Origin: a virus | Lineage: Duplodnaviria; Heunggongvirae; Uroviricota; Caudoviricetes | DNA length: 38,716 nt | Strand: one strand, 5' to 3' | IMG/VR virus record: IMGVR_UViG_2740892369_000044 | Shown here: positions 1-38,716 of the stretch, in pieces | Layout: each line of letters opens with the position of its first letter | Position numbering within the stretch: the first letter of the stretch is position 1 | The notes under the pieces: model-generated | The model's input: the letters and a program-made list of their open reading frames with translations, nothing else | Told to the model about the DNA's origin: nothing | Database searches by the model: none | Made by a program: the position numbers and the translations under genes

Positions 1-1257
1 GTGCTTACCGATACAAAATTAAAGAACCTCAAGCCACAGGACAAACTGTACAAAGTTTCCGATCGTGACGGGCTGTATGTAGCTGTGCTTACGTCAGGTA
101 CGGTCTCGTTTCGCTATGACTACCGTATCAACGGTCGCCGCGAAACACTGGTAATCGGGCAGTATGGGCGTGACGGTATCAGCCTGGCAGAAGCGCGGGA
201 AGAACTGATTGCTGCAAAGAAGCTGCTTAAAGCAGGCCAGTCGCCGGCTGCGGCTAAACGTGACGGTATCAAAAAGATTCGTGGTGCCGAGACATTTGCG
301 GTACATACCGACAGTTATATGAAACACGTCATCCTGGCTGAAAGTACCCGCGCAATGAAGCAGGCGGTGATCGACCGTGACATACTTCCGGTTCTTGGCA
401 ACAAAATGATGGCTGAAATTACCACATCGATGGTTCGTGATTTATGTGACCGGATTGTCGAACGCGGTGGCCGTGCAACAGCAGTGCAGGCCAGGGAGAT
501 TATCAGCAGCGTATACCGTCACGCCAATGACCGCGGTCATGGTTTGTTTAATCCTGCGGCTGATATTAAACCTTCGTCTATCGCCATATTTAAACCACGA
601 GAGCGAACACTGACACCAGAAGAAATTGGCCTGTTCTTCCGCACGTTGGATGCCATTGGCGCTATGGGCACTATGAAAATGGCTTTAAAGCTGGTGCTTA
701 TCACTATGGTTCGTAAAGGCGAATTCACCAATGCAACGTGGGATGAAATAGATTTTAAAAAATGGACATGGACAATTCCTTCAGACCGTATGAAGGGAAG
801 CCGGGCGCACGTTATTTACCTGCCTAAACAGGCACAGGATATATTGGTCGGGTTACAGATGTGCGCTGGTGGAAGTGAATATCTGGTTCCTGGTCGTTAC
901 AATTTCCGGAAGCCATTATCTAATGCCGCGCTGAACTCTCTGATCGACAGAACGGTGAAAATAATAAATGAAGATGGTGAGCATATTCAGGATTTCACCG
1001 TACACGATATGCGCCGTACAGCCAGTACGTTGTTGCATGAGGCTGGTTATCCTTCAGACTGGATTGAAAAGGCTCTGGCACATGAGCAGAAAGGTGTGCG
1101 CGCCGTATATAACAAAGCGGAATACGCAAGACAGCGCGCCTACATGTTGCAGCAGTGGGCCGATATGATTGATTCCTGGATTGACGGGGAGCATACGGAT
1201 CTGATTCCGTTCTCCCCGTCGAAGTTTGAGAAGTGGATGGAAGACAGTAATAAATAA
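1..1257 (+). CDS. int: Tyrosine integrase, P4-like family; starts with GTG at the window edge, so the true 5' end may lie upstream
   Basis: 418-aa ORF; N-terminus (LTDTKLKNLKP...LYKVSDRDGLY...SFRYDYRINGRRETL) and C-terminal catalytic region (HDMRRTASTLLHEAGY...VRAVYNKAEYARQRAYMLQQWADMID) are typical of P4-type integrases. Confidence 0.9.
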   Translation: MLTDTKLKNLKPQDKLYKVSDRDGLYVAVLTSGTVSFRYDYRINGRRETLVIGQYGRDGISLAEAREELIAAKKLLKAGQSPAAAKRDGIKKIRGAETFAVHTDSYMKHVILAESTRAMKQAVIDRDILPVLGNKMMAEITTSMVRDLCDRIVERGGRATAVQAREIISSVYRHANDRGHGLFNPAADIKPSSIAIFKPRERTLTPEEIGLFFRTLDAIGAMGTMKMALKLVLITMVRKGEFTNATWDEIDFKKWTWTIPSDRMKGSRAHVIYLPKQAQDILVGLQMCAGGSEYLVPGRYNFRKPLSNAALNSLIDRTVKIINEDGEHIQDFTVHDMRRTASTLLHEAGYPSDWIEKALAHEQKGVRAVYNKAEYARQRAYMLQQWADMIDSWIDGEHTDLIPFSPSKFEKWMEDSNK

Positions 1258-1259
1258 TT

Positions 1260-1919
1260 CTATCCTTCCTGGACTTTGGTAAGCGTCAGATTTCCGCAGA
1301 ACACTGCGCCGGTGTCGATGTACATCTGGTTTGCATACACCAGTGGGTGATGTGCTGGCGTATGACCGAAGATGAACAAATCGGCACCGGTTATCTCCGA
1401 GACAATACCGTCCTGCGCGTCGCTAACCCGCTCACGATTCCATATCACCATTTCTTCTGGTACTGGCTTATCGAATGCGTATTCGTTGTGCGGGTAGTCT
1501 GCGTGACAGATGACGACCTTCTTATTGCCGGTAACAAGTTCGATAATCATCGGGAGGTTGGTAATCTTTGGCAGAAGGTATTTGAGTTGCACATCCTGCT
1601 CAGAATCAAGTTGGTGCCACCATCCACCGCCGTTTGACATCCAATGTCCGAAACTTCCGCCGTTGACCAGTGCATCCAGCATCATCTGCTCATGGTTGCC
1701 ACGAACAGCTCGGAACCACGGCATAGTAATCAAATCCAGGCATTCGACGTTTTCAGCGCCGCGGTCAACAAGGTCACCAACGGAAATAAGTAAATCGCGC
1801 GCCGGGTCGAATGAAACTTTGTCGAGTTCGTTCATCAGCAGCGTGTAGCACCCATGCAGATCGCCGACGACGAAGATATTGCACCAGTCAGCGCCATTGA
1901 TGCGTTGATATAGGTTCAT
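1260..1919 (-). CDS. Serine/threonine protein phosphatase, lambda PPase-like metallophosphoesterase
   Basis: Motifs GDLHG, GDLVDRG, GNHE; start placed at the internal ATG (Met41 of track ORF 1260..2039), which overlaps the upstream methyltransferase stop as ATGA. Confidence 0.85.
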
Positions 1920-2566
1920 GCAGCACGCTCCCGCCCCTGGTTGTCTGTTAGTGACAGCGGAGCATTGCTGAATGCATTTGTTAATCCGCCAATATCCAAC
2001 GCGTATCCAGGGTGTAGTTGCACTGCCGGGTCTTCGCACTGATTACCCCAAACATCGAAGCCATGAGACGACTGGCGGGCGAACAGTTCAATGCGAGAAA
2101 CATCGCCTAACAATTGCACTAGTTTTTCACGAACGACATCTGGTTTTCTTGAATGCTCAAGCCGCGGTGCGGTAAATGACTGAACGATCCCTGCATTAAT
2201 GCGCGGAGGTAGTTTTCCCTTAACTGCAAACAGGCAATCTTCACTATTGGCGCGAGTCATGTGTCCCATACCCATAACCAGTTTATCTGGTTGTCGACTA
2301 CCACATTTTATCCACGTGAAGCCCTTCATGGTCATCAGACGGAATCCCCAGGCTTCAACAACTTTTAGTGCTTCGAGTGGTTGTGTTGGCACCCACCACA
2401 TGGCCAGTAGGCAGTTTTCATCGGCTAAATCCCACACAGGAAGGCGGCAGATATCCAGCACACTCATAACTGGATATTTAAAACCGGCACCACGATTACC
2501 ATCTGCGGCTTTGTCCCGGTATACCCATGGGGGATCTGCATAGATTAGCGTGTATTTCTTAGTCAT
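1916..2566 (-). CDS. DNA N6-adenine methyltransferase, MT-A70-like, no adjacent restriction enzyme
   Basis: 216 aa; N-terminal YADPPW motif typical of MT-A70 family adenine methyltransferases of lambdoid prophages. Confidence 0.8.
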
Positions 2567-2858
2567 AAACCACCCCGCAACATCCTATACCGCTATAGTC
2601 GCCACGGCGAAGGCCGTTACCTTTTGTGATACATTGATCCCTACGAACCGCGATCCTTGCACGCTCAACATCACCAGAAGCAACATCCATACACTGAAGC
2701 CAAAGGTGGGCGGCAATGCGGAACTGCCCTTTTTTCTCTCTTTCAATCGCGCGTTTTTCGATCTCTATCGCCGCAGGAGTAACGGCAACAACCTTTGAAG
2801 GGCTGCGCATTGAAACCTTGTTCATGTGATATTTTTCAAGTCGGCTTAACTTTCTCAC
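2559..2858 (-). CDS. Hypothetical early-left protein; start uncertain (alternative Met12 at 2825)
   Basis: ORF in operon orientation, ends 8 nt into the methyltransferase start; no recognisable motif. Confidence 0.35.
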   Translation of the reverse strand: MRKLSRLEKYHMNKVSMRSPSKVVAVTPAAIEIEKRAIEREKKGQFRIAAHLWLQCMDVASGDVERARIAVRRDQCITKGNGLRRGDYSGIGCCGVVYD

Positions 2859-2967
2859 TTAATCCAACCCTCTCTGAAAATTAATGCCAGCAGATAAAGC
2901 CATGCAGAAACAGAGGCCAGGAATAAGTACCATCCTGACCATTTGCTCCAGTGCCTTAGCAGCGCAC

Positions 2968-3216
2968 TCATGCAGCGTTGCTCACGGGACGATATACACG
3001 TTGCTGAACAGGAGGTTTTTTACCCTGGAACTCTGCCGGGCTTGCTGCCTGACGTTCATCAAGCCAACGCTCAACTTCGTCACGGTTCCATGCGCAGCGT
3101 TTGTCAGTGATATACCAGCGTTTAGGAAATTCCCCTGCGCGCTCCATACGGTCGATAGTGCTCCATGACAGTGGCACCACCGCCAGGAGTTCCTTCTTAC
3201 CTAATGCACCTTTCAT
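2968..3216 (-). CDS. AlpA/Xis-like excisionase-type HTH DNA-binding protein
   Basis: 82 aa; pattern LSWSTIDRMERAGEFPKRWYITDKRCAWNRDEVERWL resembles the AlpA/excisionase winged-helix family; sits between integrase and recombination genes. Confidence 0.65.
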   Translation of the reverse strand: MKGALGKKELLAVVPLSWSTIDRMERAGEFPKRWYITDKRCAWNRDEVERWLDERQAASPAEFQGKKPPVQQRVYRPVSNAA

Positions 3217-3265
3217 AAATACCTCTCTTGGTTGCAGTGCGGCGCGTGTGGCGCCGCGGTGGTGG

Positions 3266-4147
3266 TTACATAGATGTTTCGTTTAATTCTTCCCGACGAA
3301 CGCTGTAAACGTCGGTGGCTTTTGCCAGCAGTTCGTCATCATCTGAAAGTTTTTGTGCAATGTATTTGTAAGCCTTATCCAGTTCGGAGACAGTGCTGTA
3401 ATTCATCGCTGCGCTGGTAAAGGCCATCAGCATTTCTTCTGGATCACGGCTATCCGCTTTACGAGTTTGCTCATCAGGCTTTTTCACTGGTTTAGCGTTG
3501 ATCAGACTGTTCATTCCCGCAGCAGTAGTTGTTTGCGGAGTAATGTCTCGCTCAACGCGCGGTGCCGTTTCCTGTAATTCGTCAGGGGTGTAAACACCGA
3601 GAAGCACATCAGGAGCGTGCAGGCGAGCCCATCGTTTCGTGCAAAGATAGGCAAGCTGCTGGCGCGGATCCTGTTCCCACAATGGAGAGTTACGCACTCC
3701 GGCTTGCGCCATACTGATGGTAAGCTCACGGGGTTCTGCTTCTCCTTTAAGAACTGCTGACACAGTTACCGTCAGATTCGGTGATTTATCTGTTTTGCCG
3801 TTAACATTCGACCAGTCACCGCTCCAGCGATAATTCAGGCGTGTCGCCAGCAGGCTGGAAGAGGATACGACCGCGTTTACCAACTGTGCTTCGTAGCCTA
3901 ACGTTCCGTTTACCACATGCGTTTTCTGCGCCACGGCGAAAGGGTTCATTCCCCACTGTGCCGCCTGCATGGTCACCGCCAGACAATCGGCAGGTTTGCC
4001 TTCAAGATGTTTCGGTACAGTCGCTTTGCTTTGTGACATCAACTCCGCGAAACGCACCAGTTGATTCATGCCCTCCGGGCTGAAGATTGCCGCAGCAGTA
4101 CCTACAGTTGCACCTGGTTGTGATGTGATTGCGATATCATTGCTCAT
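3266..4147 (-). CDS. Red-beta/RecT-superfamily single-strand annealing protein
   Basis: 293 aa; WGMNPF and DPRQQLAYLCTKRWARLHAPDVLLGVYTPDE resemble the lambda Bet segments YGLNPW and HPKRMLRHKAMIQCARLAFGFAGIYDKDE; stop overlaps the upstream exonuclease gene. Confidence 0.75.
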   Translation of the reverse strand: MSNDIAITSQPGATVGTAAAIFSPEGMNQLVRFAELMSQSKATVPKHLEGKPADCLAVTMQAAQWGMNPFAVAQKTHVVNGTLGYEAQLVNAVVSSSSLLATRLNYRWSGDWSNVNGKTDKSPNLTVTVSAVLKGEAEPRELTISMAQAGVRNSPLWEQDPRQQLAYLCTKRWARLHAPDVLLGVYTPDELQETAPRVERDITPQTTTAAGMNSLINAKPVKKPDEQTRKADSRDPEEMLMAFTSAAMNYSTVSELDKAYKYIAQKLSDDDELLAKATDVYSVRREELNETSM

Positions 4148-4965
4148 ACGTACATATCCTGTTTACGTGCCCAGTCAGGGCGTTTAATAATTTCCACTCC
4201 GCCCCACTCATCGTTGATGCGGCATTCGTGATAGGTATTCAGATCCCGGCGGAACAGAGCGTGCCCGGCATCGACATCCTGCGCATCCAGCTCGAACACG
4301 CGTACCGGATACCGACCACAATCAATGCTTTCGCTCACGGCAAGAAAGAAAAAACCATGCGGCTGACCAGTAACCCTCATTGCTCCTTCGCGGTACATTG
4401 CGTCCTGCACGTGGTAGCGGAATTCCTCGATGTGGCGTGCAAAACGGTCCATATCTGCAACCTTTTTCACGTCGACGATCACGTTGTGCTCGTTCAGCCA
4501 TTTGTCTGGACGAATTCGGCACAACTCACCCGTCTCTTCATCGTTCCAGTACATTGACGCTTCGCAGTAACCAGGTGCTTCCAGCATCCAGCGTGCCGCC
4601 GGGTGAGCCATTGCGCTATCACGCATCAGCTCCAGTTTCCGCCACTGCTCGGCATCAAGTACCGTAATCCCCATATCCGCTACATCACGAAGAAATGCTT
4701 CTTCGTCAGCTTTACCTTGTTTCGTCCGACGATCGAATTTCGGTGAAACAATGAAGCGTTTGTCGAACTCTCCAGGCTCCAGAAGCAGACAGTGCAATGC
4801 GGTTCCCATATCCAGTGCAGACTTTTTCTCTTCGTCTTCTGGTGCTGCCTGAACCCATTTAAGAAGCGCCGGATTCTTGGCAACCATGTCCAGTTGCGAC
4901 TTACTCACGCCGTCACCGGCGTGGTAGTCTTCGTTGCTGATGTCGAAATAAATTCCCGGTTTCAT
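4144..4965 (-). CDS. PD-(D/E)XK exonuclease (RecE/exodeoxyribonuclease VIII-like), partner of the annealing protein
   Basis: 273 aa; D...VDVKK nuclease motif; translationally coupled to the downstream annealing protein gene. Confidence 0.7.
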   Translation of the reverse strand: MKPGIYFDISNEDYHAGDGVSKSQLDMVAKNPALLKWVQAAPEDEEKKSALDMGTALHCLLLEPGEFDKRFIVSPKFDRRTKQGKADEEAFLRDVADMGITVLDAEQWRKLELMRDSAMAHPAARWMLEAPGYCEASMYWNDEETGELCRIRPDKWLNEHNVIVDVKKVADMDRFARHIEEFRYHVQDAMYREGAMRVTGQPHGFFFLAVSESIDCGRYPVRVFELDAQDVDAGHALFRRDLNTYHECRINDEWGGVEIIKRPDWARKQDMYV

Positions 4966-5261
4966 GCCGCGTCCCTCTGTCCATCAAGCTGATCCGCCAG
5001 ATCCCAGCGGGCGATAATTGCCATTGCCTCGCGCCGGTAGGCATCCATAAGTTCTTCGAACTCAGGGCTGTCTTTAGCTGCCTCCAGCACTTCCTGGCGA
5101 ACTCCTTTGCCTGTTACAGCGTCAAAAGTTGAGGCCAGTTGATGAAGCCGGATGCTCTCGATCAGTTCAACTTGTCGGTCATATAACTGTTCTGACAGGC
5201 GGTAGTCCTTGTCGAATGCCAGCATGATTTTTTGAAGATTTTTCTGCTGATTAACGTTCAT
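4962..5261 (-). CDS. Hypothetical early-left protein (about 99 aa from the internal ATG, MNVNQQ...)
   Basis: Track ORF 4962..5276; ATG with better context at Met6; acidic helical protein, no motif recognised. Confidence 0.45.
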   Translation of the reverse strand: MNVNQQKNLQKIMLAFDKDYRLSEQLYDRQVELIESIRLHQLASTFDAVTGKGVRQEVLEAAKDSPEFEELMDAYRREAMAIIARWDLADQLDGQRDAA

Positions 5262-5416
5262 TATCAGCCCTCCCATATCTCGTTATCGTTGGCTACATCG
5301 CGAGCTTCTTTGCTGACGAAAGCCCACTTAATGCCTTCCTGTAAGGTGCGGAACTTCCAGCTCATGAATCCGCATGCAGTAACGCAGTACCAACCGTTGA
5401 TGATTTTCCACTGCAT
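5252..5416 (-). CDS. Small ORF of about 53 aa (MQWKIINGWYCVTACGFMSWKFRTLQEGIKW...), first gene downstream of the OL-like operators
   Basis: Hand-translated, below the ORF-track size cut-off; in the position of the first PL-transcribed gene; coordinates +/-3. Confidence 0.2.
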
Positions 5417-5435
5417 AACTTGTTACCTCGGTCTG

Positions 5436-5512
5436 TTACCGTTGAGGTAATAATTATGCGTATCTGGTTTGGTGTCAATAGATATGAGTTAAAAAAATTA
5501 CCCGTTAGGTAA
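5436..5512. promoter_or_regulatory. OL-like operator region: two copies of the TTACC-N5-GGTAA inverted repeat (about 5436-5450 and 5498-5512)
   Basis: TTACCGTTGAGGTAA and TTACCCGTTAGGTAA read directly, upstream of the leftward early operon and downstream of the repressor terminator. Confidence 0.6.
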
Positions 5513-5522
5513 TCGAATAGGC

Positions 5523-5548
5523 AATAAAAAAGCCGCCATAAGGCGGCT
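5523..5548 (-). terminator. Rho-independent terminator downstream of the repressor gene
   Basis: Stem AGCCGCC / GGCGGCT with loop ATAA; A-tract on the plus strand gives a U-tract after the stem on the minus strand. Confidence 0.7.
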
Positions 5549-5569
5549 TACTTACTGAAAAATATGATT

Positions 5570-6154
5570 TTATTGTTTGTTTTTTTCGTTCTGGTTGATG
5601 ACAAATTCAATGTAACTTTCGATCTTTGCCTTCTCTGTTTCAGGTAACAATGCGTAGCGCGAGCGGTCATAGTTGATAGTTGCAGGGTCATGCGGATGAA
5701 TCAGTAGTTCATATCCGTGACGCCCGAATGCAGATGCAACATTCTCCAGGGTGGAAATGGAAACGCTGACCTCATTGTTTAACAGGCGGCTTATTGTCAC
5801 CTGGGCGACGCCGGATGCGCGGTGAAGTTTTCCCTGAGTTGAAAGGTCGCGGCTTTCACTCATCCAGCGTTCCAGGTTGTGAGCTGCCAGCTGACCAATG
5901 TCGCTTGGGCCGACAGGCTGAAAACCTTCCTGAGAAAGCGAGCGATCGATATCAAGCCAGTTACGGGGTTTATTGGCGGCAGCTTCAATTTTTCGTGCAA
6001 CCTGGTCGCCGATAACCTTCTTGCCAAGAGCCCAGCGGTTTACCAGATTTGCCTGAGTTCCAAGTTTTTCAGCCATCCGCGTCTGAACACCATTGAATTC
6101 ACGGTCGATCAAGTCGTTGAGATTTTGCCTGCGGACGTCCTGGATACTTTTCAT
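5570..6154 (-). CDS. CI-like prophage repressor with two XRE-type HTH domains and no S24 peptidase domain
   Basis: 194 aa; HTH-like segments near residues 25-60 (QTRMAEKLGTQANLVNRWALGKK) and 115-150 (VAQVTISRLLNNEVSVSISTLENVASAF); divergent from the Cro-like gene with operators between. Confidence 0.7.
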   Translation of the reverse strand: MKSIQDVRRQNLNDLIDREFNGVQTRMAEKLGTQANLVNRWALGKKVIGDQVARKIEAAANKPRNWLDIDRSLSQEGFQPVGPSDIGQLAAHNLERWMSESRDLSTQGKLHRASGVAQVTISRLLNNEVSVSISTLENVASAFGRHGYELLIHPHDPATINYDRSRYALLPETEKAKIESYIEFVINQNEKNKQ

Positions 6155-6209
6155 TTTCTGGAAAATCGCCTCATATCTGAATCAGAAGATGATTCAATTT
6201 AAAGCAATA

Positions 6210-6272
6210 TTACCCAACAGGTAAATGCACCTCATGGGTAACTATCCTTGATTTTTGTTACCTTATAGGTGA
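6210..6272. promoter_or_regulatory. OR-like operator cluster: three tandem TTACC-N5-GGTAA-type sites (about 6210-6224, 6227-6241, 6258-6272) between the divergent repressor and Cro-like genes
   Basis: TTACCCAACAGGTAA, GCACCTCATGGGTAA and TTACCTTATAGGTGA read directly in the 154-bp intergenic region. Confidence 0.7.
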
Positions 6273-6308
6273 ATATTTATTATCTGAAATAAATATCAGG
6301 CAATAGCT

Positions 6309-6539
6309 ATGAGCGATAACGGACATTTCGATTTCAAAAAGCACTGGCTTGCACTTACTCCGGATGAGCGTGAAGCCTTCGCACAGGAAGCCGGAACGAC
6401 GAGTCACTATATCCAGACTCACTTAACAGGTAAGCGCAAAATGCCAGGTAAGGTATTGATGAATGGGCTTTTTAAAGCCTGTAAATCAAGACAATGGTTG
6501 CGCTCAAAAGCAGAACTGGCATACTTCTTCTACTCATGA
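6309..6539 (+). CDS. Cro-like small HTH regulator
   Basis: 76 aa; first rightward gene after the operator cluster; HTH-like segment EREAFAQEAGTTSHYIQTHLTGKR. Confidence 0.55.
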   Translation: MSDNGHFDFKKHWLALTPDEREAFAQEAGTTSHYIQTHLTGKRKMPGKVLMNGLFKACKSRQWLRSKAELAYFFYS

Positions 6540-6560
6540 TATCCAGCCACAACCCTCTGT

Positions 6561-6585
6561 AGACCGCCACCCGGCGGTCTTTTCA
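6561..6585 (+). terminator. Rho-independent terminator after the Cro-like gene (tR1-like position)
   Basis: Stem AGACCGCC / GGCGGTCT with loop ACCC, followed by TTT. Confidence 0.6.
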
Positions 6586-6594
6586 TATCTATTC

Positions 6595-6609
6595 GTACCT
6601 CAAAGGTAA
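6595..6609. promoter_or_regulatory. Additional operator-type site GTACC-TCAAA-GGTAA just downstream of the tR1-like terminator
   Basis: Read directly; same half-site geometry as the OR/OL copies. Confidence 0.4.
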
Positions 6610-6689
6610 TAAAAAACCAAATCTGGTTGATCTTTTTTTTGTGTCAGCACAAAATGACCGTAATCCCAATACTAATAACAGGGCTTACC

Positions 6690-6890
6690 ATGGAAATCAT
6701 TACACGTATTGATGCCGCAAAGCGCGGACTTAAACGCTACTACACCGGAAAACCATGTAAGCATGGACATGACAGTGAACGCTGGGTTTACAACGGACAC
6801 TGTGTTGAGTGCACCATGGAATCAAACCGTCGCATCAGGGCAGAGATTAAGCAGATCATGATTAATTCCTCCCCACAACACTCAAGCTGA
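6690..6890 (+). CDS. Small zinc-ribbon protein in the cII-like position (about 66 aa)
   Basis: Internal ATG of track ORF 6627..6890; Cys/His cluster CKHGH...CVEC; function not inferable from motif. Confidence 0.4.
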   Translation: MEIITRIDAAKRGLKRYYTGKPCKHGHDSERWVYNGHCVECTMESNRRIRAEIKQIMINSSPQHSS

Positions 6891-6905
6891 TAGCGGAGAT
6901 TAATC

Positions 6906-7721
6906 ATGAGCAGACATGCAACAGATTGGGCCTGGGAGACAGATCCAGGTAGCTCATCATTAAAGCTCATACTGCTCTCGATGGCTGACAGAGCCGATGA
7001 ATATAACCTCTGCTACCCCAGCATAGAACGCCTCGTTAAAGACACTTGCCTGAATAAAAAAACCGTGCAGGCCGGGCTTATATCGCTCATGAAAATGGGG
7101 CTTATTTCAGATACCGGAGAGAGAAAGGGAGCGACGAAAAGAGTGCGGGTTTTCTCTCTTAATATAACCAAAAACGGGAACATTAAAGGCAACCGGGAAG
7201 GGGGTAATGAACCCGAAAACGGTAATGTTACCGAAAACGGGAATATACCCAAAAACGGGATGTTGAATGATCCCAAAAACGGGATGTTGAATGATCCCAA
7301 AAACGGGATCCAGAACCAGTCATATAACCAGTCATTTAACCAAGAGAGGGAGAGCAGGACAAAAAGCGGGGATTCTGTGCCTCATGACCCCGGCGCAAAC
7401 AACGCCGTGATGAATAACTTTGTTCCTCCTGGTGGGCCAGGGCAATTAGGCAAATTTGTCATGCATGAACAATGGCAACCATCAGATGACTTTCTTCGGA
7501 AAAGCTCATTGCAGGGGATCTACCTGGACAGTCTGCCAACGGCACAGGAACTTGCAGAGTTCAGAATTTACTGGATGGCTGAGGGTAAGGCATACCATCA
7601 GGCGCAGTGGGAGCAGAAGCTGGCAAGGCGGCTGCAGATTAGCAGACAGAAGCAATCAACATTACCTGATAACAACGTTCCGCACTGGAACAGCCCTGAA
7701 GCATGGGAGGATTTCTTGTGA
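6906..7721 (+). CDS. Replication initiator, lambda O-like (N-terminal HTH DNA-binding domain, repeat-encoded linker, C-terminal domain)
   Basis: 271 aa; N-terminal DWAWE...KLILLSMADRADE...CYPSIERLVKDT pattern of phage replication initiators; internal DNA repeats encode KNG/ENG peptide repeats; stop overlaps the P-like gene start. Confidence 0.75.
   Translation: MSRHATDWAWETDPGSSSLKLILLSMADRADEYNLCYPSIERLVKDTCLNKKTVQAGLISLMKMGLISDTGERKGATKRVRVFSLNITKNGNIKGNREGGNEPENGNVTENGNIPKNGMLNDPKNGMLNDPKNGIQNQSYNQSFNQERESRTKSGDSVPHDPGANNAVMNNFVPPGGPGQLGKFVMHEQWQPSDDFLRKSSLQGIYLDSLPTAQELAEFRIYWMAEGKAYHQAQWEQKLARRLQISRQKQSTLPDNNVPHWNSPEAWEDFL
7168..7310. repeat. Iteron-like direct repeats inside the O-like gene; candidate replication origin
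   Basis: At least six copies of CC(N)AAAACGG(G/T)A within about 140 bp, including two perfect 24-bp copies CCCAAAAACGGGATGTTGAATGAT; followed by an AT-rich stretch with CAGTCAT(A)T(A)AACCA repeated twice. Confidence 0.6.
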
Positions 7722-8503
7722 ACAACGTTTTTACCGCAATACAAAACCGTGACGGAGAAGCTCTTTCTCGCATGTCAGGTTATGAGCATCAGTACGTCAA
7801 CAATGACAACGTAGTGAACATGTCAGCAGAGAGGCTTGTTGATGCCCTTTTCAAACAGTTGAAACAACTGTTTCCGGCGGCAGTGGTAACCAACCTGAAG
7901 ACGCCAGAGCAGGAAGTTGCTGCAAAACAGCAGTGGATTGCTGCGTTTGCCGAAGGGGGGATCCGAACCCGTGAACAGGTTTCTGCTGGTATGCGCCACG
8001 CCCGCGCCAGTGATTCTCCGTTCTGGCCGTCGCCAGGGCAATTCATCAAGTGGTGCAAAGACAGCAAGATGGTTCTTGGCGTCACCATTGACGATGTGAT
8101 GACGGAGTTTCACCGGTACAGCAAGGAAAAAAGTTTATATCCTGGCGGTCCCGAAAGATTCCCGTGGCGGCATCCGGTTATGTACTGGGTTGTATGTGAT
8201 ACCCGCCGCGCAATGTATCAGCGCCAGCTTAGCGAGATTGAGGTTGAGAAACACGCGCGCAGGTTGCTCGATGATTGGGCGAAAAAGGTGGCTTCCGGAC
8301 AGCAGATACCCGATCCGGTGATCAGCATACAGGCAAAGCCAGAACCCATGAGTACGCCTCCGGACACAGGGAGAGACGTTTACCACCCGCCAGGGCGAAG
8401 TTTCGGGTGCATGCCTAACGCCGCCACCCTGGGTGGAATAACACCGGCACAGTGGCTGATGGAGGAATACAGGCGGGGAAAGGCGGCAGGATTTATCAAG
8501 TAA
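7718..8503 (+). CDS. Replication protein P-like (DnaB helicase loader)
   Basis: QQWIAAFAEGGIRTREQVSAGMRHAR and FWPSPGQFIKWC match the lambda P segments RQWVLAFRENGITTMEQVNAGMRVAR and FLPSPGQFVAWC; GTG start with GGAGG ribosome-binding site overlapping the O-like stop. Confidence 0.85.
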   Translation: MNNVFTAIQNRDGEALSRMSGYEHQYVNNDNVVNMSAERLVDALFKQLKQLFPAAVVTNLKTPEQEVAAKQQWIAAFAEGGIRTREQVSAGMRHARASDSPFWPSPGQFIKWCKDSKMVLGVTIDDVMTEFHRYSKEKSLYPGGPERFPWRHPVMYWVVCDTRRAMYQRQLSEIEVEKHARRLLDDWAKKVASGQQIPDPVISIQAKPEPMSTPPDTGRDVYHPPGRSFGCMPNAATLGGITPAQWLMEEYRRGKAAGFIK

Positions 8504-8508
8504 TACCA

Positions 8509-8529
8509 GCGCGATAGCGCATTTTTTTT
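8509..8529 (+). terminator. Probable terminator after the P-like gene (short GC stem plus T8)
   Basis: GCGC-GATA-GCGC followed by ATTTTTTTT. Confidence 0.4.
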
Positions 8530-8541
8530 ACGCCTAGATGA

Positions 8542-8618
8542 TTACCTGGTGGGTAATAAAATATACTAAAATCTATTGATTTCGTGTCTTATGTGGTTTT
8601 TAATTACCTCAGGGGTAA
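8542..8618. promoter_or_regulatory. Promoter region with two TTACC-N5-GGTAA sites (about 8542-8556 and 8604-8618) flanking a TTATGTGGTT box (about 8589-8598)
   Basis: TTACCTGGTGGGTAA and TTACCTCAGGGGTAA read directly; the second site abuts the ATG at 8622. Confidence 0.55.
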
Positions 8619-8621
8619 ATC

Positions 8622-8966
8622 ATGAGAAAACAGATACAGGCTCTTGGTCGACTCAAAACAGGCCAGATGAACAAAACAGAATCTGCGTATTGCCAGCACC
8701 TTGAGCAGCGTAAACGTGCAGGGGAAATCGCCTGGTATCGATTCGAGGGTCTCAAGCTGCAGTTAGCTGACAACACGTTCTATACGCCCGATTTTGCTGT
8801 GATGCTCGCCACCGGCGAGATGGAACTGCACGAAGTGAAAGGTTTCTGGACCGATGACGCCAGGGTGAAAACCAAAGTCGCCGCAGATCAGTATCCGTTC
8901 CGAATCATCGGGGTAACGGTTAAACCAAAGAAAGCAGGTGGTGGCTGGAACATCGAAGAGTTCTGA
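8622..8966 (+). CDS. VRR-NUC domain nuclease-fold protein
   Basis: 114 aa; FYTPDFAVM...ELHEVKGF matches the PD-x(n)-E-x-K signature of VRR-NUC domains. Confidence 0.65.
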   Translation: MRKQIQALGRLKTGQMNKTESAYCQHLEQRKRAGEIAWYRFEGLKLQLADNTFYTPDFAVMLATGEMELHEVKGFWTDDARVKTKVAADQYPFRIIGVTVKPKKAGGGWNIEEF

Positions 8967-9027
8967 ATCGACGATCTTTTTAGTTATCAATGTAATCAAT
9001 AAGTTATGTGGATAAGCGAGGGTAAAG

Positions 9028-9528
9028 ATGGAAATTAATATCAAAGGGTTAGTTGCCGCCGGGCATGAGATGGCTTCGGAACTGAAAGCTGAATGTGGTG
9101 CCGTTGATATGCGCAGTGTGGCAAAGCTGATCAGTGATTTGGCAACGCAACTGGAAGTGCAACTGGTGCGTGCTAATGCGCTGGCCGAAGACCAACAGAA
9201 AGCGATTGAGTCAATTAAGCAGGCTGATGCAGCTGTTAAGTTGGCACACGAGAAGTTTTCAGCGCTGGCAGCGGAGAATGCGGGGCTGAAACACGCAATG
9301 GCCGTAACTCTTGAGCATGTGTCGGTCACGGATGCAGGGCAGGCTGGTGTTGCTGCAATGATTATCAACGATGCCCTACACCACAGCGAAACTCCAGCCA
9401 CCGACGCTTTCCTGGCTGAAGTTCGGGCGCAGGGGGTGGAAATGTTTGCGGAGTGTGCATACACACTTGAACATCATGATCACGCAGTAGCTTTTGCCGC
9501 CGAGCTACGCAAAGGAGGCAACCAGTGA
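9028..9528 (+). CDS. Hypothetical helical protein (nin-like region)
   Basis: 166-aa ORF with GGT-rich upstream ribosome-binding site; no motif recognised. Confidence 0.5.
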   Translation: MEINIKGLVAAGHEMASELKAECGAVDMRSVAKLISDLATQLEVQLVRANALAEDQQKAIESIKQADAAVKLAHEKFSALAAENAGLKHAMAVTLEHVSVTDAGQAGVAAMIINDALHHSETPATDAFLAEVRAQGVEMFAECAYTLEHHDHAVAFAAELRKGGNQ

Positions 9529-10016
9529 GCAAGATTGACTATCAGGCACTGCGCGAGGCGGCAGAGAAAGCAACGTGGGGTGACTGGGACTCATATAAAC
9601 CACACCGTGGCGCACGTGGTTATGAAGTCCGGCTAAGTAGTCAGGCCATTGCGCAACACGTTCTGAAAAACAACGCTGAATTTATTGCTGCCTTTAATCC
9701 CAAGATTGCTTTGGCACTACTGGATGAACGGGAAAGAAACCAGCAATACATCAAAAGCCGCGATCAGGAGAACGAGGATATTGCGCTAACGGTAGGGAAG
9801 CTGCGCGTTGAGCTTGAAGCAGAAAAACAGCGGGCAAAAGTTCTATTTATGGAAAATGCTCGGCTTAAGTCAGGCATAGCCGGTCTGATACACCTCGGTA
9901 TTCGATATGCAGATGTTGAGGTCATGAAAATTGCTGGAGATGCCCAGCTTTCTACCCCATGCACTGACAGCATCATAAACAGCATTGCAACAGGCATTCG
10001 CATCAAAGGAGAGTGA
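9525..10016 (+). CDS. Ead/Ea22-like protein
   Basis: N-terminus MSKIDYQALREAAEKATWGDW resembles the conserved N-terminus of Ead/Ea22-like prophage proteins. Confidence 0.55.
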   Translation: MSKIDYQALREAAEKATWGDWDSYKPHRGARGYEVRLSSQAIAQHVLKNNAEFIAAFNPKIALALLDERERNQQYIKSRDQENEDIALTVGKLRVELEAEKQRAKVLFMENARLKSGIAGLIHLGIRYADVEVMKIAGDAQLSTPCTDSIINSIATGIRIKGE

Positions 10017-10017
10017 T

Positions 10018-10533
10018 ATGGCGTTAACACACCACGAACTCTGTCAGATTGCGTACAAGTTCCTTAAGCGCAACGGGTTCAAGGTTTGTTTTCATGACAG
10101 CTTTATAGCTGTAACCAGTACCGGAGAACAGCCAGATGCTATGGGATTCAGAAATTCAGCATCATGCCTGATAGAGGCGAAGTGTTCTCGTGCTGACTTG
10201 TTAGCAGATAGAAAAAAGCGTTTTCGTAAAAATCCGTCTCTTGGAATGGGCGACTGGCGATTCTTTATTAGTGAGCCGGGAATTATTTCAATTGAGGATT
10301 TACCACCTGGCTGGGGATTACTTCACGTTGTTAACGGAAGAGTACGGAAAGTACATGGGTGGCCCAAGGGTAATTGCTGTTGGGGTAATCCTGACGATAA
10401 GCCATTTACTGGGAATAAGCAGGTTGAATGCGATTACATGTTATCTGCATTAAGGCGCATGGAGTTGAGAGGGCACCTTAATGAAATATATGACGGTGTG
10501 ATTGTTAATAAGAAAGAAGGAAACGCGGCATGA
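10018..10533 (+). CDS. PD-(D/E)xK nuclease-fold protein (Hjc/restriction-endonuclease-like); possible junction resolvase
   Basis: Internal ATG with AAGGAGAG ribosome-binding site; motif EQPDAMGF...CLIEAKCSRAD (PD...E.K). Confidence 0.45.
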   Translation: MALTHHELCQIAYKFLKRNGFKVCFHDSFIAVTSTGEQPDAMGFRNSASCLIEAKCSRADLLADRKKRFRKNPSLGMGDWRFFISEPGIISIEDLPPGWGLLHVVNGRVRKVHGWPKGNCCWGNPDDKPFTGNKQVECDYMLSALRRMELRGHLNEIYDGVIVNKKEGNAA

Positions 10534-11147
10534 TCACTATTACCAAAGGGCGACTGCTGACAATCAAACAGTGGCGCGAAACATACGGACCTGGTAGCAA
10601 CGTTGTACTGCCAGCAGAAGAAGCGGAAGAACTGGCACGAATTGCTCTGGCATCGCTGGAAGCAGAGCCTATTGGTGAGGTTTCAGAGAAGCGACTCGGC
10701 CTTGTTATGGATGGAACGGTAGACCTTGGCGGGAAATCAACTTATCGCATCATTAAGGGAGAAAAAGCGATGAAGTTGTTGCCGCTGGGGACGAAGTTTT
10801 ATACCGCACCGCCAGCGCCGATAGCGTTGGAGGCCATTGAAAATGCAATAGAATACATCCGCAGTATCGCTTTTCACATCGATGAAGGCGATTATCACGG
10901 CAAACATATTGCGTATTTCATGCGACAAGCATTGGCCTGGCTGGAAGGGTATTCATGCCGCGATGACAGCCAGGGCAAATCCGATAATTCACCATTGCCG
11001 CGCTACCAGGTTATCGAATTAACAATGCTGGTTAAACAATTGGTCAGCCAACTGAAAAAAGCAAAACCTGATTGCAAATTACCAGATAGGGCGATGGATT
11101 ATCTTTTGCGAAACGGACTGGTAAGTGCGGAGGGTGTTTTACGATGA
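10530..11147 (+). CDS. Hypothetical protein
   Basis: 205-aa ORF, start overlaps the upstream stop (ATGA). Confidence 0.5.
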   Translation: MITITKGRLLTIKQWRETYGPGSNVVLPAEEAEELARIALASLEAEPIGEVSEKRLGLVMDGTVDLGGKSTYRIIKGEKAMKLLPLGTKFYTAPPAPIALEAIENAIEYIRSIAFHIDEGDYHGKHIAYFMRQALAWLEGYSCRDDSQGKSDNSPLPRYQVIELTMLVKQLVSQLKKAKPDCKLPDRAMDYLLRNGLVSAEGVLR

Positions 11148-11347
11148 CCATTTCTACCAAAAAGCCTCTTTATGCTGAGGTTCACAATGTTCCCGATAAT
11201 TATGAGTTCACTGACGAGGAACTAAACAGAATTATTGCAGGTGATATGTTCACTCCTCGTCAGGACGCAATAATGGCACGGGAGATACAGAAACTCCGCG
11301 CCGCCATGATTGTATTTCTCATGATGCAGGAAAATCAGAATGGCTAA
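11144..11347 (+). CDS. Hypothetical small protein
   Basis: 67-aa ORF, coupled start. Confidence 0.45.
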   Translation: MTISTKKPLYAEVHNVPDNYEFTDEELNRIIAGDMFTPRQDAIMAREIQKLRAAMIVFLMMQENQNG

Positions 11348-11678
11348 ATCAGCAGCAGAGCGCAAAGCCGCTCAGAGAGCCAGACAAGCTGCATCTGGTG
11401 TGCGTAAGCTGGAGATTGTGCTTGATGCTCAGGAAATTGAAATGCTAGAGCGTAACTGTGCCACGCGTCGCCCCGGGCGTGCGCCTTACGAATTTGGTGA
11501 GTATATAGCGTCACTGATCCGCCAGGATGATGCACGCGTGCGCGGGCGTATAAAATCGATCAGCAGAAAACGTTGCGGTAAGTGCGGCGAGAGAGTTCCA
11601 GTTAATTCATGCCCGTGCAATGGTGACTCGCAATGCTGGGTGACTAAAGGCTGGCATGAAACGAAATTAATAGTGTGA
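11340..11678 (+). CDS. Zinc-ribbon DNA-binding-like protein; candidate late-gene regulator by position
   Basis: 112 aa; basic N-terminal helical region and C-terminal Cys cluster CGKCGERVPVNSCPCNGDSQC; last gene before the terminase operon. Confidence 0.45.
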   Translation: MAKSAAERKAAQRARQAASGVRKLEIVLDAQEIEMLERNCATRRPGRAPYEFGEYIASLIRQDDARVRGRIKSISRKRCGKCGERVPVNSCPCNGDSQCWVTKGWHETKLIV

Positions 11679-11727
11679 CATGTCACGATTAGATTATGCA
11701 TGATGAATTTGATGTGTTTTGAATACT

Positions 11728-11753
11728 GCCGCCAACTATGGCGGCTTTATTTT
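11728..11753 (+). terminator. Rho-independent terminator upstream of the terminase operon
   Basis: Stem GCCGCC / GGCGGC with loop AACTAT, followed by TTTATTTT. Confidence 0.6.
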
Positions 11754-11764
11754 GCATGGTACTA

Positions 11765-11797
11765 TTACCACAACGGTAACTATTACCACGGTGGTTA
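11765..11797. promoter_or_regulatory. Two TTACC-N5-GGT(A/T)A sites (about 11765-11779 and 11783-11797) abutting the terminase small-subunit start codon
   Basis: TTACCACAACGGTAA and TTACCACGGTGGTTA read directly. Confidence 0.5.
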
Positions 11798-12393
11798 TGA
11801 TGCCTGCTGAACCTAAAACCTATAAACGCAAATCAACGCAATTTAAGCCGCTCACAGCAATGCAGGAGGCTTATTGCCAGTCATACATCAAAACGCCTGA
11901 AAACCAGACTCAGGCAGCGATTAACGCAGGATTCTCCCCAAATACAGCGGCAGTTAAAGCCAGTGTCATGATGCGCGATGAACGCATTCAAAAACGGATT
12001 GCCGAGTTGATGGAGGAGCGCAACAAACGAATGCGCGTCAGTGCTGATTACGTTCTCATGCGCCTGGTGGAGATCGACCAGATGGACGTGATCGATATCC
12101 TCAACGACGATGGGAGCCTTAAACCAATCCGTGAGTGGCCGAAAATCTGGCGCACTACGCTTAGCGGCTTTGATCTGTCATCGACCATCATGAACATGAA
12201 CGAGGATTCGATAGAGACAATCCTCAAAAAAATTAAATGGCCTGACAAGGTGAAGAACCTCGAACTGATTGGTAAGCACGTCGACGTCAACGCATTCAAA
12301 GAACGCTTGGATGTTAATGTGAATGTGACAATTGCTGATCGCATAGCAGCAGCCAGGAAGCGACTCAAAGAACGTCAGGATGGCAATCAGTGA
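11797..12393 (+). CDS. Terminase small subunit (P27-type)
   Basis: Internal ATG (MMPAEPK...) of track ORF 11719..12393; LTAMQEAYCQSYIK...NQTQAAINAGFSPNTAAVKAS...ADYVLMRLVEI pattern of phage small terminase subunits; stop overlaps the large subunit start. Confidence 0.75.
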   Translation: MMPAEPKTYKRKSTQFKPLTAMQEAYCQSYIKTPENQTQAAINAGFSPNTAAVKASVMMRDERIQKRIAELMEERNKRMRVSADYVLMRLVEIDQMDVIDILNDDGSLKPIREWPKIWRTTLSGFDLSSTIMNMNEDSIETILKKIKWPDKVKNLELIGKHVDVNAFKERLDVNVNVTIADRIAAARKRLKERQDGNQ

Positions 12394-13865
12394 CAGATAC
12401 AGCGTTATCTCCTGAAGAGCAGTTAATCGAGGATATTGCAGGGTTCACTCACGATCCGCTTGGCTATGCCCTCTATGCGTTCCCGTGGGGGGAAGAAGGG
12501 ACTGAACTGGCACATGCTACCGGCCCACGTCAGTGGCAGGCTGATGCGTTCCGAGAGATACGTGATCACCTGCAGAATCCAGCGACGCGCTATCAGCCGC
12601 TTATGCTGGCACTCGCTTCTGGTCACGGTATTGGTAAATCCGCATTCATCTCAATGCTGATCAACTGGGGCATGTCCACTTGCGAGGATTGTAAGGTCGT
12701 GGTGACCGCCAACACCGACAACCAGCTACGAACGAAGACCTGGCCGGAAATTATCAAGTGGTCGAACCTTGCTATCACGAAAGACTGGTTTACCTGTACC
12801 GCTACCGCGATGTACAGCAATGACCTAGGGCACGACAAGCGGTGGCGGGCTGACGCAATACCCTGGTCTGAGCACAACACCGAGGCATTCGCCGGACTAC
12901 ACAACGAGCGCAAACGCATCATCGTGGTGTTTGATGAAGCGTCGAACATTGCGGATCTGGTGTGGGAAGTTGCCGAGGGTGCGCTTACGGACGAAGACAC
13001 TGAGATTATTTGGGTGGCGTTCGGAAACCCTACACGTAACACCGGGCGTTTTCGCGAATGTTTCCGCAAATATAAACACCGCTGGAAAACTGCGCAGATT
13101 GACAGCCGGACGGTGGAAGGCACTAACAAACAGCAGTTGCAGAAATGGGTTGATGACTACGGGGAAGACAGCGACTTCGTTAAAATCCGTGTGCGCGGCA
13201 TATTCCCGGATGCATCTGAATTGCAGTTTATCCCTACCGGACTTACTGACGAGGCAATGAAACGGGTGGTCACCGCTGCGCAGGTTGCATATGCTCCGGT
13301 GATAATCGGCGTTGACCCGGCATACTCAGGCGTTGATGACGCTGTGATATACCTGCGGCAGGGGCTGCACAGTAAGGTGCTGTGGACTGGCAACAAGACT
13401 ACCGACGATCTGATTATGGCGAAGCGTATCGCTGACTTTGAAGACCAGTATCAGGCTGACGCGGTGTTCATCGACTTCGGTTACGGAACCGGTTTGAAGT
13501 CAATCGGTGACGGCTGGGGTCGTACATGGCAACTTGTTCCGTTCGGTGGCGCGTCTACTGACCCGCAGATGCTCAACAAGCGTGGGGAGATGTTCAACTC
13601 ATGCAAGACATGGCTGAGGCTCGGCGGCATGCTGGATGACCAGGAAACTGCAGACGACCTGTCGGCGGCAGAGTACAAAGTTCGTGTGGACGGTAAAATC
13701 GTTATCGAACCGAAGGAAGATATCAAAGAGCGGCTTGGGCGTTCGCCTGGTAAAGGCGATGCGCTACTGCTGACGTTTGCTTTCCCGGTGTCAAAGCGCC
13801 TGCGACTTCCCGGGCAGCAGAACCAGCAAGGCAAGGCGCTTACCGAGTACGATCCATATGCTTAG
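12390..13865 (+). CDS. Terminase large subunit
   Basis: 491 aa; Walker-A-like ASGHGIGKS, DEASNI (Walker B-like), C-terminal nuclease-like region; position between small terminase and portal. Confidence 0.85.
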   Translation: MTDTALSPEEQLIEDIAGFTHDPLGYALYAFPWGEEGTELAHATGPRQWQADAFREIRDHLQNPATRYQPLMLALASGHGIGKSAFISMLINWGMSTCEDCKVVVTANTDNQLRTKTWPEIIKWSNLAITKDWFTCTATAMYSNDLGHDKRWRADAIPWSEHNTEAFAGLHNERKRIIVVFDEASNIADLVWEVAEGALTDEDTEIIWVAFGNPTRNTGRFRECFRKYKHRWKTAQIDSRTVEGTNKQQLQKWVDDYGEDSDFVKIRVRGIFPDASELQFIPTGLTDEAMKRVVTAAQVAYAPVIIGVDPAYSGVDDAVIYLRQGLHSKVLWTGNKTTDDLIMAKRIADFEDQYQADAVFIDFGYGTGLKSIGDGWGRTWQLVPFGGASTDPQMLNKRGEMFNSCKTWLRLGGMLDDQETADDLSAAEYKVRVDGKIVIEPKEDIKERLGRSPGKGDALLLTFAFPVSKRLRLPGQQNQQGKALTEYDPYA

Positions 13866-14680
13866 TCTTTATTTTTATCCTCGAAACCTGATAATCCAGA
13901 TAGAACACCAAAGTTATTAAAAACGTTTGGCTTACCAGATTTTAATCCGGATAAGTTGTGTTGCTCCAAAAAGTTACTAATTGTTTGGCCGTTGCCAAGT
14001 GCAAGGCTTTTTATTTGAGATTTTTCAGGGTATTTGAGTTTGTATTCGTCGAAATCATTTTGGAGGGTCTTATATGCCTCATTCATTCTTCCAAGAGTTT
14101 CCGATATCTCTTTTAATGAATGATTTAGAGCTGCTAACTGAGCACTGGCGGATCTCAATTCGTCATCTTTAGCTTTCAACTCGGCAGTCAATTCACCCAT
14201 ACTATTCTTTGATCGAATAATCTCTTCTTTCATCTCTTGGATGTCTTTTTCCGCGCCAGTCTTAACTTTGTCGTATGTAACATCTTTTTTAGCCAATAAC
14301 CTCTGCAGTCTTGTTTCACGCTGGATTTTTCTTGCCTTCAGGTGATTTTCGATTGAGTCATTATTATCAAGAGGCTTTGCTTGCCATACGTTAATGATAT
14401 TGTTTACCCATGGTAATAGGCAGCAGATAGCAATTACAGATAGGCATGGATAAAACATAACAGTTTTCCATGTGCTGTTATCTGAGATATATGAAATTTT
14501 ATCTATTATGTTTGATTTGCTAAAAAATAGATAAAGAATTGATTTCCAGTTGAAGGCGCACCAGGACATAACAAAAGCACCAAGCACAGGGTTTTTGGCT
14601 CTATTCACGGCAGTATTGGCAGTAGATAAAAACAGCTCTTTAAACGATTCAAACATGCTAATTACCTTGAAGTTTTTCAT
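13862..14680 (-). CDS. Accessory (moron) protein: two predicted TM helices at the N-terminus followed by a long coiled coil; function unknown
   Basis: 272 aa from internal ATG (MKNFKV...) of track ORF 13862..14752; strongly AT-rich relative to neighbours; antisense to the late operon; stop overlaps the terminase large stop by 3 nt. Confidence 0.6.
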   Translation of the reverse strand: MKNFKVISMFESFKELFLSTANTAVNRAKNPVLGAFVMSWCAFNWKSILYLFFSKSNIIDKISYISDNSTWKTVMFYPCLSVIAICCLLPWVNNIINVWQAKPLDNNDSIENHLKARKIQRETRLQRLLAKKDVTYDKVKTGAEKDIQEMKEEIIRSKNSMGELTAELKAKDDELRSASAQLAALNHSLKEISETLGRMNEAYKTLQNDFDEYKLKYPEKSQIKSLALGNGQTISNFLEQHNLSGLKSGKPNVFNNFGVLSGLSGFEDKNKD

Positions 14681-14684
14681 GATT

Positions 14685-14699
14685 ATACCTTTAAGGTAA
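14685..14699. promoter_or_regulatory. TTACC-TTAAA-GGTAT site (minus-strand sense) overlapping the ribosome-binding site of the moron gene
   Basis: Read directly; the 24 nt ending at the ATG are near-identical to those in front of the VRR-NUC gene at 8601-8624. Confidence 0.45.
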
Positions 14700-14715
14700 T
14701 TTGCGGTCATCAAGC

Positions 14716-14739
14716 AAAAAAATGCCCGGCGAACCGGGC
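14716..14739 (-). terminator. Rho-independent terminator between the tRNA and the moron gene
   Basis: Stem GCCCGG / CCGGGC with loop CGAA; A7 on the plus strand gives a U-tract on the minus strand. Confidence 0.6.
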
Positions 14740-14771
14740 GAACTGGAAGCAATGAGTTATGCCTTCCGTGG

Positions 14772-14787
14772 CTGTACTGGTTTACAG
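14772..14787. promoter_or_regulatory. Weak LexA-box-like element (CTGT-N8-ACAG)
   Basis: GGCTGTACTGGTTTACAGCA has the correct CTG-N10-CAG spacing but a GC-containing centre. Confidence 0.25.
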
Positions 14788-14902
14788 CATGAAGTCATCG
14801 CAATGGCGTCCTGCTGTAAAAAGGGCGGTGATAGTTCTTCAAGGGAAACCATCACCGCCAAGCGCCTGGAACTTCTGGCATCACGGTCCTTAGGCGTGAT
14901 TC

Positions 14903-14979
14903 TGGCGTGGCATGCAGGATTCGAACCTGCGACCAACCGCTTAGAAGGCGGTTGCTCTGTCCAGCTGAGCTAATGCCAC
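14903..14979 (-). tRNA. tRNA-Arg, anticodon UCU, with encoded CCA
   Basis: Hand-folded cloverleaf: acceptor GTGGCAT/ATGCCAC, D-stem GCTC/GAGC, anticodon stem ACCGC/GCGGT with loop CTTCTAA, T-arm GCAGG-TTCGAAT-CCTGC; body resembles argU-type tRNAs but the acceptor stem differs. Confidence 0.85.
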
Positions 14980-15048
14980 AACGCTGAGAGCACTTAGCCT
15001 GTTAAGGCGCCACACTTTGTCGCGGCTCCATAAATGCTCTCAGCGTTG
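14979..15048. repeat. 14-bp inverted repeat (CAACGCTGAGAGCA ... TGCTCTCAGCGTTG) with about 41-bp spacer, abutting the tRNA 5' end
   Basis: Read directly; would form a leader hairpin immediately 5' of the mature tRNA. Confidence 0.5.
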
Positions 15049-15301
15049 TACCCTCGTCTCTTCCGAGGCGTCACACCGAATCGCCGGGATGGTGAATCCC
15101 CGTGCGCGGAATAAAACCGCTCGACTTGCACATTCCGGCTACCTGGTTCGTTTGCCCGAGCAAGGGAGGGTGCCCCTTAAACGTATCCAGACCGCTATCG
15201 GCGCATGTGCCATACGCCGTACTGCTCAAAATAAAAGCTCACTCCACCTGTTCAATTTAACGACAAGCCAGTCAGGTTAGTAACCGGAATGAACTCTTTG
15301 G

Positions 15302-15368
15302 TTACCTGAAAGGTAATAATTTGTGCGTTAAATGTCAACTATCTACGATAAATAAATCATATGTGGTT
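15302..15368 (+). promoter_or_regulatory. Late-promoter-like cassette upstream of the portal operon: TTACCTGAAAGGTAA site (about 15302-15316) and CATATGTGGTT box (about 15358-15368)
   Basis: Both elements read directly; first ATG at 15407. Confidence 0.55.
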
Positions 15369-15406
15369 AAATTGGTAATAATTTAATTGCGTACGGAGTC
15401 ATTGAT

Positions 15407-15613
15407 ATGTGCATGGGTAGTTCACCATCAGTGCCTGCAACACCAGAAGTTCAGGCAGCACCACAGGAGCAGGATGCCGCCGTTATTGATGCCCGCGACG
15501 AAGAAACTCGTCGCCGTCGCGCTGCTGCTGGTCGTAATTCTACGCTGCTTACCGGTTCTCAGGGCGACACATCAACCGCTAATACCAGCGGTAAAACGCT
15601 GCTTGGTCAGTAA
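15407..15613 (+). CDS. Hypothetical small protein, first gene of the head operon
   Basis: 68-aa ORF with GGAG ribosome-binding site; low-complexity sequence. Confidence 0.4.
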   Translation: MCMGSSPSVPATPEVQAAPQEQDAAVIDARDEETRRRRAAAGRNSTLLTGSQGDTSTANTSGKTLLGQ

Positions 15614-15627
15614 CCGGAGTCATTGAA

Positions 15628-17307
15628 ATGGCGGAAACAACTAAAGAGCGATTGAACAAACAGTTCGCACAACTTGAAAGCGAGCGTCAGTCGTTCGAGC
15701 CGCACTGGCGCGAGTTGAGTGATTACATCAACCCGCGTGGTTCCCGCTTTCTGACTTCTGAGGTCAACCGTAACGATCGACGCAATACACGCATTATTGA
15801 TTCGACCGGGACTATGGCGGCGCGCACTCTCGCCAGCGGCATGATGTCAGGCATCACAAGCCCCGCGCGTCCGTGGTTTCGCCTGGCTACGCCAGATCCT
15901 GAAATGATGGATTATGGCCCTGTTAAGTTGTGGCTTGAGGCGGTGCAGAACCGCATGAACGATATGTTCAATAAGTCGAATCTCTATCAGTCGCTGCCGC
16001 AGTTATACGGAAGCCTCGGCACATACAGCACCGGTGCAATGGCGGTACTGGAGGATGATGAGGACATCATTCGCACAATGCCATTCCCGATAGGCAGTTA
16101 CTACCTGGCTAACTCACCTCGTGGCAGTGTTGACACCTGTTTTCGCAAGTTCTCTATGACTGTTCGTCAGCTTGTTCAGGAGTTCGGGCTAAATAACGTC
16201 AGCGAATCCGTAAAAAGCATGTGGGAAAGCGGCACCTACGAGAAGTGGATTGACGTGATGCATTCGGTTTACCCGAACATTGACCGCGATACATCGAAGC
16301 TGGATAGCAAGAACAAGCCATTCAAATCGGTTTATTACGAGGTTGGTGGCGATAACGACAAGTTGTTGCGTGAGTCCGGATTCGATGAGTTTCCAATTAT
16401 GGCTCCGCGCTGGGAAGTTAATGGCGAAGATGTTTATGGATCATCATGCCCGGGTATGCTGGCGCTTGGACCTGTTAAGGCATTGCAGCTTCTCCAGAAG
16501 CGCAAGTCGCAGTTGATTGATAAAGCCACCAATCCGCCGATGGTTGCTCCGACTTCCCTCAAGAATCAGCGCGCCTCCCTTCTTCCTGGCGACATCACGT
16601 ATATCGATCAGATTACTGGTCAGGATGGCTTCAGGCCTGCTTATCTGGTTAACCCCAGTACAGCAGATTTGGTGGCAGACATTCAGGACACTCGTCAAAT
16701 CATTAACAGCGCCTACTTTGTCGATCTGTTCATGATGTTGCAGAACATCAATACCCGCTCGATGCCTGTTGAAGCGGTGATCGAAATGAAAGAAGAAAAA
16801 CTTCTGATGTTGGGGCCGGTTCTGGAGCGTCTGAACGACGAATGTCTTAATCCTCTCATTGACCGCGCTTTCTCGATGATGGTGCGTAAAAACATGCTGC
16901 CGCCACCGCCTGACGCGATGGAAGGTATGCCCCTGAAGGTCGAATACATTTCCGTCATGGCTCAGGCGCAGAAGTCTATCGGCCTGTCCAGTCTGGCGTC
17001 TACGGTCAACTTCATTGGTCAACTTGCGCAAGCGAAACCAGAAGCTCTCGACAAACTCAACGTTGATCAGGCGATCGATGCATTCGCTGATATGTCCGGA
17101 GTGTCTCCAACCGTCATTGTTCCGCAGGAACAGGTTGAGCAGGCTCGCCAGCAACGGGCACAGCAGCAACAGCAGCAACAAATGATGGCGATGGGAATGG
17201 CGGCGGCACAGGGCGCCAAGACGCTAAGCGAAGCTAAAACTTCGGATCCGAGTGTTTTGTCAGCTATGGCGAATGCAGTTAGTGGTCAGGGTGGGCAATC
17301 ACAATGA
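15628..17307 (+). CDS. Portal protein
   Basis: 559 aa; size, position after terminase and before scaffold/capsid, Gln-rich C-terminus; GGAG ribosome-binding site. Confidence 0.75.
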   Translation: MAETTKERLNKQFAQLESERQSFEPHWRELSDYINPRGSRFLTSEVNRNDRRNTRIIDSTGTMAARTLASGMMSGITSPARPWFRLATPDPEMMDYGPVKLWLEAVQNRMNDMFNKSNLYQSLPQLYGSLGTYSTGAMAVLEDDEDIIRTMPFPIGSYYLANSPRGSVDTCFRKFSMTVRQLVQEFGLNNVSESVKSMWESGTYEKWIDVMHSVYPNIDRDTSKLDSKNKPFKSVYYEVGGDNDKLLRESGFDEFPIMAPRWEVNGEDVYGSSCPGMLALGPVKALQLLQKRKSQLIDKATNPPMVAPTSLKNQRASLLPGDITYIDQITGQDGFRPAYLVNPSTADLVADIQDTRQIINSAYFVDLFMMLQNINTRSMPVEAVIEMKEEKLLMLGPVLERLNDECLNPLIDRAFSMMVRKNMLPPPPDAMEGMPLKVEYISVMAQAQKSIGLSSLASTVNFIGQLAQAKPEALDKLNVDQAIDAFADMSGVSPTVIVPQEQVEQARQQRAQQQQQQQMMAMGMAAAQGAKTLSEAKTSDPSVLSAMANAVSGQGGQSQ

Positions 17308-17600
17308 CAGATTACGAAGATGATCAACTGAAAGAAGAAAACGCCCGTAAGCAACGTGACATGGCACAGCGTGAAATTGATGACATTCGCTTTGTCATGA
17401 GCAGTGAACAGGGGCGTCGCGTTGTCTGGTCGGTGCTGGAGAAAGGCCGTGTGTTTTCCGCTATCTCACCGATGGACGCTATGGCAATGGCATTTAATGA
17501 GGGGCAACGCAATCTGGCGCTGGAACTGTTTCAGCGCGTTATGGCGCATTGCCCTGAACAGTATTTGAAGATGGCCAAAGAGGCCAGTGAACAGGAGTGA
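17304..17600 (+). CDS. Hypothetical head-assembly protein
   Basis: 98-aa ORF coupled between portal and scaffold. Confidence 0.5.
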   Translation: MTDYEDDQLKEENARKQRDMAQREIDDIRFVMSSEQGRRVVWSVLEKGRVFSAISPMDAMAMAFNEGQRNLALELFQRVMAHCPEQYLKMAKEASEQE

Positions 17601-18298
17601 TCATGAATTTATTTGAGCGTTTGCTGTATCGCCGTCTTTGCAATGAGCAACCAGTCGATGGTGGAGCAGCTCCGGCTGCGTCAGAACCGTCAGCGCCTGC
17701 AGGTGATAACCCTGCTCCAGTTGGTGATCCATCACAATCGGAAGGTGATAAGCCACAACCTGTTGCTGATGGCGATAAACCTGCTGATGACAAAAAGCCT
17801 GAAAACGATAAGCAGGATGAAAAAAAGGACGGCGATAAACCAGAGGGTGCGCCTGAGAAGTACGAGTTTCAGGCTGCCGAAGGCGTAGAGCTGGATACAG
17901 AAGCGTTGAAGGAATTCGAGCCGGTGGCGCGAGAACTTAACCTGACCAACGAGCAAGCGCAAAAGCTGGTTGATGCTTATCCGAAGATTCTGGCAGGTGT
18001 GCAGCAGCGCCAGGCAGAAGCCTGGCAGAAAACAACCGAGCAGTGGGCTGCTGATGTAAAAGCTGACAAAGAAATCGGTGGCGACAAGTTGATTTCTAAC
18101 CTTAGCGCCGCACAGCGTGCGCTTGACCAGTTCGGGACACCTGAACTCAAAGAATATCTGAACACCACCGGGCTGGGTAATCACCCTGATCTGGTCAAAA
18201 CGTTCGTGAAAATCGGAAAGGCGATGTCTGAAGATGGCATGGTCACCGGTGGTAATGAAGGCCAGCGTAGTGCGGCCGAAGTGCTCTATGGCAAATAA
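17597..18298 (+). CDS. Scaffolding protein
   Basis: 233 aa; acidic, Pro/Asp/Lys-rich N-terminal half then helical; directly upstream of the major capsid gene. Confidence 0.6.
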   Translation: MIMNLFERLLYRRLCNEQPVDGGAAPAASEPSAPAGDNPAPVGDPSQSEGDKPQPVADGDKPADDKKPENDKQDEKKDGDKPEGAPEKYEFQAAEGVELDTEALKEFEPVARELNLTNEQAQKLVDAYPKILAGVQQRQAEAWQKTTEQWAADVKADKEIGGDKLISNLSAAQRALDQFGTPELKEYLNTTGLGNHPDLVKTFVKIGKAMSEDGMVTGGNEGQRSAAEVLYGK

Positions 18299-18306
18299 GA
18301 GAGGAA

Positions 18307-19299
18307 ATGACAATGGCTGTTAAAGGCTTAACTGCGCTAACGCTGGCTGACTGGGGTAAGCGCGTCGATCCAAACGGGAAAGTCGATAAGATTATCGAGC
18401 TTCTCGGTCAAACTAACCCGATCCTTCAGGATATGCCTTTTGTCGAAGGGAACCTTCCTACCGGACACCGAACCACCATTCGTTCTGGTTTACCTTCAGC
18501 TACCTGGCGTTTGCTGAACTATGGTGTACAGCCAAGCAAATCAACCACAGTGCAGGTCACCGATTCCGTTGGCATGCTGGAAACCTATGCTGAAGTCGAT
18601 AAGTCACTGGCTGATCTGAACGGTAATACCGCCGAATTCCGCCTGTCTGAAGACCGCGCATTTATTGAAGCGATGAATCAGCAGATGGCGCAGACACTGT
18701 TTTATGGTGATTCCAGCGTTAACCCTCAGCAGTTTATGGGACTGTCCTCCCGCTATTCCAGCCTGTCTGCGGGTAATGCTCAGAACATCATTGATGCTGG
18801 TGGCACGGGTACAGATAACACCTCAATCTGGTTAGTGGTGTGGGGCGAAAACACCGTGCATGGCATCTTCCCGAAAGGGCAGAAGGCTGGCATCCAGATG
18901 GAAGATAAAGGCCAGGTGACACTGGAAGATGCGAATGGCGGCAAGTACGAAGGCTACCGTACCCATTACAAATGGGACAACGGACTTGCTCTGCGTGACT
19001 GGCGTTATGTTGTTCGCATTGCAAACATCGATGTCAGAAATCTTTCAGAACCTTCCTCTGCCGCAAATATTGCGAAGTTGATGGTTAAAGCACTGCATCG
19101 CATTCCAAATCGTGGCATGGGTCGCCCGGTGTTCTACATGAACAGCACTGTAGGCCAGGCTCTTGATCTGCAATCTCTGGAGAAAACATCTCTGGCGATC
19201 AGCGTAAAAGAGACAGAAGGCGAGTGGTGGACTTCATTCCGTGGTGTACCAATCCGTGAAACTGATGCGCTTCTGGAAACAGAAGCCCGCGTGGTGTAA
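18307..19299 (+). CDS. Major capsid protein
   Basis: 330 aa; position after scaffold; strong ribosome-binding site; size consistent with podovirus coat proteins. Confidence 0.75.
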   Translation: MTMAVKGLTALTLADWGKRVDPNGKVDKIIELLGQTNPILQDMPFVEGNLPTGHRTTIRSGLPSATWRLLNYGVQPSKSTTVQVTDSVGMLETYAEVDKSLADLNGNTAEFRLSEDRAFIEAMNQQMAQTLFYGDSSVNPQQFMGLSSRYSSLSAGNAQNIIDAGGTGTDNTSIWLVVWGENTVHGIFPKGQKAGIQMEDKGQVTLEDANGGKYEGYRTHYKWDNGLALRDWRYVVRIANIDVRNLSEPSSAANIAKLMVKALHRIPNRGMGRPVFYMNSTVGQALDLQSLEKTSLAISVKETEGEWWTSFRGVPIRETDALLETEARVV

Positions 19300-19350
19300 C
19301 GCCTGTTATTAACCTGTGGGTCGTAACAGACCCACTAATGGAGAAAGAAG

Positions 19351-19788
19351 ATGATCACCGACAAACTGTTGATGTTCTCCGAAGCTCAGGCGGTTACGAA
19401 TACCGCGGCTTCTACTGACGTAATCGATCTCGGTCCAATTGACGGAAAACGTCGTGATATCGGCGTGGGTTACCCGCTTGAGTTTTGGGTGCTGGTTAAC
19501 GAAGCCGCCACGGCAAGTGGTGAGGCAACTGTAAACATCCAGTTGCAGACGAGTGAGAATAACAGCTCTTGGACCACTATTTATGATAGTGGTGCGTTGG
19601 CAAAGGCCACCCTGACAGCAGGTAAGCGAGTTGTTTCTGCAAAGGTGCCAGCCGGTGTTCAGCGATATCTGCGTGTTAACTACTCCGTCGCAACTGGCCC
19701 ACTAACGGCCGGCAAATTCACTGCGGGTATCAGTCTTGATGTTGATGCCAATACGCCGTATCCGATCCGCTCAAAAGTAACTGGTTAA
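19351..19788 (+). CDS. Hypothetical virion protein (possible capsid decoration or head-tail protein)
   Basis: 145-aa ORF after capsid; beta-rich composition. Confidence 0.45.
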   Translation: MITDKLLMFSEAQAVTNTAASTDVIDLGPIDGKRRDIGVGYPLEFWVLVNEAATASGEATVNIQLQTSENNSSWTTIYDSGALAKATLTAGKRVVSAKVPAGVQRYLRVNYSVATGPLTAGKFTAGISLDVDANTPYPIRSKVTG

Positions 19789-19789
19789 G

Positions 19790-20134
19790 GTGATATCGAT
19801 GTCAGGTGAGAAACCAAGATACCGCGTTCTGCGCCTCTCTCATATCCATAACACTCTGTGGCCGGAGGGGGCAGAAATCGAATACGAAGGTGAGCCTGGT
19901 AGCGCACTGGAACCTGTTAACGATGCAGCCAGACAGGCAAAAGCAAAAGTTGCAGGAAAGGTGTCAATGGCAGCAACCAGCACCAAAATCATCAACGATG
20001 TGTCAGATGATGGTGAACTGGATAAGCTCCGTGAAGAGTACGAATTGCTCTTTAACGAGAAGCCACACCATAACGCCAAAGCTGAAACGCTCCGCGAGAA
20101 GATCGCAGATAAGCGTAAAGAACTGGGCGTGTAA
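19790..20134 (+). CDS. Hypothetical virion-associated protein
   Basis: 114-aa coupled ORF. Confidence 0.45.
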   Translation: MISMSGEKPRYRVLRLSHIHNTLWPEGAEIEYEGEPGSALEPVNDAARQAKAKVAGKVSMAATSTKIINDVSDDGELDKLREEYELLFNEKPHHNAKAETLREKIADKRKELGV

Positions 20135-20151
20135 GCCTCGCGAATCAGACA

Positions 20152-20172
20152 AGGGGCTTCGGCCCCTTTATT
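20152..20172 (+). terminator. Rho-independent terminator or attenuator within the structural operon
   Basis: Stem AGGGGC / GCCCCT with loop TTCG, followed by TTATT. Confidence 0.6.
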
Positions 20173-20184
20173 GCAGGAGTGTAT

Positions 20185-20508
20185 ATGGAACTCGTAAACC
20201 TCAAAACCGGCACTGACAGCTACCAGGATGAGAGCGGAGAAACCAGAACTCGCGATGAATACCCGTGGGGGCTGTGCATCACGCTGAATAACGACACATT
20301 GAATAAGCTGAAGGCGCAACCTCAGGGCGTTGGAAAAGAAGTGATGATAACTGCAAAGGCTGTTATTCGAGGCCTGTCTGCCAGAGAAACTGACGATGGT
20401 GTTAATCGCAGCGCCGATCTGCAGATCACTGATATGGCGATCGCTCCTGTTTCCGGGGATGTAGAAAAATCAGCGGCTGAAACTCTGTACGGCAATGGGG
20501 GTGAGTAA
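20185..20508 (+). CDS. Hypothetical virion protein
   Basis: ATG at 20185 with AGGAG ribosome-binding site (track ORF starts 20179). Confidence 0.5.
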   Translation: MELVNLKTGTDSYQDESGETRTRDEYPWGLCITLNNDTLNKLKAQPQGVGKEVMITAKAVIRGLSARETDDGVNRSADLQITDMAIAPVSGDVEKSAAETLYGNGGE

Positions 20509-21113
20509 TGGCCTCTGTAGTAGAGATCTGCAATCGCGCGCTGTCCAATATTGGCAATAGCCGCAGCATTAACAGCCTGACGGAAGCCAGCAAGGAAGCG
20601 GGGGAATGTTCGCTGCACTTTGAGGCCTGCCGTGATGCTGTGCTTTCTGATTTTGACTGGAACTTTGCTACCAAACGCGTGGCGCTTGCAGATACGAGCA
20701 ATCCACCGCCTGACTGGGAATATGCGTACCAGTACCCGTCCGATTGTCTGCGCATTACTGAAATTATGCTTCCTGGTGTACGCAATCCAACAGCAGCAAT
20801 GCGCGTTCAGTACGAAGTTGGTGCAGACACCAATGGAACAGGAAAGTTGATCTACACAGACCAGCCTCAGGCATGGCTCAAGTATGTCTCTCGCGTTACA
20901 GATGTGAACATGTTTGATGCCATTTTTATGGAGGCGTTGGCCTGGCGTCTTGCGGCAGCTATTAACATGGCGCTGACTGGGAATGCAGACCTCGGTACGT
21001 TTGCCCTCAATATGTACAATCGCGTGATTCTTAGTGCTGGCTCGCATAGCCAGAATGAATCACAGGAACCACAGCCACCGGTTGACGAGTTTACCATTGC
21101 GAGGTTGTCCTGA
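20508..21113 (+). CDS. Tail tubular protein A-like (T7 gp11-like adaptor)
   Basis: 201 aa; size, order and loose N-terminal similarity (CNRALSNIGNSRSINSLTE versus T7 gp11 VNDILASIGEPPVSTLE). Confidence 0.5.
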   Translation: MASVVEICNRALSNIGNSRSINSLTEASKEAGECSLHFEACRDAVLSDFDWNFATKRVALADTSNPPPDWEYAYQYPSDCLRITEIMLPGVRNPTAAMRVQYEVGADTNGTGKLIYTDQPQAWLKYVSRVTDVNMFDAIFMEALAWRLAAAINMALTGNADLGTFALNMYNRVILSAGSHSQNESQEPQPPVDEFTIARLS

Positions 21114-23584
21114 TGGCTATCAGTTGGATCCATCCAAGCTTTGCTGGTGGTGAGATTGGACCGTCGTTGTACGGGCGTATCGACATGGCGAAGTACCAGG
21201 TGGCATTGCGCAAGTGCGATAACTTTATCGTGCGGCAGTATGGCGGCGTTGAGAATCGACCTGGTACGCGTTTTGTCGGTGCCGCCAAATACCCAAATCG
21301 GAAATGCCGCCTGATCCCGTTCCAGTTCTCGACGGTTCAGACCTATGCTCTGGAGTTCGGACACCAGTACATGCGCGTTATCAAAGATGGTGCGTTGGTG
21401 CTGAACAGCAGCAATGTTATTTATGAAATTGCCACGCCATATACTGAAGCCGATCTGTTCCGAATTAAATTTACGCAAAGCGCCGACGTGCTTACGCTGG
21501 TTCACCCGGCATACCCGCCGAAAGAGTTGCGCCGCTATGCGCATGACAACTGGCAACTGGTTGATGTGGTAACGAAGAACGGGCCATTTGAAGATATCAA
21601 TATTGACGAGTCAGTGACGGTTTATGCCAGCGCCAGCACCGGGACAATTACGTTAACGGCAAACGCCTCTATTTTTGGCGCGGAGCAGGTAGGCAAATTG
21701 TTCTATCTGGAACAGCCTGCAGTGGATTCAGTGCCGGTATGGGAAACCAGTAAGAGTACGTCGATTGGCGATATTCGCCGTGCAGACAGTAACTACTATC
21801 GCGCCGTTACAGCAGGCAAAACAGGCACTTTGCGCCCTTCGCATACAGAAGGCACATCATGGGATGGCTGGGGCGGATCCGGTGATGATGATACCGGCAT
21901 TGAGTGGGAGTATCTGCACAGTGGTTTTGGCATTGCCCGTATCTCTGCTGCAAATGGAACTACTGCAACTGCCGAGGTGATTTCCTATATCCCTTCGCAG
22001 GTCGTTGGCGAGGATAATGCCAGCTATAAATGGGCTAAATATGCCTGGAACAGTGTTAATGGTTATCCTGGCACTGTTGTTTATTATCAACAACGTCTTT
22101 ACTTCGCCGCATCGACTGCGTTCCCTCAGACTATCTGGGCCAGCCGTACTGGTGATTATAAGGATTTTGGCAAAAGCAATCCTACGCAGGATGACGACAG
22201 AATTATCTACACCTATGCCGGGCGTCAGGTTAATGAGATCCGCCACCTGATTGATGTTGGTTCGCTGGTGGCGCTGACTTCCGGAGGTGAGTACGTCATC
22301 ACCGGCGACCAGAACAAAGTGCTTACCCCATCATCATTTGCATTCAGCTCTCAGGGATCAAATGGCTCGAGCAATGTCCCACCAATTGCCGTGGCGAATA
22401 TTGCTCTGTTCGTCCAGGAGAAAGGCAGTGTTGTCCGTGATCTGGCCTACTCATTCGATGTTGACGGCTATCAGGGGAACGACCTTACTATCCTTGCCAA
22501 TCATCTTTTTCAGAAGCACAGCATTGTTGACTGGTGCTTCTCGATAGTCCCTTACTCCAGCGCCTTCTGCATCCGTGATGACGGTAAATTACTGGTGATG
22601 ACCTATTTGCGTGATCAGCAGGTTTTTGCATGGGCACCACAATCCAGTACCGGAAAATATGAAAGCACATGCAGTATCAGCGAAGGCAATGAAGATGCGG
22701 TGTATTTCGTCGTTAACAGAACCGTTAACGGGCAAACAGTGAGATACATCGAGAGACTGTCCAGCCGTTTATTTACCAGCGATGAAGATGCTTTCTTTGT
22801 TGATTCTGGCCTTAGCTATGATGGAAGAAATACGTCTGACAGAACGATGACCATCACTGGTGGTTCTGGCGAATGGGATTATCGCGCGGAATATACAATC
22901 AGTGTTTCTGGTGGTGCGTACTTCACCAGTAGTGATGTCGGCGCGCAACTACAGTTCCCTTATGCCGGAACTGATCCTGGTACTGGCGATGAAGTGTCAA
23001 AAGAATTACGTTGCGACATTATTTCTGTAACCAGCAATACCGCTGTAGTGGTTCGTGCCAACAGGAACGTCCCGCCATCCCTCAGGAATGCGGCCACCAT
23101 GAACTGGCAGATGGCGCGCCGGACATTTGGAGGCCTGTCTCATCTTGAAGGCCAGACCGTAAACATTCTCTCTGATGCGAACGTGGAACCACAGAAAGTG
23201 GTTTCCGGAGGTGCCGTCACGCTGGAATCACCGGGGGCTGTAGTGCACATCGGCCTGCCAATAACTGCTGAATTCGAAACACTGGATATCAACATTAACG
23301 GACAGGAAACGCTGCTGGACAAAAAACAGGTGATCCCGTCCGTTACTCTGGTTGTGAATGCCAGCCGCGGCATCTGGGCGACTACGCCAGGCGGTAAATG
23401 GTACGAATATCCACAGCGTGAATTCGAGTTCTACGATGATCCTGTTGATGACGCTACCGGAAAAGTAGAAGTGAAACTGGACAGTAACTGGGGCAAAAAC
23501 GGACGTGTAAGAATCCGTCAGCTTGACCCGTTGCCGCTGTCTGTTCTTGCCGTTATTCCTCGCCTTACTGTTGGGGGATTTTGA
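21113..23584 (+). CDS. Tail tubular protein B-like (T7 gp12-like nozzle)
   Basis: 823 aa; follows the gp11-like gene with ATGA overlap; size and order match T7 gp12. Confidence 0.5.
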   Translation: MAISWIHPSFAGGEIGPSLYGRIDMAKYQVALRKCDNFIVRQYGGVENRPGTRFVGAAKYPNRKCRLIPFQFSTVQTYALEFGHQYMRVIKDGALVLNSSNVIYEIATPYTEADLFRIKFTQSADVLTLVHPAYPPKELRRYAHDNWQLVDVVTKNGPFEDINIDESVTVYASASTGTITLTANASIFGAEQVGKLFYLEQPAVDSVPVWETSKSTSIGDIRRADSNYYRAVTAGKTGTLRPSHTEGTSWDGWGGSGDDDTGIEWEYLHSGFGIARISAANGTTATAEVISYIPSQVVGEDNASYKWAKYAWNSVNGYPGTVVYYQQRLYFAASTAFPQTIWASRTGDYKDFGKSNPTQDDDRIIYTYAGRQVNEIRHLIDVGSLVALTSGGEYVITGDQNKVLTPSSFAFSSQGSNGSSNVPPIAVANIALFVQEKGSVVRDLAYSFDVDGYQGNDLTILANHLFQKHSIVDWCFSIVPYSSAFCIRDDGKLLVMTYLRDQQVFAWAPQSSTGKYESTCSISEGNEDAVYFVVNRTVNGQTVRYIERLSSRLFTSDEDAFFVDSGLSYDGRNTSDRTMTITGGSGEWDYRAEYTISVSGGAYFTSSDVGAQLQFPYAGTDPGTGDEVSKELRCDIISVTSNTAVVVRANRNVPPSLRNAATMNWQMARRTFGGLSHLEGQTVNILSDANVEPQKVVSGGAVTLESPGAVVHIGLPITAEFETLDININGQETLLDKKQVIPSVTLVVNASRGIWATTPGGKWYEYPQREFEFYDDPVDDATGKVEVKLDSNWGKNGRVRIRQLDPLPLSVLAVIPRLTVGGF

Positions 23585-24048
23585 TGATCGACGTTAAAAT
23601 TATTCCCGCTACCGAAGAGCATCTTCAGATGATTTTGCCGGATGTTCGTCAGGCTGATATTGACGAACTGTATGCAGTATCACTGATGACTACCGAAGAT
23701 GCGCTACGTGTTGGTCTTCGCACTGCGACTATGGCCTGGTCAGGGTTCGCGAACGGAGAACTGGTAACCATGTTTGGTGTATCTCCGGCGTCAATGATCG
23801 GTGGCAATGGTACGCCCTGGCTGGTAGGAACCAGCCGTATTGAAAAATATCAGAAGACATTTCTTCGCCACTGCCGCCCTGTATTGCAGCAGATGCTGGC
23901 AGTTTATCCGCGCCTGGAAAACTACGTCGACGAGCGAAACCATGTTGCCAAAGCATGGCTGCACTGGCTTGGATTCAGGCTTGAAGAAGCCGCGCCTTAT
24001 GGTGCTCTTGGTCTTAATTTCCACAGATTTCACATGGAGAGAAAATAA
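23581..24048 (+). CDS. Internal virion protein (gp13-like position)
   Basis: 155-aa coupled ORF. Confidence 0.45.
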   Translation: MMIDVKIIPATEEHLQMILPDVRQADIDELYAVSLMTTEDALRVGLRTATMAWSGFANGELVTMFGVSPASMIGGNGTPWLVGTSRIEKYQKTFLRHCRPVLQQMLAVYPRLENYVDERNHVAKAWLHWLGFRLEEAAPYGALGLNFHRFHMERK

Positions 24049-24593
24049 TGTGCGATCCGGTTATTGCTGGTGGCGCAATGCTCGCCATGAGTGGCATTCA
24101 GGCATACACCCAGTACCAACAGGGAAAGTATGCCTCGAAGGTTGCAGAAGCGAACGCAGATATAGCCACAGCTCAGGCAAATGATGCAATAAACAGAGGT
24201 AACGCTGAAGCTGAGCAACGACGCAGAGAGACCCGACAGCGGCTTGGTACACAGGCGGCGACAATGGGGGCTACCGGCGCTGATTTATCTACAGGTAACG
24301 CGCTGGATATATTTGGCGACACTGCCCAGTTTGGCGCTCTTGATTCGCTGACGACGGTGAATAACGCGCAACGCGAGGCTTACGGTTATCAGGTTCAGGC
24401 TGCCAACTATAAAGCAGAAGCCAGTTCAGCCCGTAAACAGGGGAATGTGGGAGCAGCAACAACATTGCTCACTGCGCCTCTGAAGGCATACGGTGCGTAC
24501 CAGATGTTTGGTGGGACGTGGAGTCCGTTTACTCAAAGCACTCCTGCGCCAATCGGGGCAGCAGCAGGAACCAGATTACCCGGAGGATTATAA
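24048..24593 (+). CDS. Internal virion protein (gp14-like position)
   Basis: 181 aa; Ala/Gln-rich helical protein. Confidence 0.45.
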   Translation: MCDPVIAGGAMLAMSGIQAYTQYQQGKYASKVAEANADIATAQANDAINRGNAEAEQRRRETRQRLGTQAATMGATGADLSTGNALDIFGDTAQFGALDSLTTVNNAQREAYGYQVQAANYKAEASSARKQGNVGAATTLLTAPLKAYGAYQMFGGTWSPFTQSTPAPIGAAAGTRLPGGL

Positions 24594-27106
24594 TGCCAGT
24601 CGTACCAACAGTATCCGGACGTCAGGTTGAGAGTCGTGGAGTTCAGTCAGCAGGCTTGCAGACGTTTTCTCAGCAAGGTATTGGTGATGCTTTTGTTCGG
24701 GCAGGGACAGAGGCAATTGATGTTTTGGGGCAGGCAAAACAGCGTGCCAATATCGCTCTGGCTCAGGAGGCATCTCTTAACCTCAGTCAGATAAGCAGCG
24801 ATCTGCTGAATAATCCTGAAACAGGATTGCTTAACCTGAAAGGGAAAAATGCTATTGGAAAAGGCCATGAGTATACGCAGCAGTTTGATGCTCAGGTCGA
24901 ACAACTGGCTATGTCGCTGCCGGATGAACAGGCTCGTAATGCTTTCATGCAGCAGGCGCAGCAGCAGCGCATTCAGTTCACTACGCAGGCCGGGCGACAC
25001 GAGATAGGGCAAATTAATGCCTACGAAGAAGGCCAGTTTCAGGCGACACTGCTGAACAATGGTAAAAATGCCGCAGCATTGTATGGCGACAACGCCGCAT
25101 ACGTATTGGCTAACAAGCAAACTTTCCAGCAAATTGAGGAGTACGGTGTTGCACATGGCTGGAGCAACGAGCAAATCCATGCCAAGAAAATCGAGTTTAA
25201 AGAGAAGGTTGCTGATGCTGCATTGTCCCAGTGGTCGGCAAACAATGCGACCGCATTCATCCAAAGTAATGGCGAGTTAAGTGATACTGCTGCTGGAGCT
25301 CGCCGTGCTGTAGCAGATAGTGACTCTTCCGAGCGTGCCCGTGGCATACGCAACAATAACCCAGGAAATCTCGAATACAGCAAAACTAATCCGTGGGTAG
25401 GCCAGACCGGTGATGATGGTCGATTTGCTAAATTCGAAACACCTGAACACGGGATTCGTGCATTAGGGCGGAACCTGATGTCGTATCAGAGGCAGGGTAT
25501 TGATACCGTCAGCGAGATAATTAATCGCTGGGCACCGCCTGCTGATAAAAATGACACTATGTCGTATATCAAAGCAGTGTGCGAACAACTTGGCGTTTCT
25601 GCTGATGAGCCTCTCGATGCATCTAATCCTGATACCCTGAAGGCGCTTTGTGCAGCCATTATCCATCATGAGAACGGTAGCCAGCCATACAGTGATCAGC
25701 AGTTAACTGCTGGTGTCAGTGCAGCACTTGGTTTATCAACAATTCCAACCAACACCAAACGCTATACCGGTAATGCAGCATTCGATGCGGCATCTCCTGA
25801 GGCGCAGGCAAGTTTTATGCGACAGGCGGATCAACTGCGTCGGCAGCAGCAGGCTGAATATAAAACGATGATTGACAGCCAGGTTCGCGATGCGACAGCT
25901 GCGTATATGCGTGGCGTTGAATTTCCTAACCCACCTGGTGAGGCTGATTTTATTGCAGCTTATGGAGTAAGAGAAGGAAACCTGCGATATACCGAGTTCA
26001 GAAATACGCAAATCGCCGGACAGTATATAGGCTCTTTCCGCAACATGCCGACAAGCAGCATTACAGCATATGTTGAGCAATTACGCCCGGATACTGGTGA
26101 GACAGGGGAGGGTTATGCGGCACGAGCCGCTCTTTATGACAACGTTGTGTCGGCTGCAAGTCAGGTGATAAAGCAGCGACAGGCTGATCCTGTACAGTTC
26201 TCTCTTGCCGCCGGACAGGCAAAGCCTATCGACATGAGCAATAAGGATAACTTTGGACAGAGCGTTGCCTTGCGTGCTGCTCAGGTCAGTGACCTTGCTA
26301 AGTCATATGGCACTCCACTGACGTTCTTTTCCAAAGACGAGGCCAATCAGATCGGTGTTTTCTTTCGTGATGCGCCCGTTTCCCAACAGGCAGCATATCT
26401 CGATACCATCAGGCAGAGCACTGGTGGTGGGCAGGTGTATATGTCAGCACTACAGCAGATCAGTGCCAACGCTCCATCTGCTGCCGTTGCCGGGATACTG
26501 ATGGATAAGCCAGGTGGTATTTTGGCAGAAAAAAACTGGTTTAATCCGGATGTTTCCGTGTCTCCAGAAACCGCTGCGCAGACAATTCTTGCTGGCGCGG
26601 CGGCTCGTAAAGGTACTGATGACGCGAAAGGTATTCCGATGCCTAAAGATGCTGATCTTCGCCTTGAGTTTTCTGACATGGTGAAGGATGCATTTGCTGG
26701 TGATGCTCAGGGGGCATCAATGGCATACGAGATCGCAAAGGACTATTACGCTGGTGTGATGGCGAAAAAAGGCGTGGTATCAGGCGAAATTGACAATGAT
26801 ATCTGGAAACAGGCTGTTAACGTAGCTACAGGTGGCGTGCATGACTATAACGGAATGGGGAATGTTCTTTTGCCGTGGGGAATGTCTGCAGAGCAATTCG
26901 ATAAGCAGGTTAATCAGGCTTGGAATGAACAAGTTGTTGGCACAGGGATAAAAACACCGCCTGGTCAGTATGGTTTGCAAAGTTACGGCGATAGTCAGTA
27001 CCTGGTGAAACTTGGTACTGGTTATCTGCTAAAAGATGATGGTTCTCCCGTTGTTCTTGATCTGACACAGAAGCGTCAGAGATTCTCCGGAGATATTCCG
27101 CAATGA
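24593..27106 (+). CDS. Large internal virion/ejection protein with a conserved NNPGN-containing domain
   Basis: ATG overlapping the upstream stop (track ORF starts 24518); motif ARGIRNNNPGNLEYSKTNPWVGQ. Confidence 0.55.
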   Translation: MPVVPTVSGRQVESRGVQSAGLQTFSQQGIGDAFVRAGTEAIDVLGQAKQRANIALAQEASLNLSQISSDLLNNPETGLLNLKGKNAIGKGHEYTQQFDAQVEQLAMSLPDEQARNAFMQQAQQQRIQFTTQAGRHEIGQINAYEEGQFQATLLNNGKNAAALYGDNAAYVLANKQTFQQIEEYGVAHGWSNEQIHAKKIEFKEKVADAALSQWSANNATAFIQSNGELSDTAAGARRAVADSDSSERARGIRNNNPGNLEYSKTNPWVGQTGDDGRFAKFETPEHGIRALGRNLMSYQRQGIDTVSEIINRWAPPADKNDTMSYIKAVCEQLGVSADEPLDASNPDTLKALCAAIIHHENGSQPYSDQQLTAGVSAALGLSTIPTNTKRYTGNAAFDAASPEAQASFMRQADQLRRQQQAEYKTMIDSQVRDATAAYMRGVEFPNPPGEADFIAAYGVREGNLRYTEFRNTQIAGQYIGSFRNMPTSSITAYVEQLRPDTGETGEGYAARAALYDNVVSAASQVIKQRQADPVQFSLAAGQAKPIDMSNKDNFGQSVALRAAQVSDLAKSYGTPLTFFSKDEANQIGVFFRDAPVSQQAAYLDTIRQSTGGGQVYMSALQQISANAPSAAVAGILMDKPGGILAEKNWFNPDVSVSPETAAQTILAGAAARKGTDDAKGIPMPKDADLRLEFSDMVKDAFAGDAQGASMAYEIAKDYYAGVMAKKGVVSGEIDNDIWKQAVNVATGGVHDYNGMGNVLLPWGMSAEQFDKQVNQAWNEQVVGTGIKTPPGQYGLQSYGDSQYLVKLGTGYLLKDDGSPVVLDLTQKRQRFSGDIPQ

Positions 27107-28905
27107 GTTACTTTGGCCTTAATCCAGTAAACCAGAATCAGCAGCTTGACGAAGCAGCATCAAATCCAGTTGGCTTTAACAGCGATGTTGGTTTTTTCGA
27201 CAATGCTGTAGGAGCGGCATTGTCTGGTTTGTACTCCGGGCTGGTGGCAAAGCCAGATCAGTTGCTCTGGGCAGGGATGGATAAAATCGTATCCCCGATT
27301 GCTCAGTTTGTTAACGAAAACACCTCGCTCAATGACACTTCAGTTTCATACATTGCCGAGCAGAGAAAACTAGCAGAGCAGCAGGTTAAGCGGCTGACGC
27401 CTGATGCCGCGACAACCGGAACCGCCGGGCAGGTTCTTTATGGGTTGTTCGATATGGGCGGGCAGGCTGTTATCGGTACAACGCTCGGTGGTCCGGTCGG
27501 AGGTGCTGCGGCGGTAACTTCGCTACAGGGTTTTTCTGAGTTTGAACGGCTGACAGCACAGGGTGTTGATTTCAGGACGGCGCAGGAAGCGGGATTAGTG
27601 CAGGGTATTACTGCTGGTGCCGGAACACTGATCCCTATGAGCCTCGGGTTACGTGCTGGTGGTGCGCTGGCGGAAGGTGTGGCGGCTCAGCTTGCGCGGA
27701 CGGGTGAAAGTTCAGTGCGACGCGCCGCAGCAACAGCAGTACGTGCAACGCCAGATATTGCCTATGCCGCAGGTACAAATATTGCGTTCGGTATGGCACA
27801 GCGTGGGCTTACTGCAAAAACGCTTCGTGATGGTGGCTATAGCGAAATGGCTAACCAGTATGATGTGTTGGATCGGCAGGCAATCGCTATTGATGCTGTT
27901 CTTGGGGTGGCGTTTGGTGGTGTCGGCAGATTTATTAACTCTCGCGGTGAGGCTACAAGCACCCCCAATTTTTCACCAGTTGATGTCGATGCGGCACTGG
28001 CGGCGAATGCCGCTCATCATGCTGAAATTGATATTTCTCCCGGCGTGCCGATCAACGTGCTTTCGCGCAATTCTCACATTCAGGCTCTGCGAAAAGCTAT
28101 GTCTGATGTTAGCCAGGGGAGACCTGTAGACGTTGCCAGCATTGTTGAGTCTGCATCTTTCAGTGAAATTCCTGGGCGCAAGAGTCTGCTGTCTCAGGCA
28201 GTTAATGAGGCTCTGTCATCTGTAGATGATGGAGTAACGGCGCGCGCTATAGAAAATCGGTTGCTTGAAGAACAGGCCGCGCAGCTTTTGCCGCGTGGAG
28301 ATAGACAGGTTTACCAGTCTGAAATCGCTAATAGCCAACGAATTATTGAAAATCTCACTGAACAGCGTGCACAAATTCTTGCAGAAGAGCCAACCGGTAG
28401 CGGTAAAGCTTTGTCTCGTGCTCGATCAGATAAACAGGCCAGACTTCGCGATATTGACCAACGAATCCGGCAGGCACAAGAACGCCTGGAATTTTCTCGT
28501 AACGCGTTGGCACCGCATGAGCCTGGCGGTCAGTTTTTTGAAGCTCGAGCAGAACTGGCTCGGAGACAGCAGGCAGAAAGTGAACTTAATGCTCAGGCTG
28601 TTTCATTCTATAAAACAGCAGAGGTCAGGACGCCAGACGAAGTAGCTCCTTTTGAGCCCGGTAAGATATTGCAACAGACAGAACAAAAAATGATGGCAGA
28701 TCCGGCAGGAGATATTGATCTGCGTATAGCTGAAGACTCGCTGCTTGAATCTCCGGACATGATAATCACCGTGCTGGATGATGATGGTAATCCACAATCG
28801 CGCAGTGCGCGTGAAGTACTGGATGAAGCGAACAGGGAAAGTGAGCAGGCAATACAGGATTCCAGCCTGTTTGATGTTGCTGTGGCGTGTTTCTTGAGAG
28901 GTTAA
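27103..28905 (+). CDS. Internal virion/ejection protein
   Basis: 600-aa coupled ORF; Gly/Ala-rich N-terminal region. Confidence 0.5.
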   Translation: MSYFGLNPVNQNQQLDEAASNPVGFNSDVGFFDNAVGAALSGLYSGLVAKPDQLLWAGMDKIVSPIAQFVNENTSLNDTSVSYIAEQRKLAEQQVKRLTPDAATTGTAGQVLYGLFDMGGQAVIGTTLGGPVGGAAAVTSLQGFSEFERLTAQGVDFRTAQEAGLVQGITAGAGTLIPMSLGLRAGGALAEGVAAQLARTGESSVRRAAATAVRATPDIAYAAGTNIAFGMAQRGLTAKTLRDGGYSEMANQYDVLDRQAIAIDAVLGVAFGGVGRFINSRGEATSTPNFSPVDVDAALAANAAHHAEIDISPGVPINVLSRNSHIQALRKAMSDVSQGRPVDVASIVESASFSEIPGRKSLLSQAVNEALSSVDDGVTARAIENRLLEEQAAQLLPRGDRQVYQSEIANSQRIIENLTEQRAQILAEEPTGSGKALSRARSDKQARLRDIDQRIRQAQERLEFSRNALAPHEPGGQFFEARAELARRQQAESELNAQAVSFYKTAEVRTPDEVAPFEPGKILQQTEQKMMADPAGDIDLRIAEDSLLESPDMIITVLDDDGNPQSRSAREVLDEANRESEQAIQDSSLFDVAVACFLRG

Positions 28906-28910
28906 ATTAA

Positions 28911-31385
28911 ATGAGACAGGAATGTATACAAGCGGTCCAGCAGGCGGCGCAGCGCACGTTAACGGCGCGAGAAATACAGAACATTGAAGACCGCATTTAT
29001 CGAAATATGCGCTCCATTGCTCGTGATGACCCGATGTCGTGGCGACAACTTTCCGAATCAGAACGGTTGTATCGTGCAGCACAATTGGCATCTGAAGAAT
29101 TACAGCGAGAAGCGGCATTAAAGAAACGTCGTGTGGCCCTCACTATAGCCGCACGTCAGAGATTGGATAAATTTATCAATAGCTATCAAGGGGCTGATGG
29201 GAAACTTGGCGCTCTTAACCGTACTATTGCTTTTAATGCAGACGGTAAATCGAATTTCCTCTCTGTTGAATCCAGAACAAAAGCCACTCGTGATTATGCA
29301 TTGAGTCAATTGCAGGAGGCATTTGAAGCAGTTGATCCTCGCTTTTTTGGCCTGTTTGAAGATGAAGCGGGCGTGCGTGACCTGGTATATGAAATGCGAG
29401 GGCAAAATACTGGCAATGCTAAAGCAAGAAAAGGTGCTAAGGCGTGGAGAGAAGTGACAGATCTACTGCGCCGCCGGTTTAATGATGCTGGTGGGGACAT
29501 TGGCTATCTCGAAAACTGGGGGATCCCTCAACATCATTCTATGGAAAAGGTTGGGGCGGTATCAAAAGATAAATGGGTTAGCGATGTTATAGGTAAGCTG
29601 GATCGCAAATATTATACCCGAGCCGATGGACAACTGATGAACGATGCCGAGTTGTCTGCATTTCTTGGAGAGGCTTATAACACGATCGCTACTGGTGGGC
29701 TGAATAAGCTTACTGATACCGGAATGCGAATTTCCGGCGTACGTGCTAACCGTGGTAATGCATCACGACAGATACATTTCAAAGATGCAGATTCCTATCT
29801 GCAATATCAGCAACTTTATGGCGATCGCTCTCTATGGGAAATCATGGTCGGTCACCTGGAAGGTATCAGTAAAGATATTGCGCTGGTGGAAACATATGGC
29901 CCAAACCCCGATCATGTTTTCCGCTCTCTTCTTGATCAGGTTAAGGCAGAAACGGCAACAGCTAACCCGAGTAAAACCGGTAGCGTCGAGCGTCTGGCGA
30001 ACAAAACAGAGAACTTGTACAACTTTATTTCCGGAAAAACACAGCCTGTAGCGAATCCGCACATCGCGCGATGGTCTGACAATATCCGCAACTGGCTGGT
30101 TGCCAGCAGACTCGGATCCGCGTTGCTGTCATCGTTCTCTGATCTTGGAACCATGTATCTGTCTGCGAAGGTTACCAACCTTCCAATGAACCAGTTATTT
30201 CGCAACCAGCTTGAAGCTATGGACCCAACGAACCGTACTGAGCTTGCGCGGGCGCGCCGCGCTGGCCTGGCGATGGAATCTCTACTTGGCAGCGTTAACC
30301 GCTGGGCGATGGATAATATGGGGCCGTCTGTGTCTCGTTGGGCGGCAACGGCGGTAATGCGTGCCAGTGGGCTTACAGCATGGTCAGATGCGCACAAGCG
30401 CGCCTATGGCGTAACCATGATGGGAAGCCTGGGAGAAGTAGTGTCACGGACACCAGACCTTCGTAGCCTCGATGACTCTGATTTTCGTATCCTGAAAAGT
30501 AAAGGGATTACTGACACAGACTGGAGCGTATGGAAGCTGGCGCAACAGGAGGACTGGGGGAACGGTAATAATACGATGCTGACACCGGAAAGCATTATGC
30601 GTATCCCTGATTCAGCAGTTAAACATCTTGGTGAGCCTGAACGCGTGAAATTTGAGGCAATGCGTAAACTGCTCGGTGCCGTAACTGAAGAAGTTGATAT
30701 GGCTGTTATTACACCGGGAGCACGTGAGCAACTGATAACCGGTTCTGGTATTCAGCGTGGAACATGGAAAGGTGAATTAACGAGAAGTGTTTTCCTGTTT
30801 AAATCGTTCCCTATCTCGGTTGTTATGCGTCACTGGTCACGCGCTATGGGTATGCCGTCTGCTGGTGGGCGTGCGGCATATATTGCGACGTTTATTGCCA
30901 GTACGACCATTCTTGGCGCTTTGTCGCAGCAACTTAACGACCTTGCGTCTGGTCGTAATCCTCGAGAGATGACAGGAGAAGATGCCGCAAAATTCTGGCT
31001 TGGTGCTCTACTGAAAGGTGGTGGTCTTGGCCTTTACGGTGACTTTTTATTGTCAGATCACACTAGGTACGGAAGCGGCGCGCTGGCGTCGATGCTTGGC
31101 CCGGTAGCTGGTCTGGTTGATGACGTAGTGAAGATTGCTCAGGGCATACCGTTAAATGCTGTGGAAGGGAAGAGTGAGCAGACTGGTGGTGATCTGGTGA
31201 AGCTGGGGAAAGGTTTGATGCCTGGTGCGAATCTCTGGTACTTGAAGGCGGCTCTCGATCACATGATCTTTAACCAGATGCAGGAGTATTTTTCACCAGG
31301 CTATTTGCGTAAAATGGAGCAACGTTCGAAGAAAGAGTTTAACCAGACATACTGGTGGCGACCTCAGGATGTCACTCCGCAATAA
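28911..31385 (+). CDS. Internal virion/ejection protein (gp16-like)
   Basis: 824-aa ORF in the position of T7 gp16. Confidence 0.5.
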   Translation: MRQECIQAVQQAAQRTLTAREIQNIEDRIYRNMRSIARDDPMSWRQLSESERLYRAAQLASEELQREAALKKRRVALTIAARQRLDKFINSYQGADGKLGALNRTIAFNADGKSNFLSVESRTKATRDYALSQLQEAFEAVDPRFFGLFEDEAGVRDLVYEMRGQNTGNAKARKGAKAWREVTDLLRRRFNDAGGDIGYLENWGIPQHHSMEKVGAVSKDKWVSDVIGKLDRKYYTRADGQLMNDAELSAFLGEAYNTIATGGLNKLTDTGMRISGVRANRGNASRQIHFKDADSYLQYQQLYGDRSLWEIMVGHLEGISKDIALVETYGPNPDHVFRSLLDQVKAETATANPSKTGSVERLANKTENLYNFISGKTQPVANPHIARWSDNIRNWLVASRLGSALLSSFSDLGTMYLSAKVTNLPMNQLFRNQLEAMDPTNRTELARARRAGLAMESLLGSVNRWAMDNMGPSVSRWAATAVMRASGLTAWSDAHKRAYGVTMMGSLGEVVSRTPDLRSLDDSDFRILKSKGITDTDWSVWKLAQQEDWGNGNNTMLTPESIMRIPDSAVKHLGEPERVKFEAMRKLLGAVTEEVDMAVITPGAREQLITGSGIQRGTWKGELTRSVFLFKSFPISVVMRHWSRAMGMPSAGGRAAYIATFIASTTILGALSQQLNDLASGRNPREMTGEDAAKFWLGALLKGGGLGLYGDFLLSDHTRYGSGALASMLGPVAGLVDDVVKIAQGIPLNAVEGKSEQTGGDLVKLGKGLMPGANLWYLKAALDHMIFNQMQEYFSPGYLRKMEQRSKKEFNQTYWWRPQDVTPQ

Positions 31386-31393
31386 GGAAGTGT

Positions 31394-31568
31394 TGTGTTT
31401 TTAATTATTTTGAGTGTGATAATTTCTGGTGGATTGTTATTTATTGACCGCTACAAATATTTTCTTAACCCTCAGACTCAAGCTATTTGCTGGTTCATCT
31501 TTGTTGTGCAGGGAGTAGTTCTTGTTGCAAGCCTTATTGAGGGGAGGCCTCTTATTTTTACTGGGTAA
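31394..31568 (+). CDS. Small two-TM membrane protein (about 58 aa), not in the ORF track
   Basis: Hand-translated GTG-initiated ORF with AAGGAAG ribosome-binding site overlapping the upstream stop; hydrophobic sequence FLIILSVIISGGLLF...WFIFVVQGVVLVASLI. Confidence 0.3.
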
Positions 31569-31580
31569 ATAGGTGACTAC

Positions 31581-31877
31581 ATGCAAGCTATAGGATTCAT
31601 TGTTTATATCGTCGTTGGTCTTTTTCAGTTGGCAGCAATTATGGCTGGGCTTGAATCATGGTGGGGATTGCACTGGATAATTGCAGCCCCCATTGCTTTC
31701 ATCGTGAGCTATATTCCATTTGTTGGAGCGATTGTTGGTATGGTTGGCGCTGTGGATGTATGGCGGTGGGAGTGGTGGCAGGCTGGCCTTCTCTTCTTTG
31801 GTGGGATCATCTTTGCTATTGTCTGCGGTGGAATGTCATCATTTTTCGAATGGCTATCATTCAGAAAAGGGACGTGA
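31581..31877 (+). CDS. Small multi-TM membrane protein
   Basis: 98 aa; three or four hydrophobic helices, Trp-rich. Confidence 0.55.
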   Translation: MQAIGFIVYIVVGLFQLAAIMAGLESWWGLHWIIAAPIAFIVSYIPFVGAIVGMVGAVDVWRWEWWQAGLLFFGGIIFAIVCGGMSSFFEWLSFRKGT

Positions 31878-31885
31878 CATGTCAC

Positions 31886-31910
31886 AGGCCGCTTTCGCGG
31901 CCTTTTCTTT
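31886..31910 (+). terminator. Rho-independent terminator
   Basis: Stem AGGCCGC / GCGGCCT with loop TTTC, followed by TTTCTTT. Confidence 0.65.
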
Positions 31911-32166
31911 ATGTGGTTTGTTTTCGTAATTGTTCGGCACAATAGTCGAGATGTGTTTGCAGATCCTGCATAGACATCTGTGAGCTGGTGACGTAGTTAA
32001 TCAGTGCAGTCAGTTCGGCAAGTGGGCCATCGACATTAAATCCATCCTTATCGAGATCCCGGAGTAATTTCATCAAGTGCGATCCCTCCACCAGTGACCT
32101 GACGCCTCCCGGCGTGTGAATCCTTTCGGTAAATCCGTCTTCCAGTGGATAGTGATACTGCTGCAT
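31909..32166 (-). CDS. Small SOS-controlled protein (about 85 aa); candidate antirepressor or other SOS effector
   Basis: ATG at 32166 with GGAGAAG ribosome-binding site (track ORF starts at TTG 32184); canonical LexA box about 20 bp upstream; antisense to the late operon. Confidence 0.55.
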   Translation of the reverse strand: MQQYHYPLEDGFTERIHTPGGVRSLVEGSHLMKLLRDLDKDGFNVDGPLAELTALINYVTSSQMSMQDLQTHLDYCAEQLRKQTT

Positions 32167-32185
32167 CTTATCTTCTCCATGCAAT

Positions 32186-32205
32186 AACTGTATAAATATA
32201 CAGTA
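32186..32205. promoter_or_regulatory. LexA (SOS) box AACTGTATAAATATACAGTA
   Basis: 18 of 20 matches to the consensus TACTGTATATATATACAGTA, with correct CTGT-N8-ACAG spacing and AT-rich centre; position anchored to ORF-track codons. Confidence 0.75.
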
Positions 32206-32242
32206 TCAAATAATTTGTTTGCTATCCAGCACGTTTTGCGAA

Positions 32243-32297
32243 TCACCTGAAAGGTAATATCTGTTCGTATTTATGGGTTATATATCCATATGTGGTT
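32243..32297 (+). promoter_or_regulatory. Late-promoter-like cassette upstream of the tailspike: TCACCTGAAAGGTAA (about 32243-32257) and CATATGTGGTT (about 32287-32297)
   Basis: Read directly; first ATG at 32362. Confidence 0.55.
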
Positions 32298-32361
32298 TTT
32301 CAGGTAATAGAATAACCGGATATGCGGCGCAACGGGTGCTGCGACTATCTGGAGATTTAAC

Positions 32362-38716: not shown

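Follow-up and report, generated by a model that had tools for sequence, protein, structure and literature searches.

The rep locus and its neighbors

The window, i.e., the whole stretch of 38,716 nucleotides of viral DNA that was analyzed, carries the gene under study on its minus strand, between a terminator followed by a phrog_898 gene and, in the other direction, a cro-like gene. The features found at this place were the following:

5570..6154, minus strand: rep, predicted 194-aa immunity repressor, orthologue of SPC32H Rep (open reading frame list, phmmer, tblastn)
5530..5549, minus strand: terminator-like hairpin downstream of rep (hairpin scan; the phiV10 terminator is annotated at the same place)
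6309..6539, plus strand: 76-aa divergent gene, candidate Cro-like lytic regulator (match to phrog_35 'transcriptional repressor', 8.7e-13)

The rep reading frame starts with ATG and encodes 194 amino acids. When compared by tblastn, the product was 100% identical at the amino acid level to both gp40 of phiV10 (PhiV10p40) and the ORF21 repressor of vB_EcoP_ZX5 (hereafter ZX5), with no difference at the protein level, and identical Rep proteins are annotated in other phages as well. Moreover, 86 homologues of about 194 amino acids were found in enterobacterial prophages; because of these homologues and the identical annotated phage proteins, rep is no chance open reading frame. The phmmer search matched residues 1-190 of the 194 to the PDB chain 5d50_A 'Repressor' (E=4e-42), and 5d4z, which covers Rep 92-198, was matched with E=4e-20. 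In agreement, a Foldseek search with the AlphaFold2 monomer model returned 5d50 and 5d4z as the top structures (TM 0.78 to 5d4z), with XRE HTH proteins next in rank. The SPC32H Rep and Ant behind these entries (PDB 5D50, the Rep-Ant complex, and 5D4Z, Rep 92-198) were reportedly described by Kim and Ryu in J Virol in 2013 and by Kim et al. in PNAS in 2016. The global identity between the window Rep and SPC32H Rep was 43%, with 53% in the N-terminal domain, 32% in the middle domain, and 46% in the C-terminal module. Judged by these sequence relationships, the gene is a member of the SPC32H Rep family, namely the immunity repressor (Rep) of a phiV10-like (epsilon15-like) Uetakevirus.

The sequence-only reading had already taken the protein for an immunity repressor, and this assignment held. 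In the ZX5 study, overexpression of ORF21, the identical protein, lowered the endolysin and holin transcripts by 99.97-99.99% and abolished free phage. These data and the genomic location, which is the classical position of an immunity repressor, divergent from the cro-like gene and the replication genes, indirectly support the role of Rep as the lysogeny repressor. The 76-aa gene on the other strand is syntenic with SPC32H_042 and phiV10 p41, and from its sequence it is a candidate for the Cro-like lytic regulator. The rep system is not new, as it has already been described for phiV10-like coliphages. Its discovery value is thus small: the identical phiV10 and ZX5 repressors are annotated and partly tested, and for the family both the crystal structure and the mechanism of antirepression have been worked out.

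Modules of the Rep protein

The protein could be divided into three modules and a linker, all of them encoded on the minus strand:

5939..6154, minus strand: Rep residues 1-72, predicted DNA-binding domain of the HTH type at the N-terminus (by homology to the SPC32H Rep N-terminal domain)
5903..5938, minus strand: Rep residues 73-84, flexible linker (low pLDDT, variable alignment)
5696..5902, minus strand: Rep residues 85-153, second HTH-like (XRE-fold) domain (Pfam, profile search, model)
5573..5695, minus strand: Rep residues ~154-194, C-terminal module resembling the SPC32H CAD/TetDloop (aligns with 5d50 and 5d4z up to the C-terminus)

The whole protein matched the Pfam family HTH_3 with E=1.2e-9 in two separate stretches, so the two HTH-type segments seen in the 194-aa protein from the letters alone were recovered. 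When the segments were scanned separately, only the middle one stood on its own: residues 85-159 passed the Pfam thresholds for HTH_3 (26.9 bits, cut-off 23) and HTH_26 (26.3 bits, cut-off 22), whereas residues 1-81 stayed below them (HTH_3, 15.9 bits vs. a cut-off of 23; YdaS_toxin, 20.4 vs. 30). The predicted helix pattern of the N-terminal domain and its homology to the SPC32H DNA-binding domain nonetheless speak for an HTH. AlphaFold2 predicted a four-helix, HTH-like bundle there, with helices at residues 4-19, 24-31, 35-43, and 50-59, and QANLVNRW is likely the recognition helix. The profile of this domain found 5d50 among the PDB chains (1e-35) and then only weak XRE, HigA, and MBF1 HTH matches (E 0.035-0.7), and residues N36, R40, and W41 were invariant across the family alignment. 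In the linker, pLDDT fell below 50 at residues 73-83, and the family varies in length and sequence at this point; the linker of the window Rep is 6 residues shorter than that of SPC32H Rep. The middle domain was modeled as five helices, and its profile matched 5d4z (4e-30) and NHTF 3vk0 (9e-4). The C-terminal 48 residues had no matching Pfam family, and Y162, L170, and F184 within the C-terminal module were invariant in the family alignment.

SPC32H Rep resembles the window Rep in length (198 vs. 194 aa), aligns with it over the full length, and has the same three-module layout. PMC9986798 describes the N-terminal domain of SPC32H Rep as the DNA-binding domain, the middle domain as the dimerization domain (MDD), and the C-terminal CAD/TetDloop as the part that tetramerizes and binds Ant. 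By analogy, residues 85-153 of the window Rep most likely form a dimerization domain and not a DNA reader, and the homologous residues 154-194 would mediate tetramerization and Ant binding, a function transferred from SPC32H (PMC9986798). The second HTH of Rep is not to be taken as a second DNA-binding head when such genes are annotated.

The sequence-only reading had described an architecture of two HTH domains with no C-terminal S24 peptidase, and had named a domain search and a structure prediction as checks. The prediction gave the two helical domains described above, and the Pfam search of the whole protein, even at E<=10, contained neither Peptidase_S24 nor any other cleavage domain; the dipeptides AG and CG (Ala-Gly/Cys-Gly cleavage site) are also absent from the Rep sequence. 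The two segments were therefore seen correctly, but the third module at ~154-194 had been missed. The architecture had been presented as unusual, which was an overstatement, given that the GenBank record of phiV10 already notes for gp40 'two helix-turn-helix motifs (PF01381); similar to putative repressor epsilon15p38'.

Putative operators and promoter-like sites

The motif TTACC-N5-GGTAA, proposed earlier as the operator, proved to be real: 13 such palindromes were detected in the window vs. 0.68 expected. The SPC32H genome contains 18 sites (0.52 expected) at syntenic positions, and two prophages with Rep proteins 54% and 65% identical to that of the window contain 7 sites each (0.1 expected). 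From this enrichment we infer that the palindromes are Rep operators. The TTACC half-site is invariant in E. coli, Salmonella, and Serratia prophages, and the invariant residues N36, R40, and W41 of the N-terminal domain match this invariant half-site. The central N5 differs, being more G+C-rich in the window and A/T-rich in SPC32H. The putative operators, to which no strand was assigned, and the promoter candidates near them are listed below:

5436..5450: operator TTACCGTTGAGGTAA, palindrome; abuts the -10 of a leftward promoter-like site
5450..5478, minus strand: PL-like promoter candidate TTGACA-17-AATTAT; 10/12 consensus positions, consensus match only
5498..5512: operator TTACCCGTTAGGTAA, palindrome; 62 bp from 5436..5450 and just upstream of the -35
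6210..6224: operator TTACCCAACAGGTAA; 56 nt upstream of the rep ATG
6227..6241: degenerate operator GCACCTCATGGGTAA; 2 mismatches, alone within chance
6255..6283, plus strand: PR-like candidate promoter of the cro-like gene, TTGTTA-17-TATTAT; 9/12 consensus positions, consensus match only
6258..6272: operator TTACCTTATAGGTGA; overlaps the -35 and spacer of the rightward promoter-like site
6595..6609: operator-like site GTACCTCAAAGGTAA; beyond the terminator of the cro-like gene
8542..8618: two operators, at 8542-8556 and at 8604-8618, with a spacing of 62 bp; the DUF1064 gene lies downstream
11765..11797: two operators, at 11765-11779 and at 11783-11797; ahead of the small terminase gene
14685..14699: operator-like site; immediately upstream of the leftward phrog_4780 gene
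15302..15316: operator TTACCTGAAAGGTAA; ahead of the portal and head operon
32243..32257: operator-like site TCACCTGAAAGGTAA; between ant and the tailspike gene, at a distance of 37 nt from the LexA box
35512..35526: operator-like site; flanked by the gtrA-like gene and the lysis cassette

The PL-like candidate would serve a leftward early operon composed of the phrog_898 gene, an exonuclease gene, and RecT. Since the sigma-70 scans returned promoters at chance frequency, these promoter calls were used as positional hints only.

The spacing of the sites was conserved. Paired sites at exactly 62 bp from each other were seen in three genomes, SPC32H and L007 sharing this spacing with the window, and the distance of 56 nt between operator and rep is likewise found in L007. 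Matches with 2 mismatches were mostly noise (35 vs. ~16.5 in shuffled sequences); from this set, the site at 6227..6241 was retained because of its conserved spacing, as the steps of 17 and 31 bp around it mirror steps of 17 and 30 bp in SPC32H. Outside the immunity region, the sites of SPC32H lie at the same genome positions as those of the window: its pair at 35972/36034 is syntenic with the pair at 8542/8604, its site 12-26 with the pair at 11765..11797, and its sites at 3175 and 24782 with 15302..15316 and 35512..35526, respectively. A perfect site at SPC32H 20013-20027 has the same offset as the one at 32243..32257. These conserved, phased operator pairs could be of help in the engineering of phiV10 reporter phages and in studies of cross-immunity between Uetakevirus prophages.

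Probable antirepressor control and competing readings

The order of genes in SPC32H is that of the window, with rep divergent from the cro-like gene and ant adjoining the tailspike gene. In the window, this second locus contains the following:

31909..32166, minus strand: ant, predicted 85-aa antirepressor (89% identical to SPC32H Ant; GGAG ribosome-binding site before the ATG)
32186..32205, no strand assigned: near-consensus LexA box AACTGTATAAATATACAGTA, with the ant ATG 20 nt downstream of it

The predicted Ant matched the PDB chain 5d50_E 'Anti-repressor protein' with E=1.3e-47 and also phrog_450. The LexA box deviates from the 20-bp consensus at 2 positions (0 such matches expected by chance), and its spacing of 20 nt to ant is the same in SPC32H. 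Within the box, a single base distinguishes the SPC32H record from that of SPC32N, which is reportedly induced constitutively. The sigma-70 scan gave no convincing hexamers for an ant promoter. Among the 80 best viral loci that encode Ant, 77 have CTGT-N8-ACAG at the position of the box; the members of this set are all >=99% identical, so that it shows how frequent the gene is and offers little independent evidence for conservation of the box. SPC32H-type Ant is reportedly distinct in structure from the antirepressors of Sipho- and Myoviridae, according to the 2013 SPC32H study of Kim and Ryu in J Virol. Elsewhere in the window, the 296-aa open reading frame at 13862-14752 was considered as a Bro-type antirepressor and rejected, having no Pfam hit and only PHROGs of unknown function.

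A repressor with no peptidase had been expected to need another induction route, and the Ant encoded behind a LexA box offers one: by analogy with SPC32H, Rep is most likely switched off by this small SOS-controlled protein. For SPC32H, PMC9638917 reports that the Rep tetramer binds DNA in trans and that Ant drives its disassembly; according to this paper and PMC9986798, the N-terminal domains that occupy a palindrome belong to different dimers of one tetramer, and the Rep dimer binds DNA only weakly. By analogy, the window Rep, 43% identical, would work in the same way.

We consider it highly probable that a three-module Rep of the SPC32H kind, controlled by an antirepressor through LexA and Ant, explains the locus as a whole. 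The N-terminal HTH (residues 1-72) would read the TTACC half-site, the middle XRE-like HTH fold (residues 85-153) would have been recruited for dimerization, and the C-terminal strand-helix module (residues 154-194) would join two dimers into a tetramer and serve as the docking site of Ant. Each 15-bp TTACC-N5-GGTAA palindrome would be bound by a pair of identical N-terminal domains; one Rep tetramer could consequently occupy two palindromes at a time. The conserved 62-bp pairs, which lie on either side of promoters, agree with this and would be bridged by a single tetramer. Bound in this manner, Rep would silence both early promoters of the divergent pair and probably most of the remaining operons. 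There would be no self-cleavage of Rep; instead, DNA damage would lead to LexA cleavage and derepression of ant, and Ant would bind the C-terminal modules, split the tetramer, and release the DNA. In annotation work, the small 'hypothetical' gene beside the tailspike gene of phiV10-like phages can thus be read as an SOS-controlled antirepressor.

The presence of operator sites at no fewer than nine loci, several as exact 62-bp pairs, would allow a wider reading, in which Rep is a single master silencer acting directly at essentially every operon start. In a separate reading, the middle XRE-fold domain keeps some contact with DNA in a wrapped complex. These two proposals are unlikely, and the former may already be published in part. 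If the master silencer were true, the invariant half-site and the 89%-conserved Ant would allow cross-immunity and cross-induction among prophages. Q118, R123, and the above-threshold HTH_3 match could point to residual DNA contact by the middle domain.

That another antirepressor, of the Bro-N/KilA type as in ZX5, or another signal induces the prophage and the small Ant is irrelevant for Rep appears improbable. In the ZX5 study, overexpression of the Bro-N 'anti-repressor' ORF4 gave fewer prophages and lower rep transcripts, phiV10 also encodes a Bro-N protein, and the Ant-binding module of Rep is just 46% identical to that of SPC32H, against 89% for Ant. However, the window differs from phiV10 and ZX5 in lacking a Bro-N gene, the corresponding interval being occupied by two small membrane-protein open reading frames; as ORF4 is a different gene, absent here, the ZX5 anti-repressor experiment does not bear on the small Ant. 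The small ant and its LexA box, moreover, occupy the same locus in phiV10, ZX5, and SPC32H as well as in those 77 of the 80 best viral loci, and Y162, L170, and F184 in the C-terminal module do not vary within the family.

The sequence-only reading had proposed that each HTH may contact one half-site; in such a model, a monomer would cover the whole operator with the two HTH domains of one chain. We regard this as very improbable. Both segments do give HTH-type Pfam matches, hhalign aligned them in HTH register with E=0.003, at a probability of only 10%, and the middle domain retains the XRE-typical Q118 and R123. The half-sites, however, are identical inverted copies, and a perfect inverted repeat requires that two identical heads read it in dyad symmetry, whereas the two segments showed no BLASTP similarity that would indicate internal duplication and their putative recognition helices differ (QANLVNRW in the N-terminal domain, AQVTISRL in the middle one). 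The N-terminal segment is basic (net +5, pI 10.3), and the middle one is slightly acidic (net -1, pI 6.4). The half-site and the N-terminal helix are invariant in the family, whereas identity in the variable middle domain drops to as little as 32%, and the roles described for SPC32H in both papers assign dimerization to the middle domain and the palindromes to N-terminal domains of different dimers. The palindromes and 62-bp pairs thus fit a tetramer with paired, identical N-terminal domains; they do not fit a single chain whose two HTHs take a half-site each. That the protein is no immunity repressor but an antitoxin-like or generic XRE regulator is hardly credible: weak NCBIfam and PDB matches to the HigA and HipB antitoxins and the BP9 annotation 'plasmid maintenance system antidote protein VapI' speak for it, but all antitoxin matches fell far under the family cut-offs (TIGR02607, 18.7 bits vs. 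47.7), no toxin gene adjoins rep, and both the position of the gene and the repression of lysis genes by the identical ZX5 protein argue against it.

Control of Rep by LexA and Ant would place the window beside known systems. In Gifsy-1/Gifsy-3 and in coliphage 186 CI/Tum, the repressor cannot be cleaved and is instead inactivated by a small antirepressor whose gene is under LexA repression (review PMC7380047; Lemire et al. 2011, PMC3121763; Shearwin et al. 1998); the induction logic is the same as that of the window Rep and Ant, but the protein families are different. Repressors of the lambda CI, P22 C2, and LexA type resemble Rep in the lambda-repressor-like HTH at their N-terminus, in having palindromic operators where promoters diverge, and in the link of their induction to SOS. 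In contrast to these, Rep has no S24 domain, the SOS signal would reach it indirectly, via LexA and Ant, and, by analogy with SPC32H Rep (PMC9986798), it would oligomerize by an HTH-fold domain and a p53-like tetramerization module. Rco of the Bacillus plasmid pLS20, whose antirepressor is Rap, resembles Rep in having an N-terminal XRE DNA-binding domain, a C-terminal TetDloop, and antirepressor control (PMC9986798); it differs in that the middle HTH-fold dimerization domain is absent, and both the element and the signal are other ones.

Domain layout and relatives of the repressor

The repressor under study (Rep) is encoded by a 194-aa ORF with an ATG start at 5570..6154 on the minus strand, exactly where the sequence-only reading had placed it. 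When the complete protein was searched against Pfam, HTH_3 matched two stretches (E = 1.2e-9), HTH_26, a LacI-type HTH and a weak YdaS_toxin/DUF739-type HTH at residues 20-61 were also detected, and neither Peptidase_S24 nor any other catalytic domain was found, even at E ≤ 10. This agreed with the earlier description of two HTH-like segments and no peptidase; Rep also has a third, C-terminal module, which had been overlooked. Scanned alone, residues 85-159 scored above the curated thresholds for HTH_3 (26.9 bits vs. 23) and HTH_26 (26.3 vs. 22), residues 1-81 stayed below threshold (HTH_3, 15.9 bits; YdaS_toxin, 20.4 bits), and the last 48 residues had no Pfam match. The AlphaFold2 model, based on a 31-sequence alignment (mean pLDDT 78.6), contained N-terminal helices at 4-19, 24-31, 35-43 and 50-59, then a disordered linker (73-83) and a bundle of five helices (85-151), and ended in a short helix and then a long one, at 164-193. 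The third of the predicted N-terminal helices contained N36, R40 and W41, which are invariant across the Rep family.

The region 4900-7000 was 97.9% identical to Escherichia phage phiV10 (Uetakevirus, an epsilon15-like podovirus) and likewise to many relatives. Rep was 100% identical to phiV10 gp40, to the 'repressor' of vB_EcoP_ZX5 and to roughly twelve further phage proteins in the databases, and the phiV10 RefSeq note on PhiV10p40 already mentions the two HTH motifs. Overexpression of the identical ZX5 ORF21 brought free phage to zero, and lowered endolysin and holin transcripts by 99.99% and 99.97%, respectively (PMC9782041). The Rep system is thus already known, with the sequence annotated, the HTH motifs recorded in phiV10 and the repressor function tested in ZX5. 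A large protein database held 86 homologues of ~194 aa, every one of them from Enterobacteriaceae or their prophages. In one NCBI homologue (P0064), the frame was shifted across the linker and into the first part of the middle domain and then restored; this chromosomal prophage gene is probably a pseudogene or contains a sequencing error.

Among PDB sequences, phmmer aligned residues 1-190 of Rep with 5d50_A, 'Repressor' (E = 4e-42), and also matched the 92-198 fragment 5d4z (E = 4e-20). These entries are the complex of Rep and the small antirepressor Ant of Salmonella phage SPC32H, and a C-terminal fragment of SPC32H Rep. The two repressors shared 43% identity globally; by segment, the values were 53% (1-72), 32% (85-153) and 46% (154-194). 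In agreement, a Foldseek search of the PDB with the Rep model returned 5d50 and 5d4z first (TM 0.78 to 5d4z), followed by the XRE-type HTH proteins NHTF (3vk0), SinR, DdrO and P22 C2. The N-terminal profile found 5d50 at 1e-35 and then weak XRE, HigA and MBF1 HTH proteins, and the middle-domain profile found 5d4z at 4e-30, NHTF at 9e-4, and then HigA, LacI heads and a Cro. The uncleavable repressor, the LexA-controlled Ant logic and the structure of the SPC32H family were reportedly published in 2013 and 2016.

The ant gene and the probable route of induction

It had been argued that such a repressor needs another induction route, and this route was present in the window, where ant lies behind the only LexA-consensus site, AACTGTATAAATATACAGTA (2 mismatches, 0 expected by chance).

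32186-32205, LexA box
31909-32166, minus strand, ant, an 85-aa ORF after GGAG, 20 nt downstream of the LexA box

The encoded protein matched 5d50_E, 'Anti-repressor protein' (E = 1.3e-47), and was 89% identical to SPC32H Ant; the distance from box to gene is also 20 nt in SPC32H. Relatives of this Ant were found on 301 viral contigs, and in 77 of the best 80 loci from these, which are near-identical to each other, CTGT-N8-ACAG stood at the same position. The box upstream of ant differed between the deposited genomes of SPC32H (CACTGTATAAACATACAGTA) and SPC32N (CACTTTATAAACATACAGTA). We take this difference to be the LexA-box mutation of SPC32N that, in a 2013 J Virol abstract, is said to cause constitutive Ant expression. 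A review (PMC7380047) groups the SPC32H-type system with the antirepressor systems under LexA control that Salmonella prophages carry.

In both phiV10 and ZX5, the stretch from the virion genes to ant contains a Bro-N antirepressor-like gene, with an ash-like gene added in ZX5, whereas the window has two small hydrophobic ORFs of 57 and 98 aa at 31395-31877, the latter matching phrog_3075 (unknown function). The 'anti-repressor' examined in the ZX5 paper is this Bro-N protein and not the small Ant. Induction through some other antirepressor or signal is quite unlikely, as no Bro-N gene was found among the ORFs of the corresponding interval of the window, and the small ant and its LexA box are conserved. 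The small SPC32H-type ant is still 'hypothetical' in phiV10 (PhiV10p24) and ZX5 (2089-2346).

Putative operator palindromes and the proposed mode of repression

The window had 13 copies of the palindrome TTACC-N5-GGTAA with at most one mismatch, where 0.68 would be expected, and all 13 lay at operon boundaries.

5436 and 5498, operator-like pair downstream of rep, one site on either side of a TTGACA-17-AATTAT promoter-like sequence for the leftward early genes
6210 and 6258, operator-like sites in the rep/cro-like gap, 6258 over a rightward -35
6227, additional degenerate site in the rep/cro-like gap (2 mismatches, outside the 13)
6595, operator-like site after the cro-like terminator
8542 and 8604, operator-like pair before the DUF1064 gene
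11765 and 11783, operator-like pair before the small terminase gene
14685; 15302, operator-like single sites
32243, operator-like site in the ant/tailspike gap
35512, operator-like site in the gtrA/lysis gap

SPC32H contained 18 such sites (0.52 expected) at positions syntenic with those of the window, and prophages whose Rep is 54% (Serratia) or 65% (E. coli) identical had 7 each within 6.6 kb (0.1 expected). We infer that these palindromes are the operators of Rep. The half-site was invariant across the Rep family, one site lay 56 nt upstream of the rep ATG in both the window and L007, a prophage locus with a related Rep, and the rep/cro gap conserved the geometry of its three sites (steps of ~16-17 and 30-32 bp). 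Moreover, each of three phages had two pairs whose sites start exactly 62 bp from one another.

Window, 5436-5512 and 8542-8618
SPC32H (L003), 33604-33680 and 35972-36048
L007, 699-775 and 3647-3723

One pair of the window brackets a strong promoter-like site. Since the spacing is kept across three phages whose Rep proteins are just 43-65% identical, it suggests that both sites are bridged by one Rep tetramer. Operator-like sites were not confined to the immunity region. Nearly all operon boundaries of the genome had them (replication/DUF1064, terminase, portal/head, ant/tailspike, lysis), and their synteny with SPC32H suggests that Rep controls late and accessory operons directly. In the window (32243-32257) and in SPC32H (20013-20027) alike, one site preceded the ant LexA box by 37 nt; because of this shared position, Rep may co-regulate ant or the divergent tailspike promoter, and its control of ant, if true, could form a feedback loop in the switch.

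Binding of one HTH of a Rep chain to each half-site, as formerly proposed, was not supported and is very improbable. The half-sites are identical inverted copies ~10 bp apart, as expected for a pair of identical, dyad-related heads. BLASTP gave no similarity between the two HTH segments of one chain, and profile-profile comparison aligned them in HTH register, but with 10% probability. The candidate recognition helices differed (QANLVNRW, N-terminal; AQVTISRL, middle), and the N-terminal segment was basic (+5, pI 10.3), whereas the middle one was not (-1, pI 6.4). In the SPC32H literature, too, it is the N-terminal domain that binds DNA, while the middle one dimerises and a C-terminal p53-like 'TetDloop' (CAD) makes tetramers and binds Ant (summarised in PMC9986798). 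With these roles so assigned, the middle HTH-like segment of Rep corresponds, by analogy, to the dimerisation domain, and would not be a second DNA reader. It keeps the XRE-typical Q118 and R123, and may make auxiliary DNA contacts, in support of which nothing was found. An antitoxin-like regulator, as one database record annotates Rep, is extremely unlikely, with every antitoxin match far below the cut-off and no toxin gene next to rep.

The best explanation overall, which we consider highly likely, is an SPC32H-type tetrameric Rep that is disassembled by SOS-induced Ant. The present analysis established the homology and domain layout of Rep, its lack of S24, the presence of ant behind a LexA box, and the enrichment and synteny of the operator-like sites; that the identical ZX5 protein represses, and how SPC32H Rep oligomerises and responds to Ant, is known from the work of others. 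SPC32H Rep binds DNA as a tetramer, and weakly as a dimer; the DNA-binding domains paired on each palindromic site come from different dimers, and tetrameric Ant binds two Rep dimers, breaking the tetramer (summarised in PMC9638917). This mechanism would transfer to the 43%-identical Rep of the window as follows. Rep would dimerise through the HTH-fold middle domain and tetramerise through the C-terminal module, so that two palindromes would each be held by one pair of N-terminal domains, and the promoter-bracketing 62-bp pairs would be natural targets of one tetramer. Occupancy would shut off the early promoters and probably the majority of the remaining operons. Upon DNA damage, LexA would be cleaved and ant transcribed, and Ant would dock on the C-terminal modules of Rep, split the tetramer and free the DNA. 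The mildly interesting remainder is the genome-wide phased operator set, with the invariant half-site and the highly conserved Ant, and these suggest cross-immunity and cross-induction among family members.

Other genes of the window

The RecT-like (293 aa) and exonuclease VIII/DUF3799-like (273 aa) proteins are encoded by separate, overlapping ORFs at 3266-4965 (minus strand); these genes are also separate in ZX5, whereas the phiV10 record has a single 1761-bp RecE-RecT fusion. The DnaT/primosomal-like replication protein at 6906-7721 (plus strand) contained low-complexity NGN/PKNGMLND repeats at residues ~90-135. In the interval from the terminase to the portal region there is a tRNA-Arg gene (anticodon TCT; 14903-14979, minus strand), a feature shared with SPC32H and ZX5. 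A GtrA-family flippase-like gene (PF04138, E = 2e-13; 35120-35515, minus strand) occupies the position between tailspike and lysis cassette where phiV10 has an O-acetyltransferase (oac), and therefore the serotype-conversion modules differ.

Follow-up and report, generated by a model that had tools for sequence, protein, structure and literature searches.

Six direct repeats within the replication initiator gene of a phiV10-like phage are best explained as iterons for the N-terminal domain encoded by that same gene, and, together with an adjacent low-stability tract that carries 12-mer repeats, they probably constitute the phage's origin of bidirectional (theta) replication. We assign this reading a probability of about 0.8. 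Initiator binding, unwinding, helicase loading and origin activity at this site are what we infer from the sequence of the window (the whole 38.7-kb stretch of DNA that was analysed) and from its comparison with homologous loci.

Gene context and domain structure of the initiator

The window belongs to a phiV10-like Uetakevirus. Over positions 6600-8600, identity to Escherichia phage phiV10 and to other E. coli Uetakevirus records is 97-98%, and the local gene order is that of the phiV10 early-right region:

5570-6154, minus strand: repressor-like gene
6309-6539: small gene in the Cro position, followed by a terminator
6690-6890: small open reading frame of 66 aa, zinc-ribbon-like, upstream of the initiator gene
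6906-7721, plus strand: initiator gene, 271 aa (PHROG 1032, 'replication initiation protein', E 1e-108)
6906-7166, plus strand: sequence encoding the N-terminal winged-helix DNA-binding domain, aa 1-87 (Pfam HTH_36 at aa 18-67, E 1.8e-10)
7455-7661, plus strand: sequence encoding the C-terminal DnaT-like domain, aa 184-252 (Pfam PF17948, E 1.2e-15)
7703-8503, plus strand: lambda-P-like helicase loader gene (Pfam Phage_lambda_P, PF06992, E 1.7e-56; PHROG 109, 'P-like helicase loader')
downstream of the lambda-P-family gene: DUF1064 gene

At the DNA level, the initiator gene and the gp43 region of phiV10 are 97% identical, and in the phiV10 annotation the P-like gene begins at a GTG that overlaps the initiator stop codon, at about 7718. 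Two intergenic stretches, 6580-6660 and 8520-8600, have a GC content of 27-33%, which makes them AT-richer than the tract beside the repeat array, and they fall on terminator and gene-start regions. No Rfam family matched anywhere across 6000-9000.

The initiator combines two domains on either side of a flexible connection. A Pfam scan with a threshold of E up to 0.01 returned HTH_36 and the DnaT-like domain alone, with no match to Phage_rep_O (PF04492) or to a Rep_3-type family; lambda O itself scores E 5.7e-36 against PF04492 in the same kind of scan. Initiator residues 180-265 align with E. coli DnaT residues 85-170 (structures 9zbt, 6aep and 4ou6; E about 1e-20), and none of the six PDB hits of the initiator reached DnaT residues 1-84. 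Because the match is confined to the C-domain of DnaT, the GenBank name of the gene, 'primosomal protein I / DnaT-like', is misleading. We presume instead that the protein is an origin-binding initiator with a borrowed DnaT-type C-domain, its N-terminal winged-helix domain presumably being the iteron-binding module and its DnaT-like C-domain presumably the partner of the loader, of single-stranded DNA, or of both. The interdomain linker (aa 88-180), which carries the repeats, is of low complexity, with N, G, P, Q, S, E, K, D and T making up 77% of its residues. A protein search with the initiator returned near-identical E. coli variants only, and an AlphaFold2 prediction made without an alignment was uninformative (mean pLDDT 38).

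The relationship of this protein to lambda O appears to be only remote. PHROGs 678 and 345 ('replication initiation O-like') match both the N-terminal half of the initiator and the lambda O N-domain, and when the N-domain alignment was compared with lambda O by hhalign, the result was weak (probability 4%, E 0.0098) and insufficient by itself to establish homology. The lambda-O-type C-terminal P-binding domain is absent from the initiator, which has a DnaT-like C-domain instead. The sequence-only reading had called the gene 'O-like', a description that suits its function and position but not its Pfam family, which is HTH_36 plus DnaT-like and not PF04492. The layout follows ori-lambda, as that reading had proposed, running from the DNA-binding domain through the iterons and a less stable tract to a presumed partner-binding C-domain and a P-like loader. 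The lack of a Phage_rep_O match, the weak comparison with the lambda O profile and the absence of a DnaA box near the array count against the origin reading.

The repeat array and its neighbouring tract

The core motif CCNAAAACGGKA occurs in exactly six plus-strand copies without a mismatch, and no other site with up to one mismatch was found in the 38.7-kb window outside 7168-7308. Dinucleotide shuffles contained a mean of 0.87 copies, with six reached in none of 100; when two mismatches were allowed, additional sites were scattered through the window at a level expected by chance. The array and the elements directly to its right are arranged as follows:

7168-7179, plus strand: iteron 1 core, CCAAAAACGGGA, isolated, 45 bp ahead of iteron 2
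7213-7224, plus strand: iteron 2 core, CCGAAAACGGTA
7231-7242, plus strand: iteron 3 core, CCGAAAACGGGA
7249-7260, plus strand: iteron 4 core, CCAAAAACGGGA, opening the perfect 24-bp tandem repeat
7273-7284, plus strand: iteron 5 core, within the dyad ATCCCAAAAACGGGAT (7270-7285), in a unit that has a GATC site
7297-7308, plus strand: iteron 6 core, within the dyad ATCCCAAAAACGGGAT, with a GATC site on each flank
7308-7347, no strand assigned: low-stability 40-mer, directly right of the array (nearest-neighbour free energy -48.7 kcal/mol)
7313-7349, plus strand: three phased 12-mers, GAACCAGTCATA, TAACCAGTCATT and TAACCAAGAGAG, a candidate unwinding or second protein-binding element

Start-to-start spacings of the iterons are 45, 18, 18, 24 and 24 bp. 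The array occupies codons 85-135, between HTH_36 (aa 18-67) and the DnaT-like domain (aa 184-252), and all six copies share one codon phase, in which they encode (T/P)(K/E)NG. Tandem Repeats Finder reported an 18-nt unit present 3.1 times at 7203-7258, a 24-nt unit present 2.6 times at 100% identity at 7248-7309, and a 12-nt unit, AACCAGTCATAT, present 2.4 times at 7314-7342. These results agree with the sequence-only reading, which had described at least six copies inside the gene, two of them perfect 24-bp repeats (a tandem-repeat finder being one of its proposed checks), a KNG/ENG peptide repeat in the linker, and a second short repeat pair after the array; we now find that this pair, AACCAGTCAT(A/T)T, belongs to the wider three-unit feature formed by the 12-mers. 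The conserved iteron unit is about 18 bp long and reads AT(G/A)N(A/T)CCCAAAAACGG(G/T)A. Its dyad symmetry is partial, with ATCCC and GGGAT arms in copies 5 and 6 and arms of 3-4 bp in the remaining copies.

Several other candidate features were considered in and around the array. A degenerate seventh copy at about 7190 (CAACCGGGAAGG) was not counted, being too weak and lying in the most polymorphic spacer of the array. Ribosomal frameshifting at CCC AAA AAC was discarded, as the zero frame yields no X XXY YYZ heptamer, and two minus-strand terminator-like hairpins inside the array merely reflect pairing between adjacent iteron arms. The stretch 7269-7310 contains three GATC sites. A DnaA box is absent in and near the array, the sole DnaA-box-like site with one mismatch being on the minus strand at 7717, 400 bp away; likewise, no convincing IHF site was found in or beside the array, and there was no enrichment of promoter-like sites.

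The tract to the right of the array is unstable relative to its surroundings. Only 1.6% of the 40-mers in the open reading frame are less stable than 7308-7347, and all of these are located near 7149, at the array's left edge. The AT-rich segment of the sequence-only reading is therefore upheld in relative terms, as one of the least stable 40-mers, but not in absolute terms: the GC content of 7313-7345 is 36% (36-38% over 33-37 bp), compared with 49% in the window as a whole and 22% in the AT-rich tract of lambda. This mild AT-richness, together with the AT-richer intergenic stretches at 6580-6660 and 8520-8600, counts against the origin reading. In nine of 20 representative loci, no 40-mer of the whole open reading frame is less stable than the tract adjoining the array on its right, and in 14, including the phiV10-like window, this tract is within the lowest 2%.

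The 12-mers also recur. In 17 of 27 homologous loci, the last iteron is succeeded by three [G/T]AA[C/T]C units 11-13 bp apart, and the triple pattern occurs in none of 7826 background windows, a contrast that is somewhat inflated because the pattern was derived from the same sequences. The codon phase of the units differs from locus to locus, and the 12-mers are kept from Enterobacterales to Desulfovibrionaceae whatever the reading frame, C-domain or loader type. By analogy with the 13-mers of oriC and with DnaA-trios, we tentatively suggest that the three [G/T]AAYC 12-mers might be a family-specific element for strand opening or single-strand capture that is read by the initiator. If so, the widespread HTH_36 initiator family would have a defined two-part origin grammar (one isolated iteron, two at 17-18 bp, two or more at 22-24 bp, and three 12-mers), from which origins in thousands of prophages could be predicted.

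Variation among relatives and the choice between explanations

Because all copies are in frame and three of them are identical in the window, a role of the repeats as DNA cannot be separated from a role as peptide on the basis of one phage, and homologous N-domain loci were gathered for this reason. The set comprised six phages (57-44% N-domain identity) and 27 bacterial genomes of different species (87-30%), the bacterial loci being obtained by a profile search of genome contigs with a four-sequence alignment; one of the 27 genomes was left out as too short, giving 33 loci (the window and 32 homologous loci). For each locus, we took 360 bp starting 30 bp before the end of the N-domain, identified the biggest 12-mer family when two mismatches at most were allowed, and repeated the count on 30 shuffles. 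Four to seven motif copies, beginning a few tens of bp past the N-domain, were present in 29 of the 33 loci, from Enterobacterales to Methylobacterium, and the shuffle maximum was three copies at every locus except one, where it was four. The sequence-only reading had named homologous O-like genes without the repeats as evidence that would speak against it; the repeats instead recur directly past the N-domain in most of this diverse set.

The arrays of these relatives are not bound to a single reading frame. In 25 of the 29 arrays, one or more spacings (mostly 17 or 22 bp) are not a multiple of three, so that the motif is read in two or three frames; within a single protein of Acinetobacter prophages, AACAGTCCCAACAACGG encodes TVPTT, NSPNSG and QFQQF. 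As one motif is maintained in different frames and as different peptides, selection must act on the DNA and not on the peptide. In the same prophages, whose N-domains are 47-50% identical to that of the window, the spacings of 46, 17, 17, 22 and 22 bp parallel the 45, 18, 18, 24 and 24 bp of the window, the first iteron being likewise isolated, by a 46-bp gap.

The sequence of the motif follows the N-domain. The flanking codons change, but the DNA core is retained even where N-domain identity is as low as 44-58%, and with increasing N-domain divergence the motif drifts from CCCAAAAACGG to AACAGTCCCAAC, CNCCCCCGAAC and ATCAACCGGCAA. Enterobacterales, Vibrio and Pseudoalteromonas have AT(G/A)N(A/T)CCCAAAAACGG(G/T)A (42 distinct sites), Acinetobacter and Burkholderia phage Bcep176 have AACAGTYCCAAC, CNCCCCCGAAC is the form in Desulfovibrionaceae, and ATCAACCGGCAA that in Methylobacterium. 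The array accompanies the N-domain regardless of the C-domain and loader: in the window and in PPompW prophages it occurs with a DnaT-like C-domain and P, and in Acinetobacter phages the array and N-domain are joined to other C-domains, beside a DnaB-like helicase gene. Conversely, the motif is absent from the Uetakeviruses ZX5 and Tyrion, which keep the DnaT-like C-domain and P and have unrelated N-domains. Relative to the window, ZX5 has a diverged, exchanged block that corresponds to 6633-7972 and comprises the small open reading frame, all of the initiator and roughly the first third of P. Tyrion retains the small upstream open reading frame (80% DNA identity) without the motif, indicating that the product of this frame is not the partner of the iterons. 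These comparisons show that, among relatives, the iterons covary with the N-domain of the initiator, as in replication-type specificity.

Variation over a shorter range was examined in 80 near-identical sequences from viral contigs, whose N-domains are 99-100% identical and which are of no use for divergence. Array copy number in these close relatives ranges from 4 to 9, the window pattern being modal, and natural protein length ranges from 263 to 311 aa, with one to seven MLNDPKNG units. In the 40 haplotypes that have the window pattern, four of 72 columns in the iteron cores are polymorphic, compared with 11 of 80 in the spacers, and the mean minor count is 0.11 in cores and 0.95 in spacers.

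Could it be that the repeats have no function as DNA and are simply a repeat of the peptide, or low-complexity DNA prone to slippage, within a flexible linker? Viewed within this phage alone, much of the pattern is of that kind: the copies have a single codon phase and encode (T/P)(K/E)NG, the 24-bp units are 100% identical, the linker has the biased composition given above (77% of nine residue types), and variation from 4 to 9 copies and from 263 to 311 aa among the 80 relatives is typical of slippage. The single reading frame and the identical 24-bp units do count against the origin reading, since recent slippage could explain much of what is seen in one phage. We nevertheless consider this explanation very improbable, because the 25 of 29 homologous arrays with 17- or 22-bp spacings place the motif in other frames and peptides, the DNA core persists down to 44-58% N-domain identity while its flanking codons change, the spacing plan is kept in very distant members, and cores are less polymorphic than spacers. 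An equally poor prospect is that the repeats bind some other protein, whether the one encoded by the open reading frame at 6690-6890 or one supplied by the host (DnaA, IHF or SeqA, for instance). The three GATC sites within 7269-7310 mean that SeqA or Dam could act there, and the small zinc-ribbon-like frame is inside the cassette exchanged in phage ZX5; however, the motif stays with the N-domain in hosts as far apart as Enterobacterales, Desulfovibrionaceae and Methylobacterium, among which upstream genes and host factors differ, Tyrion keeps the small frame beside a different N-domain and has no motif, and the array contains neither a DnaA-box consensus nor a good IHF site.

It is also conceivable, and we regard it as unlikely, that the repeats bind the initiator mainly for purposes of control (titration, autoregulation or replication-type exclusion) and that the duplex opens elsewhere, for example at 6580-6660 or 8520-8600. 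Those intergenic stretches, at 27-33% GC, are much AT-richer than the tract beside the array, and plasmid iterons, too, have a role in copy control. In Stx phages, two distal iterons are weakly bound yet required for plasmid replication (PMC7466680). On the other hand, the low-stability tract and the triple repeat are kept beside the array in distant homologues with different flanking genes, and the tract is the least stable 40-mer of the open reading frame in nine of 20 homologues; moreover, there is no iteron near the early promoter region or elsewhere in the window, and the AT-rich intergenic stretches coincide with terminator and gene-start regions.

Our preferred reading, that the array and its adjacent tract are an in-gene origin, leads to the following model. 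Transcription of the early rightward operon would lead to synthesis of the initiator, whose N-domains would occupy the approximately 18-bp units AT(G/A)N(A/T)CCCAAAAACGG(G/T)A, and the partial dyad (ATCCC...GGGAT) suggests that they may bind as dimers. The A-tract-containing array could then be wrapped into an O-some-like complex, and the duplex would open in the adjacent tract at 7308-7349. The DnaT-like C-domain may bring in the P-like loader carrying host DnaB, hold the single strand, or do both. Placement of the repeats in the codons of a linker that tolerates their gain and loss would explain the KNG/ENG peptide repeat.

If this model is correct, the probable origin of the phiV10-like phages, which serve as O157:H7 reporter and typing phages, is narrowed to about 200 bp, a placement that would be useful for phage engineering and for phage-derived replicons. 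It also bears on annotation, since the database label 'primosomal protein I / DnaT' misleads for the initiator gene, and it yields a simple sequence rule by which origins could be located in many proteobacterial prophages, namely an HTH_36 N-domain, then four to seven iterons spaced 17-24 bp apart, then three phased 12-mers. More generally, the array is a clear example of a DNA-level constraint that runs through a protein-coding linker in several reading frames. Understanding of lambdoid-type initiation is unchanged. The lambda-type in-gene origin is a known layout, and we found no earlier description of it for the family of initiators with HTH_36 and DnaT-like domains; our literature search returned work on lambda and Stx phages only and nothing that describes iterons for phiV10, epsilon15 or the DnaT-like initiators of phages.

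Comparison with known systems

The arrangement bears some resemblance to iteron plasmids with Rep_3-type initiators (pPS10, F, R6K and RK2), in which direct repeats of 17-22 bp are bound by a winged-helix initiator and adjoin an unwinding element with short phased repeats. It differs from them in that the initiator has no Rep_3-type Pfam match, there is no DnaA box nearby, the origin is within coding sequence, and the helicase would be delivered by a lambda-P-type loader. The likeness to E. coli DnaT is of another sort and is limited to the C-domain of the initiator, which matches the single-stranded-DNA-binding three-helix domain of DnaT (residues 85-170); the N-terminal part of DnaT is replaced by the HTH_36 domain and the iteron-bearing linker. 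The initiator gene belongs to an initiator-loader module of a phage and is not part of a restart primosome.

The closest parallel in layout is ori-lambda. In lambda and the Stx phages 933W and P27, the origin is likewise inside the initiator gene, between the regions coding for the N-domain and the C-domain, with iterons and an AT-rich tract in the middle of O (PMC7466680). Iterons number four in lambda and six in Stx phages, the difference being matched by a 13-residue insertion in O (PMC7466680). The two systems also have in common four to six direct repeats, each about 18 bp long and containing a TCCC...A-tract...GGGA dyad, a stretch of lower stability on the C-terminal side, a P-family helicase loader as the next gene, a number of iterons that varies among relatives, and an N-domain that acts with its iterons as one exchangeable module. 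The lambda iterons (ATCCCTCAAAACGAGGGA and variants) begin at O codon 117, PF04492 ends at residue 115, and a tract of 22% GC follows the iterons; the array in the window begins at codon 85-88, just past the N-domain and thus at the same relative position. The repeats themselves share a TCCC / A-tract / CG / GGGA pattern with the lambda iterons, although the dyad is shorter in the window (ATCCC-N6-GGGAT, compared with ATCCCTC-N4-GAGGGA in lambda). Further differences from lambda are that the N-domain is Pfam HTH_36 and not Phage_rep_O, that the C-domain is homologous to DnaT and not of the lambda-O type, that the copies in the window are all in frame and make a peptide repeat, and that the tract beside the array is much less rich in AT and contains three phased [G/T]AAYC 12-mers.

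Another close system is the 'replication protein O' of Edwardsiella phage GF-2 and its relatives (PHROG 391), for which we found no experimental characterisation of the initiator in the literature. The N-domain of the GF-2 protein is 57% identical to that of the window, its iterons are almost identical (AATGATCCCAAAATTGGGA) and are spaced at 17, 18, 24 and 24 bp, the same CAGAAYCAGTCAT tract follows the array, and a P-like loader gene is located downstream. In GF-2, however, a true C-domain of the lambda-O type (PHROGs 277 and 2357) is fused to the N-domain and iteron module, in place of the DnaT-like domain present in the window.

Exchange of the initiator N-terminal domain

Different Uetakeviruses share a DnaT-like initiator C-terminal domain and a P-like helicase loader, and in these phages the shared parts are joined to three unrelated N-terminal domains. 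The segments concerned are:

Window 6633-7972, phiV10-like phage studied here
L003 782-1612, phage ZX5
L004 1280-2047, phage Tyrion

The block swapped between the window and ZX5 comprises a small open reading frame, the initiator gene and approximately the first third of P. The extent of this block suggests that the initiator C-terminal domain co-evolves with the N-terminus of P. The small open reading frame (66 aa, window 6690-6890), located directly upstream of the initiator gene and retained in phiV10, epsilon15 and Tyrion, contains a zinc-ribbon-like motif (CxHGH...CxxC) and belongs to PHROG 1081, of unknown function.

A 19-bp palindrome, GTAACGC-N5-GCGTTAC, occurs twice in the ZX5-type initiator gene with a distance of 209 bp between the copies, which may be the cognate binding sites for the different N-terminal domain of ZX5:

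L003 930-948, palindrome, first copy
L003 1139-1157, palindrome, second copy

Sequence features within the iteron array

Iterons 5 and 6 contain three GATC (Dam/SeqA) sites within 42 bp (window 7269, 7293 and 7307), a density that matches the maximum for GATC sites elsewhere in the window, and use of the origin could be modulated by methylation or SeqA. Among close relatives, the most polymorphic stretch of the initiator gene is the 45-bp gap separating iteron 1 from iteron 2 (window 7180-7212), which encodes the peptide NIKGNREGGNE and includes a very weak iteron-like remnant at ~7190. On the minus strand, terminator-like hairpins score at window 7256-7299, where an iteron's right arm and its neighbour's left arm combine with the T-run; these hairpins probably arise as a side effect of the dyad repeats, and it is conceivable that a cruciform, or a hairpin on the displaced strand, forms there.

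Related modules on circular and unexpected records

A phiV10-type immunity and replication module lies near one end of two large phage records, the 138-kb Escherichia phage BP9 (PP488543.1, positions 134131-137106), classified as a Vequintavirus, and the 115-kb phage PH444 (PP350014.1), and both assemblies may be chimeric or contaminated. The circular E. coli record pHL15EC-2 (NZ_CP079771.1, 41027 bp), deposited as a "plasmid", holds a complete phiV10-like phage genome whose initiator N-terminal domain is identical to that of the window, and this record probably represents a phage that was excised or replicating and was caught in the assembly. Circular E. coli plasmid pZ1323HEC0067-2 (NZ_CP148379.1, 8461 bp) has as its replication genes only a PPompW-type initiator (N-terminal domain 49% identical to that of the window, C-terminal domain DnaT-like), a P-like gene and DicA/DicC-like regulators; if not an assembly artefact, it could be an autonomous replicon resembling lambda-dv.

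What the first reader, a model, noticed from the sequence alone, without database searches (positions are those of the whole stretch)
8601..14703. Near-identical 24-nt translation-initiation regions, each containing the inverted repeat, in front of the VRR-NUC gene and the moron
The plus-strand sequence ATTACCTCAGGGGTAAATCATG before the 8622 gene and the minus-strand sequence ATTACCTTAAAGGTATAATCATG before the moron at 14680 share about 19 of 24 positions. In RNA the UUACC/GGUAA arms could pair and occlude the Shine-Dalgarno sequence; in DNA the repressor site overlaps the start. This suggests a portable regulatory joint on unrelated genes, possibly combining transcriptional repression with translational control.
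Basis: seen in the sequence. Interest (0 to 1): 0.35.

Follow-up and report, generated by a model that had tools for sequence, protein, structure and literature searches.

The report
Two repressor operators, not shared start sites
The two look-alike sequences are two of at least 13 copies of the binding site for this prophage's main repressor, a site already annotated in the related phage epsilon15, and they are not a shared translation-start module because the ATG in front of the "moron" is probably not its start codon.

Summary
The window is a phiV10/epsilon15-like (Uetakevirus) prophage of E. coli 97-3250.

Ten of the identities are the arms of one 17-bp palindrome, ATTACC-N5-GGTAAT. It occurs 13 times in the window against 0.68 expected, always between genes. 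The epsilon15 GenBank record already annotates the same palindrome as a repressor-binding site.

**Site 8603-8619.** This is the promoter-proximal partner of an operator pair 62 bp apart, the same geometry as at pL. Its spacer and right arm (AGGGGT) also serve as the Shine-Dalgarno of the first gene. Across about 90 viral contigs the same joint precedes either DUF1064 or RuvC, both Holliday-junction resolvases.

**Site 14684-14700.** This palindrome lies inside the moron's own sigma-70 promoter (ATGACC-17-TATAAT).
- The ATG at 14680 sits between the -10 hexamer and the expected transcription start.
- It is replaced by TAG or CAG in orthologous cassettes.
- 15 of 16 homologues start at the Met encoded at 14656.

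The proposed RNA hairpins are weak (-4.2 and -3.3 kcal/mol) and probably not fully transcribed. The translational-control reading is not supported. This is an ordinary finding of low interest.

The parts
8509..8529 (+). Terminator-like GC hairpin (GCGC-GATA-GCGC) followed by T8, after the replication gene that ends at 8503
   Evidence: Read directly. It is conserved in the 72 Uetakevirus-type sequences of the 74 aligned. With only 4 pairs it falls below the 5-pair threshold of the scan.
8541..8557 (.). Distal Rep operator ATTACCTGGTGGGTAAT (12/12 to consensus)
   Evidence: The arms are intact in 80 of 80 loci found through the protein, while the spacer varies freely. The orthologous epsilon15 site 35906-35922 is annotated protein_bind 'repressor'.
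8576..8581 (+). -35-like hexamer TTGATT
   Evidence: ATTGA is conserved in 72 of the 74 sequences aligned. It lies 35 nt upstream of the proximal operator centre, the same offset as TTGACA at pL. That this is a promoter is an inference.
8591..8598 (+). ATGTGGTT box, also found upstream of the portal, tailspike and lysis operons
   Evidence: 6 copies against 1.47 expected. Four are intergenic, on the + strand, 40-52 nt after an operator centre (8591, 15361, 32290, 35562).
8599..8604 (+). -10-like hexamer TTTAAT, 17 nt after TTGATT. It lacks the A at position 2, so the promoter call is tentative.
   Evidence: Read directly. The geometry parallels pL. The promoter scan did not report it.
8603..8619 (.). 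Proximal Rep operator ATTACCTCAGGGGTAAA (11/12). Its centre at 8611 is 62 bp from the distal centre and 11 nt before the ATG.
   Evidence: The arms are intact in 78 of 80 unbiased loci. Epsilon15 has ATTACCTGAGAGGTAAA in the same register before RuvC.
8611..8616 (+). Shine-Dalgarno AGGGGT, formed by the operator spacer and the right arm
   Evidence: The proximal spacer is constrained to T.AG(A/G) in relatives, whereas the distal spacer is free. It lies 5 nt before the ATG.
8622..8966 (+). DUF1064 gene (PD-(D/E)XK type, Holliday-junction resolvase family).
   Evidence: Pfam DUF1064, E = 3.3e-7. phrog_190 'Holliday junction resolvase', E = 5.8e-42. PGAP annotation.
14724..14739 (-). Intrinsic terminator GCCCGGTTCGCCGGGC followed by T7, just upstream of the moron promoter
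14705..14710 (-). -35 hexamer ATGACC of the moron promoter
   Evidence: The highest-scoring promoter-like match in 5200-15700, tied at 10/12 with the pL match. TGAC is conserved in 30 of 31 unique homologous upstream sequences.
14684..14700 (.). Operator-like palindrome ATTACCTTAAAGGTATA (10/12, read on the - strand), inside the promoter spacer and overlapping the -10
   Evidence: The core TACC-N5-GGTA is intact in 22 of 23 Uetakevirus contexts against 1 of 7 other contexts.
14682..14687 (-). -10 hexamer TATAAT of the moron promoter
   Evidence: TA(T/G/C)A(A/C)T at 17-nt spacing is present in 29 of 31 unique sequences.
14678..14680 (-). It is probably not a start codon: it lies 1 nt after the -10, before the expected transcription start near 14675.
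14665..14668 (-). Shine-Dalgarno AAGG of the probable real start, 8 nt before ATG 14656
   Evidence: Read directly.
13862..14656 (-). Moron coding sequence as re-called here: 264 aa, with a hydrophobic N-terminal region, a coiled-coil-like middle and unknown function
   Evidence: Homologues are 264 aa and start at the aligned Met. phrog_4780 matches residues 1-264 to profile positions 1-267. Only coiled-coil-type weak hits were found in Pfam and PADLOC.
11764..11798 (.). Tandem operators (11764-11780 and 11782-11798, centres 18 bp apart). The second abuts the real terS start at ATG 11800, with GGTGG as Shine-Dalgarno. This is a third operator/ribosome-site overlap.
   Evidence: Conserved in epsilon15 and in the Salmonella and metagenome loci.
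5435..5513 (.). OL operator pair (5435-5451 and 5497-5513), 62 bp apart, bracketing pL (TTGACA-17-AATTAT on the - strand, 5478..5450)
6209..6273 (.). OR operators (6209-6225 and 6257-6273) between rep and the cro-like gene. pR is TTGTTA-17-TATTAT, 6255-6283.
5570..6154 (-). Rep repressor gene
   Evidence: Full-length homologue of the Salmonella phage SPC32H repressor, PDB 5D50_A, E = 4e-42. Pfam HTH_3.

Best explanation
The two similar 23-24-mers are two copies of the 17-bp operator ATTACC-N5-GGTAAT of the prophage's Rep repressor. At least 13 copies mark essentially every transcription unit of this epsilon15/phiV10-like prophage. They work at the DNA level and sit in two different promoter positions.

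**Site 8603-8619.** This is the promoter-proximal member of a pair whose centres (8549 and 8611) are 62 bp apart.
- The pair brackets a -35-like TTGATT, an ATGTGGTT box and a weak -10.
- The geometry matches pL, with operators at about +1 and about -62.
- One Rep tetramer, which has two DNA-binding units, could hold both sites and shut the middle operon in the lysogen.
- The right half-site resembles a Shine-Dalgarno, so the operator also encodes the ribosome-binding site of the first gene. That slot is filled by DUF1064 in some phages and by RuvC in others.

**Site 14684-14700.** This palindrome lies in the spacer and -10 of the moron's own sigma-70 promoter, ATGACC-17-TATAAT.
- Rep bound there would occlude RNA polymerase.
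- The ATG at 14680 is an accidental triplet between the -10 and the transcription start.
- Translation starts at ATG 14656, with its own AAGG Shine-Dalgarno.

**Shown versus inferred.**
- Shown: motif enrichment and positions; conservation of the arms, of the moron promoter and of the moron start; the Rep/Ant homology.
- Inferred: Rep binding at these particular sites, the transcription start positions, the promoter at 8576-8604, and looping by a tetramer.
For: **The motif and its binding protein.**
- 13 sites against 0.68 expected, all intergenic.
- The same consensus is annotated protein_bind 'repressor' at 7 sites in epsilon15 AY150271.2: three in the OL region (downstream of the repressor gene), and one each before terS, gp3, the tailspike and RuvC.
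- The window encodes full-length homologues of SPC32H Rep (5D50_A, 4e-42) and of its antirepressor Ant (5D50_E, 1.3e-47).
- A perfect LexA box lies at 32188-32203.
- Rep is described as a tetramer that binds palindromic sites (PMC9638917 discussion).

**The 8603 site.**
- The architecture terminator, distal operator, ATTGA, TGTGGTTT, proximal operator, AATC-ATG is conserved in 72 of 74 unique sequences; the two outliers carry tandem operators 18 bp apart instead.
- The proximal arms are intact in 78 of 80 loci, and the distal arms in 80 of 80 with a free spacer. These loci were found through the protein, not the motif.
- pL has the same offsets.
- DUF1064 and RuvC alternate behind the same joint. 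Both are resolvase families.

**The moron site.**
- It ties with pL as the highest-scoring promoter-like match in the region, at 10/12.
- 29 of 31 unique upstream sequences, from Uetakevirus, lambdoid and chromosomal contexts, keep xTGACx-17-TAxAxT.
- The ATG after the -10 is present only in one closely related E. coli allele group, 5 of the 31.
- 15 of 16 homologues start at the Met aligned with window Met9.
- The palindrome core is intact in 22 of 23 Uetakevirus contexts against 1 of 7 others (Fisher p = 8e-5, not corrected for relatedness).

**RNA.** The hairpins are weak and no better than shuffles. No Rfam family matches either site.
Against: - There are no binding or transcription-start data for this phage, and the papers that mapped epsilon15 and SPC32H operators could not be read.
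- The proposed -10 at 8599-8604 (TTTAAT) lacks the key A at position 2, and the scan did not call it. The promoter may need an activator, or it may lie elsewhere.
- The moron site matches only 10 of 12 positions. In one large group of relatives it matches only 8 of 12 (GCTACC...GGTATA), although those phages use ATTACC...GGTAAT elsewhere. It may therefore be a weak operator or not an operator at all.
- Repression of a moron by the lysogenic repressor would be unusual, because morons are usually expressed from the prophage.
- The identical AATCATG after both palindromes is somewhat unlikely by chance, by my own rough post-hoc estimate under 1%.
- In the window's allele, ATG 14680 is in frame with no intervening stop. 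Leaky read-through from upstream could therefore still use it.
Confidence: 0.75

Rival explanations
1. A portable 24-nt translation-initiation joint is shared by both genes, and its UUACC/GGUAA arms pair in the mRNA to hide the Shine-Dalgarno. This would add translational control to transcriptional repression.
For: - Both palindromes include G-rich Shine-Dalgarno-like bases and are followed by AATCATG.
- A local hairpin is the predicted fold of each isolated 18-19-mer.
- The operator/ribosome-site overlap is conserved at 8603 and at terS.
Against: - The hairpins are only -4.2 and -3.3 kcal/mol, and folds in context do not differ from shuffles (z = -0.14 to -0.32).
- The same arms occur at 10 or more sites that are not near any start codon, so Shine-Dalgarno occlusion does not explain them.
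- There are no compensatory changes. The arms are invariant, and the two variants seen are single-arm hits.
- The moron ATG is not the start and is not conserved.
- With the inferred transcription starts, the left arm is not transcribed.
Confidence: 0.05
2. The moron palindrome is not an operator. It is promoter-spacer sequence that travels with the moron cassette and happens to resemble the Rep site. Only the 8603 site is a real operator.
For: - The right arm GGTA is fused to the -10 (GG-TAnAAT), so it is conserved for promoter reasons.
- Much of the element (CCTTAAAGGTA) also occurs in non-Uetakevirus contexts.
- The match is 10 of 12 in the window and 8 of 12 in a large group of relatives whose other operators are 11-12 of 12.
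Against: - The core TACC-N5-GGTA is intact in 22 of 23 Uetakevirus contexts but in only 1 of 7 others.
- Accepted operators in OR of this phage are no better, for example 6257-6273 at 9 of 12.
Confidence: 0.2
3. The palindromes are bound by another regulator, either the Cro-like protein (6309-6539) or an unknown late activator. That binding would be additional to Rep or would replace it. The copies in front of the middle and late operons would then act in activation or timing rather than lysogenic repression.
For: - Sites lie upstream of every late operon, whose promoters look non-consensus.
- In lambda-type switches, Cro shares operators with the repressor (established knowledge).
- The Cro-like gene matches a transcriptional-regulator family, phrog_35.
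Against: - The epsilon15 annotators assigned these sites to the repressor.
- No late activator has been identified here.
- This reading is compatible with the main model rather than exclusive of it.
Confidence: 0.15

Closest known systems
Repressor-binding sites of Salmonella phage epsilon15 (GenBank AY150271.2, protein_bind 'repressor; lysogeny'), with the Rep/Ant/LexA switch of epsilon15-like phage SPC32H (PDB 5D50)
   Same: - The consensus ATTACC-N5-GGTAAT is identical.
- The placement is the same: the OL region (downstream of the repressor gene), and before terS, the gp3/portal operon, the tailspike and the resolvase gene.
- Rep, Ant and the LexA box are homologous or present in both.
   Different: - The epsilon15 record marks only the perfect 12/12 sites.
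- Its proximal 11/12 site that overlaps the ribosome-binding site (35968-35984) is not annotated.
- Epsilon15 carries a different gene in the terL-portal slot, so it has no counterpart of the moron-promoter site.
Lambda-type operator/promoter overlap (repressor site within the core promoter)
   Same: A palindromic operator overlaps the -35/-10 or +1 of sigma-70 promoters. Operators come in pairs or triplets at the divergent immunity region.
   Different: - Operators are also dispersed to the middle, late, lysis and moron promoters.
- Rep is a non-cleavable tetramer inactivated by an antirepressor (from PMC9638917 and my own recollection of Kim & Ryu 2013).
Genome-wide dispersed repressor sites: the conserved inverted repeats of Streptomyces phage phiC31, and the 'stoperators' of mycobacteriophage L5 (recalled from my own knowledge, not tested here)
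   Same: There are many copies of one repressor site spread over the whole phage genome at operon boundaries.
   Different: - L5 stoperators are asymmetric and orientation-dependent, and block elongation.
- The sites here are symmetric and promoter-associated.
- There is no sequence relationship.
Shine-Dalgarno-sequestering hairpins and translational operators
   Same: The Shine-Dalgarno lies inside an inverted repeat.
   Different: The stem is too weak, shows no covariation, and is probably not fully transcribed. This is not a member of that class.
Conserved boundary or linker sequences at module junctions of mosaic temperate phages (modular-evolution literature, my own knowledge)
   Same: A short conserved intergenic element is followed by alternative, functionally analogous genes (DUF1064 or RuvC), in several upstream backgrounds.
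   Different: Here the conserved element has an identifiable regulatory function as operator plus ribosome-binding site. That function, rather than a role in recombination, could explain its conservation.

Membership tests
Epsilon15/SPC32H-type Rep operator | 17-bp hyphenated palindrome matching ATTACC-N5-GGTAAT | tested here: met
   8603-8619 matches 11 of 12 positions and 14684-14700 matches 10 of 12. The consensus is identical to the annotated epsilon15 sites.
Epsilon15/SPC32H-type Rep operator | A cognate Rep repressor is encoded in the same element | tested here: met
   The product of 5570-6154 (-) matches 5D50_A at E = 4e-42 over its full length. Ant matches 5D50_E at 1.3e-47.
Epsilon15/SPC32H-type Rep operator | Multiple copies confined to intergenic promoter regions, with conserved arms and a free spacer | tested here: met
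   13 copies against 0.68 expected, all intergenic. The distal arms are intact in 80 of 80 loci with a variable spacer.
Epsilon15/SPC32H-type Rep operator | Physical binding by Rep and repression of the adjacent promoter | not testable with these tools
   This needs a gel-shift, footprint or ChIP assay. The primary papers were not held in the library.
Shine-Dalgarno-sequestering RNA hairpin / translational operator | A hairpin stable enough to compete with the ribosome | tested here: not met
   -4.2 and -3.3 kcal/mol. Context z-scores are -0.23, -0.14 and -0.32.
Shine-Dalgarno-sequestering RNA hairpin / translational operator | Compensatory base changes that maintain pairing | tested here: not met
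   The arms are invariant. The two variants among 80 loci are single-arm changes. The outermost A/G...T/C position occurs in mixed, non-pairing combinations.
Shine-Dalgarno-sequestering RNA hairpin / translational operator | The element immediately precedes a genuine start codon and lies on the mRNA | tested here: inconclusive
   The start codon is genuine at 8622 but probably not at 14680. The transcription starts are only inferred from promoter geometry.
Sigma-70 promoter (moron site) | -35 and -10 hexamers at 16-18 nt spacing, conserved among homologous upstream regions | tested here: met
   ATGACC-17-TATAAT scores 10 of 12. 29 of 31 unique sequences keep xTGACx-17-TAxAxT across three kinds of genomic context.
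Moron cassette (autonomous promoter + gene, flanked by terminator, inserted between phage modules) | Own promoter, a flanking terminator, opposite orientation to its neighbours, and occurrence in unrelated phage backgrounds | tested here: met
   A terminator lies at 14739-14724 and a promoter at 14710-14682. The gene is on the - strand between terL and the portal gene. The same family occurs in a Klebsiella lambdoid nin region and at chromosomal loci.

The most novel reading that the evidence does not exclude
The Rep operator is deliberately dual-coded. Its right half-site (A/G)GGTAA serves as the Shine-Dalgarno of the first gene of at least two operons (the resolvase slot and terS), at a fixed register with the operator centre 10-11 nt before the ATG. 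This register is conserved across Uetakevirus lineages.

This compact operator/ribosome-site joint would also be the recombination point at which analogous genes (DUF1064 and RuvC) are exchanged. Acquired morons would become tuned to the resident repressor, as suggested by the palindrome being intact only in Uetakevirus contexts. A residual RNA-level or coupling role of the joint is not strictly excluded.
Probability: 0.15. Interest if true: 0.4.

Novelty: new member of a known kind. Interest (0 to 1): 0.15.

Why it matters
- **Gene calls.** The work corrects two probable annotation errors in a widespread E. coli prophage family: the moron start (14656, not 14680) and the terS start (11800, not 11719).
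- **Repressor network.** The epsilon15/SPC32H repressor network appears to reach a resolvase operon and, probably, an acquired accessory gene.
- **Moron regulation.** If the moron promoter really is under Rep control, this would be a moron that is silenced rather than expressed in the lysogen. That bears on what the protein is for, for example a lytic-phase function or exclusion.
- **Overall.** Beyond these points the finding is an ordinary instance of operator repeats and opens no new question.

Tried and rejected
- **Primary literature.** I tried to read Kropinski 2007 (PMC2698709, PMID 17825342), Kim & Ryu 2013 (PMC3807360) and Kim 2016 (PMC4983836). None is held. A full-text search for ATTACC/GGTAAT with phage and repressor returned only primer lists and unrelated papers. 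The ZX5 paper confirms repressor function by overexpression but maps no operator.
- **Wider genome scan.** A genome-contig scan with the moron alignment found no confirmed relative.
- **Known RNA families.** Rfam matched only tRNA-Arg in the whole window.
- **Moron as a defence gene.** PADLOC gave only weak hits to the coiled-coil parts of DndD, LmuB and JetC. I rejected these as compositional matches.
- **A long hairpin in the moron leader.** AAUUACCUU (14701-14693) pairs with AAGGUAAUU (14669-14661) at -13 kcal/mol (z = -2.07). It would cover the real Shine-Dalgarno. I rejected it because the downstream arm is absent from orthologous cassettes and the upstream arm lies before the expected transcription start.
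- **Co-variation with operator type.** I asked whether the variant moron palindrome in some relatives (GCTACC...GGTATA) tracks a different operator type. It does not, because those phages use ATTACC...GGTAAT at their other sites.
- **Canonical promoters for terS and the late operons.** I looked for sigma-70 promoters there and found none that was convincing.

Full report
**Origin of the window.** The window matches E. coli 97-3250 (NZ_CP027599.1) at 100% identity. It is 97% identical, in mosaic pieces, to phages phiv142-3, PAS61, TL-2011b, ZX5 and phiV10. It is therefore an epsilon15/phiV10-like (Uetakevirus) prophage, integrated next to guaA.

**The observation.** Both quoted strings are present. 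ATTACCTCAGGGGTAAATCATG ends at the ATG of the DUF1064 gene at 8622. ATTACCTTAAAGGTATAATCATG on the minus strand ends at the ATG at 14680, which PGAP calls the start of a 272-aa hypothetical protein. Aligned with one gap, the two 24-mers share 20 positions.

**What the shared part is.** Ten of the shared bases are the arms of a palindrome.
- TTACC-N5-GGTAA with at most one mismatch occurs 13 times in the window, against 0.68 expected. None of 100 shuffles reached 13.
- All 13 copies lie between genes:
  - two at OL (5435, 5497);
  - two at OR (6209, 6257);
  - one after the cro-like gene (6594);
  - two before DUF1064 (8541, 8603);
  - two before terS (11764, 11782);
  - one at the moron (14684);
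  - one each before the gp3/portal operon (15301), the tailspike (32242) and the lysis genes (35511).
- The epsilon15 GenBank record AY150271.2 annotates seven protein_bind features labelled 'repressor; lysogeny'. Every one reads ATTACC-N5-GGTAAT, and they sit at the equivalent places.
- The window encodes full-length homologues of the SPC32H repressor Rep (PDB 5D50_A, E = 4e-42) and of its antirepressor Ant (5D50_E, E = 1.3e-47).
- A perfect LexA box, CTGTATAAATATACAG, lies at 32188-32203, upstream of ant.
- Rep is described as a tetramer that binds palindromic sites (PMC9638917).

**The site at 8603.** I scanned IMG/VR for ATTACC-N5-GGTA-N2-3-TCATG, which returned 120 loci.
- In about 90 Uetakevirus-like contigs, ATTACC-N5-GGTAAATCATG precedes either the 114-aa DUF1064 protein or a 154-aa RuvC-like protein. 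Epsilon15 has the same string before its RuvC gene.
- DUF1064 matches phrog_190, 'Holliday junction resolvase'. The two genes are therefore analogous fillers of one slot.
- 72 of 74 unique upstream sequences share one architecture: a small GC hairpin with a T-run, a distal operator with a free spacer, ATTGA, TGTGGTTT, a proximal operator, AATC and ATG. The two outliers (L068, L106) instead carry two operators 18 bp apart abutting the ATG.
- The proximal spacer is constrained to T.AG(A/G), which with the following GGT forms the Shine-Dalgarno.
- In 80 loci retrieved through the protein, so unbiased for the motif, the proximal arms are intact in 78 and the distal arms in 80. The distal spacer takes dozens of forms.
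- The two operator centres are 62 bp apart, the same distance as at OL.
- At OL the scan finds pL as TTGACA-17-AATTAT, with one operator at about +1 and the other at about -62. The same offsets at 8549/8611 place TTGATT at -35 and TTTAAT at -10.
- That -10 lacks the A at position 2, so I treat this promoter as inferred. An ATGTGGTT box at 8591 recurs before three late operons. This suggests a shared promoter class, possibly activator-dependent.

**The site at the moron.**
- 15 of 16 homologues at 48-75% identity begin at the Met aligned with window Met9, encoded at 14656. Most of the closest ones are 264 aa.
- The 264-aa form matches phrog_4780 from profile position 1.
- One of the two top-scoring promoter-like matches in 5200-15700 (10/12, tied with pL) is ATGACC-17-TATAAT at 14710-14682 on the minus strand. 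The palindrome lies in its spacer and overlaps the -10. The ATG at 14680 begins 1 nt after the -10, so it lies before the expected transcription start near 14675.
- Of 31 unique upstream sequences from Uetakevirus, Klebsiella lambdoid and chromosomal contexts, 29 keep xTGACx-17-TAxAxT. Only one closely related E. coli allele group (5 sequences) has ATG at that position. The others read TAG, CAG or similar.
- The real start has its own AAGG Shine-Dalgarno, 8 nt upstream.
- A terminator at 14739-14724 sits immediately upstream.

The element in front of the moron is therefore a promoter with an embedded operator-like palindrome, not a translation-initiation region.

**Is the moron palindrome a working operator?** The core TACC-N5-GGTA is intact in 22 of 23 Uetakevirus contexts but in only 1 of 7 others (Fisher p = 8e-5, not corrected for relatedness). 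This argues that it is maintained where Rep is present. Against this, the match is only 10 of 12 here. It is 8 of 12 in a large group of relatives whose other operators are canonical.

**RNA.**
- The isolated hairpins fold at -4.2 and -3.3 kcal/mol. In context, the folds are no better than shuffles (z = -0.23, -0.14, -0.32).
- From my recollection of published hairpin-stability work (not checked here), stems this weak are unlikely to limit initiation much.
- The same arms occur at many sites far from any start codon.
- The arms show invariance rather than compensatory change.
- No Rfam family matches.

The translational-control reading is not supported.

At terS, the second of two tandem operators (11782-11798) abuts ATG 11800, with GGTGG as the Shine-Dalgarno. 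The encoded N-terminus, MPAEPK, matches that of epsilon15 terS. This arrangement is conserved in epsilon15 and in the Salmonella and metagenome loci. PGAP's TTG start at 11719 would place a strong terminator (11728-11745) inside the gene, so it is probably wrong.

**Verdict.** The similarity is real, but it reflects two copies of a known operator placed at different positions in two different promoters.
- The 'portable joint' idea holds only for the 8603 element, which precedes DUF1064 or RuvC in different phages.
- It does not link that element to the moron.
- Novelty: new members of a known kind.
- Interest: low.

Noticed in passing
window 11719-11800: PGAP starts terS at TTG 11719, but a strong intrinsic terminator (11728-11745 plus a T-run) and two Rep operators lie inside that extension. 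The N-terminus of epsilon15 terS (MPAEPK) aligns with ATG 11800, so 11800 is the likely start.
   Followed up: yes
window 8591-8598, 15361-15368, 32290-32297, 35562-35569: An ATGTGGTT box, usually preceded by CAT, lies 40-52 nt downstream of a Rep operator centre before the resolvase, portal, tailspike and lysis operons (6 copies against 1.47 expected). Epsilon15 has it at the orthologous places. It may be a shared middle/late promoter or activator element. No regulator was identified.
   Followed up: partly
window 31909-32203: An 85-aa gene on the minus strand is a close homologue of the SPC32H antirepressor Ant (PDB 5D50_E). A perfect LexA box, CTGTATAAATATACAG, lies at 32188-32203, 22 nt upstream of its start. 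This prophage therefore has the LexA-Ant-Rep induction switch rather than a self-cleaving repressor.
   Followed up: yes
window 37744-38716, and NZ_CP027599.1 1520524 onward (L129): After the lysis genes, the record repeats the integrase, phosphatase, MT-A70 methyltransferase and PerC-like genes with identical protein accessions. The window is therefore one unit of a tandem double prophage, or of a duplicated prophage end.
   Followed up: partly
window 8541-8557 and orthologous sites in L134-L213: Among phages whose DUF1064 protein is at least 96% identical, the central spacer of the distal operator and the roughly 10 nt upstream of it take dozens of different forms. The arms and the rest of the intergenic region are nearly invariant. 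This looks like unusually fast local turnover and is unexplained.
   Followed up: no
window 13862-14656 (-); L007/L008, L132, L133: The moron family (phrog_4780; hydrophobic N-terminal region, coiled-coil-like middle, KDKD tail) has a conserved N-terminal part of about 170 aa and a variable C-terminal part. It occupies the terL-portal slot of many Uetakeviruses. It also occurs in the nin region of Klebsiella lambdoid prophages and at chromosomal loci in Enterobacter (next to guaA) and Cronobacter, always with the same promoter. Its function is unknown.
   Followed up: partly
window 7256-7299: Two identical 20-bp stem-loop-forming units (TGGGATCATTCAACATCCCG followed by TTTTTGGG) lie in tandem inside the DnaT-like replication gene (6906-7721). 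They may be origin iterons.
   Followed up: no
L068 and L106 (IMG/VR contigs): In a more distant phage type, DUF1064 is preceded by two operators only 18 bp apart that abut the ATG directly after a terminator. No room is left for a promoter between them. This is the same layout as at terS, and where these genes' transcripts start is unclear.
   Followed up: no
window 14903-14979 (-) and 14772-14787: A tRNA-Arg(UCU) gene lies upstream of the moron on the same strand. A LexA-like CTGT-N8-ACAG (CTGTACTGGTTTACAG) lies between the tRNA gene and the moron terminator. It is not conserved in the Salmonella orthologue and is probably chance.
   Followed up: partly

Follow-up and report, generated by a model that had tools for sequence, protein, structure and literature searches.

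A conserved structured RNA, a tRNA-Arg and an exchangeable membrane-protein gene in a probable accessory slot between terminase and portal of Uetakevirus prophages

Introduction

What occupies the junction between the terminase and portal genes of this prophage, and why does it read leftwards, opposite to the head-gene operon? By sequence comparison, the window, a 38,716-nt stretch of DNA (IMG/VR record IMGVR_UViG_2740892369_000044), is a phiV10/epsilon15-type (Uetakevirus) prophage of E. coli, with flanks 96-99% identical to those of phiV10, ZX5, PAS61 and others but with a different cargo. Morons and hotspots are familiar from temperate phages, for example lambda bor and lom, HK97 gp15 and P22 sieA, with the hotspot concept coming from P2 and P4, and Stx phages carry the argN and argO tRNAs. 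An initial annotation had placed two minus-strand elements at this junction, a 272-aa ORF and a tRNA, and we found both there, the ORF at 13862-14680. Its observations are confirmed and its interpretation is partly supported, as set out below.

Results

A variable cassette between conserved flanks

We think it rather probable that the region is a hypervariable accessory slot of Uetakevirus prophages, built from three separable units: a structured RNA, a tRNA with its terminators, and a swappable cassette (Table 1). The initial annotation had proposed comparing this junction among relatives, and the comparison cut both ways. We examined six other Uetakevirus phage records, and a leftward accessory gene filled the slot in every one, epsilon15, SPN9TCW, BUCT711 and EC.W1-9 each having some such gene there. 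Judged by these records, the slot itself is common to the relatives, and only the present cargo is accessory.

Table 1. Features of the terminase-portal interval and its flanks (positions refer to the window)
Feature	Position	Strand	Remark
Terminase large subunit	12390..13865	+	Conserved left flank of the slot
Hypervariable swappable cassette	13862-14715	-	Edges: terminase stop and second terminator
Cargo gene (probable start), predicted inner-membrane/coiled-coil protein, 264 aa	13862..14656	-	Stop overlaps terminase stop
Sigma-70-like cargo promoter (ATGACC, 17 nt, TATAAT)	14682..14710	-	Inside the variable cassette
Operator-type palindrome TTACC-N5-GGTAA, one mismatch	14685..14699	.	Overlaps spacer and -10 of cargo promoter
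Intrinsic terminator 2, GCCCGG-TTCG-CCGGGC then T7	14724..14739	-	T-run ends at right edge of cassette (14716)
Intrinsic terminator 1, 14-bp stem then CTTTTT	14824..14859	-	Downstream of tRNA
tRNA-Arg, anticodon UCU, reads AGA, CCA end encoded	14903-14979	-	ARAGORN
Long closing hairpin P7 (CAACGCUGAGAGCA ... UGCUCUCAGCGUUG) enclosing a variable insert	14980..15047	-	Ends exactly at tRNA 5' end
Conserved structured RNA core, helices P1, P2, P4, P6 and pseudoknot P5	15048..15222	-	~175 nt
Perfect operator palindrome, then TAATAAT on plus strand	15302..15316	.	Putative repressor-controlled rightward promoter
Small ORF like epsilon15 gp3	15407-15613	+	Conserved right flank, with portal (15407..17307)
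Portal	15628-17307	+	Right flank; Head-tail_con, E 2e-187

To describe what the slot holds, we took 26 loci picked irrespective of cargo. Phage_gp49_66 genes were present in nine, a gene for an unknown 140-aa protein in six, the family of the present cargo in four, Tad2-like genes in three and other genes in the remaining four. Across relatives at least eight unrelated genes occupy the slot, among them Tad2-like anti-defence genes (domain matches at E 4e-26 and 3e-24). The Tad2 (Thoeris anti-defence 2) and Phage_gp49_66 proteins lie in exactly the same slot in sister phages but are unlike the present cargo in sequence and architecture, and are alternatives to it rather than relatives. The present allele was carried by ~37 of the ~504 E. 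coli genomes with this terminase-portal junction.

The cargo gene is horizontally exchanged

The cargo ORF had been singled out as AT-rich and horizontally acquired, and both points held. Its GC content is 0.37, with the terminase at 0.545 and the portal at 0.52. Since relatives with near-identical flanks (phiV10, ZX5, PAS61; 96-99%) lack the gene, and since homology breaks sharply and exactly at the terminase stop (13861/13867) and at 14716, as expected of a moron, comparative evidence identifies it as a horizontally exchanged accessory gene. In 59 of 70 viral loci, the family gene and a terminase match of nearly full length (469-495 aa) are convergent, while five further viral loci and Klebsiella phage KO-TP1 have it beside only a 3'-end fragment of terminase, in other phage backgrounds. 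Further family members occur in lambdoid phages, within the replication-nin gap, and in one Vibrio inovirus; the family comprises 314 clusters at 50% identity (E<=1e-10).

The tRNA reads a codon enriched in the prophage

The predicted tRNA-Arg was recovered by ARAGORN and by the Rfam tRNA model (RF00005), the latter at 71.7 bits (gathering score 29). Like E. coli K-12 argU, it has a UCU anticodon and a length of 77 nt, and 63 of the 77 positions are identical with no gaps, including the whole anticodon loop. It is unlike argU at the 14 other positions, which lie mostly in the acceptor and anticodon stems, and in being fused to an upstream structured RNA. A tRNA-Arg is already annotated in O157 typing phages 9 and 10, phiv142-3 and SPN9TCW. 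Codon usage, the check proposed for the AGA-reading tRNA, gave 6.7 AGA per 1000 codons in the prophage versus 0.98 in 25 host core genes; the tRNA supplies decoding for a codon that is about seven-fold commoner in the prophage. Where one terminator had been predicted downstream of the tRNA, we found two terminator-like hairpins on its strand.

A conserved structured RNA lies upstream of the tRNA

The segment at 14980-15300, overlooked in the first reading, is conserved structured RNA and not spacer. In the alignment, 95.4% of the cells at proposed pairs were paired, compared to 86.1% in shuffles, and 138 cells carried double changes versus 40.7 in shuffles. The covariation score was 0.280 against 0.124 for shuffled alignments, a value that none of 500 shuffles reached, and slid controls stayed at or below 0.068. 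Double changes occurred in 15 of 32 pairs, and compensatory changes were spread across five helices. Both invariant and variable G-U pairs were compatible with the minus strand only, and the minus-strand fold had a z of -3.9. The junctions and loops were highly conserved, with hairpins of variable length between invariant blocks, and a long stem of the P7 type forms from different sequences in other lineages. Together, these comparisons indicate that 15048-15222 is a structured RNA whose pairs are kept by compensatory change beyond the level of the controls.

RNAalifold proposed a long-range pairing between the GCACAU block and AUGUGC, which we dropped for the local hairpin P1, because columns 70/82 switch from G-C to A-U (24 versus 26 sequences) and the long-range pairs show no covariation at all. 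In lambdoid copies, the segment that follows P7 (GUGGUGA ... UCACCAC) was also examined as a possible tRNA, and neither tRNA nor tmRNA models matched it. Rfam 15 returned no family at 15048-15222 (E<=1), reporting only the tRNA for 14650-15450 and for the whole window, and five other loci that carry the element likewise gave no Rfam family at its position. A literature search on the invariant 15-mer of the RNA, the P1 ban/trnI region and put-like RNAs yielded nothing relevant.

The element was present in at least 120 viral contigs, many of them from unrelated temperate phages. Some copies come immediately after cI-like repressor genes, P1 has one in its ban operon, and the present copy directly precedes the tRNA on its 5' side. 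In mEp460 it lies ~40 nt past a PL-like promoter, beside a cI-like gene, and a strong terminator precedes the first early gene. Same-strand tRNAs abut it in 41 of 120 loci: in Uetakeviruses a tRNA-Arg downstream, in P1-like elements a tRNA with a CAU anticodon (annotated as tRNA-Ile in P1) upstream. A terminator followed the element in 75/84 loci compared to 18-62/84 in controls, the loci being related and not independent; in most lineages it came within 100-250 nt of the element, and in P1 no terminator follows closely. Most of the records carrying the element leave it unannotated. One locus with the element also has genuine C4 and isrK RNAs elsewhere.

The cargo promoter overlaps an operator-type palindrome

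The promoter architecture of the cargo gene precedes four other slot alleles as well. The palindrome TTACC-N5-GGTAA that overlaps this promoter was observed at 13 sites against 0.68 expected, including sites between an HTH repressor gene and a cro-like gene and the perfect copy at 15302. In the epsilon15 record, a 17-bp repressor-binding site is annotated whose core is this palindrome, and it is on that annotation, together with the sites between the repressor and cro-like genes, that we base the proposed repressor binding; the ZX5 paper has no operator map and no transcript map. An operator-type palindrome has also been retained in the promoters of four other Uetakevirus alleles (it matches the motif in three and is divergent in BUCT711), while the copy in the lambdoid phage KO-TP1 has kept the promoter and lost the operator. 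Because its promoter carries the phage's operator palindrome, the cargo gene is probably off in the lysogen.

As had been noted, the cargo stop (TAA on the complement, 13862-13864) overlaps the terminase stop (TAG, 13863-13865), and because of this overlap the cargo gene has no terminator of its own. Cargo of the Phage_gp49_66 type lacks a promoter of its own and therefore needs read-through. The palindrome at 15302 had been a candidate promoter-operator for the RNA; we dropped it, as its plus-strand flank GGTAATAAT fits a rightward gp3/portal promoter, and on sequence grounds it probably belongs to a repressor-controlled promoter that would serve the gp3-like ORF and the portal. Read by eye, TTGAAC-16-TATTTT at ~15235-15262 is a weak candidate for the promoter of the RNA and tRNA.

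The cargo protein has a conserved membrane module and a variable coiled coil

The program-called cargo ORF spans 13862-14752 on the minus strand, and the ATG at 14680 gives the 272 aa of the initial annotation and of RefSeq (WP_000787773.1). All 44 aligned homologues, however, begin at the equivalent of Met9 (ATG 14656), and the predicted -10 hexamer at 14687-14682 would leave the 14680 ATG upstream of the transcript start; the true start is probably the ATG at 14656, giving 264 aa. Two N-terminal transmembrane helices had been predicted. The helix at about residues 71-99 is clearly hydrophobic, but that at about 31-53 is marginal, and the topology is ambiguous, with a weakly hydrophobic first helix and acidic residues directly after the second. 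The N-terminal module of ~160 residues has a mean pairwise identity of 78%, compared to 18% for the C-terminal coiled-coil tail, and many residues are invariant across the family alignment. An AlphaFold2 model built from 45 sequences placed long helices over residues 109-216 but was poor (pLDDT 65.9, pTM 0.26), and Foldseek with this model against the PDB found nothing at E<=0.001; we therefore make no argument from the fold.

The view that the protein belongs to no known family was borne out. Its one strong match was to phrog_4780, of unknown function (E 3.2e-137, residues 9-272 on profile positions 1-267 of 275). The best Pfam match scored 17.5 bits, below the cut-off of 26.6, and all NCBIfam matches were far below their cut-offs. 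PADLOC-DB 2.0 matched only coiled-coil segments (DndD, PbeC, LmuB, JetC; E>=2e-5, residues 92-260), the same searches on 52 distant relatives brought up no family other than coiled coils, and a profile search of PDB sequences found coiled coils only. Against all P22 ORFs together with SieA, SieB and gp17, the family profiles left these three unmatched at E<=10 in hmmsearch, the sole match among P22 proteins being the coiled coil of the tail needle gp26. No anti-defence protein similar to the cargo was found in Pfam or PHROGs, and a literature search on its accession returned nothing relevant.

Discussion

How does the RNA compare with known phage RNAs? Lambdoid copies follow a repressor gene and a PL-like promoter and precede terminators and the early-left genes, as do the nutL leaders of lambda and P22 and the putL leader of HK022. 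The put RNAs of HK022 are ~70 nt long, and the present RNA is far larger, with antitermination only proposed; its model R1 did not match HK022 22-30 kb, a record in which the put coordinates carry no annotation. Like Bacillus EAR, which is pseudoknotted, the present RNA has a pseudoknot. The C4/CI antisense RNAs of P1, P7 and P4 (RF01695), matured by RNase P, are likewise non-coding phage RNAs in immunity or early regions, but the Rfam C4 model fails to match the present element.

Our leading guess for the role of the RNA, held with less confidence than its anatomy, is an antiterminator-like leader that would help RNA polymerase in cis past the downstream terminators. Taken further, the RNA would be an undescribed class of read-through leader, acting at the nutL/putL position of N-less lambdoid phages, in the P1 ban operon and in the tRNA and cargo island of Uetakeviruses, and the slot would be an RNA-driven platform for swappable conflict genes; we offer this fuller version tentatively and regard it as rather doubtful. 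A cut by RNase P at the tRNA 5' end would part the structured RNA from the tRNA, and an RNA released in this way from a shared precursor could be a stable trans-acting or processing-related molecule and not an antiterminator. Such an account, possible if somewhat improbable, is in keeping with the frequent same-strand tRNA neighbors, the strongly conserved junctions and loops, and terminators at the spacing expected of a discrete RNA gene, whose enrichment suits a short stand-alone RNA equally well. However, it would leave the early-left genes of lambdoid phages unexpressed, the element lying there between these genes and their PL-like promoter, and our analysis yielded no candidate target or partner protein. 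That the stretch acts instead as DNA (a recombination boundary, say, or a site bound by protein), or encodes a small protein, is very improbable: it does mark junctions between modules of mosaic phages, and hypothetical ORFs are annotated across it in some records, but compensatory changes in five helices, strand-specific G-U pairs and variable-length hairpins between invariant blocks argue for RNA, and the window's ORFs that overlap it are short and non-coding in appearance.

Turning to the cargo, it resembles morons: it is one gene, has a promoter of its own and a deviant GC content, is placed between conserved genes opposite to the late operon, and is swapped for unrelated genes among relatives. 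It is unlike them in that its promoter bears the phage's own operator, it lacks its own terminator, and it shares the slot with a conserved RNA and a tRNA. Like P22 SieA and SieB, it is a small phage membrane protein; SieA and SieB each have an annotated promoter, and sieA is antisense to the flanking late genes. It differs from both in its size, its ~100-residue coiled coil and the lack of any profile match.

On the reading we prefer, the cargo protein would be a conflict gene product at the inner membrane that acts when the prophage repressor is absent, during infection or induction. Its conserved membrane module would do the work, for example by blocking DNA entry of other phages or altering envelope function, and the variable coil would determine partner specificity or oligomerization. 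The variability of the coil may also stem from relaxed constraint rather than an arms race. We do not think, from its promoter, that the gene is a constitutively expressed lysogenic-conversion gene. A classical moron, expressed in the lysogen and excluding or aborting infection by other phages, is fairly unlikely; an own promoter, antisense placement, low GC, exchange among phage types, the membrane anchor seen in many exclusion proteins, and a conserved module with a variable tail, common in conflict genes, would fit it, and so would the operator-less promoter of KO-TP1. In lambdoid hosts, the same gene with such a promoter would be a constitutive moron, in line with the model of the initial annotation. 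However, operator palindromes cover the promoter in 5/5 Uetakevirus alleles examined (BUCT711 divergent), the PADLOC matches are coiled-coil noise, there is no homology to P22 SieA or SieB, and other slot alleles include anti-defence and not defence genes. The operator on the promoter, the Tad2-like slot-mates and the missing SieA/SieB homology likewise speak against calling it a typical superinfection-exclusion or abortive-infection gene, as had been proposed. An early counter-defence or host-takeover factor, neutralizing a membrane-associated defence or altering division or the envelope, would suit the Tad2-like occupants of the slot and a promoter that looks repressor-gated and hence lytic; we consider it unlikely, as no similarity to known anti-defence proteins was found in Pfam or PHROGs, the Tad2-like cargoes have no comparable long coiled coil, and a shared slot is weak evidence for a shared function. 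Least plausible, and hardly to be expected at all, is a role in virion structure, assembly or lysis, for example as a scaffold or spanin-like protein. The membrane anchor and coiled coil are superficially i-spanin-like and the gene stands beside terminase and portal, but it is read from the strand opposite to the late genes, is dispensable in viable close relatives (phiV10, ZX5 and PAS61) and, for an Rz-like spanin, lies outside the separate lysis cassette of the window (holin, GH19 endolysin and DUF2514; 35870-37426).

As a hotspot, the slot is precise and easily recognized from the order terminase stop, cassette, terminator, tRNA and RNA in common prophages of E. coli, Salmonella and Klebsiella, and it is a source from which unknown conflict genes can be harvested, with at least eight cargo families so far. 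The cargo belongs to a large family of membrane proteins without an assigned function, with 314 clusters at 50% identity and a sharply modular design that lends itself to tail swaps. The RNA is widespread and strongly covarying, has no Rfam family, and opens early operons in several lineages of model phages, P1 and Stx2c phages among them; should it prove to control termination or phage development, textbook accounts of phage regulation would gain a new RNA mechanism.

Organization of the island in a Uetakevirus prophage

The window is a Uetakevirus prophage of the phiV10/epsilon15 type. Over 13862-15400 it matched the E. coli strain 97-3250 chromosome at 100% identity, and the flanks of the terminase-portal segment showed 96-99% identity to phages phiV10, ZX5, PAS61 and TL-2011b. 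The terminase large subunit gave no Pfam hit at E ≤ 0.001; the same protein is annotated as a terminase in relatives (P1 PacB-like; Sf6 gp2 by HHpred in the epsilon15 record). Megablast with the terminase-portal query also matched 64 Synechococcus phage records, presumably by way of the tRNA-Arg.

Features of the terminase-portal island and palindrome sites in the window
Feature	Position	Strand	Remarks
Terminase large subunit	12390-13865		491 aa
Cargo ORF	13862-14680	minus	272 aa, RefSeq annotation
tRNA-Arg(UCU)	14903-14979	minus	followed by two terminator-like hairpins
Closing hairpin P7 of structured RNA	14980-15047	minus	
Pseudoknotted RNA	15048-15222	minus	~175 nt, strong covariation
TTACC-N5-GGTAA palindromes	5436, 5498, 6210, 6258, 6595, 8542, 8604, 11765, 11783, 14685, 15302, 32243, 35512		window count

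A conserved pseudoknotted RNA

The GC-rich stretch 14980-15300, which the initial annotation treated as spacer, is no filler, and contains an overlooked structured RNA. Copies with ~83% identity numbered in the hundreds among other E. coli records, P1-like plasmids included, and were present in 86 phage records (among them P1, P7, D6, SJ46, mEp460, cdtI, Stx2c phages, Klebsiella phages and a Stenotrophomonas phage), most of which leave the stretch without annotation. A search for an exact 19-mer of the core returned at least 120 viral contigs as well as 24 species genomes, almost exclusively from Enterobacterales.

When 50 RNA sequences of less than 93% identity were aligned, invariant blocks were separated by variable hairpins. 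With helices P1, P2, P4 and P6 and pseudoknot P5, 95.4% of cells were paired, compared to 86.1% in shuffles, and double-change cells numbered 138 versus 40.7. The covariation score of 0.280 (0.124 in shuffles) was reached by 0 of 500 shuffles, while slid partners gave at most 0.068. G-U pairs were consistent with the minus strand only, and the fold z was -3.9 on that strand versus -2.4 on the plus strand. The sequences that make up the P7 stem, 3' of the core, differ between lineages, and the window's P7 stops precisely at the 5' end of the tRNA. No Rfam 15 family matched the RNA. The covariance model built here scored 145 bits in the window and 39 bits for a truncated copy in epsilon15 (2602-2693), and found nothing in HK022 at 22-30 kb. 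The "RNaseIII processing" annotation of the epsilon15 record starts at the edge of the truncated copy.

Genomic contexts and possible function of the RNA

A same-strand tRNA lay within 400 nt of the RNA at 41 of 120 loci. It is the downstream tRNA-Arg in Uetakeviruses and an upstream tRNA with a CAU anticodon in P1-like elements, annotated as tRNA-Ile (trnI) in the C1-controlled ban operon of P1. Elsewhere, the same-strand gene upstream is a cI/LexA-like repressor (at least 10 distinct lineages). In mEp460 the repressor gene and its terminator come first, followed by a PL-like promoter carrying inverted repeats, the RNA ~40 nt on, a strong terminator and the first early gene; where mEp460 has the RNA, P22 has nutL. 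Terminator-like hairpins followed the RNA by no more than 600 nt, in sense orientation, at 75 of 84 distinct loci, compared to 18-62 of 84 in controls, although these loci are not independent. This arrangement fits a put/EAR-like leader that would promote read-through. A discrete stable RNA, which RNase P would free, fits these observations equally well.

In mEp460 (2380-2505), and equivalently in other lambdoid copies, the sequence after P7 begins GUGGUGAAU and is followed later by UCACCAC; the two together resemble one acceptor stem enclosing ~128 nt, but this segment matched no tRNA or tmRNA model. Genuine matches to the C4 antisense RNA and isrK were seen in the comparison locus L031 (2538-2726), ~2 kb from the structured RNA; early regions of this kind thus hold several phage RNA genes close together.

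The tRNA-Arg and AGA usage

The tRNA call agreed with the initial annotation, including its downstream terminator. The 77-nt tRNA aligned without gaps to K-12 argU (63/77 positions identical), the 14 differences being mostly in the acceptor and anticodon stems. Its codon AGA had been described as rare in enterobacteria; a comparison of 31 prophage ORFs with 25 host core genes gave 6.7 versus 0.98 per 1000 codons (11% versus 1.6% of Arg). AGA codes 5 of the 8 arginines of the cargo gene; it is almost absent from the terminase, portal and capsid genes, and is used in early genes as well as in the genes for the large internal and tailspike proteins. AGA-rich genes of the phage lie at 6906-7721, 21113-31385 and 32362-34983. 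The tRNA was found in 44 of 70 loci encoding the cargo family and is missing from epsilon15.

A genus-wide slot for mobile cargo

Homology to relatives ended at the terminase stop (13861/13867) and restarted at 14716, where the T-run of the second terminator stops. Between these edges lies a Phage_gp49_66 protein in phiV10 and epsilon15, an unrelated 140-aa protein in PAS61, a 168-aa protein in SPN9TCW, and a diverged member of the window's cargo family in EC.W1-9 and BUCT711. The protein gene had been judged correctly as accessory. Among 26 viral loci chosen by the RNA motif without regard to cargo, the slot was occupied by Phage_gp49_66 at 9, by an unknown 140-aa family at 6, by the window's cargo family at 4, by Tad2-like anti-Thoeris domains at 3 and by others at 4. 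The Tad2-like (Thoeris anti-defence 2) proteins of two IMG/VR loci from sister phages, L096 and L107, lie exactly between tRNA-Arg and terminase; one has a ~75-residue N-terminal extension with no Pfam match. Some 504 E. coli genomes have the terminase-portal junction, and ~37 carry the window's allele. The slot is a genus-wide hotspot, not a one-off island.

At 59 of the 70 viral loci encoding the cargo family, the gene converged on a terminase match of nearly full length (469-495 aa). At five further loci, and in KO-TP1, a lambdoid Klebsiella phage, it was accompanied by no more than a fragment from the 3' end of the terminase; therefore, the cassette left the slot together with its flank. 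In KO-TP1 the family gene (5850-6967) lies between replication and nin genes, accompanied by ~150 bp of terminase-3'-end homology and ~110 bp of the terminator region, remnants that are the footprint of transfer out of the Uetakevirus slot. Distant relatives occupy the replication-nin gap in a second Klebsiella phage and a site in the inovirus vB_VipaK (5001-5771; 23% identity, E 2e-5), an f237-like filamentous phage of V. parahaemolyticus, where the gene adjoins an f237 ORF9 homologue.

The cargo protein is modular and its promoter carries a putative operator

The TAA of the cargo ORF overlaps the terminase TAG, and GC is 0.37 in the ORF versus 0.52-0.55 in its neighbors, both as originally described. 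One of the two claimed transmembrane helices is clear, while the other is only marginally hydrophobic. The real protein is probably 264 aa long, since all 44 aligned homologues start at Met9 and since the -10 hexamer lies so near the first ATG that transcription should begin downstream. It matched phrog_4780 (function unknown); Pfam, NCBIfam, PADLOC and PDB sequences gave no real match, in line with the earlier statement that no motif assigns it to a known family. With 314 clusters at 50% identity (E ≤ 1e-10), that family is large, and its members are sharply modular: pairwise identity averages 78% over residues 9-167 (N-domain) and 18% over the remainder (tail), and of the pairs with N-domain identity of 80% or more, three quarters are less than 30% identical in the tail. 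Long helices span residues 109-216 in a structure model, which was poor and had no structural neighbors. A spanin identity was ruled out because holin, endolysin and DUF2514 are encoded in a cassette elsewhere in the phage.

The palindrome TTACC-N5-GGTAA, the core of a 17-bp site annotated as repressor-binding in the epsilon15 record, occurs 13 times in the window (0.68 expected), and most copies are fused to a -10-like TAATAAT. The gene of the 194-aa HTH repressor (5570-6154) is separated from the cro-like gene by such sites; others stand at 15302 and at several further promoter-like places, and the one at 14685 covers both the spacer and the -10 hexamer of the cargo promoter. The set looks like a dispersed operator system over early, head, tailspike and cargo promoters, comparable to the C1 operators of P1. 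Three other Uetakevirus alleles of the cargo family keep the motif at the same position in divergent surroundings, BUCT711 has a divergent palindrome there, and the KO-TP1 copy has lost the palindrome and kept the promoter. Phage_gp49_66-type cargo lacks any promoter and has its start codon ~20 nt past the terminator, so its expression must come from upstream read-through.

We infer that the window's cargo would be switched on once the repressor is gone. Such gating would weaken the case for an exclusion moron expressed in the lysogen, while still allowing exclusion during lytic growth. With an operator palindrome over the promoter, and P22 SieA and SieB undetected by cargo-family profiles, the proposed label of superinfection-exclusion or abortive-infection moron is unsupported.

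Discussion

The features first described in this island are real, and its accessory nature and tRNA stand; the defense label is unsupported, and the structured RNA had been missed. That RNA is the most unusual element of the island: the protein and the tRNA belong to kinds already known, and it is the RNA that may be genuinely novel.

Follow-up and report, generated by a model that had tools for sequence, protein, structure and literature searches.

The GC-rich stretch immediately 5′ of a viral tRNA-Arg gene is part of an intricately folded and strongly conserved RNA seen in many temperate phages that infect enteric bacteria. The DNA analysed (the window, 38,716 nt) is an epsilon15-like (phiV10/TL-2011b) prophage and, judged by comparison with homologous sequences, the segment specifies a structured RNA in the same orientation as the tRNA. 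Its core is a previously uncatalogued structured phage RNA, outside the Rfam 15 families. The account tentatively favoured here, at somewhat short of even confidence, is that of an early RNA operon of the phage, running leftward on the minus strand, whose first product would be a new structured RNA (the core plus a 3′-terminal helix) freed by RNase P. The features of the locus are as follows.

15310–15338, minus strand: putative sigma-70 early promoter, −35 TTGACA (15338–15333), 17-nt spacer, −10 TACCTT (15315–15310)
15301–15317, no strand assigned: operator-like palindrome ATTACC-N5-GGTAA(C) overlapping the −10, from the sequence
15226–15303, minus strand: 5′ leader from the predicted start to the core, specific to epsilon15-like phages (conserved among epsilon15-like loci only, alignment A1)
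15049–15225, minus strand: RNA core, 177 nt, helices P1–P7 plus pseudoknot (covariance model R1, 147.4 bits; covariation; no Rfam match)
15199–15219, minus strand: P1, 9-bp hairpin CGGCGUAUG-GCA-CAUGCGCCG, apical UAUGGCACAUG invariant (98.2% of cells paired)
15136–15194, minus strand: P2 (CGG/CCG) and P3 (UCUGG/CCAGG) around a variable P3a domain (covariation in P3/P3a)
15125–15143, minus strand: 19-mer GGUAGCCGGAAUGUGCAAG, nearly invariant and mostly unpaired in the model (little or no variation in loci that a different pattern had selected)
15070–15125, minus strand: P4 (GUC/GGC), closing a junction that contains variable P5, P6 and the pseudoknot (covariation in P6 and the pseudoknot)
15052–15068, minus strand: P7, CCUCG-GAAGAGA-CGAGG, with a conserved loop (both-side changes in 4 of 5 pairs)
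14979–15048, minus strand: P8, long hairpin formed by the 14-bp inverted repeat, 42-nt interior (sequence; stem covariation in other phages)
14903–14979, minus strand: tRNA-Arg, anticodon UCU (ARAGORN; Rfam tRNA score 71.7 bits), base +1 being the final base of P8
14880–14900, minus strand: small hairpin AUCACG-CCUAAGGAC-CGUGAU, 2 nt past the CCA end of the tRNA, from the sequence
14815–14859, minus strand: conserved intrinsic terminator GGCGGUGAUGG...CUAUCACCGCC-CUUUUUACA, 14-bp stem, end of the RNA unit
14716–14739, minus strand: second intrinsic terminator GCCCGGUUCGCCGGGC plus U7, followed by the ribosome-binding site and start of an ORF, from the sequence
13862–14689, minus strand: accessory ORF, 275 aa from ATG, with an N-terminal hydrophobic part and a coiled coil (ORF list; context only)

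Because the tRNA-Arg gene lies on the minus strand, the segment 14979–15300 is 5′ of the tRNA in the RNA sense. A sequence-only reading of this segment had described a 14-bp inverted repeat abutting the 5′ end of the tRNA, and both arms were located (CAACGCTGAGAGCA at 14979–14992 and its reverse complement at 15035–15048), with base 14979 serving as the final base of the repeat and, by the ARAGORN and Rfam limits, as base +1 of the tRNA. The spacer between the arms, given there as 41 bp, measures 42 bp. The repeat can be extended to 19 nt at 95% complementarity (arms 14978–14996 and 15031–15049), and is the longest spaced inverted repeat of the entire 38.7-kb window. The description of the segment as GC-rich agrees with values of 0.52–0.575 over 14700–15299, compared to 0.34–0.41 in the left flank (14400–14799) and 0.38 on the right (15200–15399). 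A further hairpin, CCTCG-TCTCTTC-CGAGG, was found as described, at 15052–15068 (P7), and both it and P8 are maintained by compensatory changes in dozens of diverged homologues. The limits proposed for the segment (14979–15300) fall within the unit but take in only part of it, the whole spanning about 15338 to 14815.

The fold was assessed by comparing explicit helices with slid-partner controls, an all-against-all covariation scan being too noisy because of sequence relatedness. In 32 non-redundant sequences (alignment A2), 94.0% of pair cells were paired, versus 33–44% with slid partners, and 16 of the 38 pairs had changed on both sides. The corresponding values for 82 distinct, model-aligned sequences (alignment A4) were 94.5% versus 32–43%, with both-side changes at 18 of 38 pairs, the pseudoknot included. 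Conservation of structure in relatives was one of two points on which the sequence-only reading had staked its proposal, and the fold is conserved in both alignments. Among the individual helices, P1 pair 11–23 is GC in 47 sequences and AU in 34 (A4), while P3/P3a shows both-side changes in 8 of 10 pairs; P2 and P4 are invariant throughout the alignments, and hence carry no covariation signal. P6 (GGGA-UUCACCA-UCCC) has three of its four pairs changed on both sides. The pseudoknot joins CACC (15094–15091) to GGUG (15077–15074), and its pair 149–169 is CG in 64 sequences, AU in 14 and unpaired in none. A helix that would close the fold by pairing the 5′ flank with the 3′ side of P7 was considered and set aside, being perfect in one Klebsiella phage (GCAUC/GAUGC) and inconsistent across members.

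Several observations indicate which strand is the sense strand. Near-invariant U-G pairs (12–22 and 35–97) and frequent G-U pairs would become A-C mismatches on the opposite strand, and the fold z-score is −3.91 for the minus strand and −2.39 for the plus strand. Neighbouring tRNA genes are all co-oriented with the core (27 tRNA-Arg immediately 3′ and 17 tRNA-Ile(CAU) immediately 5′). Across podo-, sipho- and myophage backgrounds, 61 columns of the core are invariant; viral loci were picked by a pattern in P1/P2 and genome loci by the 19-mer, and for each motif, only the other locus set and the BLAST-derived loci give independent evidence of invariance. Many of these approximately 60 invariant nucleotides are unpaired in the model.

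It is very improbable that the segment is a protein-coding gene on either strand, or a DNA-level site such as an operator, attachment site or origin. An ORF of 87 aa does exist on the plus strand (15017–15280, a hypothetical protein in mEp460), hypothetical proteins are annotated over the segment in some records, and stop-free frames are frequent in the GC-rich stretch. The earlier opinion that this ORF is probably not coding is borne out by comparison with homologues, in which 170 of 210 indel runs are not a multiple of three, and by the lack of codon periodicity (identity by codon position of 0.64/0.61/0.71, with third-position relaxation absent) and of any Pfam match to the ORF. Runs of 19 nt are invariant at every codon position. 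The compensatory changes that keep G-U pairs are strand-specific, and favour an RNA over a DNA cruciform or protein-binding site.

Homologues of the core are found in unrelated phages at 70–83% identity. The family model, R1, comprises the P1–P7 core with the pseudoknot and the 19-mer. The window matches positions 1–162 of R1 by construction, as it is part of the seed alignment, but independent members also score 112–168 bits, the range covered by 90 of 90 matches from 89 loci. One locus carries two cores in tandem. An exact scan with the 19-mer detected species of about a dozen Enterobacterales genera, and the core is present in 1836 of 5426 complete E. coli genomes (34%), with no annotated feature over it among the 12 E. 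coli matches listed. In the genome records inspected, the element is either unannotated or called a hypothetical protein. Its position in SfV-like lambdoid and Stx phages is directly past the cI terminator and a PL-like promoter; P1-like phages have it between trnI and ban, and it is also present in phages of Klebsiella and Enterobacter. In P1, it lies within the RNA-gene cluster of the ban operon (dicF-like region, trnA, trnT and trnI). P1 proper carries the core alone, without P8, slot domain (see below) or terminator, so these three are not obligatory parts, which is also a point against a self-contained operon. In epsilon15 itself, the terminator and downstream ORF are kept and the core is a degenerate remnant (34.7 bits with R1).

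At the gathering level, Rfam 15 gave no match in the window except the tRNA, and at E ≤ 10 the region 14600–15500 returned only noise; the families covered include riboswitches, ribozymes, GOLLD, ROOL, C4, DicF, tmRNA, Y RNA and others. The same search of seven related loci returned no family for the core, only unrelated RNAs elsewhere. The literature on phiV10, P1 ban/trnI, put, structured RNAs of prophages, Stx-phage sRNAs and tRNA-like phage RNAs yielded no description of the element.

The stem of P8 is retained with differing sequences in other phages, around an unrelated, hypervariable interior of 11 to more than 170 nt, and 6 of its 14 pairs are changed on both sides, in arms that were pre-selected for complementarity. 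The end of this helix coincides exactly with the RNase P cleavage position of the tRNA. After the motif that closes P8, 85 of 94 downstream sequences carry either a tRNA (22) or a cloverleaf-like domain closed by GUGG...CCAC (63). The domains that replace the tRNA in this slot resemble a tRNA by topology alone; T- and D-arm sequences of canonical type are present in some, and neither ARAGORN nor Rfam identified a tRNA or tmRNA among them. In P1-like phages, the tRNA is on the opposite (5′) side of the core. The suggestion that the segment is the remnant of a second tRNA-like element was not upheld, as 14980–15300 has no tRNA (RF00005) match even at E ≤ 10, and the tRNA-like modules of relatives lie downstream of the repeat, in the slot of the real tRNA. 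Its companion proposal, a processed tRNA leader or small RNA, was right in that a structured RNA lies upstream of the tRNA but falls short as a mere leader, since a tRNA is lacking from the −600/+900 nt surroundings of 88 of the 132 homologous loci.

These data also bear on whether the element is passive, i.e., a tRNA 5′ leader, a site of RNase III or RNase E processing, or a stability element, with no function of its own. With its duplex of 13–19 bp, P8 could plausibly serve as a substrate of RNase III, an RNaseIII site ('RNaseIII mRNA processing') is marked in the equivalent intergenic region of the epsilon15 record, and the element abuts a tRNA. Nevertheless, a purely passive role is improbable, given that two thirds of homologues are without a nearby tRNA, that P1 retains the core and not P8, and that the 61 invariant columns and conserved pseudoknot go far beyond the needs of a cleavage site or stabilising hairpin.

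Two sets of mutually exclusive pairings were seen: CAAC/GUUG at the base of P8 versus GUUGUGG/CCACAAC, and AUGUGC in the invariant 19-mer, which is complementary to GCACAU of the P1 loop and 3′ strand. Base-pairing between the P7 loop (which contains AGA) and the tRNA-Arg anticodon was set aside, as the loop does not vary even in members that lack tRNA-Arg, and so were CsrA-type GGA motifs, as a GGA-free variant of the hairpin exists.

Alternative pairings of this kind, together with a multi-helix junction, a pseudoknot, many invariant unpaired nucleotides and a 5′ leader position ahead of terminators, are features of a riboswitch-like sensor, in which the core would be an aptamer for a metabolite or second messenger that tunes read-through into early genes, as an input for lysis-lysogeny or host state. 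We consider such a sensor unlikely. The terminator is 150–500 nt past the core, beyond P8, the tRNA or tRNA-like domain and a further hairpin, with no adjacent expression platform seen; the downstream contexts vary (tRNA, ban, varied ORFs); no Rfam riboswitch class is matched; and the neighbouring genes suggest no ligand.

Transcription of the unit would start at about 15303. Other epsilon15-like loci retain the TTGACA as well as the −10/operator block, with a variable spacer. The −10 of the window is weak, matching the consensus at 3 of 6 positions, for which reason the promoter was not listed by a consensus scan; this weakness counts against the operon. A siphophage example (TTGACA-16-CATAAT) matches at 11 of 12 positions. 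For epsilon15, the record labels the corresponding site 'repressor, lysogeny' and places an IHF site next to it, a prediction of the depositors. Siphophages have a CI-like repressor gene, the terminator of that gene, an operator-overlapped promoter and the core in this order, the core beginning 0–50 nt past the predicted start (0–70 nt after the promoter). The siphophage gene order and the epsilon15 annotation suggest an early, repressor-controlled setting.

On the other side of the tRNA slot, a CACG-N7–10-CGUG hairpin occurs at the corresponding place in 51 of 117 distinct downstream contexts. The terminator module, GGCGGUrnCAG...CUGnyACCGCC-CUUUUUACA, is also found in SfV-like lambdoid, Klebsiella and other contexts, and is common to podophages and siphophages. 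The second terminator recurs about 12 nt ahead of varied ORFs in related epsilon15-like loci. A Pfam search with the accessory ORF of the window (13862–14689) returned coiled-coil matches below threshold only. Same-strand genes always follow the element, and in 93 of 116 distinct contexts at least one predicted intrinsic terminator precedes the first long ORF, an arrangement that a cis role fits equally well and that weighs against the operon.

For the operon favoured above, the comparisons establish the fold, sense strand, family and modular layout; its expression would run as follows. From the operator-overlapped promoter (about 15338–15310), transcription would pass through the 5′ leader, core (15225–15049), P8 (15048–14979), tRNA-Arg(UCU) (14979–14903) and small hairpin to the conserved terminator (14859–14815), the unit being transcribed upon lifting of repression. 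Cleavage by RNase P at base +1 of the tRNA would free the upstream RNA, with P8 as a protective 3′-terminal helix. In phages without a tRNA, the cloverleaf-like domain in the slot may serve an equal purpose, and in P1, the tRNA-Ile just upstream may set the 5′ side. The terminator module, the tRNA/cloverleaf slot, the RNA-gene cluster of P1 and the tandem cores suggest that the unit is an RNA gene in its own right and more than a plain leader. The approximately 60 invariant nucleotides, many unpaired, are more than folding alone explains, and the freed core would therefore bind a conserved host component early in lytic development, with transcribing RNA polymerase the first candidate. This final functional step is generic, which is itself a mark against the operon.

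The main rival is a cis-acting one, and is possible though doubtful. The nascent core would fold, bind its own RNA polymerase and carry it past the terminator or terminators into the early-left or accessory genes (processive antitermination in the manner of HK022 put or Bacillus EAR), so supplying a function missing from the N-less SfV-like phages. The siphophage layout favours it, with the core close behind a PL-like, operator-controlled promoter that follows the cI terminator, as do the terminators ahead of the first long ORF in most contexts, one of them a conserved part of the module, and the two that precede the ORF and its ribosome-binding site in the window. mEp460 has Q and no annotated N, and no N-like ORF was found downstream of the element, between PL and the first gene. 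The putL element of HK022 is likewise an RNA just past the early PL promoter of an N-less temperate enterobacterial phage, with terminators and early genes behind it; it requires no dedicated phage proteins and stays bound untethered, so RNase P cleavage would not stop such a device (PMC9378689). The put elements, however, are about 70 nt with two stem-loops, and are found at both PL and PR (PMC9378689), whereas the core is 177 nt long, is built from seven helices plus a pseudoknot, and has a tRNA slot and a terminator attached to it. It occurs once per genome, with none in the PR operon: the window and mEp460 each gave a single R1 match at E ≤ 10, and the complete HK022 genome gave none. By size, fold and copy number, the core is thus not a put element. 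It also speaks against antitermination that epsilon15 keeps the terminator and ORF with only a degenerate core, that P1 has no predicted terminator between core and ban, and that P8, the tRNA slot and tandem copies are superfluous for this role. A further point against it is that the DicF terminator of the Qin prophage is presumably read through without any such device.

EAR (eps-associated RNA) of Bacillus is a pseudoknotted RNA of more than 100 nt that lies inside an operon and promotes processive antitermination. Its location within an operon parallels the ban-operon position of the core in P1, but it belongs to another phylum, is not a phage element and has no Rfam similarity to the core. 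The core also occupies the same genomic position as lambda nutL, in the leader of the PL transcript, and the 3′ arm of P8 (GUGCUCUC/UU...) resembles boxA, taking the rrn boxA to be UGCUCUUUAACAA. Sites of the nut type, however, are short, need N protein and are present at both PL and PR, and the boxA-like letters here are paired inside P8 and changed in several variants.

The C4 RNAs of P1/P7 and the CI RNA of P4 are cut out of phage operon leaders by RNase P. In being small RNAs released from a leader they resemble the proposed product, but they are antisense immunity RNAs of 77–90 nt with known target sites, and the Rfam C4 model matches elsewhere in mEp460, outside the element. The DicF and PreS RNAs are host-directed and lie inside repressor-controlled early operons of lambdoid prophages (for PreS, bioRxiv 10.1101/2024.10.31.621285), but are simple Hfq-type RNAs, unlike the pseudoknotted core. 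The terminator hairpin of the unit (UUUGGCGGUrnCAG...CCGCCC) resembles the 3′ hairpin of DicF, a likeness of the terminator and not of the segment 14979–15300. DicF membership of the terminator was rejected, as RF00039 requires at least 48 bits and the relative at locus L142 scored 15.2 bits (E = 1.3); in both the window and mEp460, the model matched nothing at thresholds up to E = 10. GOLLD and ROOL are large, intricate phage and prophage RNAs near tRNA genes, sometimes with tRNAs in a variable linker, and thus share the tRNA association; they differ in being 500–800 nt or more, mainly outside Enterobacteriaceae, and in forming multimeric cages (PMC12286853). The core is smaller, is tied to a repressor-controlled early promoter and has no Rfam match.

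Phage P1, Shiga-toxin-converting phages and 34% of complete E. coli genomes thus carry an RNA with no Rfam 15 family. This RNA is positioned where lambda has nutL and HK022 has putL, which makes early-left control in N-less lambdoid phages testable; this control bears on prophage induction and perhaps on the output of toxin phages. The slot for a rare-codon tRNA or tRNA-shaped domain echoes the link of GOLLD and ROOL with tRNAs, and does so in a host that is genetically tractable, and the pseudoknot and invariant nucleotides make the core a good target for structure determination and partner hunting. There is some chance, though we would not count on it, that the core represents a new class of phage RNA acting alone, either as a second RNA-only device of unrelated structure that renders host RNA polymerase resistant to terminators, or as an ornate RNA around a tRNA or tRNA-mimic slot that delivers or shields the tRNA or captures a core host factor. 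RNA-only antitermination, if true, would explain early transcription in the N-less SfV-like, Stx, P1-like and epsilon15-like phages, and either version would mean a widespread, unannotated regulator in P1 and about a third of E. coli genomes.

The 14 bp inverted repeat beside the tRNA-Arg(UCU) gene, from which the sequence-only reading inferred a possible leader or small RNA, was confirmed to be the visible part of a larger RNA element. Its place was correct (14979–14992 and 15035–15048), but the spacer is 42 bp and not 41. At 95% complementarity the repeat reaches 19 nt, and the window has no longer spaced inverted repeat. The hairpin CCTCG-TCTCTTC-CGAGG (15052–15068) and the raised GC content (about 0.52–0.575 over 14700–15299 vs 0.34–0.41 in the flanks) are also present, while the RNA unit reaches beyond the proposed segment, 14979–15300, on both sides. 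Around the segment, the sequence shares 98–99% identity with two epsilon15-like phages (TL-2011b and phiV10) and 100% with prophages of E. coli chromosomes. The features of the locus are:

12390–13865, plus strand: large terminase gene, left neighbour of the segment
13862–14689, minus strand: accessory ORF of 275 aa, its product hydrophobic at the N-terminus and containing a long coiled coil
14739–14724, minus strand: second terminator, GCCCGGUUCGCCGGGC and U7, directly before the ribosome-binding site and start of the 275-aa ORF
14859–14815, minus strand: conserved terminator, UUUGGCGGUrnCAG...CUGnyACCGCC-CUUUUUACA
14900–14880, minus strand: small hairpin following the tRNA or the domain in its slot
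14903–14979, minus strand: tRNA-Arg(UCU), called by ARAGORN and Rfam, the sole tRNA placed
15048–14979, minus strand: hairpin P8, formed by the inverted repeat
15225–15049, minus strand: core, with helices P1–P7 and a pseudoknot
15338–15310, minus strand: putative promoter, TTGACA (15338–15333), 17-nt spacer, TACCTT (15315–15310)
15407 onward, plus strand: small gp3-like gene and portal gene, right neighbour of the segment

The minus strand encodes the core, whose RNA fold is conserved, strand-specific and includes a pseudoknot. Its helices were drawn by eye from alignments and then tested against slid-partner controls. In alignment A2 (32 non-redundant sequences) 94.0% of pair cells were paired, against 33–44% in the slid controls, and 16 of 38 pairs had changed on both sides; for A4 (82 distinct sequences aligned to R1, the covariance model of the core) the values were 94.5%, 32–43% and 18 of 38. 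Structure in relatives, which the sequence-only reading had left to be checked, is kept by paired changes in both alignments. Of 500 shuffles none reached the observed values, save a single one in A4 on the measure 'further pair types'; the tool warns that such fractions are not probabilities for related sequences. Covariation supports P1, P3/P3a, P6 and P7, together with the pseudoknot, in which CACC of the P6 loop pairs with GGUG and which switches jointly to AACC/GGUU in the lambdoid type (CG in 64 sequences, AU in 14, unpaired in none); P2 and P4 are invariant and therefore neither supported nor contradicted. Loci were collected with two motifs, and the invariance of each motif within the set it selected follows from that choice; in the other set and among the loci found by BLAST, each is conserved independently of it. 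Read on the opposite strand, the near-invariant U-G and frequent G-U pairs would become A-C; neighbouring tRNAs are co-oriented with the core in 44 of 44 cases, and the folding z-score is −3.91 for the minus strand vs −2.39 for the plus strand. A site acting at the DNA level is a less likely explanation of such a segment, as is a protein-coding gene; coding was ruled out by the indel lengths, the missing codon periodicity and the lack of domains, in agreement with the earlier judgement that the ORF over the segment (15017–15280) is probably not coding. Within the invariant 19-mer (15125–15143), AUGUGC is perfectly complementary to GCACAU in the P1 loop and 3′ strand (15199–15211). Neither string varies, unlike the lower P1 stem, which covaries, and the two may form an alternative pairing or tertiary contact.

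The P8 stem is retained with differing sequences in other phages (CAACGAUGAGAGC/GCUCUCAGCGUUG, CAACAGGUAAGAGC/GCUCUUUCCGUUG, CAAUCAAAGAGCG/CGCUCUUUUUGAUUG, CAACAGGAAAAGGCG/CGCCGUUUCCGUUG). A comparison of 14 distinct arm pairs showed changes on both sides at 6 of the 14 base pairs; the percentage paired is biased because the arms were pre-selected for complementarity. The window repeat is perfect because a C replaces the A-G mismatch of most members. P8 interiors range from 11 to more than 170 nt, are unrelated in sequence, and the same interiors occur shuffled among different cores. Some contain tRNA fragments (loci L102 and L013/L037; T arms AAAGG-UUCGAUU-CCUUU and CUGG-UUCAAUU-CCAG); recombination with tRNA genes may be especially frequent at P8. 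In eight loci (L008, L035, L036, L062, L072, L095, L133 and L135), P8 is replaced downstream of P7 by a module conserved among them, ...CAGCCAUUCACGCUAAGCAUC...GGGUGCUUAGCGGGACUGGAAGAGUUACCACUUGGAGACGGUCC....

BLAST searches with 14980–15330 found 70–83% identity over 15058–15220, in some phages over 14980–15220, in several phage groups. The element lies directly downstream of cI in SfV-like lambdoid phages (mEp460, cdtI, 2H10) and Stx2a/Stx2c phages, downstream of a repressor-like gene in a phage deposited as a Stenotrophomonas phage, and, as in the window, between the terminase and portal genes in epsilon15-like phages of Klebsiella, Enterobacter and Salmonella. It also occurs in P1 (between trnI and ban), P7, D6, SJ46, RCS47 and 590 plasmid records. 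The BLAST matches carried either no annotation or 'hypothetical protein'. Scanning viral contigs for a pattern added 120 loci (89 distinct cores), and a search for the exact 19-mer in one genome per species produced 24 matches, in Escherichia, Klebsiella, Citrobacter, Enterobacter, Kosakonia, Kluyvera, Buttiauxella, Phytobacter, other Enterobacteriaceae and Erwinia. Two of the 24 come from metagenome bins labelled Oscillospiraceae or Bacillota, one a full-scoring core (L153, 162.3 bits), the other marginal (L141, 9.4 bits, E = 0.4); both look more like enterobacterial phage contigs binned wrongly than signs of a broader host range. Of 5426 complete E. coli genomes, 1836 contain a match to the core, at up to four places each, and none of the 12 matches listed has a feature annotated over it. 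One locus (L026) carries two tandem cores, both on the minus strand and about 650 nt apart (4804–4963 and 3997–4158; 155 and 112 bits).

In siphophages the order is a CI-like repressor gene (helix-turn-helix with S24 peptidase, or helix-turn-helix only), its terminator, a sigma-70 promoter overlapped by palindromic operators, and the core, which starts 0–50 nt after the predicted transcription start; this site is the position of PL. The promoter of one Stx2c phage, TTGACA-16-CATAAT, matches at 11 of 12 positions and has GAGATACATAATGTATCT across its −10. The putative window promoter is the equivalent, its −10 covered by the palindrome ATTACC-N5-GGTAA. Epsilon15-like phages share these promoter/operator blocks but differ in the spacer, and the epsilon15 record has a repressor site and an IHF site annotated at the equivalent place.

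From promoter-proximal leader to conserved terminator the unit is modular, and the element is constantly co-oriented with early genes and tRNAs. P8 ends GUUG|UGG, where a real tRNA-Arg starts in 22 of 117 distinct downstream sequences. In 63 of the 117 the tRNA slot is filled by a multi-branched domain of 75–135 nt, closed by GUUGUGG(U)/(A)CCACAAC, with its first hairpin at the place of the D-arm and its last, abutting the 3′ strand, at that of the T-arm. Some have a canonical T-arm (GCAUG-UUCGAUU-CAUGC) and D-arm sequences, with a large insertion at the anticodon-arm place. Such cloverleaf-like domains, which neither ARAGORN nor Rfam calls as tRNA or tmRNA, occur in tRNA-less relatives including mEp460 (L001 2800–2985), Enterobacter phage Tyrion (L007), L006, L015, L099, L142 and L148. 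The terminator module is common to podophage and siphophage contexts (the window, L001, L006, L007, L009, L090, L137, L142, L149), and the 5′ half of the module is very similar to the 3′ hairpin of DicF. With the Rfam DicF model L142 scored only 15.2 bits (E = 1.3), and the window and mEp460 had no match at E ≤ 10. In P1 a separate 'dicF-like region' is annotated within the ban operon. Of 116 distinct contexts, 93 have one or more predicted terminators ahead of their first long ORF. The junction between second terminator and ORF recurs in related phages ahead of different ORFs, and the ORF in the accessory slot differs among them; the 275-aa ORF of the window has sub-threshold Pfam matches only. 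Within 14682–14739 (minus strand) the second terminator is directly followed by ATGACC-17-TATAAT (10 of 12 positions); this sequence includes a palindrome, ATTACC...GGTA, similar to the main operator, and its −10 ends 1 nt before the ATG. The 275-aa ORF would be expressed either by read-through or from this second putative promoter, possibly under repressor control.

The element matched nothing in Rfam 15 at any useful threshold, and no description was found in the literature searched, although one may exist elsewhere. It is nearest to putL and nutL in position and logic, to GOLLD and ROOL among ornate phage RNAs adjoining or containing tRNAs (PMC12286853), and to DicF and lambda PreS among host-directed RNAs inside early operons (bioRxiv 10.1101/2024.10.31.621285). 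As a candidate member of put, nut, GOLLD/ROOL, DicF or PreS it failed on every testable defining feature, and it is rated a structured RNA of a phage early operon. Other RNAs lie nearby: an int-alpA RNA (44 bits) about 1 kb further down the leftward unit in Tyrion (L007 1450–1514), and C4 antisense and isrK-like RNAs before the antirepressor gene in the rightward (PR) operon of mEp460 (L001 5351–5539).

Ranked first, if tentatively, is a discrete early RNA with a host target. When repression is lifted the unit would be transcribed; RNase P would cut at tRNA base +1 (14979), leaving an upstream RNA that ends in P8. Cloverleaf-like domains would serve in the tRNA's stead in tRNA-less phages, and in P1 a tRNA-Ile 15 nt upstream would set the 5′ side. 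The invariant unpaired nucleotides would offer a binding surface to a conserved host component; a riboswitch is less likely. A discrete RNA is preferred because the element has its own terminator, flanking processing signals and a place among P1 RNA genes, because it is tandemly duplicated in one locus, and because epsilon15 has lost the core without losing the downstream ORF. What is left in epsilon15 (L005 2447–2540) is a degenerate remnant of 34.7 bits, with a terminator and gene p50 after it. The 'RNaseIII mRNA processing' site annotated by its depositors (locus 2533–2632, record 2720–2819) touches only the remnant's 5′ edge, and a passive processing site is likewise a less likely reading.

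Antitermination in cis by the RNA itself, as by put, would account for the PL position, for terminators ahead of genes and for the absence of N: mEp460 has Q and lacks N, and downstream of the element there is no N-like ORF. Put RNAs measure about 70 nt and comprise two stem-loops (PMC9378689), and model R1 found no copy of the element in HK022. Cis-antitermination is weakened by P1 and epsilon15, and by the core being present only once per genome (one each in the window and mEp460 at E ≤ 10) and absent from the PR operon; it ranks second, as the main rival of the discrete RNA. It is compatible with a discrete RNA, since put remains on polymerase without tethering (PMC9378689). Whichever role is inferred, the element represents a widespread, unannotated and structurally elaborate family of phage RNAs that carries a tRNA slot and heads early transcription.

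What the first reader, a model, noticed from the sequence alone, without database searches (positions are those of the whole stretch)
31394..31877. Two small multi-TM proteins after the ejection genes, one missing from the ORF track
A 58-codon GTG-initiated ORF (strong ribosome-binding site overlapping the upstream stop) and a 98-aa protein with three or four TM helices follow the last ejection protein and end at a strong terminator. Small inner-membrane proteins in this position are candidates for superinfection exclusion (blocking incoming DNA) or for components of the ejection channel.
Basis: partly seen in the sequence, partly recalled or inferred. Interest (0 to 1): 0.4.

Follow-up and report, generated by a model that had tools for sequence, protein, structure and literature searches.

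The report
Variable membrane-protein slot after ejection genes
Two real small inner-membrane protein genes, one usually left unannotated, sit in a swappable slot at the end of the structural operon of a phiV10/epsilon15-like E. coli prophage, where P22 keeps its DNA-entry blocker SieA; their function is untested.

Summary
They end at a strong terminator.

Both are genuine genes. dN/dS is about 0.2 for ORF-A and 0.02-0.05 for ORF-B; off-frame controls give about 1-3. Shine-Dalgarno sites are conserved.

NCBI's annotation skips ORF-A in a prophage identical across the cassette.

The segment is a swappable slot. On near-identical backbones it holds ORF-A+B, or phiV10's 46-aa two-helix protein, or a small hydrophobic ORF plus a lipoprotein. 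All are envelope-targeted.

- ORF-A is a two-helix hairpin. It sits where epsilon15 gp18 and phiV10 gp21 sit but shows no detectable homology to them.
- ORF-B is a self-contained cassette. Its family is large and uncharacterised (748 clusters, no Pfam model) and also occurs outside phages.

Function is not shown. Synteny with P22 sieA makes blocking of incoming phage DNA the best guess (about 0.35). Against it: no SieA homology, no promoter of their own, and non-phage relatives of ORF-B. A holin role or a virion-component role is unlikely.

Modest interest; a new member of a known kind.

The parts
28911..31385 (+). Context: 824-aa homologue of phiV10 p20 / epsilon15 gp17, the IVP-D (T7 gp16-type) ejection protein. 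It is the last large gene of the late structural operon.
   Evidence: PHROG 684 with E=0. 98% DNA identity to phiV10 across the region, where the matching gene is p20. IVP-D assignment of epsilon15 gp17 in PMC4819975.
31384..31390 (+). Shine-Dalgarno site AAGGAAG of ORF-A. It overlaps the TAA stop (31383-31385) of the upstream gene.
   Evidence: Read directly from the sequence. A purine-rich SD overlapping the upstream TAA is kept in all 8 start contexts seen among 110 copies.
31395..31568 (+). ORF-A: 57 aa, GTG start, two-helix membrane hairpin with a basic loop (DRYKYFL).
   Evidence: 13 homologous clusters at 67-98% identity in E. coli, Citrobacter, Klebsiella, Salmonella and Enterobacter. 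dN/dS 0.17-0.27 in frame against 0.8-1.85 off frame. AF2 helices 2-20 and 26-49. GC 36.8% against 50% for the late operon.
31571..31576 (+). Shine-Dalgarno site AGGTGA of ORF-B. It is part of the conserved cassette junction TAA-ATAGGTGACTAC-ATG.
   Evidence: The same junction follows three or more different upstream genes.
31581..31877 (+). ORF-B: 98-aa integral membrane protein with three hydrophobic spans, Trp-rich loops (ESWWGLHW, DVWRWEWWQ) and a basic C-terminal tail. Member of PHROG 3075 and of a large uncharacterised membrane-domain family.
   Evidence: PHROG 3075 with E=1.6e-54. 52 clusters in the first homologue search. Profile search: 748 clusters at E<=1e-3. AF2 pLDDT 90. dN/dS 0.02-0.05. 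No Pfam, NCBIfam, PADLOC or PDB match.
31874..31885 (.). 12-bp palindrome GTGACATGTCAC overlapping the ORF-B stop codon. It marks the conserved 3' boundary of the variable slot.
   Evidence: Invariant in phiV10 and 65FD and in epsilon15. The only other exact copy in the window is at 11675-11686, just upstream of the small-terminase gene.
31886..31910 (+). Intrinsic terminator of the late operon: 7-bp G+C-rich stem, TTTC loop and a T tract.
   Evidence: Annotated as a terminator at the same place in phiV10 and epsilon15.
31909..32184 (-). Context: convergent 91-aa homologue of epsilon15 gp19 (PHROG 450, with a weak resemblance to antirepressor C-termini). In relatives a Bro-N antirepressor gene is inserted next to it, giving a P22 immI-like region before the tailspike gene.
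32362..34983 (+). Context: tailspike gene (873 aa).
   Evidence: annotated as a right-handed parallel beta-helix protein.

Best explanation
The window is a phiV10/epsilon15-like (Uetakevirus) temperate podophage integrated in E. coli. Between the stop codon of its last ejection-protein gene and the late-operon terminator lies a short cassette slot that recombination refills with different small envelope proteins.

Here the slot holds two independent cassettes:
- ORF-A is a 57-aa two-helix inner-membrane hairpin. It is translated from a GTG start by coupling to the upstream gene.
- ORF-B is a 98-aa three-span inner-membrane protein that brings its own ribosome-binding site.

Shown: both are real, selected genes. 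They are accessory, because they are swapped or absent on otherwise identical backbones. They are membrane proteins and the last cistrons of the late operon.

Inferred, and the mechanism I commit to: the proteins insert in the inner membrane of the producing cell. There they interfere with the trans-envelope DNA conduit that incoming related podophages build from their gp15-17-type ejection proteins. This would be superinfection exclusion at the DNA-entry step, working like P22 SieA or T4 Imm without being related to them.

Confidence that they are real accessory membrane-protein cassettes is about 0.9. Confidence in the exclusion mechanism is about 0.35, and that is the figure given.
For: - Real genes: dN/dS and off-frame controls. 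An SD site is conserved in 8 different ORF-A contexts, and all 110 copies start with GTG or TTG. Homologues reach several genera.
- Membrane proteins: hydropathy and AF2 helices.
- Slot polymorphism on near-identical backbones: of 80 IMG/VR loci whose gp17 C-terminus is 98-100% identical, 41 carry ORF-A (40 with ORF-B; one is cut by the contig end), 29 the 46-aa phiV10 p21, and 9 a 41-aa hydrophobic ORF plus a 128-aa lipoprotein.
- In 5,426 complete E. coli genomes, 320 carry the gp17-like 3' end; 216 have ORF-A+B, 54 p21 and 34 the lipoprotein allele.
- Other slot contents in relatives are signal-peptide or two-TM proteins, so all are envelope-targeted.
- The ORF-B cassette junction TAA-ATAGGTGACTAC-ATG is the same after different upstream genes.
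- ORF-A and ORF-B assort independently. ORF-B occurs without ORF-A in Cronobacter, Salmonella, Yersinia and Klebsiella prophages. An ORF-A homologue is followed by a lipoprotein gene in Salmonella Muenchen.
- Synteny with P22 sieA: last ejection gene, then the membrane protein, then an antirepressor region, then the tailspike. SieA is a 3-TM inner-membrane protein whose escape mutants map to ejection proteins gp16 and gp20 (PMC10883804).
- ORF-A GC is 36.8% against 50% for the operon.
Against: - No sequence relation to SieA; the conserved SieA motif FxRYPxEAxxFNK described in PMC10883804 is not present in the 98-aa sequence.
- No hit to 5,027 PADLOC defence models.
- The genes share strand and operon with late structural genes. 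No sigma-70-like promoter was found upstream, so expression in the lysogen, where exclusion pays, is not shown. P22 sieA has its own promoter on the opposite strand.
- ORF-B is under unusually strong purifying selection (omega about 0.03).
- ORF-B's family includes chromosomal, non-phage members (after umuDC in Buttiauxella; beside TctC/GntR genes in Microvirga) and fusions to DUF805, RDD and MORN domains. This fits a general membrane function better than an arms-race protein.
- No experiment on any family member was found in the literature searches.
Confidence: 0.35

Rival explanations
1. General membrane-physiology cargo. ORF-B is a phage-borne copy of a widespread bacterial small membrane protein of unknown housekeeping or stress role, carried as a moron that benefits or merely rides with the host. 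It would have no specific action on incoming phages. ORF-A would be an unrelated small hairpin with a similarly non-exclusion role.
For: The family has 748 clusters at 50% identity, 325 of them at E<=1e-10. Members occur in non-phage neighbourhoods and beside other small membrane proteins such as DUF6804. Fusions to DUF805, RDD, MORN and extra TM segments exist, and one protein carries the domain in tandem. Omega is 0.02-0.05. In one JGI lineage the gene stands alone near an integrase, not after ejection genes.
Against: In every Enterobacterales genome examined it lies in a podophage prophage. Nearly always it comes directly after the IVP-D-type gene and beside antirepressor genes. The same slot alternates with lipoprotein, periplasmic and hairpin proteins, a pattern typical of phage-versus-phage loci.
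Confidence: 0.3
2. Late-infection helper for the phage's own cycle. As the last cistrons of the late operon, the proteins would act in the producing cell. They might tune lysis timing or membrane energisation (antiholin-like), or shield the inner membrane from the phage's own membrane-active ejection proteins during assembly.
For: Same strand as the late genes, tight coupling and no promoter of their own. A small hydrophobic protein occupies this first slot position in epsilon15 (gp18, 64 aa), phiV10 (p21, 46 aa) and here. ORF-B has a weak, sub-threshold Pfam hit to Phage_holin_5_2 (E=0.027).
Against: A complete lysis cassette lies elsewhere: Phage_holin_8, Phage_holin_3_7, a GH19 endolysin and a DUF2514 spanin at 35619-37426. 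The holin hit appears in only 4 of 28 family members, at the same level as unrelated hydrophobic families. Slot contents are non-homologous and dispensable on identical backbones. Cronobacter and Salmonella relatives lack any hairpin protein.
Confidence: 0.15
3. Virion or ejection-channel components, packaged with or inserted alongside the gp15-17-type proteins.
For: Adjacency to, and translational coupling with, the ejection-protein genes.
Against: Phages with 98-100% identical gp17 C-termini carry unrelated slot proteins or only one of them. There is no detectable homology among ORF-A, phiV10 p21 and epsilon15 gp18. Very hydrophobic 2-3-TM proteins are unlikely capsid cargo (inference). ORF-B has non-phage relatives.
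Confidence: 0.05
4. ORF-A is not translated. It would be a chance ORF in an AT-rich spacer, and only ORF-B would be a gene.
For: Non-ATG start, only 57 codons, unannotated by PGAP in most E. coli genomes, and no family hit in any HMM library.
Against: In-frame dN/dS is 0.17-0.27 against about 1 or more off-frame. Length and helix pattern are kept at 67% identity across genera. A strong SD is retained through sequence turnover in 8 contexts.
Confidence: 0.03

Closest known systems
P22 SieA (superinfection exclusion A; Leavitt et al. 2024, PMC10883804)
   Same: A small inner-membrane protein with three predicted TM segments. It is encoded between the last ejection-protein gene and the tailspike gene, next to an antirepressor (immI-type) region, in a temperate O-antigen-specific podophage. 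It is present in only some relatives: 22 of 66 P22-like phages carry sieA.
   Different: No sequence similarity (BLASTP E=20), and the conserved FxRYPxEAxxFNK motif is absent. SieA is 162-164 aa against 98 aa. SieA is on the opposite strand with its own promoter and is expressed from the prophage. ORF-A and ORF-B are the last cistrons of the late operon with no promoter detected. ORF-B has chromosomal, non-phage relatives.
epsilon15 gp18 (64 aa) and phiV10 gp21 (46 aa, 'putative integral membrane protein, two predicted TM helices')
   Same: Same position as ORF-A: directly after, and coupled to, the gp17-type gene, before the same palindrome and terminator. Same architecture: two hydrophobic helices joined by a short basic loop.
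   Different: No detectable homology to ORF-A (hhalign probability below 1%). They belong to different PHROGs (7892 and 29212), whereas ORF-A matches none. Neither has a known function.
Morons / lysogenic-conversion cassettes of the late regions of temperate phages (e.g. HK97 gp15, lambda bor and lom, cor)
   Same: Small envelope proteins inserted between conserved structural genes. They are present in some relatives and replaced in others, end at a terminator, and deviate in base composition (ORF-A). HK97 gp15 is cited as a DNA-injection blocker in PMC10883804.
   Different: The classical definition requires an own promoter, and none was found here. ORF-B has no GC deviation (46.5% against 50%).
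T4 Imm and Sp (from my own knowledge, plus the mention in PMC12373910)
   Same: Small envelope proteins made by the infecting phage itself that block DNA entry of later-arriving phages. This shows that exclusion proteins need not be prophage-expressed.
   Different: No sequence comparison was made. The T4 genes are early genes of a virulent myovirus.
PHROG 3075 (unknown function)
   Same: ORF-B matches the profile end to end (E=1.6e-54, positions 1-98 of 98).
   Different: The family carries no functional annotation, so membership says nothing about function.

Membership tests
P22 SieA family (types A-C) | Sequence homology to SieA, including the conserved cytoplasmic motif FxRYPxEAxxFNK | tested here: not met
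   BLASTP of ORF-B against P22 SieA gives E=20. The motif is absent from the ORF-A and ORF-B sequences.
P22 SieA family (types A-C) | Integral inner-membrane protein with about three TM segments | tested here: met
   By prediction only: three hydrophobic spans in ORF-B and all-helical AF2 models. Localisation was not measured.
P22 SieA family (types A-C) | Gene lies between the last ejection-protein gene and the tailspike gene of a podophage prophage | tested here: met
   The IVP-D assignment of gp17 is from PMC4819975.
P22 SieA family (types A-C) | Own promoter and expression from the repressed prophage | tested here: not met
   Same strand as the late operon. The SD overlaps the upstream stop codon. 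No sigma-70-like site with at least 9 of 12 matches lies upstream, and relaxed scans found only 8 of 12 matches. Transcription itself cannot be tested with these tools.
P22 SieA family (types A-C) | Blocks DNA injection of related podophages; escape mutants map to ejection proteins | not testable with these tools
   Needs plating, K+ efflux and genetic experiments.
Moron (independent accessory transcription unit in a phage late region) | Present in some genomes and absent or replaced in close relatives, between conserved flanks | tested here: met
   Three alleles sit behind 98-100% identical gp17 C-termini. Conserved boundaries are TAAGGA on the 5' side and GTGACATGTCAC plus the terminator on the 3' side.
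Moron (independent accessory transcription unit in a phage late region) | Own promoter and own terminator | tested here: inconclusive
   A terminator is present, but it is shared with the late operon. No promoter was found. Third-codon-position conservation rises in the last 150 nt of the upstream gene; this could hide a regulatory element or simply be a recombination boundary.
Moron (independent accessory transcription unit in a phage late region) | Base composition differs from the neighbouring genes | tested here: inconclusive
   ORF-A is 36.8% GC against 50%, although its hydrophobic codon usage lowers GC anyway. ORF-B at 46.5% is not distinct.
Holins (the Pfam Phage_holin_5_2 lead) | Significant match to a holin family, placement in the lysis cassette next to the endolysin | tested here: not met
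   The best hit scores 15.2 bits against a gathering cut-off of 29.2. Only 4 of 28 family members hit it, no better than unrelated hydrophobic families. A complete lysis cassette lies at 35619-37426.
PHROG 3075 | Full-length significant match to the family profile | tested here: met
   E=1.6e-54, residues 1-98 aligned to profile positions 1-98 of 98.
epsilon15 gp18 / phiV10 gp21 small hairpin proteins | Homology, as opposed to shared position and architecture | tested here: not met
   hhalign probability 0.5% for both comparisons. Position and two-helix architecture are shared.
Known anti-phage defence systems (PADLOC-DB 2.0) | Match to any defence-protein model | tested here: not met
   No hit at E<=1 for ORF-A or ORF-B.

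The most novel reading that the evidence does not exclude
The stretch between the IVP-D-type ejection gene and the late terminator of Uetakevirus prophages would be a dedicated, rapidly reshuffled 'entry-barrier' locus. Its alternative occupants are ORF-A-type hairpins, ORF-B, a lipoprotein and periplasmic proteins. Each would block a different envelope step of DNA delivery by rival podophages. ORF-B would then be the founding characterised member of a large, Pfam-less membrane-domain family (748 clusters) that bacteria also use chromosomally.
Probability: 0.25. Interest if true: 0.55.

Novelty: new member of a known kind. Interest (0 to 1): 0.35.

Why it matters
About 6% of complete E. coli genomes (320 of 5,426) carry this prophage type, and two thirds of those carry this cassette. 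One of its two genes is routinely missed by automatic annotation.

If the slot proteins block DNA entry, several things follow:
- They would be a second example, unrelated in sequence, of SieA-type exclusion aimed at the podophage ejectosome.
- They would give genetic handles on how gp15-17-type ejection proteins cross the inner membrane.
- They would matter for O157 typing phages and phage-based biocontrol, since lysogens could resist phiV10-like phages independently of O-antigen modification.

If they do not block DNA entry, ORF-B still flags a large uncharacterised membrane-domain family with no Pfam model.

Tried and rejected
1. Holin or antiholin: a sub-threshold Pfam hit is not reproduced across the family, and a complete lysis cassette lies elsewhere.
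2. SieA homology: none.
3. Known defence systems: no PADLOC hit. NCBIfam and Pfam: nothing.
4. Fold comparison of the confident ORF-B model: no match at E<=0.001 in the PDB or BFVD. The best hits are insignificant K+-channel pore domains (E>=3.8, probability <=0.14). The PDB sequence profile search found nothing. The afdb50 library was unavailable.
5. ORF-A as a diverged allele of phiV10 p21 or epsilon15 gp18: no profile-profile signal.
6. ORF-A as a stop-codon read-through extension of the gp17-like protein. It is in the same frame, three codons after the TAA. This was rejected because phiV10 has a second in-frame stop there and epsilon15 gp18 overlaps gp17 in another frame, and because ORF-A keeps its own SD.
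7. Non-coding RNA in the region: only sub-threshold Rfam hits.
8. Promoter for prophage-state expression: none at 9 of 12 matches or better, and only 8-of-12 matches in a relaxed scan.
9. Overlapping ORFs on either strand (e.g. 31658-31945 +, 31709-31942 -): interrupted by stops in diverged alleles, with off-frame dN/dS of about 1 or more.
10. Literature: no paper in the held library addresses these proteins. The epsilon15 genome paper (PMC2698709) is not held, so whether gp18 was looked for in virions could not be checked.

Full report
**What the window is.** The region around the finding is 97-99% identical to phiV10, HEMP4, phiv142-3 and YDC107_2, which are E. coli members of the genus Uetakevirus (epsilon15-like temperate podophages). 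The phiV10 map fits the window:
- terminase genes from 11719;
- the structural and ejection block up to 31385;
- the tailspike at 32362-34983;
- a lysis cassette at 35619-37426, made of Phage_holin_8, Phage_holin_3_7, a GH19 endolysin and a DUF2514 spanin.

The 824-aa gene ending at 31385 is the homologue of phiV10 p20 / epsilon15 gp17. Hardies et al. place gp17 in the T7 gp16 (IVP-D) ejection-protein family (PMC4819975).

**The observation.**
- ORF-A runs 31395-31568 (GTG start, 57 aa).
- Its Shine-Dalgarno site AAGGAAG overlaps the upstream TAA stop.
- ORF-B runs 31581-31877 (98 aa) behind AGGTGA.
- A G+C-rich hairpin with a T tract follows at 31886-31910. Terminators are annotated at the same place in phiV10 and epsilon15.
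- Hydropathy gives two hydrophobic spans for ORF-A and three for ORF-B.
- AlphaFold2 gives a two-helix hairpin for ORF-A (pLDDT 76). For ORF-B it gives a confident all-helical model (pLDDT 90) with helices 2-28, 32-42, 46-59 and 65-97.
- ORF-A is not annotated by PGAP in E. coli E2865, whose prophage is 100% identical over the cassette and the adjoining 600 bp, nor in the YDC107_2 record.

**Are they genes?** Yes.
- ORF-A has 13 homologous clusters at 67-98% identity in E. coli, Citrobacter, Klebsiella oxytoca, Salmonella and Enterobacter. Length, both helices and the loop motif DRYKYFL are conserved.
- Against diverged alleles, ORF-A dN/dS is 0.17-0.27 at dS 0.6-0.8. The same alignments read in the other two frames give 0.8-1.85.
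- All 110 ORF-A copies collected start with GTG or TTG, never ATG. Each sits behind a strong purine-rich SD overlapping the upstream TAA, in eight different sequence contexts. That pattern indicates coupled, probably modest, translation.
- ORF-B matches PHROG 3075 end to end and has 52 clusters in the first search.
- ORF-B is under very strong purifying selection, with omega 0.02-0.05 at dS >= 0.8 and off-frame controls of 0.85-3.2.
- Overlapping ORFs on either strand are broken by stops in diverged alleles. No Rfam family reaches threshold.

**The segment is a cassette slot.** Aligning the window with phiV10 and Salmonella phage 65FD shows conserved flanks: the end of the gp17-like gene up to TAAGGA, and then the palindrome GTGACATGTCAC plus the terminator. 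Everything between differs. phiV10 and 65FD carry a single 46-aa two-TM ORF (p21) where the window has ORF-A+B.

Census of 80 IMG/VR loci whose gp17 C-terminus is 98-100% identical to the window:

| Slot content | Loci |
|---|---|
| ORF-A (40 with ORF-B; 1 cut by the contig end) | 41 |
| p21 alone | 29 |
| 41-aa hydrophobic ORF plus 128-aa lipoprotein | 9 |
| Too short to score | 1 |

Census of 5,426 complete E. coli genomes:

| Feature | Genomes |
|---|---|
| gp17-like 3' end | 320 |
| ORF-A+B | 216 |
| p21 | 54 |
| Lipoprotein allele | 34 |

Epsilon15 has a 64-aa two-TM gp18 at the same place.

**The two ORFs assort independently.**
- ORF-B directly follows the gp17-type gene in Cronobacter and Salmonella prophages.
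- In Klebsiella and some E. coli prophages it follows a 102- or 123-aa signal-peptide protein.
- In Yersinia it follows a divergently oriented gene for a protein with a signal-peptide-like hydrophobic N-terminus.
- In one JGI lineage it stands alone beside Bro-N and integrase genes.
- An ORF-A homologue in Salmonella Muenchen is followed by the lipoprotein gene instead of ORF-B.
- ORF-B always carries the same junction, TAA-ATAGGTGAC(T/C)AC-ATG, whatever lies upstream. It therefore moves as a unit with its own ribosome-binding site.
- ORF-A, p21 and gp18 show no detectable homology to one another (hhalign probability below 1%).

Every occupant seen is targeted to the envelope as a hairpin, multi-span protein, lipoprotein or secreted protein.

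**What ORF-B is related to.** It has no Pfam, NCBIfam or PADLOC model. It has no PDB sequence or fold relative and no BFVD fold match.

A profile search of 1.84 billion cluster representatives finds 748 clusters at E<=1e-3 and 325 at E<=1e-10. Most are stand-alone proteins of about 100 aa. Some are fused to DUF805, RDD, MORN repeats or further TM segments, and one carries the domain several times in tandem.

Relatives also occur outside prophages. One lies after umuDC in Buttiauxella, one beside TctC/GntR genes in Microvirga, and one beside a DUF6804 membrane protein and a serine recombinase in another Microvirga genome.

The weak Phage_holin_5_2 hit (E=0.027) is not reproduced across the family beyond the noise level of hydrophobic families.

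**Comparison with P22 sieA.** P22 has the order gene 16 (last ejection protein), sieA, immI (mnt/arc/ant), gene 9 (tailspike). Here and in relatives the order is gp17-type gene, slot, gp19-like gene with or without a Bro-N antirepressor, tailspike.

SieA is a 162-164-aa inner-membrane protein with three predicted TM segments. It blocks DNA injection, and escape mutations map to ejection proteins gp16 and gp20. [quoted passage not shown]

The resemblance is one of position, protein class and patchy distribution. It is not one of sequence or of gene organisation. sieA is on the opposite strand with its own promoter. ORF-A and ORF-B are the last late-operon cistrons, and I found no credible promoter.

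Third-codon-position identity between E. coli and Salmonella phages rises to 0.7-0.85 in the last 150 nt of the gp17-like gene, against a typical 0.4-0.6. This could be a hidden regulatory element or just the recombination boundary.

**Verdict on mechanism.**
- Shown: two real, selected, accessory membrane-protein cassettes in a polymorphic slot at the end of the late operon.
- Inferred: they act in the inner membrane of the producing cell.
- Best guess (about 0.35): interference with DNA entry by related podophages, SieA- or Imm-like in logic.
- Main rival (about 0.3): ORF-B is a general small membrane protein carried as cargo. This is favoured by its breadth, its chromosomal relatives and its very low omega.
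- A role in the phage's own late cycle: about 0.15.
- Virion component: about 0.05.
- Untranslated ORF-A: about 0.03.

**Novelty.** The proteins are already in databases as hypothetical proteins. phiV10 p21 has long been annotated as a two-TM membrane protein. Small membrane accessory genes in this position have a clear precedent in P22. New here are the demonstration that ORF-A is a selected gene, the description of the slot and its alleles, and the size of the ORF-B family. I rate it a new member of a known kind, of modest interest.

Noticed in passing
window 11675-11686 and 31874-31885: The exact 12-bp palindrome GTGACATGTCAC occurs only twice in the window. One copy lies 32 nt upstream of the small-terminase start (11719), at the beginning of the late operon. 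The other overlaps the ORF-B stop codon just before the late terminator. The second copy is conserved in phiV10, 65FD and epsilon15. A second exact copy of a given 12-mer is expected about 0.005 times by chance. It may be a regulator site bracketing the late operon, or a recombination boundary.
   Followed up: partly
L026, L031, L053, L091: about 3109-3292 (slot, lipoprotein allele): In the lipoprotein allele the first slot ORF is 41 aa with one hydrophobic helix. A second hydrophobic segment (AAAWFGFVVFGIVLF) is encoded in another frame immediately downstream, identically in all four loci read. This could be a frameshifted or degenerate two-helix gene, or programmed frameshifting.
   Followed up: no
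window 35120-35515 (- strand): A lone 131-aa GtrA-type flippase gene (PF04138) sits where phiV10 has its O-acetyltransferase and where Cronobacter relatives have glycosyltransferase genes typical of a gtrABC module (GtrA_DPMS_TM in one locus, Glycos_transf_2 and Glucos_trans_II in others). No gtrB or gtrC lies next to it. The serotype-conversion module therefore looks reduced.
   Followed up: no
window 31236-31385 (last 150 nt of the gp17-like gene): Third-codon-position identity to the Salmonella phages rises to 0.7-0.85 here, against 0.4-0.6 over most of the gene. Similar peaks lie near -1290/-1260 and -1110 from the gene end. This could be an embedded signal or a recombination junction.
   Followed up: partly
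L002 (phage YDC107_2, CP025713.1) 1700-1930: This record has a 1-nt deletion and a 1-nt insertion about 58 nt apart in homopolymer runs inside ORF-A. Its gp17-like gene is split into several short CDSs ('17 domain protein'). These are probably sequencing errors rather than biology.
   Followed up: no
L006-L008 (Cronobacter sakazakii prophages) 6362-6820: A hicA/hicB-type toxin-antitoxin pair (HicA_toxin plus DUF1902) lies between the ORF-B homologue and the Bro-N antirepressor gene. The region between the late terminator and the tailspike is thus a second accessory-gene hotspot.
   Followed up: no
P0073 (427 aa) and P0072, P0084, P0087, P0088, P0163: The ORF-B domain occurs several times in tandem in one protein. 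In others it is fused to DUF805, RDD or MORN repeats or to extra TM segments. It appears to be a widespread membrane domain without a Pfam model.
   Followed up: partly
window 31909-32184 (- strand): The 91-aa gp19-like protein (PHROG 450) also resembles the C-terminal end of antirepressors (PHROG 1760, E=4e-7). In phiV10 and many prophages a Bro-N antirepressor gene is inserted beside it. The arrangement is reminiscent of P22 immI.
   Followed up: no
window 37646-38716 (- strand): Genes for a DUF5384 protein and a glycine-zipper 2TM lipoprotein-like protein follow the lysis cassette. They look like host flank, or further envelope cargo at the prophage end.
   Followed up: no

Follow-up and report, generated by a model that had tools for sequence, protein, structure and literature searches.

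The question raised by this locus is how a prophage whose repressor is without a self-cleavage module could be coupled to the SOS response of its host. In a stretch of viral DNA of 38,716 nucleotides (hereafter the window), a close match to the LexA operator lies just upstream of a short minus-strand gene. An earlier, sequence-only reading of these letters proposed that the LexA-repressed small protein is a trans-acting antirepressor of a repressor that RecA cannot cleave, and that it may belong to a new antirepressor family. The first of these proposals is supported by homology, in that both partners match chains of one crystallised antirepressor-repressor complex. The second falls by the same comparison.

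A sequence search of the PDB returned a single match for the 85-aa product, namely chain E of entry 5D50 ("Anti-repressor protein", 86 aa; E 1.3e-47), which aligned over residues 2-85 and is 88% identical globally. Entry 5D50 is the Rep-Ant complex of Salmonella phage SPC32H, an epsilon15-like podophage (Uetakevirus). The product is also 98% identical to phiV10 p24 and 85% identical to epsilon15 gp19, and matches phrog_450 (E 1e-47), which PHROGs lists as of unknown function. Judged by this homology, the 85-aa protein is the E. coli copy of the known SPC32H antirepressor, Ant; it is real and it is not new. Kim and Ryu (2013, J Virol 87:11775) described the Ant-Rep family, and the structure followed with Kim et al. 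(2016, PNAS 113:E2480). Papers that cite these two state that SPC32H Ant is produced after the self-cleavage of LexA and inhibits the repressor by protein-protein contact. The Ant/Rep system, its LexA control and its structure are, in short, already published for a phage of the same genus (2013 and 2016).

Domain libraries gave little help in reaching this identification. A Pfam search of Ant at E up to 1 yielded neither DinI nor any other match, save a sub-threshold DUF724, and found neither a Bro-N nor an ANT domain; an NCBIfam search returned nothing meaningful. Pfam and PHROG searches thus place Ant outside the DinI, Tum and Bro-N/ANT families, and no sequence relationship to Tum was detectable, in agreement with the earlier impression that the protein resembles neither DinI nor Tum. 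With phrog_1760 (anti-repressor) Ant aligns in part, to its C-terminal 50 positions (E 4.5e-7), which shows a shared module and not family membership. All E. coli and Klebsiella phage records, most other phage records and all sampled matches in E. coli genomes label the gene "hypothetical protein"; the name "anti-repressor" is limited to a few phage records from Salmonella and some entries in UniRef. The sequence-only reading missed the family because no Pfam or NCBIfam model represents it and its records nearly all read "hypothetical protein".

The phage itself is, by its similarity to sequenced relatives, a temperate podophage of the epsilon15/phiV10 type, genus Uetakevirus. Over 80-88% of its first 25 kb, the window is 98% identical to the E. 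coli phages PAS61, phiv142-3, TL-2011b and ZX5, and the chromosome of E. coli E2865 carries an ant region 100% identical to its own. An integrase-sized ORF stands at its start, and the window is therefore taken to be essentially one prophage. The window, SPC32H, epsilon15, phiV10 and their relatives agree in gene order and in where the LexA box lies. In the GenBank record of SPC32H, ant (19676..19936, minus strand) lies between an 824-aa gene followed by a small membrane-protein gene and the tailspike gene, and rep is annotated in an early-region setting that matches that of the window. Two small membrane-protein ORFs, both on the plus strand, separate the 824-aa virion protein gene from ant in the window, one of them (98 aa) being extra relative to SPC32H. 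The features discussed here are collected in Table 1.

Table 1. Coordinates of the features of the ant and rep loci in the window.
Feature	Position	Strand	Basis or remark
Palindromes downstream of rep, upstream of leftward early genes	5436..5450, 5498..5512	n/a	Motif search
rep, 194-aa repressor, presumed target of Ant	5570..6154	-	Match to 5D50 chain A; without cleavage domain
Palindromes between rep and cro-like gene	6210..6224, 6258..6272; degenerate copy 6227..6241	n/a	Motif search
824-aa virion protein gene	28911..31385	+	Flanks ant
G+C-rich hairpin and T-run, terminator of plus-strand virion operon	31886..31903	+	Terminator scan
ant, 85-aa antirepressor gene, SPC32H Ant orthologue	31909..32166	-	PDB 5D50 match, phrog_450, locus position
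Ribosome-binding site GGAGAA	32173..32178	-	6 nt before ant ATG; read from sequence
LexA operator (SOS box), putative	32186..32205	n/a	AACTGTATAAATATACAGTA; gene strand TACTGTATATTTATACAGTT; sequence match
Candidate ant promoter: -35 TGGATA (32223..32228), 17-nt spacer, -10 TACTGT (32200..32205)	32200..32228	-	Conservation
Repressor-operator-type palindrome TCACCTGAAAGGTAA	32243..32257	n/a	ant-tailspike intergenic; epsilon15 annotation of equivalent
Tailspike gene	32362..34983	+	Divergent from ant

The LexA box is the most distinctive element of the locus. Of its 20 positions, 18 agree with the E. coli LexA consensus TACTGTATATATATACAGTA, and no other site in the 38.7-kb window comes within three mismatches of that consensus. 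A comparable site appeared in 0 of 100 dinucleotide shuffles of the window. The near-consensus SOS box that had been claimed is thus present, and its significance is confined to the full 20-mer. The loose pattern CTGT-N8-ACAG, matched three times in the window where 0.56 matches are expected, is not significant by itself, as 3 of 100 shuffles also reach three matches. The sequence-only reading had proposed that the site be scored by heterology index. An approximate index trained on 24 E. coli operators, indicative only, is 1.4 for the box and at least 12.1 for all other positions in the window, 12.1 being that of the next best site. The two other CTGT-N8-ACAG matches were rejected as LexA sites: that at 14770 has an index of 13.3, and that at 19314 falls outside the eight best-scoring positions. 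The box accordingly has what is looked for in an E. coli LexA operator, a 20-bp palindrome of the form TACTGT(AT)4ACAGTA with a low heterology index.

The gene beneath the box is equally well delimited. Its 85 codons begin with an ATG at 32166, 19 nt from the gene-proximal end of the box and preceded by a good ribosome-binding site, which is in keeping with the arrangement first described from the letters. Its placement in the late region was likewise described correctly, since it lies between virion genes and the tailspike gene, all on the plus strand, and is antisense to them. A longer version of 91 aa, listed by the ORF tool from a TTG start, was rejected; that start abuts the box and is not the start of the crystallised 86-aa homologue. 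Both this version and the database versions of 126-127 aa are gene calls extended too far, through the LexA box. At the other end, directly after the stop codon of ant, the terminator scan placed a hairpin of seven pairs, six of them G-C, followed by TTTCTTT, in a convergent arrangement with the virion operon that it would terminate. An equivalent hairpin exists in SPC32H, and the epsilon15 record lists its own as a rho-independent terminator.

How LexA might act on ant follows from the geometry of the region. The ant transcript must start upstream of the ribosome-binding site, and the -10 element would therefore lie in or just before the box; LexA bound there would consequently cover the -10 or the start region. 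From this geometry we infer that the LexA operator overlaps the ant promoter. Conservation suggests its hexamers to be TGGATA and TACTGT, 17 nt apart, so that the first half-site of the LexA box would double as the -10: a block, GCTGGATAG, is kept in Escherichia, Salmonella and Enterobacter relatives at a fixed spacing to the box. A generic sigma-70 scan reported no promoter upstream of ant, because the proposed -10 matches at just 3 of 6 positions.

To gauge how far this arrangement is retained, the sequence upstream of ant was aligned between the window and 13 phage loci (14 in total), namely those of SPC32H, SPC32N, epsilon15, VB_ST_E15, 65FD, phiV10, TL-2011b, PAS61, YDC107_2, Tyrion, BUCT554 and two Klebsiella phages. 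The distance from the LexA box to the ant ribosome-binding site is the same in all 13 other loci. The CTGT and ACAG arms are in register in 10 other Escherichia, Salmonella and Enterobacter loci, SPC32N excepted, while the 8-bp spacer between them varies; the two Klebsiella phages have ATGT. The ribosome-binding site reads GGAGAA in 11 of the 14 loci, GGAGAT in Tyrion and BUCT554, and GGAGTA in the Klebsiella phages. The window box, with two mismatches to the consensus, is closer to it than that of SPC32H, with three. Together with the conserved arms, this argues for selection on SOS control in the lineage.

SPC32N offers a natural point of comparison. In the ant region it differs from SPC32H by one base, a C to A change that turns ACAG into AAAG inside the box. 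SPC32N is reported to be the constitutive-Ant mutant. In the 2013 SPC32H study, a single base change in the LexA site reportedly leads to constitutive Ant and a lytic phage, with which the substitution in SPC32N agrees.

The second partner of the proposed switch is the repressor. Rep matches chain A of 5D50 ("Repressor") over its full length (residues 1-190; E 4e-42; 41% identity), and also 5D4Z, which is the C-terminal half of the same SPC32H protein. In Pfam, residues 106-147 match HTH_3, and residues 21-61 match the HTH-like YdaS_toxin more weakly. No Peptidase_S24 match was found in Pfam at E up to 1, and the Rep sequence contains neither an Ala-Gly nor a Cys-Gly dipeptide. Rep therefore does not resemble repressors of the lambda CI or LexA type, which combine a C-terminal S24 domain, a Ser/Lys dyad and an Ala-Gly site; by these signatures it is without a RecA-stimulated autocleavage module. 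The description of Rep as a CI-like protein of 194 aa with two HTH domains and no S24 domain can be kept as it stood. The repressors of phiV10, ZX5 and many E. coli relatives have exactly this sequence (100% identity), and those of epsilon15 and SPC32H are 42% identical to it.

Candidate operators for Rep are numerous. The palindrome TTACC-N5-GGTAA occurs 13 times in the window, where 0.68 copies are expected, and 18 times in SPC32H, where 10 copies are perfect and all 10 of these are intergenic. By our reading of the ORF map all 13 window copies are intergenic as well, those at 14685 and 35512 overlapping ORFs as listed by the tool. Clusters lie on both sides of rep, and single or paired copies precede the terminase, portal, tailspike and lysis operons. 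The arrangement between rep and the cro-like gene recurs in SPC32H (34390..34451), and the epsilon15 equivalents of the palindromes downstream of rep are annotated as repressor binding sites. A further copy, at a distance of 38 bp from the LexA box, occupies the ant-tailspike spacer. Its arms are conserved across relatives while its N5 spacer varies, and its epsilon15 equivalent, a 17-mer (ATTACCTTACAGGTAAT) between gp19 (ant) and the tailspike gene, is annotated as a protein_bind feature (repressor, lysogeny).

Two further observations concern this motif. Firstly, it marks every promoter region of the window. Secondly, the loop of the copy at 8604..8618 is the ribosome-binding site of the next gene, which prompted the idea of an RNA hairpin. 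As a general account of the motif we rejected the hairpin, given a stem of 5 bp, the location of sites upstream of promoters on either side of rep, and the annotation of repressor sites in epsilon15.

Taken together, these elements can be read as the SOS-sensing arm of a lysis-lysogeny switch, in which LexA represses ant, the SOS response relieves this repression, and Ant removes a repressor that cannot cleave itself. We put the probability of this reading at roughly 0.9. In a lysogen, host LexA would occupy the box, over the -10 or start region of the ant promoter, such that no Ant is made, and Rep would sit on the TTACC-N5-GGTAA operators and keep the phage promoters shut. DNA damage would activate RecA and lead LexA to cleave itself, upon which ant would be transcribed and Ant could bind Rep, which has no autocleavage module of its own. 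In SPC32H, Rep is described as bound to DNA as a tetramer, and tetrameric Ant as binding two Rep dimers and breaking that tetramer; by analogy, the window Ant tetramer would take up two Rep dimers and dissociate the DNA-binding form. Once Rep had left its operators, lytic development would follow.

In this scheme, LexA control, Ant-Rep binding and DNA-damage inducibility are carried over from relatives. Lysogens of ZX5, whose Rep and Ant are identical to those of the window, rise from 1e7 to 1e9 PFU/mL with mitomycin C, and overexpression of the ZX5 repressor (the same sequence) blocks lytic growth. With a DNA-damaging microcin, induction of phiV10-species prophages rises 21- to 47-fold. Homologues of Ant were found in 35 phage records and those of Rep in 37, with near-identical counts by organism name; the additional Rep records are one Escherichia record and one weak Pseudomonas match. 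The co-occurrence of the two proteins across these 35-37 records may be counted as indirect support for their binding.

Three other readings were weighed, and all three are weak. According to the first, which we consider improbable, Ant is genuinely LexA-controlled but is not the main inducer of its own phiV10-type prophage, and another factor, such as an antirepressor of the Bro-N type, is needed. Ant might then no longer fit a divergent Rep, or might act mainly in trans on other Uetakevirus repressors. The disparity between the two proteins gives this reading its footing, since Ant is 88% and Rep 41% identical to the SPC32H counterparts. By part, the identity of Rep is 53% in the N-terminal DNA-binding region, drops to 32% for the middle domain and is 47% over the C-terminal part (residues 161-194), which corresponds to the tetramerisation domain that is described in SPC32H as also carrying the contact with Ant. 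At 41% Rep identity, the Ant-Rep interface cannot count as proven, and it is from SPC32H Rep that we infer the properties of the phiV10-type protein.

An alternative inducer is, moreover, at hand in close relatives. In phiV10 and ZX5, an extra Bro-N protein with an Ant-like C-terminus is encoded next to ant. The resemblance amounts to 45% identity over Ant residues 2-32 (BLASTP) and extends to residues 34-75 in another frame (tblastn), as well as to the phrog_1760 match. Overexpression of the ZX5 Bro-N protein reduced lysogeny, and it was this protein that was tested there as an anti-repressor. The window, however, contains no Bro-N homologue, Ant being the sole match when the window was searched with Ant, and the two small membrane-protein ORFs stand where phiV10 has its Bro-N gene. 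Ant and Rep also co-occur in every Uetakevirus record found, and the LexA box is conserved and nearer to the consensus here than in SPC32H. These points favour Ant as the inducer of its own prophage.

It could also be argued that the box controls the divergent tailspike gene, or another transcript, and is close to ant incidentally, as it lies within an intergenic region common to both genes. We hold this to be very improbable. The box is 19 nt from the ant ATG and 157 nt from that of the tailspike gene, and all relatives keep it at one distance from the ant ribosome-binding site, while their sequence on the tailspike side varies. The tailspike side, furthermore, has elements of its own. The intergenic palindrome sits 44 bp before a CATATGTGGTT module (32287..32297), and this module recurs 44-56 bp after TTACC-N5-GGTAA palindromes in front of four plus-strand operons. 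The box lies upstream of both elements, which recur before plus-strand operons that have no LexA box. Control of ant by Rep through this palindrome was considered as well; such palindromes keep a constant spacing of 44-56 bp to the module, and the intergenic copy more probably serves the tailspike promoter than ant.

That the small protein has some other SOS role, for instance RecA modulation like that of DinI or a host-directed accessory function, with its antirepressor likeness superficial, might be entertained since no curated Pfam or NCBIfam family covers it and nearly all records are hypothetical, but is scarcely credible for a protein 88% identical over its whole length to one crystallised with a phage repressor and showing no Pfam match up to E 1, to DinI or otherwise, bar the sub-threshold DUF724 hit.

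If Ant is the SOS-responsive inducer that we propose, its sphere of action may exceed its own prophage. Ant is 77-88% identical across Rep classes, about the same as within a class, while Reps of different classes share 41-45%, and the TTACC-N5-GGTAA palindromes around rep are alike in both classes. On these grounds, the Ant of one prophage could lift the repression of a relative that has a different Rep, whether co-resident or superinfecting. Antirepressors of the Gifsy prophages act across prophages in trans. Tentatively, then, Ant may be a cross-acting inducer across the immunity classes of Uetakevirus, and, with a conserved Rep operator lying 38 bp from the box, LexA and Rep could jointly control ant or the divergent tailspike promoter; we regard this combination as possible but doubtful.

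The practical value of the identification lies in annotation. The gene is present in 531 of 5426 complete E. coli genomes (approximately 10%), where it goes by the label of a hypothetical protein and is recognised by no Pfam or NCBIfam model. A study published in 2022 on ZX5, a near-identical phage, examined a Bro-N-type protein as the anti-repressor; its text is silent on the small LexA-controlled Ant, and the ZX5 record labels the ant gene a hypothetical protein. Recognising Ant would explain the response of phiV10-type prophages to DNA damage, including those of Shiga-toxin-producing E. coli and other pathogenic strains.

The known systems that bear comparison include P22 Ant and the Bro-N/ANT-domain antirepressors. 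These are likewise trans-acting antirepressors, and the terminal segment of some Bro-N proteins (phrog_1760, phiV10 p23) is related to the window Ant, but the latter has neither a Bro-N nor an ANT domain. P22 ant, moreover, is described as being under the control of Mnt rather than LexA.

The same logic governs Tum of coliphage 186, the Gifsy and Fels-2 antirepressors and AntC of N15, in which LexA represses a small antirepressor that inactivates the phage repressor by binding to it after SOS induction. None of them, however, has a detectable sequence relationship to Ant. The 2013 SPC32H work reportedly sets Ant of the SPC32H type apart in structure from the antirepressors of Siphoviridae and Myoviridae. 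Such an Ant is described as dissociating the Rep tetramer rather than blocking its DNA-binding surface.

The loci of epsilon15 (gp19 and repressor) and phiV10 (p24 and repressor) are orthologous to ant and rep of the window, although gp19 and p24 are still labelled hypothetical proteins in their records and phiV10 carries, downstream of ant, a Bro-N anti-immunity gene that is absent from the window. SPC32H is the closest characterised counterpart. It differs in that its Rep is of another sequence class (41% identity), while the window phage has E. coli as its host and carries the extra 98-aa membrane-protein gene before ant. The two share their genus, their gene order and the distance from box to ribosome-binding site, along with an Ant at 88% identity and a full-length homologue of Rep; in both, TTACC-N5-GGTAA palindromes flank rep and occupy the ant-tailspike spacer. 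Every feature by which an SPC32H-type switch can be recognised at the sequence level, that is Ant homology, Rep homology, a repressor with no autocleavage module, a LexA operator and an antisense position, was found in the window.

The operator palindrome, TTACC-N5-GGTAA, occurs 13 times in the window against 0.68 copies expected. Judged from the ORF map and the sequences, all 13 copies are intergenic, with those starting at 14685 and 35512 overlapping ORFs in the ORF tool's listing. The same palindrome is present at matching relative places in Salmonella phage SPC32H, and is annotated as a repressor binding site in the epsilon15 record. The window repressor (Rep) and that of SPC32H share a conserved putative recognition helix (NLVNRW), despite an overall identity of only 41%. 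Given these shared palindromes and the conserved helix, the two Rep classes may have operators in common.

A motif on the + strand, CATATGTGGTT, was found in four copies where 0.82 were expected, a count reached in none of 100 shuffles. Each copy lies 44-56 bp past an operator palindrome and 20-65 bp ahead of the ATG of a downstream + strand operon, these being an early gene, the portal operon, the tailspike gene, and the lysis cassette. The motif does not fit the standard sigma-70 -10 element and looks like a phage-specific promoter module. At one operator copy, TTACCTCAGGGGTAA, the spacer doubles as the Shine-Dalgarno-like element for the gene that follows, whose ATG is at 8622, and an identical arrangement is found at SPC32H 36034..36048. 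A repressor bound at this copy would cover the transcript start or the translation initiation region.

Coordinates of features in the window and, where indicated, in phiV10
Feature	Position	Strand	Remark
CATATGTGGTT copies	8588..8598, 15358..15368, 32287..32297, 35559..35569	+	4 copies
TTACC-N5-GGTAA (15-bp sites, starts)	5436, 5498, 6210, 6258, 6595, 8542, 8604, 11765, 11783, 14685, 15302, 32243, 35512
Operator TTACCTCAGGGGTAA	8604..8618		N5 spacer AGGGG
tRNA-Arg, anticodon TCT	14903..14979	-	large intergenic region before portal operon
57-aa hydrophobic ORF	31395..31568	+	between virion genes and ant
98-aa predicted membrane protein	31581..31877	+	phrog_3075, listed as unknown function
Perfect 12-bp palindrome GTGACATGTCAC	31873..31884		overlaps stop codon of 98-aa ORF
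phiV10 p23, Bro-N protein	L004 (phiV10 locus) 36..688	-	annotated anti-immunity protein; phrog_1760

The antirepressor gene, ant, is called at 126-127 aa in many public annotations (PAS61, L009 1038..1418; database proteins P0004 and P0026, and others) because the start is placed upstream and the frame reads through the LexA box. In the window (32182..32208), a TGA directly upstream of the box closes this long frame (TTTGATACTG, versus TTTGCTACTG in relatives), and the longer forms were rejected as annotation artefacts. The Klebsiella phages BUCT711 and Kp4865-1, with Ant identities of about 60-63%, also carry a LexA box upstream of ant (ATATGTATATATATACAGTA), its left arm being ATGT rather than CTGT and the remainder perfect consensus.

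Ant-like sequence is not confined to small proteins. The C-terminal segment of phiV10 p23 is related to Ant (45% identity over Ant residues 2-32), and the Ant fold accordingly also occurs at the C-terminus of larger Bro-N antirepressors, as a module. At this locus the counterpart of Ant 34-75 follows in a different frame, suggesting that phiV10 has undergone a frameshift. No Bro-N gene of this type is present in the window.

The content of the interval that separates ant from the virion genes varies among relatives, and this slot may house an accessory or superinfection-exclusion gene. In place of the two ORFs of the window, SPC32H encodes a single membrane protein of 46 aa, and phiV10 carries the Bro-N gene. 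The GTGACATGTCAC palindrome adjoins a terminator hairpin (31886..31903) and is conserved beside the equivalent hairpin in SPC32H, which likewise carries a tRNA-Arg gene in the intergenic region ahead of its portal operon.
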